Virus record (IMG/VR): IMGVR_UViG_2731957955_000011
Strand: one strand, 5' to 3'
Source: a virus
Lineage: Duplodnaviria; Heunggongvirae; Uroviricota; Caudoviricetes
DNA length: 33,875 nucleotides
In this document: piece by piece, positions 1 through 33,875 of the stretch
How the letters are laid out: every line of letters begins with the position of its first letter
Numbering within the stretch: the first letter of the stretch is position 1
The notes under the pieces: model-generated
Database searches by the model: none
Told to the model about the DNA's origin: nothing
What the model saw: the letters and a program-made list of their open reading frames with translations, nothing else
Made by a program: the position numbers and the translations under genes

Positions 1-789
1 GTGTATAAACACGGTGTCATCATTGACTGGATTATCAACTTTGTCTTTTAATTCATAGTTAATACTATATCGGGTATTATATTTCTCCGAAATAAACTTC
101 ACTTTACCATTCAATAATACATTCAGTACATCTTGATCAAGGTGGGTGATTTTACTTACCCAATCTGGGTCACGCAACATTTCAATAGCTTTTGACGAAA
201 TGTTATTTAGATTCCACTCATCAATATTTATCAGTAAAAAACCAGCATTGAAATATCCAGAAGCTAACTGTGGTGTAGTTAATACCGAGGCTCGATTTTG
301 CCACCATTCAACATCTCTTTCAGCTACAACTGCGGCAATTTCATTAGTAGAAAATTGATAATCTAAGAGTTCTTTAATACTACCCTTGCAAGCAATATCT
401 GCATCAAGATATAGTATTTTTTCATGTTTATGATAGAAATAATCTGCAATTATAAATCGAAAATATGTTGCGTAAGTCCAGTTTTTCGTGCTTGGTAATG
501 ACTTCAGCTTATCACAATTGATAACATAAATATTAATTCTTGAATTATATTGTTTTGCTAAATCAGAAAAATATAATTTGTCTTTATCACTGATATAATC
601 TGTGAAAACATGAAATTCACAAGAGATTTCTCTATTGTTTAATAGAATAGATGCGATGGCTACACCACATCCAAAAAGAAAATTTCTGTCAATACCAAAT
701 GCTATATCAAGAGTATTTTTAGATCTTATATTTTGATAATGAAAATTATACTCAAAAAGGATGATGTCACTATCATTGAGTTGAGACAT
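1..789 (-). CDS. LPS outer-core alpha-1,3-glycosyltransferase, GT8 family (WaaI/WaaO-like); partial, 3' end beyond window start
   Basis: Minus-strand frame open from ATG at 789..787 to position 1 (263 codons). My translation begins MSQLNDSDIILFEYNF and contains GT8 motifs LDADIA (DxD), GYFNAGFLLINIDEW and HLDQDVLN. Sits directly downstream of waaP. AT-rich compared with neighbours. Not in the ORF track because it is truncated by the window edge. Confidence 0.7.
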   Translation of the reverse strand, partial: MSQLNDSDIILFEYNFHYQNIRSKNTLDIAFGIDRNFLFGCGVAIASILLNNREISCEFHVFTDYISDKDKLYFSDLAKQYNSRINIYVINCDKLKSLPSTKNWTYATYFRFIIADYFYHKHEKILYLDADIACKGSIKELLDYQFSTNEIAAVVAERDVEWWQNRASVLTTPQLASGYFNAGFLLINIDEWNLNNISSKAIEMLRDPDWVSKITHLDQDVLNVLLNGKVKFISEKYNTRYSINYELKDKVDNPVNDDTVFIH

Positions 790-831
790 ATTTATTCTGT
801 ATCCAAAATTTTGGCAAAAATAAGTTACGGG

Positions 832-1629
832 TTACAACGATTTTCGAATCGTTCTTTCCCTGATTTTTGTGGCTTTTGCTTCTGCTTGCGACAGCAGTCC
901 TTGTTCCTGCTTGAGAATGTCTTTAAGCGGGGCGGCAAAATACACTTTCATAAACCGCCAGATATCCCGCTGAGTCAGGCCGATATTCATCGAAGAAAAA
1001 TAAAGCCCAATAAGATCTTTATCCCGCCAACGACGTGGAACGCGCGTGCGAAGCTGCGCCCGGTGCAGGTCAATTACCGAAATTTTTAACTCCTCTTCCT
1101 TACCGGAAAAAGGCAAGTGCAGCAGGAAATGACAGATATAACAGTCACGGTGGTTAATGCCCGCAGCATGCATATCGCGCACCATCGTCGCGACACGCTT
1201 AATAAGCATACGCTTTACGCGAACATCTGGAGGGTTAGTCGCCCAGTCAGCACTGTAATCTTCAAGACTTATGGTTGGTGTCAGATCTTCGGTAATAATA
1301 AATGAAGTTCTGGTCAGCGGATTCATGCCTTTTTCGCCAAATGCCACCCCATACATAGTATCAACGCCGACATCCCGCAGTCGATGAATCGCATTCCATT
1401 CGCGGTCAGCGCCTAATACTGGCATCCGCAATGAGAGTAAATTTTTGATTATCTCTTTCAGGGTCGTGCCGCGATGCCATTTGAGAAAATAGCTTTTGCC
1501 CGCCATTTCAAAGCGCAGAGTACGGCGAGTTTCCAGTTCACGAAATACCTCACCCTGCAAGGTTTTAACTTCCTCAAAAGGATCTTTGCCGCGCCATAAC
1601 GTGGCAAACGGCTCTTTAAGTTCAACCAT
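832..1629 (-). CDS. waaP: LPS core heptose(I) kinase WaaP
   Basis: ORF track 832..1638 (268 aa); sequence [28 protein letters not shown]... recognised as WaaP/RfaP. Start placed at the second in-frame ATG (MVELK), giving 265 aa; the alternative start is 1638. Overlaps the waaG 3' end. Confidence 0.9.
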
Positions 1630-2746
1630 CCAGACCACCCGTTATGATATCCGCCGCTTTCTCTGGCAGACTGTATAAATCTTGTGTATCAGCATAATGT
1701 CGCGCATTTTCCGCCCAGGCCTGGCGCAATGAAGATTGCGTTAACGCTTTGCGTAAAATCTCATTCAATGTTTCCTGGCGGAATGGCTCAGCAATAGCCT
1801 CGCCGCAATTAGCGTCGACAATATAATGCGCATAGCCACAAACGGCTGTTGTTAGTACCGGTAATCCTGCAGTAATCGCTTCCAGCAGCACAATTCCCGC
1901 CGCTTCCTGGTAGGCAGGATGCAGTAATAAATCCGCCGCCGCCATTAATTCCGAGACATCATTGCGCCCCGAGAAAAAGTGAACATTACTGCGCACGCCG
2001 CGTTTTTCTGCCAGCGCCTCAAATTTTCGCGGTTTATCCTGCCCAACAACATATAGCAATGTGTTGTGGCGCAGCGAATCCGGTAACGAAGCAAGTGCTT
2101 CAATGGAACGATCGACACCTTTACGCGTGAAGTCTGAACCGACCTGCAACAATAAATATTGTTGTTCGGTTATTCCATTCTTCTTACGGAAGATTTCACG
2201 GCTATTGGCTGGCTGCTGGCTATATTTACGATCAGGATAAATCCCCGGTGGCAGAATATGAAAACGCTCCGCTTCAGTCTGATAATGTTTCTGGAAATCG
2301 GCGATTTGCTTATCTGTCAGCATCAGCAGCTGTGTCGGCTTGCCCTGTTCGAAGGTTGCCCGCTCAAAGGCGGCATAATGGCGATAACGTGACGTCAGGC
2401 GATAGAAAAAGCCTTTTTCCTGCGCTACTTTCTCGGCATAACAAACATCAGCGGCATAATAAACGTCCAGCCCCGGCATTTTGTTGAATCCAACGACTTT
2501 ATCGACGGGATGTTCGCGTAAATGTTTTTGCACCCAGGCAAAATACTCCGCATTGCGCCCGTGATTGGTATGCGATTTAACCGGCACTTTGATCAGTTCA
2601 AATACATCAGGGCATTCGCCTTCCCACGACTGGGTATAAACCCGAACATGATGACCTCGGGCGGCGACTGTCTGAGCAATACGCATAAAATCACGCTGCA
2701 AACCGCCAAAGGGAAAATATTTATATAAACAAAAAGCAACGATCAT
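1622..2746 (-). CDS. waaG: LPS core glucosyltransferase I WaaG (GT4)
   Basis: 374-aa [42 protein letters not shown]... recognised as WaaG/RfaG. 4-bp overlap with the waaQ stop suggests translational coupling. Confidence 0.92.
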
Positions 2747-3801
2747 AACGACGTACCTGTCGTGGAGGAGGGCAGTAATTTATCGACAGCAGCAATGACA
2801 TCTGCCGCCGGAATAACCGAAAGATACATCTCATTTCGGTCACGCTGATCGCGCGTTGGCATTTCCCGGTAATCTCCCGCCCAGAATTGAATCATGTTAT
2901 TTGACCAGGGACGCCAGAAAATATGATCTGTCGCACCAAACAGCGATATCAGCGGCGTATTAACTGCAGCGGCAATATGCGCCGGTGCGGAATCAACGCC
3001 AATAAACAGCTGCGCATGATCGATTAACGCACCAAGTTCCGGGAAGGTCACCTTTCCAGCCAGCGCCGTTACTGGTGGCGTCTGGCATCCCTGCGCAATT
3101 TCATTGACGCAGGCCAGATCGTCTTTATCTGGGCCGGACGTCAGAACGACTTCATAACCACGAGCATGTAAGGCATCAATCACAGCGGAAAACTTGGCGT
3201 TGTCCCAGCATTTGAAGATTTGCCGCGCCGTAGGTTGGATAACCACATAATTTTGTCCAACACCAGCGTGATCAAGTTCGCGACGCATACGTTTCCAGCT
3301 TGCAGGCGGGTAACTCATGGTTGTCTGCTTCACCAACGAATCAAGTCCCAATGGTGTCAGCACGGATAAGTTACTTTCCACCACATTTCCACCCTGCAAC
3401 GGCACCAAATGGGTGAAACTTTTACGCCAAAAAGCAGACTGCCGATGATGATAATCCTGGGAAATTTTCACACGAGCATTTAATAAGCGAACCAGTATAG
3501 CAACCATCCATTGATCGGTAAGATTGACGATAAGGTCATACTTATTGGCACGTAATACCTTGATGAGATGAAAAAAGTTGGCAATTTTTTCTGAGGCTTT
3601 TGCTTTTTTATTTTTTATGCCGTAGAGCGCGTTAATCTCTGGATTTTCAGACAGGATCGGGATGGTGTCCTGATAAAGCAGCACATCGATTTTTGCGTCA
3701 GGGTAATTTTTTTTCAGCGAACTAATGACGGGAGTAGTTAATAACATATCCCCATGAAAACGCATCTTAATGAGCAAAATTCTTCGAAATGGCTTATCCA
3801 C
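2743..3801 (-). CDS. waaQ: LPS core heptosyltransferase III WaaQ (GT9)
   Basis: ORF ...RILLIKMRFHGDMLLTTPVISSLKKNYPDAKIDVLL... recognised as WaaQ/RfaQ. The ORF-track start at 3801 is a GTG; the first in-frame ATG (MRFHGDM) lies 36 nt downstream. Exact start uncertain. Confidence 0.85.
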   Translation of the reverse strand: MDKPFRRILLIKMRFHGDMLLTTPVISSLKKNYPDAKIDVLLYQDTIPILSENPEINALYGIKNKKAKASEKIANFFHLIKVLRANKYDLIVNLTDQWMVAILVRLLNARVKISQDYHHRQSAFWRKSFTHLVPLQGGNVVESNLSVLTPLGLDSLVKQTTMSYPPASWKRMRRELDHAGVGQNYVVIQPTARQIFKCWDNAKFSAVIDALHARGYEVVLTSGPDKDDLACVNEIAQGCQTPPVTALAGKVTFPELGALIDHAQLFIGVDSAPAHIAAAVNTPLISLFGATDHIFWRPWSNNMIQFWAGDYREMPTRDQRDRNEMYLSVIPAADVIAAVDKLLPSSTTGTSL

Positions 3802-3850
3802 AAGTAACTCTTTTTGTTGAGATTATCCGATTAAGGTGAAGCAGAAAAAG

Positions 3851-3862
3851 CACGCTACCGCC
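3851..3862 (-). promoter_or_regulatory. ops element (RfaH recruitment site, part of JUMPstart) in the waaQ operon leader
   Basis: Plus strand reads cacgctaccgcc at 3851..3862; the reverse complement GGCGGTAGCGTG is the 12-nt ops consensus on the waaQ coding strand, about 50 nt upstream of the waaQ start. Confidence 0.75.
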
Positions 3863-4213
3863 CCAGGCTCAACAGCTACCTGAATACTGATACCGCACTG
3901 ATATTGACGCGCTAGTGTATCACTTCTTTCGCGGCAATCCGACCCGAATGATTTTTAAGCACATTGTTGATTTTCAATAAAGAAATCAATCAAATAAAAT
4001 CATTAGCAACCATATTCTTTCACTGTTGCTCTGCGATTCCTTCCTGCACGTACAGCAGAAATCAATGAATCGCATAAAAATACAAAAAAAGTATAGATGT
4101 TCAGCAAGAATTGGCGGGTAAATTGCTATTTAAGTCAAAAACGGGAAAAGTAATGGTAAAGCCACAGCTAAATACATAGAATCCCCAGCACATCCATAAG
4201 TCAGCTATTTACT

Positions 4214-5978
<1,765 letters not shown>

Positions 5979-5985
5979 CGTTTAT

Positions 5986-6007
5986 GCCGGATGGTATGCC
6001 ATCCGGC
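5986..6007. terminator. perfect 9-bp hairpin between convergent coaD and mutM
   Basis: gccggatgg-tatg-ccatccggc, read directly; lies between the coaD stop (5978) and the mutM stop (6017). No strong U-tract, so function as terminator or REP-like element is inferred. Confidence 0.45.
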
Positions 6008-6016
6008 GCGCATGAA

Positions 6017-6826
6017 TTACTTCTGGCACTGCCGACAATAAAACGTTGCCCGCTGCGCATGTTTAGTCGCCACAATCGGCGTACCGCACACCCGACACGG
6101 CTCGCCTTTTCGCCCGTAAACCTGCAATTCCTGAGCGAAATAGCCCGGTTTACCATCACTTTGCAGAAAATCTTTCAGCGTTGTACCACCCTGCTCAATC
6201 GAACGCAGCAACACCGCTTTAATCACCCGAGCTAACAATTCACACTCTGCCAGCGACAGTGATGACGCCAGCCGATCCGGATGGATCCCCGCCGCAAACA
6301 GTGATTCGCTGGCATAGATATTCCCTACCCCTACCACCAGCTTGTTATCCATCAGCCACGGTTTAATCGCCGTTTTTTTCTTCGCGCACTTCTGATGCAG
6401 ATACTCACCATTGAAATCGTCGCTAAGCGGCTCCGGTCCAAGATGGGTCAGCACATTATGCCCTTCCAGCTCTTTGGTCCACAGCCAGGCACCAAAGCGG
6501 CGCGGATCGGTGTAGCGCAGCACTTTGCCGTTGCTCATCACCAATTCCACATGGTCATGCTTTTCAGGGGGAAGTTCTTCTGGAAGGATGCGCAGGCTGC
6601 CAGACATCCCTAAATGAATGATAATCCAGCCCTCAGGCAGCTCCAGCAGCAGATATTTAGCCCGCCGCTGCACGCTAAGCACTGGTTGGTCGCTTAAACG
6701 GTAGATCTCTTCTGAAACCGGCCAGCGCAAGCGTCCGTTGCGCACCACTGCATGAAGAATGGTTGCACCAACGAGATGCGGTTCTATGCCGCGGCGGCTG
6801 GTTTCAACTTCGGGTAATTCAGGCAT
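6017..6826 (-). CDS. mutM: formamidopyrimidine-DNA glycosylase MutM/Fpg
   Basis: 269-aa ORF starting [37 protein letters not shown]..., with the C-terminal zinc finger [24 protein letters not shown]. Confidence 0.93.
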
Positions 6827-6877
6827 AGCATCTCCAGGAATGAACAGATGCAGTCAATATGGGGGCAAGCAGATAAC

Positions 6878-6906
6878 AAAAAACCCCGCCGGAGCGAGGT
6901 TTTTTG
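6878..6906 (-). terminator. intrinsic terminator downstream of rpmG (between rpmG and mutM)
   Basis: On the minus strand: cctcgc-tccg-gcgggg hairpin (6 bp, one G-U pair) followed by uuuuuugu; flanked by an A-run on the other side. Confidence 0.5.
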
Positions 6907-6923
6907 TTACATCAAAGCGAGAA

Positions 6924-7094
<171 letters not shown>

Positions 7095-7111
7095 TTATTT
7101 CCTCTAAGTAC

Positions 7112-7369
<258 letters not shown>

Positions 7370-7564
7370 TTAGCTCGAGCTTCGTATGGGGTATTGGCGC
7401 CTCGTCAGGCTTTACAGCCCGGTCATCGCAGTTCTATGTGAACTCTCGATTGCCAGGCCCAAATGCCAAACCCGAGATTCTCAAAGGTGGCGTAGTATAC
7501 GCTGACTCAGCGATGTGCTCAAGTCCCGAACAGACAAAGATCCCGAAGGATCGCGCATAGCGGG

Positions 7565-8239
7565 TTAAATCCAGCCGCGTTCGGCAAAAGAAACATACTC
7601 TCCACGCCCAATCACGATATGGTCGAGCACGCGTAAATCCATGAACTGACAACTCTTTATTATCCGTTCAGTAATGAGTTTATCCGCTTTACTGGGTTCA
7701 GCACAACCCGAAGGGTGATTATGTGCAAGGATCAGCGCCGAGGCGTTTATTTTTATCGCTTCGCGGATAATTTCCCGAGGATGGACTTCAACATGGTTTA
7801 GCGTGCCGGAAAAAAGACGGCTATGCGTTATAACCCGGTGTTGGGAGTCGAGAAAGATCACCATAAAGATCTCCCGCTCCTCACCCGTGAGCTGGCTTTG
7901 TAAAAATTCCCTCGTCATCTCCGGGCTGAGTAAAGGGCTTTCTTCACGCATCCGCACGTTGTAGTAACGCCGCGCCAGTTCAGCAATCCCCTTTAACTGG
8001 GCAAATTTCGCCACGCCAATTCCATGAACGCCACTAAATTGTTCATATTCAGAGGTTAACAAGCCATAAAGAGAGCCGAAATTCTCCAGCATCTCTTTTG
8101 CCAGGGTTAATACATCTTTACCGCGCGTTCCGGTACGCAGAAATAGCGCCAGCAGCTCGACATCCGTTAAGGCGCTAATACCAAACTTCAGCATTTTTTC
8201 GCGCGGCATCAACAGCTGTGAATTGTTTTTCACCTTCAC
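7565..8239 (-). CDS. yicR: UPF0758 / RadC-like JAB-domain protein YicR
   Basis: 224-aa [45 protein letters not shown]... with the JAMM-like motif ILAHNHPSG. Confidence 0.9.
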
Positions 8240-8404
8240 CTCCTTTGTGGTGCTCGCATCCTGTCATAGCCGTTTCGTTAAATCGACGGCCAGTTTTCAA
8301 TCCTGGAAAGCGCCTCGCAAAGTGAATCTCAGGTGAAGGCACGACAACAAAAGTATTGTGATAAAATCGCCAACTTCTGGTGTCACCCTACAGGAAAAAT
8401 CATC

Positions 8405-9625
8405 ATGAGCCTGGCCGGTAAAAAAATCGTTCTCGGCGTTAGCGGCGGTATTGCTGCCTATAAAACCCCTGAACTGGTGCGTCGTTTGCGCGATCGCGGG
8501 GCCGACGTCCGCGTAGCCATGACCGAAGCGGCAAAAGCCTTTATCACCCCACTTAGCTTGCAGGCGGTTTCTGGTTATCCCGTTTCCGACAGTCTGCTGG
8601 ACCCGGCAGCCGAAGCCGCTATGGGCCATATTGAGCTGGGTAAATGGGCTGATTTAGTGATTCTCGCCCCTGCCACGGCAGATTTGATTGCCCGTATTGC
8701 TGCCGGAATGGCGAATGACCTGGTATCGACGATTTGTCTGGCTACACCTGCGCCTGTAGCCGTGCTCCCCGCCATGAACCAGCAGATGTACCGTGCCGCT
8801 GCCACGCAGCATAATTTAGAGGTGCTTGCTTCCCGTGGTATGCTCATCTGGGGGCCAGACAGTGGCAGTCAGGCTTGTGGTGATATCGGTCCTGGGCGAA
8901 TGCTCGATCCGTTAACCATTGTGGATATGGCGGTGGCGCATTTTTCGCCCGTCAACGACCTGAAACATCTGAACATTATGATTACCGCCGGCCCGACGCG
9001 TGAACCGCTCGATCCGGTGCGTTATATCTCTAATCACAGCTCCGGCAAGATGGGTTTTGCTATCGCCGCCGCCGCTGCCCGTCGTGGCGCGAACGTCACG
9101 CTGGTATCAGGTCCGGTTTCACTACCGACGCCACCGTTTGTTAAACGTGTTGATGTGATGACTGCGCTGGAAATGGAAGCCGCCGTGAATGCTTCTGTAC
9201 AGCAGCAAAATATTTTTATCGGTTGCGCCGCCGTGGCGGATTATCGCGCAGCTACCGTGGCCCCAGAGAAAATCAAAAAGCAGGCCACGCAGGGTGATGA
9301 ATTAACAATAAAAATGGTTAAAAACCCCGATATCGTCGCAGGCGTTGCCGCACTAAAAGACCATCGACCCTACGTCGTTGGATTTGCCGCCGAAACAAAT
9401 AATGTGGAAGAATACGCCCGGCAAAAACGTATCCGTAAAAACCTTGATCTGATCTGCGCGAACGATGTTTCCCAGCCAACTCAAGGATTTAACAGCGACA
9501 ACAACGCATTACACCTTTTCTGGCAGGACGGAGATAAAGTCTTACCGCTTGAGCGCAAAGAGCTCCTTGGCCAATTATTACTCGACGAGATCGTGACCCG
9601 TTATGATGAAAAAAATCGACGTTAA
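8405..9625 (+). CDS. coaBC: bifunctional phosphopantothenoylcysteine decarboxylase / synthetase CoaBC (Dfp)
   Basis: In-frame ATG at 8405 gives [28 protein letters not shown]... (406 aa); the ORF-track start at 8333 is an upstream extension. Confidence 0.93.
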
Positions 9626-10061
9626 GATTCTGGACCCGCGCGTTGGGAAGGAATTTCCGCTCCCGACTTATGCCACCTCTGGCTCTGCCGGACTTGACCT
9701 GCGTGCCTGTCTCGACGACGCCGTAGAACTGGCTCCGGGTGACACTACGCTGGTTCCGACCGGGCTGGCGATTCATATTGCCGATCCTTCACTGGCGGCA
9801 ATGATGCTGCCGCGCTCCGGATTGGGACATAAGCACGGTATCGTGCTTGGTAACCTGGTAGGATTGATCGATTCCGACTATCAGGGCCAGTTGATGATTT
9901 CCGTGTGGAACCGTGGTCAGGACAGCTTCACCATTCAACCTGGCGAACGCATCGCCCAGATGATTTTTGTTCCGGTAGTACAGGCTGAATTTAATCTGGT
10001 GGAAGATTTCGACGCCACCGACCGCGGTGAAGGCGGCTTTGGTCACTCTGGTCGTCAGTAA
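9603..10061 (+). CDS. dut: dUTP diphosphatase Dut
   Basis: 152-aa [39 protein letters not shown]...; overlaps the coaBC 3' end by about 20 nt in another frame. Confidence 0.93.
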
Positions 10062-10167
10062 CACATACGCATCCGAATAACGTCATAACATAGCCGCAAA
10101 CATTTCGTTTGCGGTCATAGCGTGGGTGCCGCCTGGCAAGTGCTTATTTTCAGGGGTATTTTGTAAC

Positions 10168-10764
10168 ATGGCAGAAAAACAAACTGCGAAAAGGAACCGT
10201 CGCGAGGAAATACTTCAGTCTCTGGCGCTGATGCTGGAATCCAGCGATGGAAGCCAACGTATCACGACGGCAAAACTGGCCGCCTCTGTCGGCGTTTCCG
10301 AAGCGGCACTGTATCGCCACTTCCCCAGTAAGACCCGCATGTTCGATAGCCTGATTGAGTTTATCGAAGATAGCCTGATTACTCGCATCAACCTGATTCT
10401 GAAAGATGAGAAAGACACCACAGCGCGCCTGCGTCTGATTGTGTTGCTGCTTCTCGGTTTTGGTGAGCGTAATCCTGGCCTGACCCGCATCCTCACTGGT
10501 CATGCGCTGATGTTTGAACAGGATCGCCTGCAAGGGCGTATCAACCAGCTGTTCGAGCGTATTGAAGCGCAGCTGCGCCAGGTATTGCGTGAAAAGAGAA
10601 TGCGTGAGGGTGAAGGTTACACCACCGATGAAACCCTGCTGGCAAGCCAGATCCTGGCCTTCTGTGAAGGTATGCTGTCACGTTTTGTCCGCAGCGAATT
10701 TAAATACCGCCCGACGGATGATTTTGACGCCCGCTGGCCGCTAATTGCCGCGCAGTTGCAGTAA
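10168..10764 (+). CDS. slmA: nucleoid occlusion factor SlmA (TetR family)
   Basis: In-frame ATG at 10168 gives [52 protein letters not shown]... (198 aa). Confidence 0.92.
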
Positions 10765-10769
10765 TATGA

Positions 10770-10793
10770 CGCCGGATGACTTTTCATCCGGCG
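10770..10793. terminator. 10-bp hairpin between convergent slmA and pyrE
   Basis: c-gccggatga-cttt-tcatccggc-g, read directly; followed on the plus strand by gtttcttt. Lies between the slmA stop (10764) and the pyrE stop (10801). Confidence 0.5.
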
Positions 10794-10800
10794 AGTTTCT

Positions 10801-11442
10801 TTAAACGCCAAACTCTTCGCGATAGGCCTTAACCGCCGCCAGATGTTCCGCCATTTCCGGCTTCTCTTCCAGATAGGCAATCAGATCTTTCAGGGTGATG
10901 ATAGAGATCACTTTGCAGTTGTAATCACGCTCAACTTCCTGAATCGCCGAAATCTCGCCGCGCCCCCGTTCCTGACGATCAAGCGAAATCAATACGCCAG
11001 CAAGCGTCGCGCCATTAGCCTGAATAATCTCCATCGATTCGCGAATCGCCGTTCCGGCGGTGATCACATCATCTACCAGCATTACGCGTCCTTGTAACGC
11101 GCTACCAACCAGATTGCCGCCTTCACCGTGGTCTTTTGCCTCTTTGCGGTTAAAGCAGTACGGCAGGTCAAGGTCATGATGCTCCGCCAGCGCCACGGCG
11201 GTAGTGGTCGCAATCGGGATCCCTTTGTAAGCAGGGCCAAACAGCAGATCGAACTCAATGCCAGAATCCACCAATGCTTCAGCGTAAAAACGGCCTAACA
11301 GTGCCAGGTCGCGCCCGGTATTAAACAGCCCGGCGTTGAAGAAATAGGGGCTTTTGCGCCCGGATTTCAGCGTAAACTCGCCAAACTTTAACACCTGCTT
11401 GCTAAGCGCAAATTCAATAAACTGGCGCTGATATGGTTTCAT
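10801..11442 (-). CDS. pyrE: orotate phosphoribosyltransferase PyrE
   Basis: In-frame ATG at 11442 gives [40 protein letters not shown]... (213 aa); preceded by an aggag Shine-Dalgarno. Confidence 0.93.
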
Positions 11443-11474
11443 GCCTTCGCTCCTCATCTTACTTTTCTACAGAC

Positions 11475-11500
11475 AAAAAAAAGGCGACTCATCAGTCGCC
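11475..11500 (-). terminator. pyrE attenuator (intrinsic terminator in the rph-pyrE intercistronic leader)
   Basis: Minus strand reads ggcgact-gatg-agtcgcc followed by eight U (plus-strand A-run 11475..11482), about 35 nt upstream of the pyrE start and just after the rph stop. Matches the known UTP-sensitive pyrE attenuator arrangement. Confidence 0.65.
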
Positions 11501-11507
11501 TTAAAAA

Positions 11508-12224
11508 TCAGTTTGCCAGCGCCGCCTTCTGCGTCGCTACAATGGATTCGATTCCCCCTCGGGCCAGCGCCAACAAGGTGAGTAGCTCTTCATGGGTGAA
11601 CGGCTCGCCTTCTGCCGTCCCCTGCACTTCAATGATGCGCCCGTCTTCGGTCATCACTACGTTCATGTCGGTCTCTGCGGCTGAGTCTTCAACGTATTCC
11701 AGATCGCAAATTGCTTCACCGTTTACAATACCGACAGAAACTGCGGCTACCATCCCTTTCATCGGGTTGGTTTTCAGCTTGCCGTTTTCCACCAGCTTCT
11801 GTAGCGCATCTGCCAGCGCCACGCAGGCACCCGTAATCGACGCGGTACGCGTGCCACCATCAGCCTGAAGCACGTCGCAGTCCAGCGTAATGGTGAACTC
11901 ACCCAGCGCTTTCAAATCTACTGCCGCGCGAAGAGCACGGGCGATCAGACGCTGGATTTCCATTGTGCGTCCACCCTGCTTACCTTTCGCCGCTTCACGA
12001 GCGTTACGGGTGTGGGTAGAACGTGGCAGCATGCCGTACTCTGCGGTGATCCAGCCCTGGCCCTGACCTTTCAGGAAGCGCGGCACGCCTTCTTCAATAG
12101 AGGCGGTACACAACACTTTGGTATCGCCAAATTCGACCAGCACCGAGCCTTCTGCATGTTTTGTATAGTTACGAGTCAGGGTAACGGGACGCACCTGATT
12201 ATTGCTACGGCCTGCTGGACGCAT
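11508..12224 (-). CDS. rph: ribonuclease PH (full length, no rph-1 frameshift)
   Basis: In-frame ATG at 12224 gives [46 protein letters not shown]... ending ...[11 protein letters not shown] (238 aa). Confidence 0.92.
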
Positions 12225-12350
12225 ATTGAAATCTCCGGCTTGAAACAAATGTGGCTGCGCATTATACGGACTTCCGGCGGTTATTCCTATCCTGACAAGG
12301 CATCGATGGCTATAATCCTTCCACCTCTCCTTTTATAAACAGGAACGTCT

Positions 12351-13214
12351 ATGATCCGCAGTATGACCGCCTACGCCCGGCGTGAAATCAAGGGTGAATG
12401 GGGGAGCGCAACCTGGGAAATGCGCTCGGTAAACCAGCGTTATCTGGAAACTTACTTTCGTCTGCCGGAGCAGTTCCGTAGCCTTGAACCTGTCGTTCGC
12501 GAGCGTATTCGTTCTCGCCTGACGCGCGGTAAAGTGGAATGTACCCTGCGCTATGAGCCAGATGTTAGCGCGCAAGGTGAGCTGATCCTCAACGAAAAAC
12601 TGGCTAAACAGCTGGTAACTGCCGCGAACTGGGTAAAAATGCAGAGTGACGAAGGGGAAATCAACCCGGTTGATATTCTACGCTGGCCGGGCGTGATGGC
12701 AGCCCAGGAGCAGGATCTCGACGCGATTGCCGCTGAAATTCTCGCGGCGTTGGATGGTACGCTGGACGACTTTATCGTCGCGCGCGAAACCGAAGGTCAG
12801 GCGCTGAAAGCATTGATCGAGCAGCGTCTGGAAGGCGTCACCGCCGAAGTGGTCAAAGTCCGCGCCCATATGCCGGAAATCCTGCAATGGCAGCGTGAGC
12901 GTCTGGTCGCGAAGCTGGAAGATGCTCAGGTTCAGTTGGAAAACAACCGTCTGGAGCAGGAGCTGGTTCTGCTGGCACAACGAATTGACGTTGCCGAAGA
13001 ACTGGACCGCCTGGAAGCGCATGTCAAAGAGACCTACAACATTCTGAAGAAAAAAGAAGCCGTTGGTCGTCGTCTGGACTTTATGATGCAGGAATTCAAC
13101 CGCGAGTCGAACACTCTTGCGTCGAAGTCTATCAATGCCGAAGTGACAAACTCCGCGATTGAGCTGAAAGTGTTGATTGAGCAGATGCGCGAGCAGATTC
13201 AGAACATTGAATAA
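12351..13214 (+). CDS. yicC: YicC-family (UPF0701) protein, reported as an endoribonuclease
   Basis: 287-aa ORF MIRSMTAYARREIKGEWGSATWEMRSVNQRYLETYFRLPEQFRSLEP... Confidence 0.9.
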   Translation: MIRSMTAYARREIKGEWGSATWEMRSVNQRYLETYFRLPEQFRSLEPVVRERIRSRLTRGKVECTLRYEPDVSAQGELILNEKLAKQLVTAANWVKMQSDEGEINPVDILRWPGVMAAQEQDLDAIAAEILAALDGTLDDFIVARETEGQALKALIEQRLEGVTAEVVKVRAHMPEILQWQRERLVAKLEDAQVQLENNRLEQELVLLAQRIDVAEELDRLEAHVKETYNILKKKEAVGRRLDFMMQEFNRESNTLASKSINAEVTNSAIELKVLIEQMREQIQNIE

Positions 13215-13250
13215 CTCGTAACGCCAATTCTTACTTTTCAGCCTTCACAA

Positions 13251-13284
13251 ATGCCGCCCACTCAAACAGAGCGGCATTTTTCTT
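13251..13284 (+). terminator. possible yicC terminator
   Basis: atgccgc ... gcggcat 7-bp stem with a long (13-nt) loop, followed by ttttt-c-tt. Weak as a canonical terminator. Confidence 0.35.
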
Positions 13285-13373
13285 CCCCGCAACTTCAATT
13301 CTGTTTTGCGTGCCTGCTCCAGATTTTGCGATGTTTTTTTGCCCAGCACACTGAGAACGTGAGATACTCACAA

Positions 13374-13389
13374 CTGTATATAAATACAG
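13374..13389. promoter_or_regulatory. LexA (SOS) box in the dinD promoter
   Basis: CTGT-atataaat-ACAG (context aaCTGTATATAAATACAGtt), a near-perfect match to the CTGT-N8-ACAG LexA operator; about 45 nt upstream of the dinD ATG and overlapping an AT-rich -10-like sequence. Confidence 0.75.
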
Positions 13390-13434
13390 TTACAGATTTA
13401 CTTTCTTTGCAATCGATATCACATGGAGTGGGCA

Positions 13435-14259
13435 ATGAACGAACATCATCAACCTTTTGAAGAAATACGGCATTATGGCACTGAAGGGCAAGAATTTTGG
13501 TCAGCTAGAGAATTGGCACCGTTACTGGATTATCGGGACTGGCGCAATTTTCAAAAGGTACTGGCCCGCGCGACTCAAGCGTGCGAAGCCAGCAATCAAG
13601 CTGCATCTGACCATTTCGTTGAAACCACCAAAATGGTTGTATTAGGTTCAGGGGCTCAACGAGAACTTGAAGATGTTCATCTCTCCCGCTATGCCTGTTA
13701 CCTGGTAGTACAAAACGGCGACCCTGCGAAACCGGTTATTGCGGCAGGGCAAACTTATTTTGCTATCCAGACCCGACGGCAGGAGCTGGCTGACGATGAA
13801 GCTTTCAGGCAACTTCGTGAAGACGAAAAGCGTCTTTTTCTGAGAAATGAATTGAAAGAACATAACAAACAATTGGTTGAGGCAGCGCAGCAAGCTGGGG
13901 TAGCGACAGCTATCGATTTCGCCATATTTCAGAATCATGGTTACCGGGGGCTGTATGGTGGATTAGATCAGAAAGCCATCCATCAGCGGAAGGGGCTGAA
14001 AAAGAGTCAGAAGATCCTGGATCATATGGGTTCAACAGAACTGGCGGCTAATCTCTTTCGAGCTACCCAAACAGAAGAAAAACTCAAGCGGGATGGCGTG
14101 AATTCAAAACAGCAAGCTAATACCACACACTTTGACGTGGGTAGCAAGGTGAGGCAAACCATTCAGGAACTTGGCGGAACCATGCCTGAGGAGTTGCCGA
14201 CCCCGCAGGTCAGCATCAAGCAGTTGGAAAACAGTGTAAAAATTACAGAGAAGAAATAG
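13435..14259 (+). CDS. dinD: DNA-damage-inducible protein D
   Basis: In-frame ATG at 13435 gives MNEHHQPFEEIRHYGTEGQEFWSARELAPLLDYRDWRNFQKVL... (274 aa); LexA box upstream. Confidence 0.9.
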   Translation: MNEHHQPFEEIRHYGTEGQEFWSARELAPLLDYRDWRNFQKVLARATQACEASNQAASDHFVETTKMVVLGSGAQRELEDVHLSRYACYLVVQNGDPAKPVIAAGQTYFAIQTRRQELADDEAFRQLREDEKRLFLRNELKEHNKQLVEAAQQAGVATAIDFAIFQNHGYRGLYGGLDQKAIHQRKGLKKSQKILDHMGSTELAANLFRATQTEEKLKRDGVNSKQQANTTHFDVGSKVRQTIQELGGTMPEELPTPQVSIKQLENSVKITEKK

Positions 14260-14550
14260 CAGAAACTAAAAACTCTTTTTGTTGATTGAGATACCCGATG
14301 CGTAAGCCAAAGTCCAGGTGCGGTGAACACAATGGCTAAACATTGCACCTTTCTTTTCCACCCCTCAATTTTAACCTATTTTTTCTTATGCATTTTCTCA
14401 GACAAGAAGTCAGAAGAATGCATCTACGCTACAGAAAATAGCGATTTCACATAACTACAAGTTATCAATTTCCCCTCACCTTAAAAAATCTCAATCGTGA
14501 CAATGCGCACAAATCGCTACCCTGCCAGACAGATTTTTAGGGAGAGAACC

Positions 14551-16961
<2,411 letters not shown>

Positions 16962-16980
16962 TCACAGGCAAATGCGGAAA

Positions 16981-17728
<748 letters not shown>

Positions 17729-17782
17729 ACCTGATTTCAGTATCATGCCCAGTCATTTCTTCACCTGTGGAGCTTTTTAAGT

Positions 17783-18058
17783 ATGGCACGCGTAACTGTT
17801 CAGGACGCTGTAGAGAAAATTGGTAACCGTTTTGACCTGGTACTGGTCGCCGCGCGTCGCGCTCGTCAGATGCAGGTAGGCGGAAAGGATCCGCTGGTAC
17901 CGGAAGAAAACGATAAAACCACTGTAATCGCGCTGCGCGAAATCGAAGAAGGTCTGATCAACAACCAGATCCTCGACGTTCGCGAACGCCAGGAACAGCA
18001 AGAGCAGGAAGCCGCTGAATTACAAGCCGTTACCGCTATTGCTGAAGGTCGTCGTTAA
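17783..18058 (+). CDS. rpoZ: RNA polymerase omega subunit
   Basis: 91-aa [62 protein letters not shown]... Confidence 0.93.
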
Positions 18059-18076
18059 TCACAAAGCGGGTCGCCC

Positions 18077-20185
18077 TTGTATCTGTTTGAAAGCCTGAAT
18101 CAACTGATTCAAACCTACCTGCCGGAAGACCAAATCAAGCGTCTGCGGCAGGCGTATCTCGTTGCACGTGATGCTCACGAGGGGCAAACACGTTCAAGCG
18201 GTGAACCCTATATCACGCACCCGGTAGCGGTTGCCTGCATTCTGGCCGAGATGAAACTCGACTATGAAACGCTGATGGCGGCGCTGCTGCATGACGTGAT
18301 TGAAGATACTCCCGCCACCTACCAGGATATGGAACAGCTTTTTGGTAAAAGCGTCGCCGAGCTGGTAGAGGGGGTGTCGAAACTTGATAAACTCAAGTTC
18401 CGCGATAAGAAAGAGGCGCAGGCCGAAAACTTTCGCAAGATGATTATGGCGATGGTGCAGGATATCCGCGTCATCCTCATCAAACTTGCCGACCGTACCC
18501 ACAACATGCGCACGCTGGGCTCACTTCGCCCGGACAAACGTCGCCGCATCGCCCGTGAAACTCTCGAAATTTATAGCCCGCTGGCGCACCGTTTAGGTAT
18601 CCACCACATTAAAACCGAACTCGAAGAGCTGGGTTTTGAGGCGCTGTATCCCAATCGTTACCGCGTAATTAAAGAAGTGGTGAAAGCCGCGCGCGGCAAC
18701 CGTAAAGAGATGATCCAAAAAATCCTCTCTGAAATCGAAGGGCGTTTGCAGGAAGCGGGAATACCGTGCCGCGTCAGTGGTCGCGAAAAGCATCTTTATT
18801 CGATTTACTGCAAAATGGTGCTCAAAGAGCAGCGTTTTCACTCAATCATGGACATCTACGCTTTCCGCGTGATCGTCAATGATTCTGACACCTGTTATCG
18901 CGTGCTCGGGCAAATGCATAGCCTGTACAAGCCGCGTCCGGGTCGCGTGAAAGACTACATCGCCATTCCAAAAGCGAACGGCTATCAGTCTTTGCACACC
19001 TCGATGATCGGCCCGCACGGTGTGCCGGTTGAGGTCCAGATCCGTACCGAAGATATGGATCAGATGGCGGAGATGGGTGTTGCCGCGCACTGGGCTTATA
19101 AAGAGCACGGCGAAACCAGCACCACCGCGCAAATCCGCGCCCAGCGCTGGATGCAAAGCCTGCTGGAGCTGCAACAGAGCGCCGGTAGTTCGTTTGAATT
19201 TATCGAGAGCGTTAAATCCGATCTCTTCCCGGATGAGATTTACGTTTTCACACCGGAAGGGCGAATTGTCGAGCTGCCTGCCGGTGCAACGCCCGTCGAC
19301 TTCGCTTATGCAGTGCATACCGATATCGGTCATGCCTGCGTGGGCGCACGCGTTGACCGCCAGCCTTACCCGCTGTCGCAGCCGCTTACCAGCGGTCAAA
19401 CCGTTGAAATCATTACCGCACCGGGCGCTCGCCCGAATGCCGCGTGGCTGAACTTTGTCGTTAGCTCAAAAGCGCGCGCCAAAATTCGTCAGTTGCTGAA
19501 AAACCTCAAGCGTGATGATTCTGTAAGCCTGGGCCGTCGTCTGCTCAACCATGCTTTGGGTGGTAGCCGTAAGCTGAATGAAATCCCGCAGGAAAATATT
19601 CAGCGCGAGCTGGATCGCATGAAGCTGGCAACGCTTGACGATCTGCTGGCAGAAATCGGACTTGGTAACGCAATGAGCGTGGTGGTCGCGAAAAATCTGC
19701 AACATGGGGACGCCTCCATTCCACCGGCAACCCAAAGCCACGGACATCTGCCCATTAAAGGTGCCGATGGCGTGCTGATCACCTTTGCGAAATGCTGCCG
19801 CCCTATTCCTGGCGACCCGATTATCGCCCACGTCAGCCCCGGTAAAGGTCTGGTGATCCACCATGAATCCTGCCGTAATATCCGTGGCTACCAGAAAGAG
19901 CCAGAGAAGTTTATGGCTGTGGAATGGGATAAAGAGACGGCGCAGGAGTTCATCACCGAAATCAAGGTGGAGATGTTCAATCATCAGGGCGCGCTGGCAA
20001 ACCTGACGGCGGCAATTAACACCACGACTTCGAATATTCAAAGTTTGAATACGGAAGAGAAAGATGGTCGCGTCTACAGCGCCTTTATTCGTCTGACCGC
20101 CCGTGACCGTGTGCATCTGGCGAATATCATGCGCAAAATCCGCGTGATGCCAGACGTGATTAAAGTCACCCGAAACCGAAATTAA
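18077..20185 (+). CDS. spoT: bifunctional (p)ppGpp synthetase/hydrolase SpoT
   Basis: 702-aa ORF beginning at a TTG codon (18077..18079), LYLFESLNQLIQTYLPEDQIKRLRQAYLVARDAHEGQTRSSGEPYITHP...; HD domain motif present. Confidence 0.93.
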   Translation: MYLFESLNQLIQTYLPEDQIKRLRQAYLVARDAHEGQTRSSGEPYITHPVAVACILAEMKLDYETLMAALLHDVIEDTPATYQDMEQLFGKSVAELVEGVSKLDKLKFRDKKEAQAENFRKMIMAMVQDIRVILIKLADRTHNMRTLGSLRPDKRRRIARETLEIYSPLAHRLGIHHIKTELEELGFEALYPNRYRVIKEVVKAARGNRKEMIQKILSEIEGRLQEAGIPCRVSGREKHLYSIYCKMVLKEQRFHSIMDIYAFRVIVNDSDTCYRVLGQMHSLYKPRPGRVKDYIAIPKANGYQSLHTSMIGPHGVPVEVQIRTEDMDQMAEMGVAAHWAYKEHGETSTTAQIRAQRWMQSLLELQQSAGSSFEFIESVKSDLFPDEIYVFTPEGRIVELPAGATPVDFAYAVHTDIGHACVGARVDRQPYPLSQPLTSGQTVEIITAPGARPNAAWLNFVVSSKARAKIRQLLKNLKRDDSVSLGRRLLNHALGGSRKLNEIPQENIQRELDRMKLATLDDLLAEIGLGNAMSVVVAKNLQHGDASIPPATQSHGHLPIKGADGVLITFAKCCRPIPGDPIIAHVSPGKGLVIHHESCRNIRGYQKEPEKFMAVEWDKETAQEFITEIKVEMFNHQGALANLTAAINTTTSNIQSLNTEEKDGRVYSAFIRLTARDRVHLANIMRKIRVMPDVIKVTRNRN

Positions 20186-20191
20186 TGTTTT

Positions 20192-20881
20192 ATGAACCCA
20201 ACACGTTATGCACGCATCTGCGAAATGCTCGCCAGGCGGCAGCCTGATCTGACCGTCTGCATGGAGCAGGTCCACAAACCTCATAACGTTTCTGCGATTA
20301 TTCGTACCGCAGATGCCGTTGGCGTACATGAAGTTCACGCCGTCTGGCCTGGTAGCCGCATGCGCACCATGGCTTCGGCAGCGGCGGGTAGTAACAGCTG
20401 GGTACAGGTGAAAACACACCGCACCATTGGCGATGCCGTCGCTCATCTCAAAGGCCGGGGCATGCAGATTCTGGCAACCCATCTTTCTGATAACGCTGTC
20501 GATTTCCGCGAAATTGATTACACTCGCCCGACCTGCATTTTGATGGGACAGGAGAAAACGGGCATCACGCAGGAAGCATTGGCCCTGGCGGATCAGGACA
20601 TCATCATTCCGATGATCGGCATGGTGCAGTCGCTGAATGTTTCCGTTGCCTCAGCCCTCATTCTTTACGAAGCCCAGCGTCAGCGGCAAAATGCAGGCAT
20701 GTACCTGCGTGAAAACAGCATGTTGCCGGAAGCAGAGCAACAACGCCTGTTGTTTGAAGGCGGCTATCCGGTGCTGGCGAAAGTCGCAAAACGCAAAGGC
20801 CTGCCTTATCCCCACGTCAATCAGCAAGGCGAGATCGAAGCTGATGCCGACTGGTGGGCTACTATGCAGGCTGCAGGGTAA
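20192..20881 (+). CDS. trmH: tRNA (Gm18) 2'-O-methyltransferase TrmH (SpoU)
   Basis: 229-aa ORF MNPTRYARICEMLARRQPDLTVCMEQVHKPHNVSAIIRTADAVGVHEVHAV... Confidence 0.92.
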   Translation: MNPTRYARICEMLARRQPDLTVCMEQVHKPHNVSAIIRTADAVGVHEVHAVWPGSRMRTMASAAAGSNSWVQVKTHRTIGDAVAHLKGRGMQILATHLSDNAVDFREIDYTRPTCILMGQEKTGITQEALALADQDIIIPMIGMVQSLNVSVASALILYEAQRQRQNAGMYLRENSMLPEAEQQRLLFEGGYPVLAKVAKRKGLPYPHVNQQGEIEADADWWATMQAAG

Positions 20882-20886
20882 GTGCC

Positions 20887-22968
20887 ATGAAAGGTCGCCT
20901 GTTAGATGCTGTCCCACTCAGTTCCCTAACGGGCGTTGGCGCAGCACTTAGTAACAAACTGGCGAAAATCAACCTGCATACCGTGCAGGATCTACTCTTA
21001 CACCTTCCCCTGCGCTACGAAGATCGCACCCATCTCTACCCCATCGGAGAACTACTGCCGGGCGTTTATGCCACGGTGGAAGGCGAAGTGCTGAACTGCA
21101 ATATCTCCTTCGGCGGTCGGCGGATGATGACCTGCCAGATCAGCGACGGTTCCGGCATCCTCACCATGCGCTTTTTCAATTTCAGCGCGGCAATGAAAAA
21201 TAGCCTGGCGACGGGCCGCCGTGTACTGGCTTATGGCGAAGCAAAGCGCGGTAAATATGGTGCGGAGATGATCCACCCGGAATACCGCGTGCAGGGCGAT
21301 CTCAGCACGCCAGAATTACAGGAAACGCTCACGCCGGTTTATCCAACAACGGAAGGCGTAAAGCAGGCCACGCTGCGTAAATTAACCGACCAGGCGCTGG
21401 ATCTGCTCGACACCTGCGCCATTGAAGAACTCCTGCCGCCGGAACTGTCACAAGGAATGATGACGCTACCGGAAGCGTTGCGCACTTTGCACCGCCCGCC
21501 ACCGACGCTACAGCTTAGCGATCTGGAAACCGGGCAGCATCCGGCGCAACGTCGTCTGATTCTGGAAGAACTGCTGGCGCACAACCTCAGCATGTTAGCC
21601 TTACGTGCCGGAGCACAGCGTTTTCATGCCCAGCCGCTGAGCGCCAATGACACGCTGAAAAATAAACTCCTCGCCGCCTTACCGTTCAAGCCAACGGGCG
21701 CACAGGCACGCGTAGTGGCGGAGATCGAGCATGATATGGCGCTGGATGTGCCGATGATGCGCCTGGTACAGGGCGATGTAGGTTCCGGTAAAACGCTGGT
21801 CGCCGCCCTCGCCGCGCTGCGTGCGATTGCCCACGGCAAACAGGTGGCACTGATGGCACCAACCGAATTACTCGCCGAGCAGCACGCCAATAACTTCCGC
21901 AACTGGTTTGCACCGCTCGGTATCAAAGTGGGCTGGCTCGCCGGTAAGCAGAAAGGCAAAGCGCGACTGTCTCAGCAGGAAGCCATCGCCAGCGGTCAGG
22001 TGCAGATGATTGTCGGTACACACGCCATCTTCCAGGAACAGGTGCAGTTTAACGGCCTGGCGCTGGTGATTATCGACGAACAGCATCGTTTTGGCGTGCA
22101 TCAGCGTCTGGCATTGTGGGAGAAAGGCCAGCAGCAGGGCTTCCATCCGCATCAGTTGATCATGACCGCCACGCCGATCCCCCGCACGCTGGCAATGACG
22201 GCGTATGCCGATCTCGATACCTCGGTGATAGATGAGCTGCCGCCAGGCCGCACGCCAGTGACTACGGTCGCTATTCCTGATACCCGCCGTACCGACATCA
22301 TTGACCGCGTGCGCCACGCCTGCATAACTGAAGGTCGTCAGGCGTACTGGGTTTGTACGTTGATTGAAGAGTCAGAGTTACTGGAAGCGCAGGCGGCGGA
22401 AGCTACCTGGGAAGAGTTGAAACTGGCGCTACCAGAATTGAATGTTGGCCTGGTACACGGGCGGATGAAACCAGCCGAGAAACAGGCGGTGATGGCGTCG
22501 TTTAAACAAGGTGAGCTACATCTGCTGGTTGCCACTACCGTTATTGAAGTCGGTGTTGATGTGCCTAACGCCAGCCTGATGATTATCGAAAACCCTGAGC
22601 GTCTGGGTCTGGCGCAGTTACACCAGCTGCGCGGGCGCGTAGGTCGTGGCGCGGTGGCTTCTCACTGCGTGCTGCTCTACAAAACGCCGCTTTCTAAAAC
22701 GGCGCAAATTCGCCTGCAAGTGCTGCGCGACAGTAACGACGGTTTTGTGATTGCGCAAAAAGATCTGGAGATTCGCGGCCCTGGCGAATTGTTAGGCACG
22801 CGTCAGACGGGTAATGCTGAATTTAAAGTGGCGGATTTACTGCGCGATCAGGCGATGATCCCGGAAGTTCAGCGCCTGGCGCGACATATTCACGAACGTT
22901 ACCCACAACAGGCAAAAGCCTTGATAGAACGCTGGATGCCGGAGACAGAACGTTACTCGAATGCGTAA
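20887..22968 (+). CDS. recG: ATP-dependent DNA helicase RecG
   Basis: In-frame ATG at 20887 gives MKGRLLDAVPLSSLTGVGAALSNKLAKINLHTVQDLLLHLPLRYEDRT... (693 aa) with Walker A GDVGSGKT and a DEQH box. Confidence 0.93.
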   Translation: MKGRLLDAVPLSSLTGVGAALSNKLAKINLHTVQDLLLHLPLRYEDRTHLYPIGELLPGVYATVEGEVLNCNISFGGRRMMTCQISDGSGILTMRFFNFSAAMKNSLATGRRVLAYGEAKRGKYGAEMIHPEYRVQGDLSTPELQETLTPVYPTTEGVKQATLRKLTDQALDLLDTCAIEELLPPELSQGMMTLPEALRTLHRPPPTLQLSDLETGQHPAQRRLILEELLAHNLSMLALRAGAQRFHAQPLSANDTLKNKLLAALPFKPTGAQARVVAEIEHDMALDVPMMRLVQGDVGSGKTLVAALAALRAIAHGKQVALMAPTELLAEQHANNFRNWFAPLGIKVGWLAGKQKGKARLSQQEAIASGQVQMIVGTHAIFQEQVQFNGLALVIIDEQHRFGVHQRLALWEKGQQQGFHPHQLIMTATPIPRTLAMTAYADLDTSVIDELPPGRTPVTTVAIPDTRRTDIIDRVRHACITEGRQAYWVCTLIEESELLEAQAAEATWEELKLALPELNVGLVHGRMKPAEKQAVMASFKQGELHLLVATTVIEVGVDVPNASLMIIENPERLGLAQLHQLRGRVGRGAVASHCVLLYKTPLSKTAQIRLQVLRDSNDGFVIAQKDLEIRGPGELLGTRQTGNAEFKVADLLRDQAMIPEVQRLARHIHERYPQQAKALIERWMPETERYSNA

Positions 22969-23011
22969 AAGGCGGCAGTGAGAAGACCGCCATTTCAGGT
23001 TACCCTACCTT

Positions 23012-23095
23012 CCTGCCGGATGCGATTCACCCTACAAATTCAATAAATTGTGAATCAATGCGCAGCCTTGATAAGCGAAGCGTATCAGGCATTTG
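23012..23095. repeat. REP/BIME-like palindromic repeat sequences in the recG-gltS convergent intergenic region
   Basis: tgccggatgcg at 23015..23025 and cgtatcaggca at 23082..23092 are imperfect inverted copies resembling REP half-sites (GCCGGATGCG / GCCTGATACG). Two further GC hairpins flank the region (about 22971..22993 and 23103..23124). Pattern recognition only. Confidence 0.3.
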
Positions 23096-23133
23096 TCTTT
23101 GTTGCGGCGGCACTTCTACCGCCGCTTCATCGG

Positions 23134-24339
23134 TTAACCCGCAAAAATCGGCAACATTAAATACAGCTTAATCACCAGCGCATTGACGATATCGATAAAG
23201 AACGCACCGACCATCGGCACCACCAAAAACGCCATGTGCGACGGGCCAAAGCGTTCAGTGATCGCCTGCATGTTGGCGATTGCCGTTGGCGTTGCACCGA
23301 GGCCAAAACCACAGTGACCCGCAGCCAGCACTGCCGCATCGTAGTTTTTGCCCATCATGCGCCAGGTAACGAAGATGGCATACAACGCCATGAAGATGGT
23401 CTGTACCACCAGAATCGCCAGCATCGGCAGCGCCAGCGAAGCCAGCTCCCACAGTTTCAGCCCCATCAGCGCCATCGCCAGGAACAACGACAGGCTTACG
23501 TTACCCAGCACGGATACCGCACGCTCAAAGACGCGGTAAAAGCCCATCATTGACAGACCGTTGCTCAGAATCACGCCAACAAACAGTACACAGACGAAGG
23601 TCGGCAGTTCAAAAGCAGTGCCAGCCAAAAGTTGCGCAACAATTTTCCCCACCGTCAGGCAGATAGCAATCAGCGCGATAGTTTCAATCAGCACCAGCGA
23701 GGTGATCATGCGGCCCACATCCGGCTTTTCAAACGCCGTCGGGACTTCCTGGTCATCCGGAATACCGTTCGGCGTGGTGGAGTGTTTCACCAGATAGCGC
23801 GCCACCGGACCGCCAATCAAGCCGCCCAGCACCAGACCGAACGTTGCACAGGCCATCGCCACTTCCGTCGCATTGGTGAAGCCATAACGTTCAATGAACA
23901 ATTTACTCCACGCAGCGCCCGTACCGTGACCGCCGGAAAGCGTAATAGAACCGGCCAACAGCCCCATCAGCGGATCAAGCCCTAACAGGCTAGCCATACC
24001 AATGCCAATGGCATTTTGCATCACCAACAGACCAACAACCACAATCAAGAAGATGCCAACCACACGCCCACCGGCACGCAAACTGGCAATGTTGGCGTTC
24101 AGGCCAATGGTGGCGAAGAAAGCCAGCATTAACGGATCGCGCAGGGACATATCAAAGTTGACTTCCCAGCCCATGCTTTTTTTCAGTACTAGTAGCGCCA
24201 GCGCCACCAACAAACCACCCGCAACAGGTTCCGGTATGGTGTATTTCTTCAAAAAGGAGACGGAATGGACCAACTTACGCCCGAGCAGCAACGTCAGCGT
24301 TGCGGCAACAAGCGTTGCTAAAGTATCGAGATGAAACAT
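23134..24339 (-). CDS. gltS: sodium/glutamate symporter GltS
   Basis: 401-aa ORF MFHLDTLATLVAATLTLLLGRKLVHSVSFLKKYTIPEPVAGGLLVALALLVL..., polytopic membrane protein. Confidence 0.92.
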   Translation of the reverse strand: MFHLDTLATLVAATLTLLLGRKLVHSVSFLKKYTIPEPVAGGLLVALALLVLKKSMGWEVNFDMSLRDPLMLAFFATIGLNANIASLRAGGRVVGIFLIVVVGLLVMQNAIGIGMASLLGLDPLMGLLAGSITLSGGHGTGAAWSKLFIERYGFTNATEVAMACATFGLVLGGLIGGPVARYLVKHSTTPNGIPDDQEVPTAFEKPDVGRMITSLVLIETIALIAICLTVGKIVAQLLAGTAFELPTFVCVLFVGVILSNGLSMMGFYRVFERAVSVLGNVSLSLFLAMALMGLKLWELASLALPMLAILVVQTIFMALYAIFVTWRMMGKNYDAAVLAAGHCGFGLGATPTAIANMQAITERFGPSHMAFLVVPMVGAFFIDIVNALVIKLYLMLPIFAG

Positions 24340-24618
24340 AGTTACTCCTTTGTATCCGCATCACTCTTTCATACTCGTCATACTTCATCGCGCAGTGGCA
24401 ACTTCATGAACTATGACGGGTATCGAGTTATGCTTTCCTGGGTCAAATTCTCAGCTGTTAATGAACAAATGGCATGGATTTTAAGCAGAAAAATACCAAA
24501 AGTTATATAAAAAAGTGCATTTATCTCATTTAAATATTTAGATGAGGATGTGGCAAACGTTTGCTTTTCTCTTTCGGTCAGCTAAAATGCCCGCTTTGCT
24601 ACCACGGGATTGTTTTCG

Positions 24619-26010
24619 ATGTCTGTTTCCACCCTCGAGTCAGAAAATGCGCAACCGGTTGCGCAGACTCAAAACAGCGAACTGATTTACCGTCTTGAAG
24701 ATCGTCCGCCGCTTCCTCAAACCCTGTTTGCCGCCTGTCAGCATCTGCTGGCGATGTTCGTTGCGGTGATCACGCCAGCGCTATTAATCTGCCAGGCGCT
24801 GGGTTTACCGGCACAAGACACGCAACACATTATTAGTATGTCGCTGTTTGCCTCCGGTGTGGCATCGATTATTCAAATTAAGGCCTGGGGTCCGGTTGGC
24901 TCCGGGCTGTTGTCTATTCAGGGCACCAGCTTCAACTTTGTTGCCCCGCTGATTATGGGCGGTACCGCGCTGAAAACCGGTGGTGCTGATGTTCCTACCA
25001 TGATGGCGGCTTTGTTCGGCACGTTGATGCTGGCAAGTTGCACCGAGATGGTGATCTCCCGCGTTCTGCATCTGGCGCGCCGCATTATTACGCCGCTGGT
25101 TTCTGGCGTTGTGGTGATGATTATCGGCCTGTCGCTAATTCAGGTTGGGTTAACGTCCATTGGCGGCGGTTACGCAGCCATGAGCGATAACACCTTCGGC
25201 GCACCGAAAAATCTGCTGCTGGCAGGCGTGGTCTTAGCCTTAATTATCCTGCTTAACCGTCAACGTAACCCTTACTTACGCGTGGCCTCACTGGTGATTG
25301 CGATGGCGGCCGGATATGCGCTGGCGTGGTTTATGGGCATGTTGCCAGAAAGCAACGAACCGATGACGCAAGAACTGATTATGGTGCCAACGCCGCTCTA
25401 TTACGGTCTTGGCATTGAATGGAGTCTGCTGCTGCCGCTGATGCTGGTCTTTATGATCACTTCGCTGGAAACCATTGGCGATATCACGGCGACCTCTGAC
25501 GTTTCCGAACAGCCAGTGTCCGGTCCGCTGTACATGAAACGCCTGAAAGGTGGCGTGCTGGCAAACGGCCTGAACTCGTTTGTTTCGGCGGTGTTTAACA
25601 CCTTCCCGAACTCCTGCTTCGGGCAAAACAACGGAGTGATCCAGTTGACTGGTGTTGCCAGCCGCTATGTCGGTTTTGTCGTCGCGCTGATGTTGATCGT
25701 GCTGGGTCTGTTCCCGGCAGTGAGCGGTTTTGTACAACACATTCCAGAACCGGTTCTGGGCGGCGCAACGCTTGTAATGTTTGGCACCATCGCCGCCTCC
25801 GGTGTGCGTATCGTTTCTCGTGAGCCGCTGAACCGTCGGGCGATTCTGATTATCGCGCTGTCGCTGGCGGTTGGTCTGGGCGTGTCTCAGCAGCCGCTGA
25901 TTTTGCAGTTTGCCCCTGAATGGCTGAAAAACCTGCTCTCCTCCGGGATCGCCGCGGGCGGTATTACTGCCATCGTGCTGAATCTGATTTTCCCACCAGA
26001 AAAACAGTAA
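24619..26010 (+). CDS. xanP: xanthine permease XanP (NCS2 family)
   Basis: In-frame ATG at 24619 gives [56 protein letters not shown]... (463 aa); the ORF-track start at 24610 is a TTG extension. Confidence 0.9.
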
Positions 26011-26017
26011 TTCACTG

Positions 26018-26042
26018 GCGGCGGTAAGATAATTACCGCCGC
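26018..26042. terminator. perfect 10-bp hairpin just after the xanP stop (putative terminator or stability element)
   Basis: gcggcggtaa-gataa-ttaccgccgc, read directly; no adjacent U-tract on the plus strand, so terminator function is uncertain. Confidence 0.35.
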
Positions 26043-26130
26043 AGTCTCACCTCTTTCACCATTCCCGCCTTGAGGATTGCGCGTAAATCGTGCATAACTC
26101 CCTTATGTGCATTTCACGGGATGGAAGACC

Positions 26131-27840
26131 ATGAAATTTATTGGGAAGCTGCTTCTCTACATTCTCATCGCTCTGTTAGTGGTGATCGCTGGCCTCTATT
26201 TTCTTCTGCAAACCCGCTGGGGAGCAGAACATATCAGCGCATGGGTTTCCGAGAATAGCGACTATCATCTGGCCTTCGGGGCGATGGATCACCGTTTTTC
26301 CGCGCCATCTCATATCGTGCTGGAGAACGTCACGTTTGGCCGTGATGGCCAGCCCGCGACCCTGGTGGCAAAAAGTGTCGACATTGCGCTAAGCAGTCGG
26401 CAACTGACCGAACCACGCCATGTCGATACCATCCTGCTGGAAAACGGGACGCTGAATCTCACCGACCAGACCGCGCCGCTACCGTTCAAAGCCGATCGTC
26501 TGCAACTGCGTGATATGGCGTTTAATAGCCCGAATAGCGAATGGAAACTGAGCGCGCAGCGGGTAAATGGCGGCGTAGTTCCGTGGTCACCAAAAGCCGG
26601 TAAAGTGCTGGGTACGAAGGCGCAGATTCAGTTTAGTGCCGGATCGCTTTCGCTCAATGATGTTCCTGCCACCAATGTACTGATTGAAGGCAGTATTGAT
26701 AACGATCGCGTTACGCTGACTAACCTGGGTGCCGACATCGCCCGCGGGACATTAACCGGAAACGCGCAGCGTAACGCCGACGGCAGCTGGCAAGTGGAAA
26801 ACCTGCGCATGGCGGATATACGTCTACAAAGCGAAAAATCGCTAACCGACTTCTTTGCGCCATTACGCTCTGTCCCGTCGTTGCAGATTGGTCGCCTGGA
26901 AGTGATCGATGCTCGTTTGCAAGGTCCGGACTGGGCGGTGACCGACCTCGATCTCAGCTTGCGCAACATGACCTTCAGTAAAGATGACTGGCAGACACAG
27001 GAAGGCAAACTGTCGATGAACGCTAGCGAGTTCATTTATGGTTCGCTGCATTTATTTGACCCGATTATAAACGCGGAATTTTCCCCGCAGGGCGTAGCGC
27101 TGCGCCAGTTCACCAGCCGCTGGGAAGGGGGTATGGTCAGAACGTCAGGGAACTGGCTGCGTGACGGGAAAACGTTGATCCTTGATGATGTGGCAATTGC
27201 CGGGCTGGAATATACCTTGCCGAAAAACTGGCAACAGTTGTGGATGGAAACGACACCCGGTTGGTTAAACAGCCTGCAACTGAAGAGATTTAGCGCCAGC
27301 CGCAATCTGATCATTGATATCGACCCTGACTTCCCGTGGCAGCTCACCGCGCTCGATGGTTACGGTGCCAACCTGACGCTGGTTACCGATCATAAATGGG
27401 GCGTCTGGAGTGGCTCGGCGAATCTGAATGCCGCCGCCGCGACATTCAATCGTGTTGATGTTCGTCGCCCGTCGCTGGCGCTGACCGCCAACAGCAGCAC
27501 GGTGAATATCAGCGAACTGAGTGCATTTACTGAAAAAGGCATTCTGGAAGCCACCGCCAGTGTTTCACAAACGCCACAACGTCAGACACATATCAGCCTG
27601 AATGGACGCGGTGTGCCGGTGAATATTTTGCAACAGTGGGGATGGCCTAAATTACCGTTGACTGGCGACGGCAATATTCAGCTTACCGCCAGTGGCGATA
27701 TTCAGGCCAATGTCCCGTTGAAACCTACGGTTAGCGGGCAATTGCATGCCGTGAACGCCGCAAAGCAGCAAGTGACTCAAACCATGAATGCTGGCATCGT
27801 TTCCAGCGGTGAAGTTACATCGACGGAGCCGGTGCGGTAA
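26131..27840 (+). CDS. yicH: AsmA-family protein YicH
   Basis: In-frame ATG at 26131 gives MKFIGKLLLYILIALLVVIAGLYFLLQTRWGAEHISAWVSENSDYHLAFGAMDH... (569 aa) with an N-terminal membrane anchor. Confidence 0.88.
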   Translation: MKFIGKLLLYILIALLVVIAGLYFLLQTRWGAEHISAWVSENSDYHLAFGAMDHRFSAPSHIVLENVTFGRDGQPATLVAKSVDIALSSRQLTEPRHVDTILLENGTLNLTDQTAPLPFKADRLQLRDMAFNSPNSEWKLSAQRVNGGVVPWSPKAGKVLGTKAQIQFSAGSLSLNDVPATNVLIEGSIDNDRVTLTNLGADIARGTLTGNAQRNADGSWQVENLRMADIRLQSEKSLTDFFAPLRSVPSLQIGRLEVIDARLQGPDWAVTDLDLSLRNMTFSKDDWQTQEGKLSMNASEFIYGSLHLFDPIINAEFSPQGVALRQFTSRWEGGMVRTSGNWLRDGKTLILDDVAIAGLEYTLPKNWQQLWMETTPGWLNSLQLKRFSASRNLIIDIDPDFPWQLTALDGYGANLTLVTDHKWGVWSGSANLNAAAATFNRVDVRRPSLALTANSSTVNISELSAFTEKGILEATASVSQTPQRQTHISLNGRGVPVNILQQWGWPKLPLTGDGNIQLTASGDIQANVPLKPTVSGQLHAVNAAKQQVTQTMNAGIVSSGEVTSTEPVR

Positions 27841-27851
27841 ACATCAATCTC

Positions 27852-27878
27852 GCCGGGTACGACTCAGACGTACCCGGC
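27852..27878. terminator. perfect 10-bp hairpin between convergent yicH and yicI
   Basis: gccgggtacg-actcaga-cgtacccggc, read directly; lies between the yicH stop (27840) and the yicI stop (27893). No clear U-tract on either strand. Confidence 0.4.
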
Positions 27879-27892
27879 ATTCCATCAATAGA

Positions 27893-30211
27893 TTACAACG
27901 TAATTGTCAGCGCATTCCCTTGAGGCTTCACCACCAGCCCCTGCTCACTTTCAGCCTGCGAACCGTCTTGCAGACCATTTACTTTCACAACATTGCGCAG
28001 GCACAGCGTCCAGTTCTTCGCCTCGCCCGCACCAGTCACAGTAATCGTGTTGCCAGTACGTGCTGCTTTTAAAGTAAAGATCACCGATCCGTCAGTAGCG
28101 GGCACTTCACAGACGGCTTCATGCCCGTCTTGCAGATTAAAGAGGTGGAATGCCGTGCCTTCGTGCCACACGTAATCGGGACGTTGATCGTTGTTGCCCA
28201 GCGCCAGTAGGGTGTTATCACGCACATAAATGGGCAGACTCAGGAAGCTGTGCTGCTGTTTATGCCAGCGACTACCGTCGAGCTCATCGTTGTGCCACAG
28301 GTGTGTCCAGCGACCTTCCGGCAGGTAGAACTGCACATCGCCCGCTTCAGTGAACACCGGCGCAACCATCACGTTGTCGCCTAACATGTATTGACGGTCA
28401 AGGTAATCACAAGCCGGATCGTCCGGGAACTCCATCATCATGGCCCGCATCATCGGCGTACCCCGCGCGTTCGCACGCGCAGCTTCACGATACAGATACG
28501 GCATCATGCGGCATTTCAGTTGCGTGAAGAAGCGCACCACATCACAGGACTCATCATCGTAGGCCCACGGCACACGATAAGATTTGCTACCGTGTAAACG
28601 GCTATGGCTGGAGAGCAAACCAAACGCGCACCAGCGTTTGTAAACGTGCGCCGGAGCGGTATTTTCAAAGCCGCCGATATCGTGGCTCCAGAAGCCAAAA
28701 CCTGAAAGGCCAATAGACAAACCACCGCGCAGGCTTTCCGCCATTGATTCGTAGTTAGCGTAACAATCGCCACCCCAGTGTACCGGGAATTTCTGCGCAC
28801 CGACGGAGGCCGAGCGGGCAAACAAGACAGCTTCTTCCTCACCAACGGTGTCCTTGAGCACGTTCCACACCAGTTCGTTGTAGATGTACGCATAATGGTT
28901 ATGCATTTTCTGCGGATCGGAACCGTCAAACCACTGAACATCAGTTGGGATACGTTCGCCAAAGTCGGTCTTAAAGCAATCAACGCCCATCGCGACCAGA
29001 CCTTTCAGTTTGTCGGCGTACCATTTGCAGGCATCCGGATTGGTAAAGTCATAAATCGCCAGACCTGGCTGCCATTTATCCCACTGCCATAGCGAACCGT
29101 CCGGGCGTTTGAGTAAATAGCCTTTCTCTTGTAACTCTTTAAAGACGGGGGATTTTTGACCGATATAGGGGTTAATCCAGACGCAGATTTTCAGTCCTTT
29201 CGCTTTCAGGCGGCGGATCATCCCTTCCGGGTCAGGGAAAGTCAGCGGGTCCCACTCAAAATCGCACCACTGGAAGGCTTTCATCCAGAAACAGTCAAAG
29301 TGGAAAACATGCAGCGGCAGATTGCGTTCCGCCATACCATCGATAAAGCTGTTTACCGTCGCTTCGTCGTAGTTGGTGGTAAATGAAGTGGTTAGCCACA
29401 GGCCGAAGGACCACGCGGGCGGCAGCGCCGGACGACCAGTAAAGCGGGTATAACGATCAAGTACCGCTTTCGGCGTCGGGCCGTCGATAACAAAGTATTC
29501 GAGATATTCACTCTCAACGCTGAACTGCACTTTGGAGACTTTCTCCGATCCCACTTCAAAAGAGACACACTGGGGATGATTGACCAGTACCCCATAACCA
29601 CGGTTAGTCATGTAGAACGGGATATTTTTATACGCCTGTTCAGTACTTGTGCCGCCGTCCCGGTTCCAGGTCTCTACCGTCTGGCCATTGCGCACCAGGG
29701 CAGTAAAGCGCTCTCCCAGACCGTAAACTGTTTCGCCAACGCCAAGATCAAGCCGCTCAAACATATAATTGCGTTGATTATTCGTGTCCTGCACGTAGCC
29801 ATTATTTTTCACCTGACTACCGGTAATACGTTCGCCGTTGCGCAGAAAATCCAGTGACCAGAACTCACCTTTGCTGACACGCGCGCTTAAGTTGCCACTT
29901 TTAAACTCAGCATAACGTTCTGTGTTTTCGATTGTGACCTTCACGTCCTGCAAAATATTGAGCGGATAATGAGGACCGTTATTCAGCGCCCCCTGAAAAT
30001 GCTCAATCCGCACACCGACAATACCTTCCTGTGGGGAGAAAAAGCGCAACGTAAATAAAGGAGTATCAAGCTGCCAGGTACGTTCACGCACATCACGGGG
30101 GGCAGCATAGACCACCATTTCATTATCCTGCTGTTCAACCTCGAACACCTGAAGCGGGTGAATCAAATTGAGGCCAGGTTGAATCAACCAGTTTCCATCG
30201 CTAATTTTCAT
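27893..30211 (-). CDS. yicI: alpha-xylosidase YicI (glycoside hydrolase family 31)
   Basis: 772-aa [56 protein letters not shown]... with GH31 catalytic-region motifs (WINPY, KTDFGE). Confidence 0.92.
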
Positions 30212-30220
30212 TGCCGTTCC

Positions 30221-31603
30221 TTAGTTCTGCACTTCTTGAGAGGTGAATTGTTGCTGGCAACGGCGTTTACCCTGAGCCAGCTGTTCCATAACGGTTTTCA
30301 GATTGTGCGTCGTGAGTGAGTAGTAGCGTTTAGCGATAATCGCGCTCAGCAAATAACAGATCGCCGGAACAATCGTGAATAGCGCAATAATGATGCTAAT
30401 CGTGGCGCTGTTCTGCGCTTTTTCTGCCGCATCATATCCGCCATAAGCCAGCATCCAGCCGATAAGAGCGCCGCCGAAGGCCAACCCCAGTTTGAGCACA
30501 AACAGCGTGCCAGCAAAACTGATCCCGGTCAGGCGTTTACCATTGCACCACTCGCCGTAGTCGACGGTATCGGACATCATTACCCACTGGATAGGTGTCA
30601 CCAGTTGATGCAACACACCAATCACGAAGATGAAGACAAACATAGTGATGCTGGCCTGCATGGGAACAAAGAACATCGCGAGGCTAATCACTGCCAGCAG
30701 GGCGTTCGTCCACCAGAAGATAGTGACTTTACATTTCCAGTCGGTCAGAGGTTTTGCCAGTGCGGAACCAATCAGGTTACCCACGCAATAAGTGGTGAGA
30801 AAAGCGACAAACACTTCCGGCGTGCCCAAAATCCATGTGACGTAATACATCATCGCCCCACCGCGTACGCACACCGCCAGGATATTGAAAATGGTTAGTA
30901 AACCGACAATCCGCCACTGGTCGTTTTGCCAGATATCACGTAAATCTTCCCGCATAGACGTTGTTGTAGGTGGTGCTTCAACGCGTTCTTTAGTGGTGAA
31001 GAAACAAAATGCCAGCATCATGAATGCCACCACGGAAAGGACCGCGATACCGCCCTGGAAACCGAGTGGTTTATTATCACCGCCAATTAAATTAACCAGT
31101 GGCATCATCAGAACAGTAGAAAGCATGCCTCCCGCGGTCGCCAGCACAAAACGCCAGGATTGCAGCGAGATACGCTGAGTCGGGTCATTGGTGATTACAC
31201 CACCCAATGCGCAGTAAGGGATATTGACGACGGTATAAAGTAAGGTAAGTAGGGTGTAAGTAATTGCTGCATAGATCATTTTGCCGTTCATACTGAGATC
31301 TGGCGTGCTATAGGCCAGTACACAGACGATCCCGAATGGCAGTGCGCCAAACAGTACCCACGGACGAAATTTACCCCAGCGAGAGCGCGTTCGATCGGCC
31401 AACAACCCCATGCAAGGATCGGAAATCGCATCCAGTGCACGAGCGACCAAAAACATGGTTCCGACAAATCCGGCAGGAATGCCAAAAATATCGGTATAAA
31501 AGAACATCATATATAACATTACGTTATCGAAAATAATGTGGCTGGCGGCGTCTCCCATGCCATAACCAATTTTCTCTTTAACGGACAACACTTCACTCTT
31601 CAT
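30221..31603 (-). CDS. yicJ: GPH-family (glycoside-pentoside-hexuronide) sugar:cation symporter YicJ
   Basis: In-frame ATG at 31603 gives MKSEVLSVKEKIGYGMGDAASHIIFDNVMLYMMFFYTDIFGIPAGFVGTMFLVARALDAISDP... (460 aa); 9 nt upstream of yicI, so a likely yicJI operon. Confidence 0.9.
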   Translation of the reverse strand: MKSEVLSVKEKIGYGMGDAASHIIFDNVMLYMMFFYTDIFGIPAGFVGTMFLVARALDAISDPCMGLLADRTRSRWGKFRPWVLFGALPFGIVCVLAYSTPDLSMNGKMIYAAITYTLLTLLYTVVNIPYCALGGVITNDPTQRISLQSWRFVLATAGGMLSTVLMMPLVNLIGGDNKPLGFQGGIAVLSVVAFMMLAFCFFTTKERVEAPPTTTSMREDLRDIWQNDQWRIVGLLTIFNILAVCVRGGAMMYYVTWILGTPEVFVAFLTTYCVGNLIGSALAKPLTDWKCKVTIFWWTNALLAVISLAMFFVPMQASITMFVFIFVIGVLHQLVTPIQWVMMSDTVDYGEWCNGKRLTGISFAGTLFVLKLGLAFGGALIGWMLAYGGYDAAEKAQNSATISIIIALFTIVPAICYLLSAIIAKRYYSLTTHNLKTVMEQLAQGKRRCQQQFTSQEVQN

Positions 31604-31858
31604 CTGCTTTTCCTTGATGCTATAGGGGTGCTGAGACCGATAACGCATTTTGTAAACCATCCCTGTGAGAGCGAATATTCCGATATCTGGTTATTAATTT
31701 ATGATTCTTGTTTTATGTGATCGTGGTAGCGTTAATTCCGCTCATATATCATTGTAAAATATGGGTTTTATATGAACTATAATGCTTTCGTGATAATACG
31801 CTGCGTGTATTAGGCGGAAAAAACTGATCTGGGGGATGTAGAAACTCAAGGAAGTAGC

Positions 31859-31864
31859 TATAAT
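31859..31864 (+). promoter_or_regulatory. candidate -10 hexamer (TATAAT) of the selC promoter
   Basis: Perfect tataat 32 nt upstream of the mature tRNA 5' end, followed by a GC-rich discriminator-like sequence; no good -35 seen. Confidence 0.35.
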
Positions 31865-31895
31865 GCGCCCCGCCTCCATGTAGCAATCGAGGCGC

Positions 31896-31990
31896 GGAAG
31901 ATCGTCGTCTCCGGTGAGGCGGCTGGACTTCAAATCCAGTTGGGGCCGCCAGCGGTCCCGGGCAGGTTCGACTCCTGTGATCTTCCGCCA
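31896..31990 (+). tRNA. selC: tRNA-Sec (selenocysteine, anticodon UCA)
   Basis: 95-nt sequence GGAAGATCGTCGTCTCCGGTGAGGCGGCTGGACTTCAAATCCAGTTGGGGCCGCCAGCGGTCCCGGGCAGGTTCGACTCCTGTGATCTTCCGCCA, matching E. coli selC as I recall it; anticodon TCA at 31930..31932; encoded CCA end. Confidence 0.95.
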
Positions 31991-32103
31991 GTTTACCTCT
32001 TCTGAACTCTCCCAATGTCAATAAATCTCTTCTAATCCCTTGTATATCAGTATTTATTTGTATCCTGAGGTCAACCTACTTCACCCCATATCAAGTTTCT
32101 TTT

Positions 32104-32254
32104 GGGGGTACTTTAGGGGGTGTTATTTCCTATTGAAATACAAGCACCCCCATAATAGGAAAAATATGATACATAACAACGGCTTTTAACAATATCTTTG
32201 TTATACAAGGGGTGTATTGGGGGTATCAGGTTAGTTACTGGCAGAAATCCCCCT
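32104..32254. repeat. cluster of G5/C5-containing heptamer repeats plus a 9-bp inverted repeat in the selC-int spacer (candidate integrase or regulator binding sites, attL arm)
   Basis: GGGGGTA at 32104..32110 and 32219..32225; GGGGGTG at 32116..32122; GGGGTGT at 32209..32215; CACCCCC at 32145..32151; TCCCCCT at 32248..32254; tttcctatt (32126..32134) / aataggaaa (32154..32162) perfect inverted repeat. All read directly; function inferred. Confidence 0.4.
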
Positions 32255-32289
32255 CAGGAAGATGAATTCATCAAAAGCCGGAGGATGTC

Positions 32290-33474
32290 ATGGCATTAAC
32301 CGATATCAAAGTGAAAACCGCAAAACCCAAAGACAAACCCTATAAGCTTGCTGATGGCGGCGGTATGTATCTACTGATTAACACTAATGGTTCTAAATAC
32401 TGGCGCATGAAGTACCGCTTTGCTGGTAAAGAAAAGATGCTTTCTATTGGCGTATACCCCGATGTAACGTTAGCCGATGCTCGCGAGAAACGCAGTGAAG
32501 CCAGGAAACTCCTCGCTGCTGGAGGCGATCCAGGGGAGGCAAAAAAGGAAGAAAAAATCGCGCAGCAAATGAGTCTGAAAAATACGTTCGAGGCTATTGC
32601 TCGCGAATGGCACCAGTCAAAAGCTGATCGGTGGTCATTACGCTATCGTGATGAAATCATTGATACCTTTGAAAAAGACATTTTTCCCTACATTGGCAAG
32701 CGCCCTATTGCCGAAATCAAACCAATGGAGTTACTGGAAGCACTACGTAAAATGGAAAAACGTGGAGCTCTGGAGAAAATGCGCAAGGTCCGCCAGCGCT
32801 GTGGTGAGGTGTTCCGCTATGCAATTGTTACTGGCCGGGCAGACTATAACCCAGCCCCCGATCTTGCCAGTGCTTTAGCTACACCGAAAAAAGTACATTT
32901 TCCCTTTCTTACTGCTAATGAACTTCCCCACTTCCTCAACGATCTGGCGGGTTATACCGGAAGTATAATCACTAAGACAGCTACTCAGATCATTATGTTA
33001 ACCGGCGTACGAACACAAGAACTGCGTTTTGCACGCTGGGAAGATATCGATTTTGAGACAAAATTGTGGGAGATCCCGGCAGAAGTAATGAAGATGAAGC
33101 GACCTCATATTGTGCCGCTCTCTGAGCAGGTCATTATGCTATTTAAGCAGCTTGAACCAATCTCAAAACATCATCCCCTAGTCTTTATCGGTAGAAATGA
33201 TCCCCGCAAACCAATTAGTAAGGAAAGCATTAACCAAGTAATTGAATTACTTGGATATAAGGGAAGACTCACAGGGCACGGTTTCAGACACACCATGAGT
33301 ACAATTCTGCATGAACAAGGCTTTAATTCCGCCTGGATTGAAATGCAGTTAGCTCATGTGGATAAAAATTCCATCAGGGGTACCTATAATCATGCCCTGT
33401 ATCTCGATGGCCGCCGTGAAATGATGCAATGGTACGCTGATTACATTGATTCACTCTCCAGCCGGGAAAGTTAA
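32290..33474 (+). CDS. P4-family tyrosine site-specific integrase (tRNA-associated genomic-island integrase)
   Basis: 394-aa ORF MALTDIKVKTAKPKDKPYKLADGGGMYLLINTNGSKYWRMKYRFAGKEKMLSIGVYPDVTLADAREKR... with a P4-Int-like N-terminal arm-binding region and catalytic-core motifs (TGVRTQELRFARWEDID; HGFRHTMSTIL; RGTYNHA). Good ggagga Shine-Dalgarno. Sits 300 bp 3' of selC. Confidence 0.88.
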   Translation: MALTDIKVKTAKPKDKPYKLADGGGMYLLINTNGSKYWRMKYRFAGKEKMLSIGVYPDVTLADAREKRSEARKLLAAGGDPGEAKKEEKIAQQMSLKNTFEAIAREWHQSKADRWSLRYRDEIIDTFEKDIFPYIGKRPIAEIKPMELLEALRKMEKRGALEKMRKVRQRCGEVFRYAIVTGRADYNPAPDLASALATPKKVHFPFLTANELPHFLNDLAGYTGSIITKTATQIIMLTGVRTQELRFARWEDIDFETKLWEIPAEVMKMKRPHIVPLSEQVIMLFKQLEPISKHHPLVFIGRNDPRKPISKESINQVIELLGYKGRLTGHGFRHTMSTILHEQGFNSAWIEMQLAHVDKNSIRGTYNHALYLDGRREMMQWYADYIDSLSSRES

Positions 33475-33577
33475 ATCAGAAATACTTTTCCCTGATATTT
33501 TCCTCAATTAAGTATTTTATCCTCTGGCCTACAAGGCTGGAGGATTTTTGTTATTATATTATTTTTTTTGCGTCTTC

Positions 33578-33875
33578 GGTAATGACTCCAACTTATTGAT
33601 AGTGTTTTATGTTCAGATAATGCCCGATGACTTTGTCATGCAGCTCCACCGATTTTGAGAACGACAGCGACTTCCGTCCCAGTCGTGCCAGGTGCTGCCT
33701 CAGATTCAGGTTATGCCGCTCAATTCGCTGCGTATATCGCTTGCTGATTACGTGCAGCTTTCCCTTCAGGCGGGATTCATACAGCGGCCAGCCATCCGTC
33801 ATCCATATCACCACGTCAAAGGGTGACAGCAGGCTCATAAGACGCCCCAGCGTCGCCATAGTGCGTTCACCGAAT
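33578..33875 (-). mobile_element. IS1 insertion sequence, partial (terminal inverted repeat plus about 300 bp; remainder beyond window end)
   Basis: Starts with the IS1 terminal inverted repeat ggtaatgactccaacttattgatagtgttttatgttcagataatgcccgatgac... and continues as IS1 sequence as I recall it, with insB encoded on the minus strand. Confidence 0.9.
33593..33875 (-). CDS. insB: IS1 transposase InsB, C-terminal part (5' end beyond window)
   Basis: Minus-strand frame ...[93 protein letters not shown], open to the window edge. Confidence 0.88.

What the first reader, a model, noticed from the sequence alone, without database searches (positions are those of the whole stretch)
1..831. Non-K-12 LPS core type: AT-rich GT8 glycosyltransferase follows waaP where K-12 has waaS
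The gene after waaP encodes a GT8-family transferase (DxD, YFNAGFLLINIDEW motifs). That is the arrangement of R1/R3/R4 core types (waaO or waaI), not K-12. Its low GC relative to waaP/G/Q fits horizontally exchanged outer-core cassettes. Core type affects phage and serum susceptibility.
Basis: partly seen in the sequence, partly recalled or inferred. Interest (0 to 1): 0.35.

Follow-up and report, generated by a model that had tools for sequence, protein, structure and literature searches.

The report
R3 LPS core gene waaI
The stretch is the first 263 codons of waaI, the well-known galactosyltransferase gene of the R3-type lipopolysaccharide core.

Summary
On the minus strand, window 789..1 is an open frame of 263 codons that runs off the window edge. 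It begins 42 bases after the waaP stop codon. It is a family 8 glycosyltransferase (GT8; Pfam PF01501, E 1.6e-64) with the DAD, DQD and YFNAGFLLINIDEW motifs. Its GC content is 30%, against 47-48% for waaP, waaG and waaQ.

- All 33,875 bases of the window are identical to E. coli O104:H4 FDAARGOS_349. There the operon continues waaI-waaY-waaJ-waaD, with waaL on the opposite strand, which is the R3 layout.
- Published R3 typing primers give the expected 1,021-bp product in that genome.
- Published waaI deletion primers for the R3 prototype F653, O157:H7 and Shigella flexneri match the window exactly.
- The protein is 51-55% identical to WaaO of R1, R4, K-12 and R2, and 63% identical to Salmonella WaaI.

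About 25% of complete E. coli genomes carry this gene. One correction: R2 loci also have a different GT8 gene after waaP, so "GT8 after waaP" only excludes K-12. Verdict: already known, low interest.

The parts
1..789 (-). waaI, codons 1-263 of 335. It encodes the R3-type LPS outer-core alpha-1,3-galactosyltransferase (GT8). The gene is cut by the window edge.
   Evidence: Translation. Pfam PF01501 E 1.6e-64. NCBIfam NF011718 470.7 bits. 100% DNA identity to O157:H7, O55:H7 and O104:H4. Published waaI primers match exactly.
397..405 (-). Codons for D129-A130-D131, the DXD metal-binding motif.
   Evidence: Aligns with D103-I-D105 of LgtC (PDB 1GA8/1G9R). Invariant in 34 LPS GT8 proteins.
130..138 (-). 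Codons for D218-Q219-D220, the DQD active-site motif.
   Evidence: Aligns with D188-Q189-D190 of LgtC. Invariant in alignment A3.
214..255 (-).
   Evidence: Y179, F180, N181, G183 and W192 are invariant across A3.
1..3 (-). Codon for H263, the third predicted metal ligand and the last residue inside the window.
   Evidence: Aligns with H244 of LgtC. Invariant in A3.
790..831 (-). The 42-base AT-rich spacer between the waaP stop codon and the waaI start codon.
   Evidence: GC 0.286. The 80-nt homology arm of the F653 'R3-waaI-up' primer (PMC9927288) matches 787-866 with no mismatch. No terminator-like site inside the spacer.
832..1629 (-). waaP (rfaP), the LPS core heptose(I) kinase and the conserved gene upstream of waaI.
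   Evidence: Pfam PF06293 E 4.4e-75. NCBIfam NF011703 480 bits. RefSeq coordinates.
1622..2746 (-). waaG, the glucosyltransferase I (GT4) that adds the Glc I acceptor on which WaaI acts.
   Evidence: Pfam GT4/GT1 domains. RefSeq annotation.
2743..3801 (-). waaQ, heptosyltransferase III and the first gene of the operon.
   Evidence: NCBIfam NF007742 714 bits.
3851..3889 (-). JUMPstart leader element upstream of waaQ, the regulatory leader of the operon that contains waaI.
   Evidence: Rfam RF01707, 55.2 bits against a gathering score of 35, E 3.4e-10.

Best explanation
Window 1-789 (minus strand) is the 5' 79% of waaI, the fourth gene of the waaQ operon of an R3-type LPS core locus, in the chromosome of E. 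coli O104:H4 or an indistinguishable strain.

WaaI is a retaining, metal-dependent GT8 glycosyltransferase that acts at the cytoplasmic face of the inner membrane. It transfers galactose from UDP-galactose in alpha-1,3 linkage onto glucose I of the outer core, the residue added by WaaG. This creates hexose II. WaaJ then extends that residue with glucose, and the rest of the R3 outer core is built on it.

The operon is transcribed from upstream of waaQ through a JUMPstart leader. From general knowledge of JUMPstart-led operons, this implies RfaH-dependent antitermination.

The low GC belongs to the whole exchangeable outer-core cassette (waaI-waaY-waaJ-waaD-waaL), which moves between E. coli lineages by homologous recombination in the conserved flanks.

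Shown here: gene identity, family, catalytic motifs, operon context and R3 typing of an identical genome. Taken from the literature: galactose as the sugar added and hexose II as its position. Inferred by homology to LgtC: the metal-dependent retaining mechanism.
For: Source genome and R3 typing.
- The whole window has 0 mismatches in 33,875 bases against O104:H4 FDAARGOS_349.
- In that genome and in strain 55989 the operon reads waaQ-G-P-[this gene, 335 aa]-waaY-[UDP-Glc:(galactosyl)LPS a1,2-GlcT]-[GT4]. waaL lies next on the opposite strand and runs in the same direction as hldD-waaF-waaC.
- The R3 typing primers of PMC13293308 give the expected 1,021-bp product in both genomes. The primers for R1, R2, R4 and K-12 are absent from the O104:H4 locus.

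Gene identity.
- Deletion primers that three independent papers call waaI match the window exactly. They come from O157:H7 ATCC 43895 (PMC11394844), the R3 prototype F653 (PMC9927288; 80 of 80 nt) and S. flexneri 2457T (PMC3184986).
- PMC9927288 states that waaI adds the galactose at hexose II of R3. [quoted passage not shown]

Relation to other enzymes.
- Identity is 100% to R3 WaaI, 51-55% to WaaO of R1, R4, K-12 and R2, and 35-37% to WaaJ, WaaR, WaaT and WaaW.
- Identity is 63% to Salmonella enterica WaaI, identified by its waaB-waaI-waaJ-waaY-waaZ context.
- In a neighbour-joining tree the R3 protein lies outside the K-12/R2 WaaO clade and outside the R1/R4 WaaO clade, both recovered in 200 of 200 bootstraps. 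It joins the Salmonella-containing group in 141 of 200.

Family and catalytic residues. Pfam and NCBIfam hits. The closest solved structure is LgtC at E 9e-18, with D129/D131/H263 and D218-Q219-D220 aligned to its D103/D105/H244 and D188-Q189-D190.

Regulation and composition. JUMPstart element. GC figures.
Against: Nothing contradicts this reading.

Limits:
- The last 72 codons, including the GT8 C-terminal domain (PF08437, 75.4 bits in the identical full-length gene), and the rest of the cassette lie outside the window. R3 typing therefore rests on genomes identical to the window, not on the window itself.
- Donor-sugar specificity cannot be read from sequence with these tools.
- The grouping with Salmonella WaaI has only 70% bootstrap support.
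- One paper (PMC11394844, Methods) loosely calls WaaI a glucosyltransferase.
- The RefSeq gene name is 'waaO'.
Confidence: 0.95

Rival explanations
1. It is waaO of an R1 or R4 core locus, a UDP-glucose:(glucosyl)LPS alpha-1,3-glucosyltransferase. This was the other option the first reader left open.
For: R1 and R4 loci also place a GT8 of the same subfamily directly after waaP. RefSeq names this gene 'waaO'.
Against: Only 51-53% protein identity to R1/R4 WaaO, and DNA identity of only about 67-71% over part of the length. The R1/R4 clade excludes it in 200 of 200 bootstraps. In genomes identical to the window the next genes are waaY-waaJ-waaD, not waaT-waaY-waaW. R1 and R4 typing primers are absent.
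Confidence: 0.01
2. It is the R2-specific GT8 gene that follows waaP in R2 loci, probably the gene PMC13293308 calls wabA.
For: R2 loci carry a GT8 gene in exactly this position, in 503 of 5,426 genomes.
Against: That protein is only 34% identical to the window's protein. It scores 183.6 bits on NF011718, below the cut-off of 461, whereas the window fragment scores 470.7. R2 primers are absent.
Confidence: 0.005
3. The gene is waaI by descent but is inactive in the source strain, or it uses a donor other than UDP-galactose.
For: The 3' 72 codons cannot be seen in the window. From my own recollection, not checked here, in vitro work on LPS GT8 enzymes (Leipold, Vinogradov and Whitfield, J Biol Chem 2007) reported relaxed donor specificity. 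The neighbouring gene waaJ is annotated as frameshifted in one O157:H7 assembly, so pseudogenes do occur in this cassette.
Against: All catalytic motifs are intact. The same 335-aa protein (WP_000080643.1) is annotated intact in O157:H7, 55989 and O104:H4. All 1,364 carrier genomes match at least 80% of the 831-base query, and 1,099 of them at 99% identity or more. Deleting this exact gene truncates the core in F653 and S. flexneri, and the authors assign it the galactose residue.
Confidence: 0.03

Closest known systems
WaaI of the E. coli R3 core type (prototype F653; O157:H7; Shigella flexneri 2a)
   Same: Identical. The DNA of 1-831 is 100% identical to O157:H7, O55:H7 and O104:H4, and the protein is 100% identical in S. 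flexneri. Published waaI primers match exactly. Operon position is the same.
   Different: Nothing, apart from truncation at the window edge.
WaaI of Salmonella enterica (UDP-galactose:(glucosyl)LPS alpha-1,3-galactosyltransferase)
   Same: Same subfamily and same assigned reaction. 63% identity over the full length. Same NCBIfam equivalog, NF011718. Groups with it in the tree in 141 of 200 bootstraps.
   Different: In Salmonella the gene follows waaB rather than waaP, and the downstream genes are waaJ-waaY-waaZ.
WaaO of E. coli K-12/R2 and of R1/R4 (alpha-1,3-glucosyltransferases that add hexose II)
   Same: Same GT8 subfamily and same step (hexose II onto Glc I). Same length and motifs. In R1/R4 it holds the same position after waaP.
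   Different: 51-55% identity and separate clades with 100% bootstrap support. The hexose II that K-12 WaaO adds is glucose, where R3 waaI adds galactose (PMC9927288).
LgtC of Neisseria meningitidis (PDB 1GA8, 1G9R, 1SS9), a retaining GT8 alpha-1,4-galactosyltransferase
   Same: The closest solved structure, E 9e-18 over residues 27-273. The DXD, DQD and His motifs align. It also uses UDP-Gal and acts on a lipooligosaccharide.
   Different: Low identity, a different linkage (alpha-1,4 onto lactose) and a different C-terminal region.
R3-like cassette of Citrobacter freundii M-21, Silvania spp., Pseudescherichia and Enterobacter sp.
   Same: Same order, waaQ-G-P-waaI-waaJ-waaD with convergent waaL, in C. 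freundii M-21 and Silvania confinis. WaaI is 70-73% identical in all four genera. In C. freundii M-21, WaaJ is 72%, WaaD 77% and WaaL 65% identical.
   Different: No waaY between waaI and waaJ. The GC dip is less extreme, 35-45%.

Membership tests
Glycosyltransferase family 8 (Pfam PF01501) | Significant match to the Glyco_transf_8 profile above its gathering score | tested here: met
   218.3 bits against 24.3, E 1.6e-64, residues 29-263 on profile positions 2-241 of 253.
Glycosyltransferase family 8 (Pfam PF01501) | DXD motif and a downstream His that bind the divalent metal (D103, D105 and H244 in LgtC) | tested here: met
   D129, D131 and H263 align to them and are invariant in 34 homologues. 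Their role as LgtC ligands is from my knowledge of the LgtC structure paper (Persson et al. 2001).
Glycosyltransferase family 8 (Pfam PF01501) | DQD active-site motif (D188-Q189-D190 in LgtC) | tested here: met
   D218-Q219-D220 align and are invariant.
Glycosyltransferase family 8 (Pfam PF01501) | GT-A fold and retention of anomeric configuration | not tested
   No structure was predicted. Only the truncated window fragment could have been submitted. Both features are inferred from homology to LgtC.
Glycosyltransferase family 8 (Pfam PF01501) | C-terminal GT8C domain (PF08437) typical of the LPS enzymes | tested here: inconclusive
   It lies outside the window. It is present (75.4 bits) in the full-length gene of 55989, whose first 263 residues are identical to the window's.
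WaaI of the R3 core type | Sequence identity with the gene experimentally deleted and named waaI in R3 strains | tested here: met
   Exact matches of the F653, O157:H7 43895 and S. flexneri 2457T primers. 100% identity to the O157:H7 gene.
WaaI of the R3 core type | Located directly downstream of waaP | tested here: met
   A 42-base spacer after the waaP stop codon.
WaaI of the R3 core type | Followed by waaY-waaJ-waaD, with waaL on the opposite strand | tested here: met
   These genes are outside the window. The feature is met in O104:H4 FDAARGOS_349, which is identical to all 33,875 bases of the window, and in 55989. It is also met in a genome carrying the 98.4% allele.
WaaI of the R3 core type | R3-specific typing amplicon (waaD-waaJ, 1,021 bp; PMC13293308) | tested here: met
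   In silico product of 1,021 bp in L002 and L090. Primers of the other four types are absent from L090. The amplicon lies outside the window.
WaaI of the R3 core type | Transfers galactose (UDP-Gal donor) in alpha-1,3 linkage to Glc I | not testable with these tools
   Literature statements only (PMC9927288 and PMC3184986). Tree placement with Salmonella WaaI gives moderate support (141 of 200).
WaaO (R1/R4 or K-12/R2 glucosyltransferase) | Falls in one of the two WaaO clades, whose members are 89% or more identical to each other | tested here: not met
   51-55% identity. Excluded from both clades in 200 of 200 bootstraps.
K-12 core type | waaS directly after waaP | tested here: not met
   K-12 reference locus. 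K-12 WaaS has no Pfam match, whereas the gene after waaP in the window is a GT8.

The most novel reading that the evidence does not exclude
The only mildly new point concerns the cassette, not the gene. The R3 outer-core cassette (waaI-waaJ-waaD plus convergent waaL) has diverged orthologues at the same chromosomal site in Citrobacter freundii and Silvania, with WaaI orthologues also in Pseudescherichia and an Enterobacter (65-77% protein identity in C. freundii, no waaY).

A 2021 survey (PMC8715443) reported no homologue of the variable region outside Escherichia and Shigella. Under the novel reading, R3 was not invented within E. coli. It was either exchanged with these genera or inherited from a common Enterobacteriaceae ancestor, with waaY inserted later.
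Probability: 0.4. Interest if true: 0.2.

Novelty: already known. Interest (0 to 1): 0.05.

Why it matters
It matters little beyond correct annotation. Knowing that the strain has an R3 core is practically useful. R3 dominates phylogroups B1, D and E and LEE-positive strains (PMC8715443). The outer core is a receptor for many phages and the attachment site of the O antigen. The window adds nothing new to this. The gene, its product, its operon and its distribution are all described, and the window is identical to a sequenced outbreak-lineage genome.

Tried and rejected
- I tested whether the gene is waaO of R1/R4. It is not: low identity, different downstream genes and separate clades.
- I tested the R2-specific GT8 that also follows waaP. 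It is only 34% identical.
- I considered using the RefSeq and NCBIfam product name ('3-alpha-galactosyltransferase') as evidence for the donor sugar. I rejected this because the same name is given to K-12 WaaO and to every orthologue.
- A promoter and terminator scan of 1-4300 found fewer sites than shuffled controls and nothing in the waaP-waaI spacer.
- A first bootstrap run with Biopython timed out. I redid it with my own neighbour-joining code.
- The Kaniuk et al. 2004 paper on R3 assembly is not held in the library.
- I did not predict a structure. Only the truncated fragment, without an alignment, could have been submitted, and the answer did not depend on it.
- I did not use the large protein-database searches. 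The E. coli genome collection and the species-representative genomes were enough.

Full report
**What is in the sequence**

Reading the minus strand from window position 789 gives an ATG followed by 263 sense codons that run off the window at position 1. The ORF lister omits this frame only because it leaves out ORFs that run off an end. The start codon lies 42 bases after the stop codon of waaP (832-1629). waaP is preceded by waaG (1622-2746) and waaQ (2743-3801), all on the minus strand.

The fragment matches Pfam Glyco_transf_8 at E 1.6e-64. It matches NCBIfam NF011718 at 470.7 bits, above that model's cut-off of 461 although a fifth of the protein is missing.

GC content is 0.303 for the fragment, against 0.474, 0.482 and 0.467 for waaP, waaG and waaQ and 0.509 for the window. 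Third-position GC is 0.228, against 0.46-0.48.

**Where the window comes from**

The 831 bases are 100% identical to O157:H7, O55:H7 and many other E. coli chromosomes. 1,364 of 5,426 complete genomes (25%) carry the gene at 90% identity or more, always once and always on the chromosome. The remaining genomes have only homologues of 60-80% identity.

Bases 1-25000 are 100% identical to strain 55989 and to O104:H4 outbreak-lineage genomes. Bases 25001-33875 are 100% identical to O104:H4 genomes only. A direct comparison shows 0 mismatches over all 33,875 bases against O104:H4 FDAARGOS_349.

**Which core type**

I fetched a reference locus for each arrangement.

| Type | Locus and call | Gene order after waaQ-G-P |
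|---|---|---|
| K-12 | L003, | S-B-O-J(R)-Y-Z-U |
| R1 | L006 and L007, | O-T-Y-W-V(GT2)-L |
| R4 | L008, | O-T-Y-W-X(GT25)-L |
| R2 | L004, | GT8-B-O-J-Y-Z-K |
| K-12/R2 hybrid (E2348/69) | L005, | S-B-O-J-Y-Z-K |
| R3 (O157:H7, 55989, O104:H4) | | [this gene]-Y-[a1,2-glucosyltransferase]-[GT4] |

In the R3 loci, waaL follows on the opposite strand. That is the published R3 order, waaQGPIYJD plus waaL.

The R3 typing primers of PMC13293308 give the predicted 1,021-bp product in 55989 and in O104:H4. The R1, R2, R4 and K-12 primers are absent from the O104:H4 locus. A genome carrying the 98.4% allele has the same layout.

**Is it waaI?**

Three independent papers give deletion primers for a gene they call waaI, and all match the window exactly:
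- O157:H7 ATCC 43895 (PMC11394844): 43 of 43 nt at 747-789.
- The R3 prototype strain F653 (PMC9927288): 80 of 80 nt at 787-866.
- S. flexneri 2457T (PMC3184986): 30 of 30 nt at 757-786.

PMC9927288 states that waaI encodes the transferase that adds the galactose at hexose II of the R3 outer core. [quoted passage not shown] Both report that deleting the gene truncates the core.

**Relation to other enzymes**

The fragment is 100% identical to the R3 protein. It is 51-53% identical to WaaO of R1, R4, K-12 and R2, and 36-37% identical to WaaJ, WaaR, WaaT and WaaW. For the full-length protein the figures are 52-55% and 35-37%.

A scan of species-representative genomes found these levels of identity:
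- identical or 98% identical copies in Shigella flexneri and other Escherichia, plus three short contigs filed under unrelated names (see the side observations);
- 70-73% in Silvania, Citrobacter freundii, Pseudescherichia and an Enterobacter;
- 63% in Salmonella enterica.

The Salmonella gene lies in the expected waaB-waaI-waaJ-waaY-waaZ context.

In a neighbour-joining tree the R3 protein sits with the Citrobacter/Silvania group in 198 of 200 bootstraps. It joins the Salmonella-containing group in 141 of 200. The K-12/R2 WaaO clade and the R1/R4 WaaO clade are each recovered in 200 of 200 and exclude it. So it is WaaI and not WaaO.

The RefSeq name 'waaO: lipopolysaccharide 3-alpha-galactosyltransferase' is given to all of these, including K-12 WaaO. 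It carries no information on the sugar.

**How it works**

The closest solved structure is LgtC of Neisseria, a retaining GT8 galactosyltransferase (E 9e-18). In that alignment:
- D129 and D131 fall on LgtC D103 and D105;
- H263, the last residue encoded in the window, falls on H244;
- D218-Q219-D220 fall on D188-Q189-D190.

All of these columns are invariant in 34 LPS GT8 proteins. From the LgtC literature (my own knowledge), the two aspartates and the histidine hold the Mn2+ that binds the UDP-sugar diphosphate, and the DQD segment lines the site of transfer.

The inferred mechanism is therefore metal-dependent, configuration-retaining transfer of galactose from UDP-Gal to O-3 of Glc I, the residue added by WaaG. 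The product is the acceptor for WaaJ.

The C-terminal 72 residues, which include the GT8C domain, are outside the window.

A JUMPstart element (Rfam RF01707, 55.2 bits) lies upstream of waaQ at 3851-3889. No terminator-like site lies between waaP and waaI. Both facts are consistent with waaI being transcribed as the fourth gene of the waaQ operon. RfaH-dependent antitermination is my inference from general knowledge of JUMPstart-led operons.

**The low GC**

In the R3 locus of O157:H7 PV15-279 (L001), the low GC covers the whole variable block: waaI 0.312, waaY 0.309, waaJ 0.306, waaD 0.370 and waaL 0.352. The conserved genes on both sides are 0.47-0.54. The window and O157:H7 have no difference in bases 1-1177 but 86 differences in bases 1178-11831. 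This fits a cassette shared by recombination between a phylogroup B1 lineage and a phylogroup E lineage, as PMC8715443 proposes for core-type exchange.

Two refinements apply. First, the open choice resolves to waaI of R3. Second, a GT8 after waaP is not exclusive to R1, R3 and R4. R2 loci carry a different GT8 (326 aa, 34% identical) in that position, in 503 of 5,426 genomes. This is probably the gene PMC13293308 calls wabA.

**Verdict**

This is a known gene of a known core type in a known genome. It is worth annotating correctly, but it is not a discovery.

Noticed in passing
window 3851-3889 (-): JUMPstart RNA element (Rfam RF01707, 55.2 bits against a gathering score of 35) in the waaQ leader. 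It is the regulatory leader of the operon that contains the finding's gene.
   Followed up: partly
window 31896-33875: The tRNA-Sec gene selC (31896-31990, +) is followed by a 394-aa tyrosine recombinase/integrase (32290-33474, +) and the start of an IS1 copy (about 33593-33875). This is the left end of a genomic island inserted at selC in O104:H4. Strain 55989 has only a rhuM pseudogene fragment there, followed by setC. This junction is what distinguishes the window from 55989.
   Followed up: partly
L004 10887-11867 (E. coli strain 1283, R2-type locus): R2 loci have a distinct GT8 gene (326 aa, Pfam PF01501 E 9e-50, 34% identical to WaaI, no similarity to K-12 WaaS) directly after waaP. It occurs in 503 of 5,426 complete genomes. 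It is probably the 'wabA' named in PMC13293308.
   Followed up: partly
L020 8001-12535 (Citrobacter freundii M-21); L016 and L018 (Silvania): An R3-like cassette, waaI-waaJ-waaD with convergent waaL but without waaY, lies at the same site between waaP and waaC in L020 and L016. WaaI is 71-73% identical in all three loci. In L020, WaaJ is 72%, WaaD 77% and WaaL 65% identical, and GC is 35-45%. PMC8715443 reported no homologue of the variable region outside Escherichia and Shigella.
   Followed up: partly
window 1-1177 versus 1178-11831, compared with O157:H7 PV15-279 (L001): There are no mismatches in waaI plus the 3' part of waaP, but 86 mismatches in the next 10.6 kb. This suggests a recombination boundary inside waaP and recent sharing of the cassette between lineages.
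   Followed up: no
L001 9012-10024 (O157:H7 strain PV15-279): The gene in the waaJ position of this O157:H7 assembly is annotated as frameshifted, whereas it is intact in 55989 and O104:H4. This is either a sequencing error or a strain with a truncated R3 core.
   Followed up: no
L003, L006, L008 and all hits: RefSeq (PGAP, model NF011718) names every WaaO/WaaI orthologue 'waaO: lipopolysaccharide 3-alpha-galactosyltransferase', including K-12 WaaO, whose added hexose II is glucose (PMC9927288). It also labels R3 WaaD a GlcNAc transferase. From my recollection of Kaniuk et al. 2004, not checked here, WaaD is a glucosyltransferase. The automatic names should not be used to infer the sugar.
   Followed up: partly
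L010, L012, L014 (contigs of 3-6 kb filed under Clostridium, Coprosoma and Avacholeplasma): Three short contigs in metagenome-assembled genomes of unrelated Firmicutes and Tenericutes carry a waaI 100% identical to the E. coli gene. They are almost certainly E. coli contigs placed in the wrong genome bin.
   Followed up: no

Follow-up and report, generated by a model that had tools for sequence, protein, structure and literature searches.

The window (the whole stretch of 33,875 nt that was analysed) contains a single tRNA gene, which ARAGORN identifies as tRNA-SeC. This gene, selC (31896–31990, plus strand, anticodon TCA), scores 83.8 bits against Rfam RF01852, whose gathering score is 47, is annotated as tRNA-Sec in an identical RefSeq record and is intact including its 3' CCA. 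It is followed by int (32290–33474, plus strand), which starts 299 nt past selC and encodes an intact tyrosine recombinase of the P4/CP4-57 type, in line with an earlier note on this DNA that had described a 394-aa P4-family integrase about 300 bp after the tRNA. The protein combines an arm-binding domain (DUF4102/Arm-DNA-bind_3, PF13356, 2.8e-30), a SAM-like central domain (Phage_int_M, PF22022, 4.6e-36) and a C-terminal catalytic domain (Phage_integrase, PF00589, 5.5e-28), which is the domain composition of P4/CP4-57-type integrases, and its PDB matches are CPS-53 and CP4-like integrase domains. The match to NCBIfam PRK09692 (8.1e-95, 317.8 bits) stays under the 434-bit cutoff of that model. 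The tyrosine-recombinase residues R241, H330-x-x-R333, H356 and Y366 are present, as placed by motif position in the translation without alignment to a characterised enzyme. The protein is identical to WP_001218908.1 (UniRef Q93SE7) and occurs on at least 1000 contigs. [quoted passage not shown]

On the 3' side of int, a terminator-like hairpin with a 12-bp stem and a T-run (33519–33555, plus strand) was recognised by consensus match and stops 22 nt short of the end of an IS1 element. Our sigma-70 scan for an int promoter found nothing convincing on the plus strand; its two matches both lie on the minus strand and are fewer than in shuffled sequences. The IS1, already noticed behind the integrase in the earlier reading, starts at 33578 with its terminal inverted repeat (GGTAATGACTCCAAC...) and runs off the end of the window, so that the first 298 of 768 bp are contained (33578–33875) with the transposase on the minus strand (fragment 33593–33859, DDE_Tnp_IS1, 5.7e-48). 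In the reference genome described below the element is 768 bp long, has ends that repeat each other imperfectly and carries an IS1B-family transposase gene with an annotated programmed frameshift.

Over its full 33,875 nt, the window is identical to positions 2913022–2946896 of NZ_CP027394.1 (E. coli O104:H4 FDAARGOS_349) with zero mismatches. This genome extends the view beyond the IS1 and confirms that the window holds one boundary of a selC-associated island. The last 24 nt of selC (TTCGACTCCTGTGATCTTCCGCCA, 31967–31990, plus strand) constitute the attL core, and one exact copy of this 24-mer, attR, lies downstream at 2993124–2993147 of NZ_CP027394.1, with 0 copies expected in shuffled sequences. 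The direct repeat for which a search had been recommended is thus present, and the identity between attL and attR ends at both edges of the 24-mer. From selC to the repeat the island measures 48,136 bp. Past attR, a rhuM remnant, setC, yicL and nlpA are annotated in RefSeq, and setC and the rhuM remnant are backbone that is also present at island-free selC sites. A synthetic empty junction of selC and the post-attR sequence (selC|AAATGCCTCTCCTGACG) has unbroken, 100% identical counterparts in other E. coli genomes, where setC follows, and at least 80% of this query is covered in one place in 2468 of 5426 genomes. This bears out the statement that K-12 carries backbone genes after selC. The GC content is 55.8% in the island, 43.0% in the selC–int region and 51.2% in the backbone part of the window. 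Overall, an integrase beside a tRNA, flanking repeats, variable presence and deviant GC content characterise this region as a tRNA-associated genomic island, and selC is its integration target.

The presence of IS1 could suggest a different situation, namely that selC, int and IS1 form a scar with an integrase remnant and that K-12-like backbone follows directly after the IS1. IS elements frequently mark deletion scars, and the IS1 at this site lacks a target duplication. Still, we give this explanation practically no chance: in every window-identical genome the IS1 is separated from the exact attR and setC by 46 kb of foreign DNA.

The spacer between selC and int contains a cluster of (T/A)(T/A)GGGGGT motifs (32083–32224, no strand assigned) in which two motifs, at 32104 and 32116, form a tandem pair with a spacing of 12 bp. 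This interval holds four of the six GGGGGT/ACCCCC hexamers of the window, and a similar tandem pair with equal spacing is located 60–75 bp ahead of attR. Based on the clustering of the motif, these are candidate arm-type binding sites of the integrase. A repeat search across 31850–33620 revealed nothing further besides the tRNA acceptor stem and the GGGGG-containing arms. The exact 24-bp repeats that bound the island lend indirect support to recombination by int at the 3' end of the tRNA, and the attP junction of a putative circular island would read ...CTCATA-TTCGACTCCTGTGATCTTCCGCCA-GTTTACCTC...

The final 25 kb of the window reach 100% identity among O104:H4-lineage genomes only, with 99.3% for the runner-up. 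We conclude that the region almost certainly represents the attL end of GI-3. This genomic island of 48 kb is integrated at selC in the lineage of enteroaggregative Shiga-toxin-producing E. coli O104:H4 (ST678), and its boundary and cargo are already known (Grad et al. 2013; Roy Chowdhury et al. 2015). GI-3 was described as sitting 'by selC', with a content that matches the reference cargo (Grad et al. 2013, mBio, PMC3551546), and RD1 together with a complex resistance locus (CRL) was placed within GI3 (Roy Chowdhury et al. 2015, PLoS One, PMC4326458). Neither 55989 nor historical O104:H4 isolates were reported to carry the island (PMC3551546). Compared with GI-3 of O104:H4 clade 1, the window has the same genome and selC position and shows no difference.

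Alternatively, the window could come from another lineage that shares the common int–IS1 junction and carries a different cargo, such as the glycosyltransferase/ABC-transporter genes of the WCHEC020031 type, the AGI-3-like sugar-uptake genes of BL21 or LEE. The integrase protein and the IS1 junction are indeed common to 233 genomes with varied cargo, and the 923 records with integrases at least 99% identical point in the same direction. However, the 25-kb pre-island backbone is 100.0% identical only in the O104:H4 lineage (at most 99.3% in others), FDAARGOS_349 equals the entire window without a mismatch, and the LEE-associated integrase is merely 89.6% identical. An origin outside the O104:H4 lineage is therefore very unlikely.

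With GI-3 as the preferred identification, the cargo, which lies beyond the window because the window ends inside IS1, was read from window-identical genomes. In NZ_CP027394.1 it comprises a Tn21/Tn1721/Tn6029 resistance region, Ag43 and a YeeU/CbtA toxin-antitoxin pair. RefSeq annotates in the resistance region Tn21 tnpA/tnpR, intI1-dfrA7-qacEdelta1, IS26, blaTEM-1, sul2, strAB, mer and tetR/tetA. The reference and the published GI-3 gene list have in common sul1, sul2, dfrA7, qacEdelta1, blaTEM, mer, tetA, ag43 and yeeV-yeeU, the gene for a dihydropteroate synthase in RefSeq being the truncated sul1 of the published account. The backbone of the island encodes YagK/YfjJ, a zinc-ribbon protein, a 68-aa AlpA-family protein, a YeeP-like GTPase, Ag43, an antirestriction protein, RadC/JAB, YeeU-CbtA and DUF4942, which according to Pfam is the usual gene set of CP4-like islands, and includes several pseudogenes. 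Window-identical genomes vary: in 2009EL-2071 the integron is inverted and mer and tetA are absent from the stretch viewed, and isolates that lack about 18 kb of the island interior have been published (PMC3551546). The cargo of the source strain may accordingly differ in detail from that of the reference.

The expectation that this boundary would be the likeliest spot for novel content was not borne out, as the cargo is the published multidrug-resistance, Ag43 and toxin-antitoxin island; foreign DNA does extend from the IS1 up to an exact attR, and K-12-like backbone without a repeat, the outcome that would have spoken against an island, was not encountered. Defence systems had been named as possible cargo. 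PADLOC detected no convincing anti-phage defence system among ten backbone proteins; all matches were weak, namely LeoBC (1.7e-08) and LeoA (9.5e-05) for the YeeP-like GTPase and three models (E 6e-4 to 9e-4) for the AlpA-like protein. Neither type III secretion nor aerobactin iuc nor hly or fimbrial genes are annotated between attL and attR. The suggested comparison with LEE, SHI-2 and PAI-I likewise yielded no fit: identity with LEE, SHI-2 or PAI I536 is ruled out by gene content, the characteristic cargo genes being absent, and by the 89.6% identity of the LEE integrase. Genes for conjugation, type IV secretion, a relaxase or mobilisation are not annotated in the 48-kb island either and, lacking a type IV secretion system or relaxase of its own, it does not qualify as an integrative conjugative element. 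A P4-like satellite prophage at selC would share the P4/CP4-57 type of the integrase, but capsid, primase, replication and other phage genes are not annotated between attL and attR, which leaves this explanation with a negligible probability.

The IS1 forms the left border of the complex resistance region of GI-3 and joins it to the island backbone. A simple IS1 insertion is expected to be flanked by a target-site duplication of about 9 bp. No such duplication exists here, the left flank being TGCGTCTTC and the right flank CAGCGCGCT, nor does any IS1 copy examined have one. Simple insertion is thereby ruled out for this element, and later recombination or deletion is indicated. The O104 IS1 is a mosaic, with the allele of the resident copy at position 106 and the alleles of the plasmid Tn2670-type copy at positions 567–765; the left side of the crossover depends on one SNP, that at position 106. 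To the right of IS1 in O104:H4 come, in this order, a 98-bp GNAT (ybjA) fragment, the inverted repeat of Tn21 (GGGGTCGTCTCAGAAAACGG...) and tnpA, and 785 bp adjoining IS1 are deleted relative to the plasmid copy. Identical int–IS1 junctions occur in 233 genomes, yet the DNA to the right of IS1 differs among them. The one-piece junction of IS1, ybjA fragment and Tn21 was found in the listed O104:H4-lineage genomes and in isolate 19AR0254, for which no lineage is stated, and among the best matches listed no plasmid contained the exact O104 junction of IS1 and ybjA fragment in one piece, all plasmid entries being two-piece. Strain PF9285 has the arrangement int-IS1-...-IS1-catA1-ybjA-Tn21 with two direct IS1 copies, and the O104 mosaic is the product expected from recombination between two such copies. 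Taken together, the missing target duplication and the mosaic structure suggest that an older selC island received the resistance module when its IS1 recombined with that of a Tn2670-type element. A term search of Roy Chowdhury et al. 2015 (PMC4326458) gave no mention of IS1, Tn2670 or ybjA. The mosaic IS1 beside int, with the Tn2670-type origin to which it points, may thus be undescribed.

From the anatomy of the locus and from known P4/CP4-57-type integrases, the following origin can be proposed. An older CP4-like island would have come first, with int, an IS1 just behind it, YagK/YfjJ, the zinc-ribbon protein, AlpA, the YeeP-like GTPase, Ag43, the antirestriction protein, RadC/JAB, YeeU-CbtA and DUF4942. 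Its integrase would have recombined the circular island (attP) with the 24 nt at the 3' end of selC (attB), which would have restored an intact tRNA-Sec and placed a copy of the 24-nt core at either end of the island in direct orientation. A plasmid-type determinant, IS1-catA1-ybjA::Tn21 as in Tn2670, bearing the In2 integron with dfrA7, Tn6029 (blaTEM-1, sul2, strAB), mer and the Tn1721 tetA module, would then have entered through homologous recombination of one IS1 copy with another, and a deletion next to IS1 would have come afterwards. The integration reaction, together with an AlpA-type directionality factor encoded on the island, could in principle also excise it.

Drawing on an analogy to other selC islands, published work goes no further than calling GI-3 'potentially mobile' (PMC4326458). 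The island, although correctly identified, could instead be a fixed and immobile relic, with an integrase that is intact only through recent acquisition, with neither excision nor transfer and with variation arising purely from IS26, IS1 and transposon events. This would agree with the lack of annotated conjugation or mobilisation genes, with the backbone pseudogenes and with the fact that the published and observed variation is internal (the deletion of about 18 kb, the integron inversion and the loss of mer and tet) rather than a precise loss of the island. On the other hand, int, AlpA, the two perfect 24-bp cores and the motif clusters beside both cores are all intact, and excision is reported for related selC islands. 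We regard immobility as a serious possibility that falls somewhat short of an even chance. Tentatively, and considering it rather unlikely as a whole, we put forward that the IS1 about 100 bp behind int is a recurrent 'docking site' for plasmid r-determinant modules of the Tn2670/Tn21/Tn6029 type, with repeated independent grafts via IS1-IS1 recombination in the unrelated E. coli lineages O104:H4, PF9285 and Z1322HEC0002. The resulting island could still excise, move as a unit and enter any selC site, because int, AlpA, the 24-bp cores and the putative arm sites are intact.

For a genome scan the useful outcome is a negative one, as no new content stands behind this selC boundary. What the analysis modestly adds is a route, read at the sequence level, by which a resistance module would be joined to the island, namely recombination of its IS1 with that of a Tn2670-type element. 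PF9285 represents a natural strain with the predicted two-IS1 arrangement, and the same route may account for resistance regions at selC across several lineages.

GI-3 shares features with several known elements. LEE of O157:H7 uses the same integration site, has int about 200–300 bp after selC with an IS directly behind it, contains the CbtA/DUF5983/DUF957/DUF4942 module and keeps the int-proximal GGGG motif pair in its attL region. However, its integrase gene has 89.6% nucleotide identity with int of GI-3, its attL spacer is 104 bp shorter and its cargo is a type III secretion system that is absent from GI-3. The selC island of E. coli B/BL21 has a 99.6% identical integrase, a nearly identical attL spacer and the same right-end module and rhuM remnant. 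Unlike GI-3, it has no IS1 behind int, and its cargo consists of LacI/MFS/GH31 carbohydrate genes and an autotransporter without resistance genes. We take this sugar-uptake/autotransporter island to resemble AGI-3 of APEC BEN2908 (Chouikha et al. 2006). With Tn2670 and the R100 r-determinant (IS1-catA1-ybjA::Tn21), which reside on plasmids, the right two thirds of the GI-3 IS1 are identical, whereas GI-3 has lost 785 bp (the cat remnant and most of ybjA), carries at position 106 the IS1 allele of the chromosomal island copy and is set in a chromosomal tRNA island. By description, the SRL pathogenicity island of Shigella flexneri occupies another tRNA site than GI-3 and contains other resistance genes. 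This serX-associated island follows the same concept as GI-3, a tRNA-integrated element with a P4-type integrase and a multidrug-resistance cargo (PMC7545054).

The order of tRNA-Sec, intact P4-type integrase and IS1 that the earlier note had read from the sequence alone was fully recovered by ARAGORN, Rfam, ORF and Pfam analysis, with 299 nt between the tRNA end and the integrase start. The sole tRNA in the window is a tRNA-SeC with anticodon TCA (31896-31990, + strand; ARAGORN), scoring 83.8 bits with the Rfam tRNA-Sec model against a gathering score of 47. The integrase gene int (32290-33474, + strand) encodes a 394-aa protein with all three parts of a P4/CP4-57-type enzyme, arm-binding, central and catalytic (Pfam E-values 2.8e-30, 4.6e-36 and 5.5e-28). 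It matches NCBIfam PRK09692 at 8.1e-95, but its 317.8 bits stay below the model cutoff of 434 bits. Its domains also match solved CPS-53 and CP4-like integrase structures, and motif position places the catalytic residues at R241, H330-x-x-R333, H356 and Y366. A terminator-like hairpin lies 3' of int (33519-33545), and the terminal repeat of IS1 starts at 33578, so that the window covers 298 bp of the 768-bp element, including a transposase fragment on the minus strand (Pfam, 5.7e-48). Elsewhere the window consists of ordinary backbone, waaO through yicJ. A JUMPstart RNA element (3851-3889, - strand; RF01707, 55.2 bits) sits at the start of the LPS core operon, about 50 nt 5' of rfaQ, its known and expected place. 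The recG-gltS spacer (22969-23133) is a small backbone polymorphism: about 165-175 bp separate the genes here and in PF9285 and Z1322HEC0002, whereas WCHEC020031, O157:H7 F8797 and BL21 carry an additional 867-bp hypothetical ORF that overlaps the recG 3' end.

All 33,875 bases of the window equal NZ_CP027394.1 2913022-2946896 without a mismatch; this genome belongs to strain FDAARGOS_349 of E. coli O104:H4, a human stool isolate from Germany. The listed O104:H4-lineage genomes match its last 25 kb at 100.0%, and the next best genomes reach at most 99.3%. An exact copy of the 3'-terminal 24 nt of selC (TTCGACTCCTGTGATCTTCCGCCA) occurs just once more, at NZ_CP027394.1 2993124-2993147 (0 expected by chance), and the island therefore measures 48,136 bp. 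Sequence identity between the two att sites ends at either edge of the 24-mer. Past the far repeat, attR, follow a rhuM pseudogene remnant and then setC, yicL and nlpA. A synthetic empty junction of selC joined to the post-attR sequence was sought in 5426 complete genomes; other E. coli genomes contain it unbroken and with 100% identity, and in 2468 of the 5426 a single place covers at least 80% of it. IS1 is thus not followed directly by backbone lacking a repeat of the selC end, the outcome that would have left only an integrase remnant; the attR repeat is present, and the boundary proposed earlier is therefore that of a real island. The rhuM fragment between attR and setC (L002, the stretch holding attR, 27227-27388; NZ_CP027394.1 2993226-2993387) is likewise present in genomes whose selC site is empty and may be the remnant of a still older element there.

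The cargo lies beyond the window and was read from the RefSeq annotation of FDAARGOS_349, which is identical over the window. Right of IS1 follow, in order, a GNAT acetyltransferase gene fragment annotated with 81 nt, Tn21-type tnpA and tnpR, a class 1 integron (intI1-dfrA7-qacEdelta1 with a truncated sul1, annotated simply as dihydropteroate synthase), segments bounded by IS26 with blaTEM-1 and repA/repC-sul2-strA-strB, the mer operon, tetR/tetA, and a typical CP4-like island backbone. Pfam identifies backbone proteins as YagK/YfjJ, zinc-ribbon, a 68-aa AlpA-family regulator, a YeeP-like GTPase, DUF932, DUF5983 and DUF4942; Ag43, an antirestriction protein, a JAB/RadC protein and a YeeU/CbtA toxin-antitoxin pair are annotated in RefSeq. 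PADLOC returned only weak matches for ten backbone proteins, and LEE, aerobactin and haemolysin genes are all missing from the island annotation. Among the island proteins, one of 200 aa and one of 290 aa (L002 13354-13956 and 16544-17416) matched nothing in Pfam or PADLOC; they are placed between AlpA and the YeeP-like GTPase, beside a stretch annotated only as pseudogenes.

This island is the published GI-3. Grad et al. 2013 (PMC3551546) described 'GI-3 ... by selC' with sul1, sul2, dhfr7, qacEdelta1, blaTEM, a mercury operon, tetA, antigen 43 and yeeV-yeeU; they report it solely from clade 1 O104:H4, with 55989 and historical isolates lacking it. Roy Chowdhury et al. 2015 (PMC4326458) resolved its complex resistance locus, placed in GI3 adjacent to selC, as an In2 integron in a Tn21/Tn1721 hybrid plus Tn6029C/D, shaped by IS26. 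The novel content expected behind the boundary was accordingly not borne out. Strain 2009EL-2071 is also identical over the window; in the stretch viewed (L003 of NC_018661.1, 26463-41091) its integron runs in the opposite direction to that of FDAARGOS_349, and neither the mer nor the tetA module is present. The cargo therefore varies within the lineage, and the window alone does not fix the exact variant of its source strain.

The identical int-IS1 junction is common to 233 complete genomes, whereas the DNA right of IS1 varies: WCHEC020031 has glycosyltransferase and ABC-transporter genes there, Z1322HEC0002 has blaTEM-1, a sul2-strAB segment and mer, and O104:H4 has a ybjA fragment with Tn21. 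Target duplications were absent from every IS1 copy examined in these three. Judged by their base differences, the IS1 copies behind int (window 33578-33875; genome stretches L001 and L004, both 21979-22746; L010, 15979-16746; the PF9285 pair in L009, 15979-16746 and 19993-20760) are mosaics with breakpoints that differ between lineages. Up to position 447 the O104 and WCHEC020031 elements are identical, and 19 differences fall within 448-765. The O104 element equals the IS1 of plasmid pMR0617ndm, which adjoins a cat remnant, ybjA and Tn21, except at position 106, where it has the allele of the chromosomal island copies. In bovine PF9285 the order is selC-int-IS1#1-(IS5 fragments, glycosyltransferase)-IS1#2-catA1-ybjA-Tn21; the two IS1 copies point the same way and enclose about 3.2 kb, their starts being 4,014 bp apart. 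Position 106 of IS1#1 holds the island allele and its bases at 567-765 diverge; IS1#2 is of plasmid type. This arrangement looks like a precursor of that in O104:H4: recombination between two such copies would yield exactly the O104 IS1, and a later 785-bp deletion beside it would account for the loss of the cat sequence and most of ybjA. The O104-specific junction of IS1, ybjA fragment and Tn21 occurs in one piece in the listed O104:H4-lineage genomes and one further isolate, 19AR0254. A term search in Roy Chowdhury et al. 2015 (PMC4326458) gave no mention of IS1, Tn2670 or ybjA in the text covered, so this history may be a small undescribed detail; it refines a known island and does not define a new kind of element.

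With regard to mobility, the tRNA target and the int gene are intact, the 24-bp cores are perfect at both ends, and an AlpA-type gene lies within the island. Knowledge of P4/CP4-57-type integrases suggests that the enzyme integrated the island by recombination between attP and the 3' end of selC, and that together with AlpA it could run the reaction backwards. That GI-3 is a fixed relic which no longer excises is a serious possibility, against which we lean only slightly. Because the island annotation lists no conjugation genes, transfer of any kind would depend on functions supplied in trans. GGGGGT hexamers are rare: the 33.9-kb window contains 6, and 50 kb of L002 contain 8. Four of those in the window group in the selC-int spacer (32083-32224) at 32104, 32116, 32146 and 32219, and two lie just inside attR (L002 27052 and 27064, spanning 27052-27069). 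The pair 32104/32116 near attL and the pair before attR both have 12-bp spacing. In the attL region of the O157 LEE island the int-proximal pair is kept, and the spacer lacks 104 bp between two GGGG runs. These clusters are candidate arm-type integrase binding sites and add a new supporting detail to the integrase mechanism. We regard it as rather doubtful that plasmid resistance modules have repeatedly used the IS1 next to int as a docking site on a selC island that can still excise.

The exact integrase protein (WP_001218908.1, UniRef Q93SE7) is found on at least 1000 contigs. Counting the best place per record in complete E. coli genomes, identity is at least 99% in 923, 90-95% in 502 and 80-90% in 396. 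The selC island of BL21 has a 99.6% identical integrase and the same right-end module as GI-3, but its cargo consists of sugar-uptake genes and an autotransporter; beyond attR, BL21 and O104 carry the same rhuM remnant. In the O157:H7 LEE island, an 89.6% identical integrase copy at selC is followed by an IS, a CbtA/DUF5983/DUF957/DUF4942 module and LEE. Thus the three islands have a common frame, with int at the left and a CbtA-to-DUF4942 gene module, and selC islands of this frame differ in their cargo.

Follow-up and report, generated by a model that had tools for sequence, protein, structure and literature searches.

What reads the runs of five guanines that lie between selC and the integrase gene of this element? 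The stretch of DNA that we analyzed (the window; 33,875 nucleotides) is identical in sequence to Escherichia coli O104:H4, and the initial annotation drew attention to a region upstream of int in which G5- and C5-containing heptamers in both orientations are accompanied by a perfect 9-bp inverted repeat. The region was likened to arrays of arm-type integrase sites or of excisionase or regulator sites. Is the cluster more than an accident of composition? If it is, is it read as DNA or as RNA, and by which protein? Does the inverted repeat belong to it? The observations below, drawn from sequence comparison, make it very likely that the island's own P4-family integrase uses the G5T repeats as arm-type binding sites and that the spacer that holds them is the P' arm of attL.

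The setting is that of an integrated element. selC and int are co-oriented on the plus strand, the tRNA gene first, with a spacer of 299 bp between them, and the 24-bp 3' end of selC, TTCGACTCCTGTGATCTTCCGCCA, occurs again in the source genome ~49 kb downstream (L002:27125-27148), between the last island gene and setC. P4-type arrays likewise belong to elements that are inserted at a tRNA 3' end and have a core copy at either end, and the 299-bp spacer is the int-proximal (P') arm of attL of the selC island. The direction of int transcription, away from selC, requires that the int promoter be located within this arm. The int gene encodes a tyrosine recombinase whose N terminus is an arm-binding domain (Arm-DNA-bind_3/DUF4102; PF13356, residues 3 to 88, E=2.8e-30), followed by a central domain (PF22022, residues 100 to 194) and a catalytic domain (PF00589, residues 206 to 370). 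Outside the window, the island also has an AlpA-family open reading frame of 68 amino acids (L002:13053-13259; PF05930, E=4e-9); PF05930 is matched by P4 Vis too, which places the island protein in the AlpA/Vis family of directionality factors.

In the source genome, the island is ~49 kb long, ends before setC, and carries the Ag43 adhesin on a CP4-like backbone. The resistance cargo of the O104:H4 island comprises a class 1 integron, dfrA7, sul (sul2), bla-TEM-1, strAB, mer, and tet(A). An IS1 element (window 33593-33875, InsB frame on the minus strand) starts ~120 bp past the int stop codon, and beyond it in the source genome lie Tn3-family, class 1 integron, IS26, TEM-1, sul2/strAB, mer, and tet(A) modules. 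Since IS1 and the resistance modules come directly after int, the resistance region was assembled beside the integration module, with int left undisrupted.

How many repeats does the spacer hold? Six copies had been claimed for 32104-32254. Searched on both strands, this region contains four exact copies of GGGGGT[A/G] (32104-32110, plus, GGGGGTA; 32116-32122, plus, GGGGGTG; 32145-32151, minus, GGGGGTG; 32219-32225, plus, GGGGGTA) and five G5 or C5 runs, the fifth of which (32249-32253, minus) is GGGGGAT. The sequence that had been counted as a sixth copy, 32209-32215, reads GGGGTGT and has a run of only four. The array is where it was described; the count of six does not stand. The repeat unit also exceeds the heptamer, in that CTTTTGGGGGT, CTTTAGGGGGT, and GTATTGGGGGT align as one family, the first two of them 12 bp apart. 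These units and the features around them are collected in Table 1.

Table 1. Features of the selC-int region, with positions in the window
Feature	Position	Strand	Basis or remark
selC (tRNA-Sec), integration target, attB side of attL	31896..31990	+	ARAGORN; Rfam RF01852, 83.8 bits
attL core/overlap, 24-bp TTCGACTCCTGTGATCTTCCGCCA, the selC 3' end	31967..31990	+	Identical 24 bp at the far island end
Possible degenerate inverted copy TATGGGGTG, membership uncertain	32082..32090	-	Outside 32104-32254; only partly conserved
Putative arm-type site P'1, TTGGGGGTACTT, first tandem unit	32102..32113	+	Base 6 lies 119 bp after the core end; kept in all Int-encoding clade relatives
Putative arm-type site P'2, TAGGGGGTGTTA, second unit, 12 bp after P'1	32114..32125	+	Spacing as in P4 and ~40 other distinct loci
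Perfect 9-bp inverted repeat TTTCCTATT ... AATAGGAAA, flanking P'3	32126..32162		Arms 32126-32134 and 32154-32162, 19 nt between
Putative arm-type site P'3, inverted, ATGGGGGTGCTT on the minus strand	32142..32153	-	25 bp from P'2; conserved as GCACCCCCATAAT
Putative weaker site P'4a, AAGGGGTGTAT, G4 core, 11 bp before P'4b	32207..32217	+	AAGGGGTRCAT in most relatives
Putative arm-type site P'4b, TTGGGGGTATCA, extra int-proximal direct copy	32217..32228	+	GGGGGTATCAGG conserved
C5 run, GAGGGGGAT on the minus strand, probably no site	32247..32255	-	Variable or deleted in relatives
int, 394-amino-acid P4-family tyrosine integrase	32290..33474	+	Open reading frame; Pfam; PDB homologues of the arm domain
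Arm DNA-binding domain coding region, proposed reader of the G5T sites	32296..32553	+	Pfam PF13356; covariation with motif class
Met50 codon, the only arm-domain position separating GGGGGT (M/L) from GGGGGC (R/K) integrases	32437..32439	+	Alignment; low-confidence model

That the copies are clustered beyond chance in an AT-rich spacer, as had been proposed, is borne out. Counting both strands, the window contains six GGGGGT, four of which fall within 122 bp (P ~1e-6 for random placement). G5 runs are rarer in the window than expected (26 found versus 52 expected), and the G+C content of the spacer is 39%, versus 51% for the window. A G-quadruplex was considered and rejected by inspection, the G-runs of the plus strand lying 7 nt and then ~88 nt apart. 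P'4b is specific to the long-spacer selC clade and lies at +103 from P'2 in most long-spacer relatives where it is present; in strain WW2, it is the P'4a copy that is G5T, and the copy that follows is degenerate instead.

If the spacer is one arm of an attachment site, does the other end of the island carry the same motif? The initial annotation had recommended looking there, and a tandem pair is indeed present: TTTGGGGGTT and TATGGGGGTT lie within the island close to that end, with a start-to-start distance of 12 bp, and begin 96 and 84 bp ahead of the point where the 24-bp core repeat of attR ends. A strict search of the attR region for GGGGGTR gave zero matches. Read from the sequence, the far-arm copies are GGGGGTT, so the degenerate position of the heptamer as originally written was too narrow. 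Against a background of 11 GGGGGT in the 91 kb outside the two arms, two or more copies in the 100 bp at the far end have a probability of ~7e-5. Both arms therefore carry the motif: the int side has four to five copies, and the far side has one tandem pair. The attR arm was found in ~2,100 E. coli genomes. Islands with unrelated cargo next to this arm (DUF4942, DUF2441, or RhuM genes) still retain the pair, with sequence similarity setting in ~15 bp ahead of it. Several attR cores of other E. coli selC islands (L094-L099, ~330-345) bear deletions of 1 to 4 bp (tgtgatctccgcca, tgtgatctgcca, tgtgatcgcca), and the tandem arm pair next to them is intact; these islands have probably become fixed in place through decay of the core.

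Absence of the motif from homologous islands would have spoken against a binding function, and the motif is not absent: diverged selC islands, both in E. coli and in ~20 other enterobacterial genera, retain its copies. In diverged E. coli selC spacers (80 to 98% identical), the four G5T units are intact and the neighboring sequence varies, and in strain ET625, a 50-bp block upstream has been replaced and the G5T units stay. Since the E. coli spacer variants are 80 to 100% identical overall, conservation within this species is weak evidence by itself. For a wider comparison, eighty loci from other species were collected with the integrase protein as the query. Wherever a selC integrase has an N terminus of the M[AP]LTDIKVK type, the 400 bp ahead of its gene contain two to five GGGGGT, and the rest of the locus has almost none. 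Some 45 distinct loci keep the geometry of the array. They span six tRNA targets (tRNA-Sec, Gly, Arg, Phe, Thr, and Leu, the last being P4's leuX), and in them the first site lies 118 to 121 or 129 to 131 bp from the core end, the second 12 to 13 bp further on, and the inverted copy another 24 to 27 bp on. The 129- to 131-bp class consists of the tRNA-Arg and tRNA-Phe loci and one selC locus (L043). The two distance classes differ by about one helical turn, and the arm sites would therefore stay on the same face of the DNA.

What happens to the repeats when the integrase is lost? At the int-less LEE junctions of enteropathogenic E. coli E2348/69 (L007:1590-1730) and O157 strain 493/89 (L092:1700-1840), three of the four G5T cores are mutated; H59, an int-less LEE junction, was used as the second decay example. 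The mutated cores read GGGGAT or GAGGAT, CCTCCC or ACCCC, and GAGGAT, and an IS3 remnant stands in the place of int. This decay is consistent with relaxed selection after loss of the integrase, and the two int-less junctions count as one event because they probably share one ancestor. A different kind of change is seen at a second selC-type junction, in E. coli O157:H7 FRIK944 (L008:1600-1640), where a deletion fuses P'1 to P'4b to give GGGGGTGCATTGGGGGT: two G5T copies remain, 11 bp apart, and P'2, P'3, and ~100 bp are gone, as expected of recombination or slippage between direct repeats. A partial selC core and a P4-like primase gene precede int at this junction, so that two elements lie in tandem.

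Which part of the integrase goes with the motif? Three motif classes share one layout, namely, GGGGGT, GGGGGC(A) as in P4, and a TGTATAG-like class, and the class tracks the N-terminal domain rather than the catalytic part or the tRNA target. Of the selC integrases that match the window Int at 85 to 94% identity after residue 95, those whose N terminus is at least 71% identical to it have GGGGGT and those at 66 to 69% have GGGGGCA. One mosaic integrase makes the same point within a single protein: compared with the window Int, it is ~65% identical over residues 1 to 90 and ~94% identical over residues 97 to 390, the switch falling at about residue 96, and its selC locus has four GGGGGCA sites (L025:1-1420; the contig is labeled as an Ignatzschineria metagenome-assembled genome, a label that looks doubtful because the sequence is enterobacterial in type). 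The motif covaries with the Arm-DNA-binding domain, and we therefore favor Int over an excisionase as the reader of the sites. The TGTATAG/CTATACA class occurs in 3 to 11 copies upstream of related integrases (L050, L051, L053, L060, L071, L080-L088, and IMG/VR loci L104-L134); the arm domains of this class read GLSLL..GSKGWRFRYRF instead of GGMYLL..GSKYWRMKYRF, and the copies in L050 are laid out as two direct and two inverted, as in the G5 arrays.

Can the correspondence be narrowed further? Across 54 unique N-terminal sequences, just 1 of 92 alignment columns, residue 50, fully separates the T class from the C class, with Met or Leu accompanying GGGGGT (29 sequences) and Arg or Lys accompanying GGGGGC (25 sequences, P4 included), the sequences being related and not independent. 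Two deep clades would give many diagnostic columns, so a single one speaks against such a division; in a neighbor-joining tree (a short alignment without bootstrap), the Leu50 group nests among C-class sequences, and the T class is not monophyletic. The rule also holds 14 times out of 14 in an independent IMG/VR set, in which 13 distinct P4-like N termini have Leu50 with G4-5T and one has Lys50 with G5C. Solved structures of homologous arm domains (3JU0, 3JTZ, and 3RMP) are all without DNA. An AlphaFold2 model of Int residues 1 to 98, made without an alignment, has low confidence (pLDDT of 54), and we used its secondary structure alone; in this model, residue 50 belongs to strand 3 of a three-stranded sheet, with a helix after it.

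Based on these comparisons, we tentatively suggest, as a possibility that we hold with some reserve, that the identity of base 6 in the arm site is determined by residue 50 throughout the P4 integrase family, with Met or Leu specifying GGGGGT and Arg or Lys specifying GGGGGC. As to chemistry, a basic side chain could read the G of a C:G pair, and a hydrophobic one could touch the thymine methyl group. We found no description of this rule in the searchable literature, whose coverage of P4 is incomplete, and this correlation would be the sole potentially new point of the present analysis. If it is true, arm specificity would be a simple, swappable code, and islands that share one tRNA gene, like the two selC lineages, could keep their intasomes apart by a swap of the arm domain together with a one-base change in the sites. 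In any case, the correlation supplies a testable recognition rule for a very large family of integrases.

We posit the following model for the array. The N-terminal arm-binding domain would dock on the 12-bp units WWGGGGGTDYTW, and the C-terminal domains of the heterobivalent integrase would bind the 24-bp core formed by the selC 3' end and cleave it there. On the int side, the docking sites would be the tandem pair P'1/P'2, the inverted P'3, and the second, proximal pair P'4a/b; at the far end, they would be the tandem pair 96/84 bp before the core end. An intasome for excision (attL x attR) would form as Int bridges arm and core sites; once the island has circularized, such bridging would serve integration (attP x selC). 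Could the same occupancy also control the gene? Because the int promoter must lie in the arm, Int on the arm sites should repress int, and we think it rather probable that such negative autoregulation takes place.

The regulatory part of the model stays conditional because neither the promoter nor an IHF site was located. A consensus scan of the plus strand of the spacer returned no sigma-70 promoter, and manual inspection gave no convincing -35/-10 pair; the IHF consensus WATCAANNNNTTR, allowing at most one mismatch, had zero matches in the spacer (31991-32289). A core-to-arm distance of 119 bp would normally need a DNA bend. In the whole window, IHF near-matches (at most one mismatch) are commoner than in shuffled sequences (51 versus 30 +/- 5.7), with none in the selC-int spacer. 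Between the core and the first arm pair lie TCAA(Y/G) elements (GTCAAT at 32015-32020, GTCAAC at 32070-32075, and ATCAAG at 32090-32095), which are among the best-conserved parts of the spacer, ATCAAGT being invariant in nine E. coli variants. Clearer direct arrays are seen in relatives, with CGACGTCAAC repeated in L043 and several copies of TCAAC in L039 and L027. The TCAA elements may be sites for an AlpA/Vis-like directionality factor or for a host bending protein.

Could the repeats be something other than integrase sites? That they are a functionless effect of chance or composition in a horizontally acquired spacer is barely conceivable: although the motif is short and the six GGGGGTR in the window are not above the 4.6 expected, their clustering, the second cluster at the other island end, the geometry kept across genera and tRNA targets, and the covariation of motif with integrase all speak against it. 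An RNA-level explanation is very unlikely as well. It would have the inverted copies (GGGGGUG ... CACCCCC) and the 9-bp repeat form a hairpin in the int leader that governs termination or translation. P4 int is said to be under premature termination and posttranscriptional control (attributed to Piazzolla et al., 2006), which would suit such a hairpin, and the minimum-free-energy fold does pair 32103-32109 with 32146-32152. However, the folding energy is ordinary (z = -1.28; 21 of 200 shuffled sequences fold as well), the Rfam match is to tRNA-Sec only, and a hairpin leaves unexplained both the direct tandem pairs and the copies at the far island end. Nor does the 9-bp repeat help. It exists and is perfect, as had been reported, but among 21 distinct spacer variants it is present only here and in one near-identical Escherichia ruysiae locus; the best complementarity in the other 19 is at most 6 bp, with zero compensatory changes. 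These absences speak against a functional element, and the repeat is probably a fortuitous, strain-specific coincidence.

A more substantial question is whether the repeats are bound not by Int but by an excisionase of the AlpA/Vis family, acting as a directionality factor, or by another regulator of the island. The initial annotation allowed for this, the island encodes an AlpA-family protein of the same family as P4 Vis, and in KplE1, TorI binds repeated attL sites that overlap the int promoter (PMC2951348). We nonetheless consider it improbable. The motif class follows the arm domain of Int down to one residue, the mosaic integrase included; the corresponding P4 copies are annotated as attP arm repeats; the sites occur on both arms, in the tandem-plus-inverted layout typical of Int arm sites; and the TCAA(Y) elements are better candidates for sites of a directionality factor or host factor. 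The arm-type integrase-site reading, which had been among those proposed for this region, is thus upheld by the far-arm pair, the P4 geometry, the ~45 loci, and the covariation with the arm domain.

What follows for the island? The selC-int spacer would be the control region for mobility of this selC island, which in O104:H4 bears resistance genes and Ag43; in other strains, selC hosts LEE and further pathogenicity islands. Because both cores, both arms, and int are intact, the sequence suggests that the island is still competent for excision. The exact arm sites are concrete targets at which to test or block excision and transfer.

How does this arrangement compare with systems that have been studied directly? 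Our full-text literature searches found no paper that maps the arm sites of selC integrases. The closest phage relatives of the window Int are IntS/Sf6-type integrases (~49% identity). In attL of KplE1 (CPS-53), the arm-type P' sites of IntS and the TorI sites overlap the intS promoter (Panis et al., 2010; PMC2951348). As here, the tRNA gene and int of KplE1 are co-oriented, in that order, the int promoter is within attL, the Int arm sites are there too, and Int represses itself; unlike here, the KplE1 P' sites share TAAA, the target is argW, and the directionality-factor sites have been mapped by experiment (PMC2951348). Panis et al. (2010) predicted self-repression of int for selC-int pairs, and they reported that the PintL region (-273 to +70) of the selC-intL pair of O157:H7 EDL933, a locus of the same type as ours, is repressed ~4-fold by IntL; P4 Int likewise represses Pint by direct DNA binding (cited in PMC2951348). 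The O157:H7 FRIK944 integrase, which has a selC-type attL arm, is 95.4% identical to the window Int. With lambda Int and its arm-type sites P1, P2, and P'1 to P'3, the system shares a heterobivalent integrase and arm sites that flank the core on both sides in mixed orientations (summarized in PMC2951348), whereas the arm-domain family, the motif, and the spacing are unrelated, and no IHF consensus was found in the selC-int spacer.

The nearest parallel is phage P4. Its attP arm repeats were reportedly first described by Pierson and Kahn in 1987. In the orientation of int, the repeats of one arm read GTGGGGGCACAA and AAGGGGGCATAT; those of the int side read TTGGGGGCATAA and TTGGGGGCATCT, accompanied by TTGGGGGCACAT, an inverted copy overlapping the start of int. 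The P4 record (NC_001609) annotates the repeats as 12-bp "attP arm sequence repeats" (WTGGGGGCAY) and calls P4 Int an "integrase arm-type DNA-binding domain-containing protein." The inverted repeat (L091:3911-3926, minus strand) lies between two in-frame ATGs (ATGtgcccccaaATG); because the homologous start of the family is the second ATG, the annotated 440-amino-acid P4 Int starts four codons early relative to its relatives.

P4 and the island are both built of 12-bp G5-core units, paired in tandem on either arm and joined on the int side by an inverted copy, at distances that agree within 1 to 2 bp. Base 6 of the first int-side site comes 120 bp after the core end in P4 and 119 bp after it in the island; the tandem spacing is 12 bp in both; the inverted copy follows the second site by 24 and 25 bp, respectively; and on the far arm, the G5 starts precede the core end by 94/82 bp in P4 and by 96/84 bp in the island. 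Both elements transcribe int away from a core at a tRNA 3' end, and both have an Arm-DNA-bind_3 integrase and a gene of the AlpA/Vis family. Unlike P4, the island has selC rather than leuX as its target, its Int is 46% identical overall to that of P4, and it has ~135 bp extra between the inverted copy and the ATG, with the added direct pair P'4a/b. Base 6 is T in all island copies (GGGGGTD), so the repeats are a sequence variant and not the P4 motif itself (GGGGGCAY, with C at base 6), and Met50 here stands against Arg in P4 Int. Since the layout matches the P4 arm repeats almost base for base, the feature is real but of a well-known kind: the architecture is as expected for a P4-family integrase module, with a T-for-C arm motif, and it confirms current understanding of such modules without changing it.

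Follow-up and report, generated by a model that had tools for sequence, protein, structure and literature searches.

IS1 beside the integrase of the selC island GI3 in Escherichia coli O104:H4 is a rearrangement joint and not a simple insertion

The stretch of DNA which we analysed (the window; 33,875 nucleotides in full) carries towards its right end, on the minus strand, yicI (27893-30211) and yicJ (30221-31660), followed on the plus strand by the tRNA-Sec gene selC (31896-31990; called by ARAGORN as tRNA-SeC with anticodon TCA), which is the attL-side attachment site of a genomic island. An intact P4-type tyrosine integrase gene, encoding 394 aa, lies 300 bp downstream of this tRNA gene on the same strand (32290-33474). 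Pfam recognised its arm-binding, central and catalytic domains (Arm-DNA-bind_3, Phage_int_M and Phage_integrase), and the same protein, WP_001218908.1, is common to selC islands with and without IS1. Past the 3' end of the integrase gene a consensus scan predicted a terminator-like hairpin and T-run (33519-33555, plus strand), with a stem of 12 pairs (33519-33545) and then TTTTGTTATT, which has been left untouched by IS1. The 9 bp of island DNA abutting IS1, TGCGTCTTC (33569-33577), are presumed to be the original target and are found on this side only. The T-run which precedes this target (33562-33569) varies in homopolymer length, with 8 residues in the window, 7 in O111:H21 15A and 6 in BL21. 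The window also contains TCATATATC (31742-31750), which was the target struck by this IS1 in the O104:H4 isolate C227-11 '368 shch'.

The IS1 lies on the minus strand with its IRR end first (IRR 33578-33600), and the first 298 of its 768 bp (33578-33875) are present before it runs on past the window. The preliminary description had placed an IS1 end at 33578, about 100 bp past the integrase, and this was borne out: the gap from the integrase stop codon to IS1 is exactly 103 bp, the IRR end from 33578 reads GGTAATGACTCCAACTTATTGAT..., a 54-nt IS1-end pattern matched the window once with 0 mismatches (0 expected in shuffles), and the C-terminal 88 codons of the transposase (the insB' part; 33593-33859, minus strand) matched Pfam DDE_Tnp_IS1 with E=5.7e-48 over profile positions 44-131 of 131. 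By the same 54-nt scan the window holds a single IS1 copy or fragment. All of its bases (298/298) are those of the start of the full 768-bp IS1 in O104:H4 genomes, which extends from GGTAATGACTCC... to ...GGCAGCATCACC, has ...AAGTTGGCAGCATCACC as its end, and is annotated in RefSeq as 'IS1B family transposase, programmed frameshift', the A6C motif being visible in locus L001. In its length and in its imperfect terminal inverted repeats of ~23 bp (GGTAATGACTCCAACTTATTGAT and GGTGATGCTGCCAACTTACTGAT) it is like the IS1A/IS1B-type IS1 of E. coli K-12 and plasmid R100/NR1, and like other members of the family it encodes a DDE_Tnp_IS1 transposase by programmed frameshift, duplicates 9 bp of its target on moving (as in C227-11), and is associated with adjacent deletions and duplicative inversions exactly from the IS terminus. 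It differs in lacking flanking direct repeats, in the T at position 106 and in being an apparent chimera of two resident copies, none of which is essential.

From position 9000 to its end at 33875 the window showed 100% identity over 24,876 bp to 15 complete O104:H4-type E. coli genomes, which include 2011 outbreak strains and 2009 Georgian isolates, and it is therefore the left end of the published 48-kb selC island GI3 of E. coli O104:H4. The far boundary of this island is a 24-bp direct repeat of the selC 3' end (locus L006, 48225-48248) just before setC, 48.1 kb downstream. In FDAARGOS_349 the island starts with the integrase gene, one IS1, a GNAT (ybjA) fragment, Tn21 tnpA/tnpR and a dfrA7 class 1 integron, and continues with Tn6029 (blaTEM-1, sul2, strAB), mer, IS421, tet(A), Ag43 and a yeeU/cbtA module. 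GI3 hosts RD1, the complex resistance locus of E. coli O104:H4 (Roy Chowdhury et al. 2015, PMC4326458), and the published locus shares with the present one its position next to selC, the Tn21/Tn1721 hybrid, the dfrA7 integron, Tn6029, mer, tet(A), Ag43 and yeeU/yeeV. It differs in what is discussed, namely an IS26-driven evolution within the locus; IS1 is never used as a whole word in that paper and the IS1 boundary goes undiscussed. What is new here is the role of IS1 at the left boundary of GI3, which adds detail and no new kind of system.

As the window stops at IS1 base 298, the target-duplication test was run on identical genomes of the source lineage, in which the full element could be read through. 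The O104:H4 IS1 is flanked by TGCGTCTTC on the left and by CAGCGCGCT on the right, and thus has no target duplication; the 8-10 bp (usually 9 bp) duplication which flanks a simple IS1 insertion is missing from the GI3 joint, and TGCGTCTTC is present once only in the entire 50-kb island. The test does pick up duplications: applied as a control to an unrelated IS1 in cM8a, it revealed the 8-bp target duplication AGTAATAT. Furthermore, the empty site could be read in IS1-free relatives, namely O111:H21 15A and cM8a, which have the same integrase protein, and BL21, which is given as having the same or a close one. There TGCGTCTTC is followed directly by AAACTTATT... and then a TPR gene; in longer readings ...TTTTTGCGTCTTC continues into AAACTTATTAC or, written further, into AAACTTATTACAAAAAC..., with the TPR-protein gene ~410 bp after the integrase gene. 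This downstream DNA (AAACTTATT... and the TPR gene) is absent from GI3-type islands. We also looked for the reciprocal junction with synthetic queries joining either IS1 end to TGCGTCTTCAAACTT..., and in neither IS1 orientation did any of 5,426 complete E. coli genomes contain a match across the joint; two records with at least 80% coverage in this search turned out to carry a different IS1 insertion, one that interrupts the integrase gene. The CAGCGCGCT at the far end, the missing empty-site DNA and the lack of a reciprocal junction together identify a deletion or rearrangement joint, and the IS1 beside the integrase gene is such a joint and not a simple insertion. The proposal that IS1 had deleted or rearranged island cargo was therefore upheld, and the read-through which had been advised for deciding it gave the same answer, the 9 bp not recurring. 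On the other hand, TGCGTCTTC, which had been put forward as the duplication of a simple insertion, was placed correctly at 33569-33577 but has no counterpart at the far end. None of the genomes examined preserves the original simple insertion together with its duplication, and the missing direct repeats of this IS1 are attributed to later rearrangement.

The exact joint between the integrase side and IS1 was found in 241 complete genomes, whose right-hand endpoints are of at least eight kinds. We mapped the right flanks on the coordinates of strain MDR_56 (locus L016; left joint 1743/1744), by which ~34 of the 241 genomes stay unassigned to a right-junction class. In MDR_56, PF9285, H3, RUT3575 and WCHEC020031 the endpoint is 2512, at an IS903-like element, and 182 genomes cover the WCHEC020031-type junction query; at this commonest right flank the IS903-like element lacks its first 63 bp, inverted repeat included. 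The endpoints nested further in are 7112 within catA1 (23CRST038), 7382 (PCP07014, in which the left end has moved too, 673 bp into the integrase gene), 7748 and 7813, both within ybjA (EC19 and NRZ103545, respectively), 7919 in O104:H4 (16 genomes with an identical joint, plus C227-11), and 11491 at the IS26 end beside blaTEM-1 (MS8345, APEC E19019 and two FDAARGOS strains). The eighth lies in a DUF987 gene 42,911 bp into the O104:H4 island and belongs to the O104:H4-like strain 17-07187 (locus L024, NZ_CP096976.1; compared with L006 2468-45378). Its chromosome flank is 100% identical to that of O104:H4, with the same left joint, an identical IS1 (0 SNPs) and 0 SNPs in 3 kb after the right joint, and the 42.9-kb deletion starts exactly at the IS1 terminus and has removed all resistance genes, mer, tet(A) and Ag43. 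A constant left junction, variable far ends and no direct repeats make up the classical signature of IS1 adjacent deletion. For IS1 and Tn9 it is typical that adjacent deletions begin exactly at the IS terminus, that inversions arise and that direct repeats disappear (PMC9330008, section 5.2.1), and the adjacent deletions and inversions of IS26 (PMC9330008) are alike in having a fixed IS end, variable endpoints, lost direct repeats and inversions by intramolecular replicative transposition, but IS26 belongs to the IS6 family and makes 8-bp duplications, in contrast to IS1 with 9 bp here.

Some further observations were made on these islands. In PCP07014 (locus L021, NZ_CM129871.1, 1887-3269) IS1 has deleted leftward too, and 657 bp are left of the truncated integrase gene, which would immobilise the island. 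In the commonest island (WCHEC020031; locus L018, NZ_CP033401.1, 32854-45393) a glycan-type gene cluster lies between two IS1 copies in inverted orientation and comprises a GT4 glycosyltransferase, an ABC transporter permease and ATPase, a WsaF-family rhamnosyltransferase and two large hypothetical proteins; IRL faces inward in both copies, and the outer end of the distal copy is short by 18 bp, lost to IS5. In the ST410-type island the IRR end of the distal IS1 is cut by IS5, which abuts an IS66-family element, and its outer flank is unusable for a duplication test.

A precursor-like arrangement was found in MDR_56, whose downstream backbone is the same as in O104:H4. Its order is the integrase gene, a first IS1 (IS1a), an IS903-like remnant with a second IS5-family element and a truncated glycosyltransferase gene, a second IS1 (IS1b), intact catA1, ybjA and Tn21; IS1a and IS1b are direct repeats, and IS1b has the canonical Tn9 joint of IS1 to CGACGCACTTTGCGCC. 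The O104:H4 IS1 differs from IS1a at 19 sites, all of them at positions 567-765, and from IS1b at position 106 only (C vs T). It thus has the base of IS1a, the integrase-proximal copy, at position 106 (T, window 33683; C in IS1b) and the bases of IS1b at all 19 sites between 567 and 765, and it looks like an IS1a/IS1b chimera, the left half of which is marked by the single SNP at position 106. This allele pattern fits a crossover between positions 107 and 566, which would also have deleted the 4 kb between the two copies. In 23CRST038 and PCP07014 position 106 carries the IS1b allele C, which would imply other crossover points, and NRZ103545 and MS8345 have kept an IS1a-type right half, which would imply deletions made directly from IS1a. 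Across strains, IS1 at this same joint occurs in at least four internal SNP mosaics (loci L001-L015, IS1 positions 448-765), which indicates that IS1 copies often convert or recombine with one another.

To the right of the O104:H4 IS1 a 101-bp stub of ybjA is followed by the Tn21 inverted repeat GGGGTCGTCTCAG.... The ybjA stub (GNAT) and then the Tn21 IRtnp GGGGTCGTCTCAGAAAACGG beyond IS1 are features of Tn9/Tn2670, which we take to be the R100 module, with an IS1-flanked catA1-ybjA in which Tn21 is inserted. Related islands keep IS1-catA1-ybjA-Tn21 with the canonical junction of IS1 to CGACGCACTTTGCGCC, and in MDR_56 nothing is missing from the IS1 side of the module; unlike these, the O104:H4 GI3 lacks catA1 and most of ybjA, has one IS1 only, and is no longer a composite transposon. 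The suggestion that the IS1 end may mark a composite structure is thus right for the past, of which the catA1-ybjA::Tn21 remnant is left, and does not hold for the present O104:H4 island with its single IS1. The closest likeness to the O104:H4 joint is on the Salmonella Indiana IncHI2 plasmid pSI67-1 (locus L007, 3101-3310), where IS1 meets ybjA 4 bp away, and this represents a separate IS1 endpoint within that short part of ybjA near Tn21. The O104:H4 IS1/ybjA joint itself was not found on plasmids among the matches listed, most of which have IS1 at other distances from Tn21, pSI67-1 being the nearest, and it appears to be lineage-specific.

Movement of this very copy is seen in C227-11 '368 shch' (NZ_CP011331.1; locus L022, 4668000-4684000), in which an inversion, known from one deposited assembly, has left two identical IS1 copies in inverted orientation. 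The segment with selC and the integrase gene (window 31742-33577) is inverted between both copies, by which selC and the integrase gene have been moved away from yicJ. Of the old joints, TGCGTCTTC is kept by one IS1 and the ybjA joint by the other, and of the new ones, one shows TCATATATC (window 31742-31750) and the other its reverse complement, a 9-bp target duplication in inverted orientation. This is a textbook duplicative inversion by IS1 and direct evidence that this copy transposes. A literature search on Tn2411/selC, MS8345 and C227-11/IS1/inversion returned nothing specific. We also followed up the idea that a high IS1 count could point to a Shigella-like IS expansion, which found no support: with 10-15 IS1-matching places per chromosome, against a median of 11 in E. 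coli genomes with any copy, the IS1 copy number of O104:H4 is normal.

The joint is shared by chromosomes which are otherwise diverged. IS1-bearing islands differ by 0-1 SNPs in the 1,578 bp from selC to the target, while the 2,300 bp upstream of selC show up to 51 SNPs (MS8345, MDR_56, H3), reaching ~107 bp from selC, and IS1-free integrase modules in closely related chromosomes are 5-15 SNPs apart. Identical island left ends were found in chromosomes up to 2.2% different, and the switch maps to selC. Near-identical integrase modules in diverged chromosomes argue for a single origin of the joint, after which several lineages acquired the island at selC, or its left end at the least. The exact integrase/IS1 junction gave 0 matches in species-representative genomes. 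Joined to differing cargo, it is carried by O104:H4, MS8345 and APEC O2:K1:H4, the WCHEC020031 group, MDR_56 and H3. In further selC islands which carry this integrase module, IS1 sits at other positions nearby: in locus L004 (NZ_AP025205.2, 5514-6281) at the start of the TPR gene, in opposite orientation and without a duplication; in cM8a (locus L017, 10931-11698) behind a fragment of a phosphoethanolamine-transferase gene, flanked by an 8-bp duplication; and in NZ_CP034784.1 and NZ_CP178650.1 within the integrase gene. The neighbourhood of the integrase gene is a recurrent landing zone of IS1.

Several other explanations have to be weighed against a rearrangement joint. A simple neutral insertion, with a 9-bp duplication and unbroken island DNA beyond it, would suit the AT-rich intergenic target past a terminator-like hairpin, which is plausible for IS1, and the integrity of the integrase gene; nevertheless, the far-end sequence CAGCGCGCT refutes it for the O104:H4 lineage, TGCGTCTTC has no second copy in the island, the DNA that follows the empty site is gone, no reciprocal junction exists in the 5,426 genomes, and we give it practically no chance. 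The same holds for a false join induced by a repeat at a contig end, a suspicion that the ending of the window within IS1 might raise and which is refuted by a junction 100% identical in 241 complete genomes from many laboratories. That different E. coli lineages acquired IS1 separately at a hot spot could be argued from the several IS1 copies near this integrase, yet these stand at other positions, and the shared joint has one position and one orientation in a 1,578-bp module that hardly varies (0-1 SNPs) despite the divergence just upstream and the 5-15 SNPs between IS1-free modules, which makes independent origins highly improbable.

The remaining two explanations accept a rearrangement but differ on its course. 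By one of them a composite transposon of the Tn9/Tn2670 type (catA1-ybjA::Tn21) inserted in a single step, the IS1 of the window being its left arm, and the distal IS1 and the duplication were lost later. The Tn2670-type remnant beyond IS1 (ybjA stub and Tn21), the IS1-catA1-ybjA-Tn21 order kept in related islands and the glycan gene cluster lying between two inverted IS1 copies in ST410-type islands speak for it. But in the precursor-like island the IS1b attached to catA1 is not the integrase-proximal copy and lies 4 kb further in with different flanks of its own; the O104:H4 GI3 has neither a distal IS1 nor a second TGCGTCTTC; the integrase-proximal IS1 of the commonest arrangement abuts an IS903-like element without its first 63 bp; and none of the 5,426 genomes has a distal IS1 followed by TGCGTCTTCAAACTT. 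We regard a one-step composite insertion as improbable. The other explanation dispenses with a crossover between IS1a and IS1b: one large adjacent deletion would have run from the proximal IS1 through the 4 kb, IS1b, catA1 and part of ybjA, and the right half of IS1 would have been converted later. Such long deletions from IS1a do happen, as NRZ103545 and MS8345 combine an IS1a-type right half with endpoints past IS1b, and several IS1 mosaics exist at this site; given IS1 gene conversion and these other mosaics, the canonical right half could come from any other genomic IS1. Against this, two events are needed, one of them an unlinked conversion, while a crossover with IS1b explains the sequence and the 4-kb loss together, and the IS1b allele at position 106 in 23CRST038 and PCP07014 is what would be expected of crossovers elsewhere. 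We consider the single long deletion unlikely, with some chance of being right.

We therefore favour, with a probability of about 0.8, a rearrangement joint formed by a complete, transposition-competent IS1, which came from an MDR_56-like precursor by crossover and adjacent deletion. The starting point would have been an island like that of MDR_56, with the integrase gene, IS1a, 4 kb of intervening DNA, IS1b and catA1-ybjA::Tn21 in this order. Homologous recombination between IS1a and IS1b would have removed the 4-kb segment and left the chimeric IS1, and an IS1 adjacent deletion from its IRL end, by intramolecular replicative transposition, would then have taken away 1,393 bp (MDR_56 6526-7918) with catA1 and most of ybjA, leaving the 101-bp ybjA stub before the Tn21 inverted repeat. 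The integrase-side junction of TGCGTCTTC with IRR is old and fixed, while IRL has been joined repeatedly to different DNA. The IS1 is still active in the clone, with a later 42.9-kb adjacent deletion of the entire resistance region in one strain and the duplicative inversion of the selC-integrase segment in another. We infer the direction of change because it is irreversible (intact versus truncated catA1 and ybjA), MDR_56 being a contemporary strain and not the ancestor, and the order of events and their enzymology (transposase versus RecA) are likewise deduced.

The event is of an already known kind, as IS1 deletion, inversion and recombination between IS copies are textbook processes, and no new biology has to be assumed. 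It is possible, though we put this forward tentatively from sequence comparison, that GI3 is still moving horizontally, driven by its integrase, and that the IS1 on the integrase side may serve as a point where cargo traded with IS1-bearing plasmids is docked and later trimmed. If true, the glycan cluster, the Tn2670/Tn21 resistance module and Tn6029 would be examples of such cargo, and this would explain the identical integrase-IS1 joint with different cargo in unrelated lineages. The joint between the integrase side and IS1, the T at IS1 position 106 and the IS1/ybjA joint together provide a typing marker across E. coli lineages, and the IS1 accounts for how the multidrug-resistance region of O104:H4 is attached to its island, trimmed and lost.
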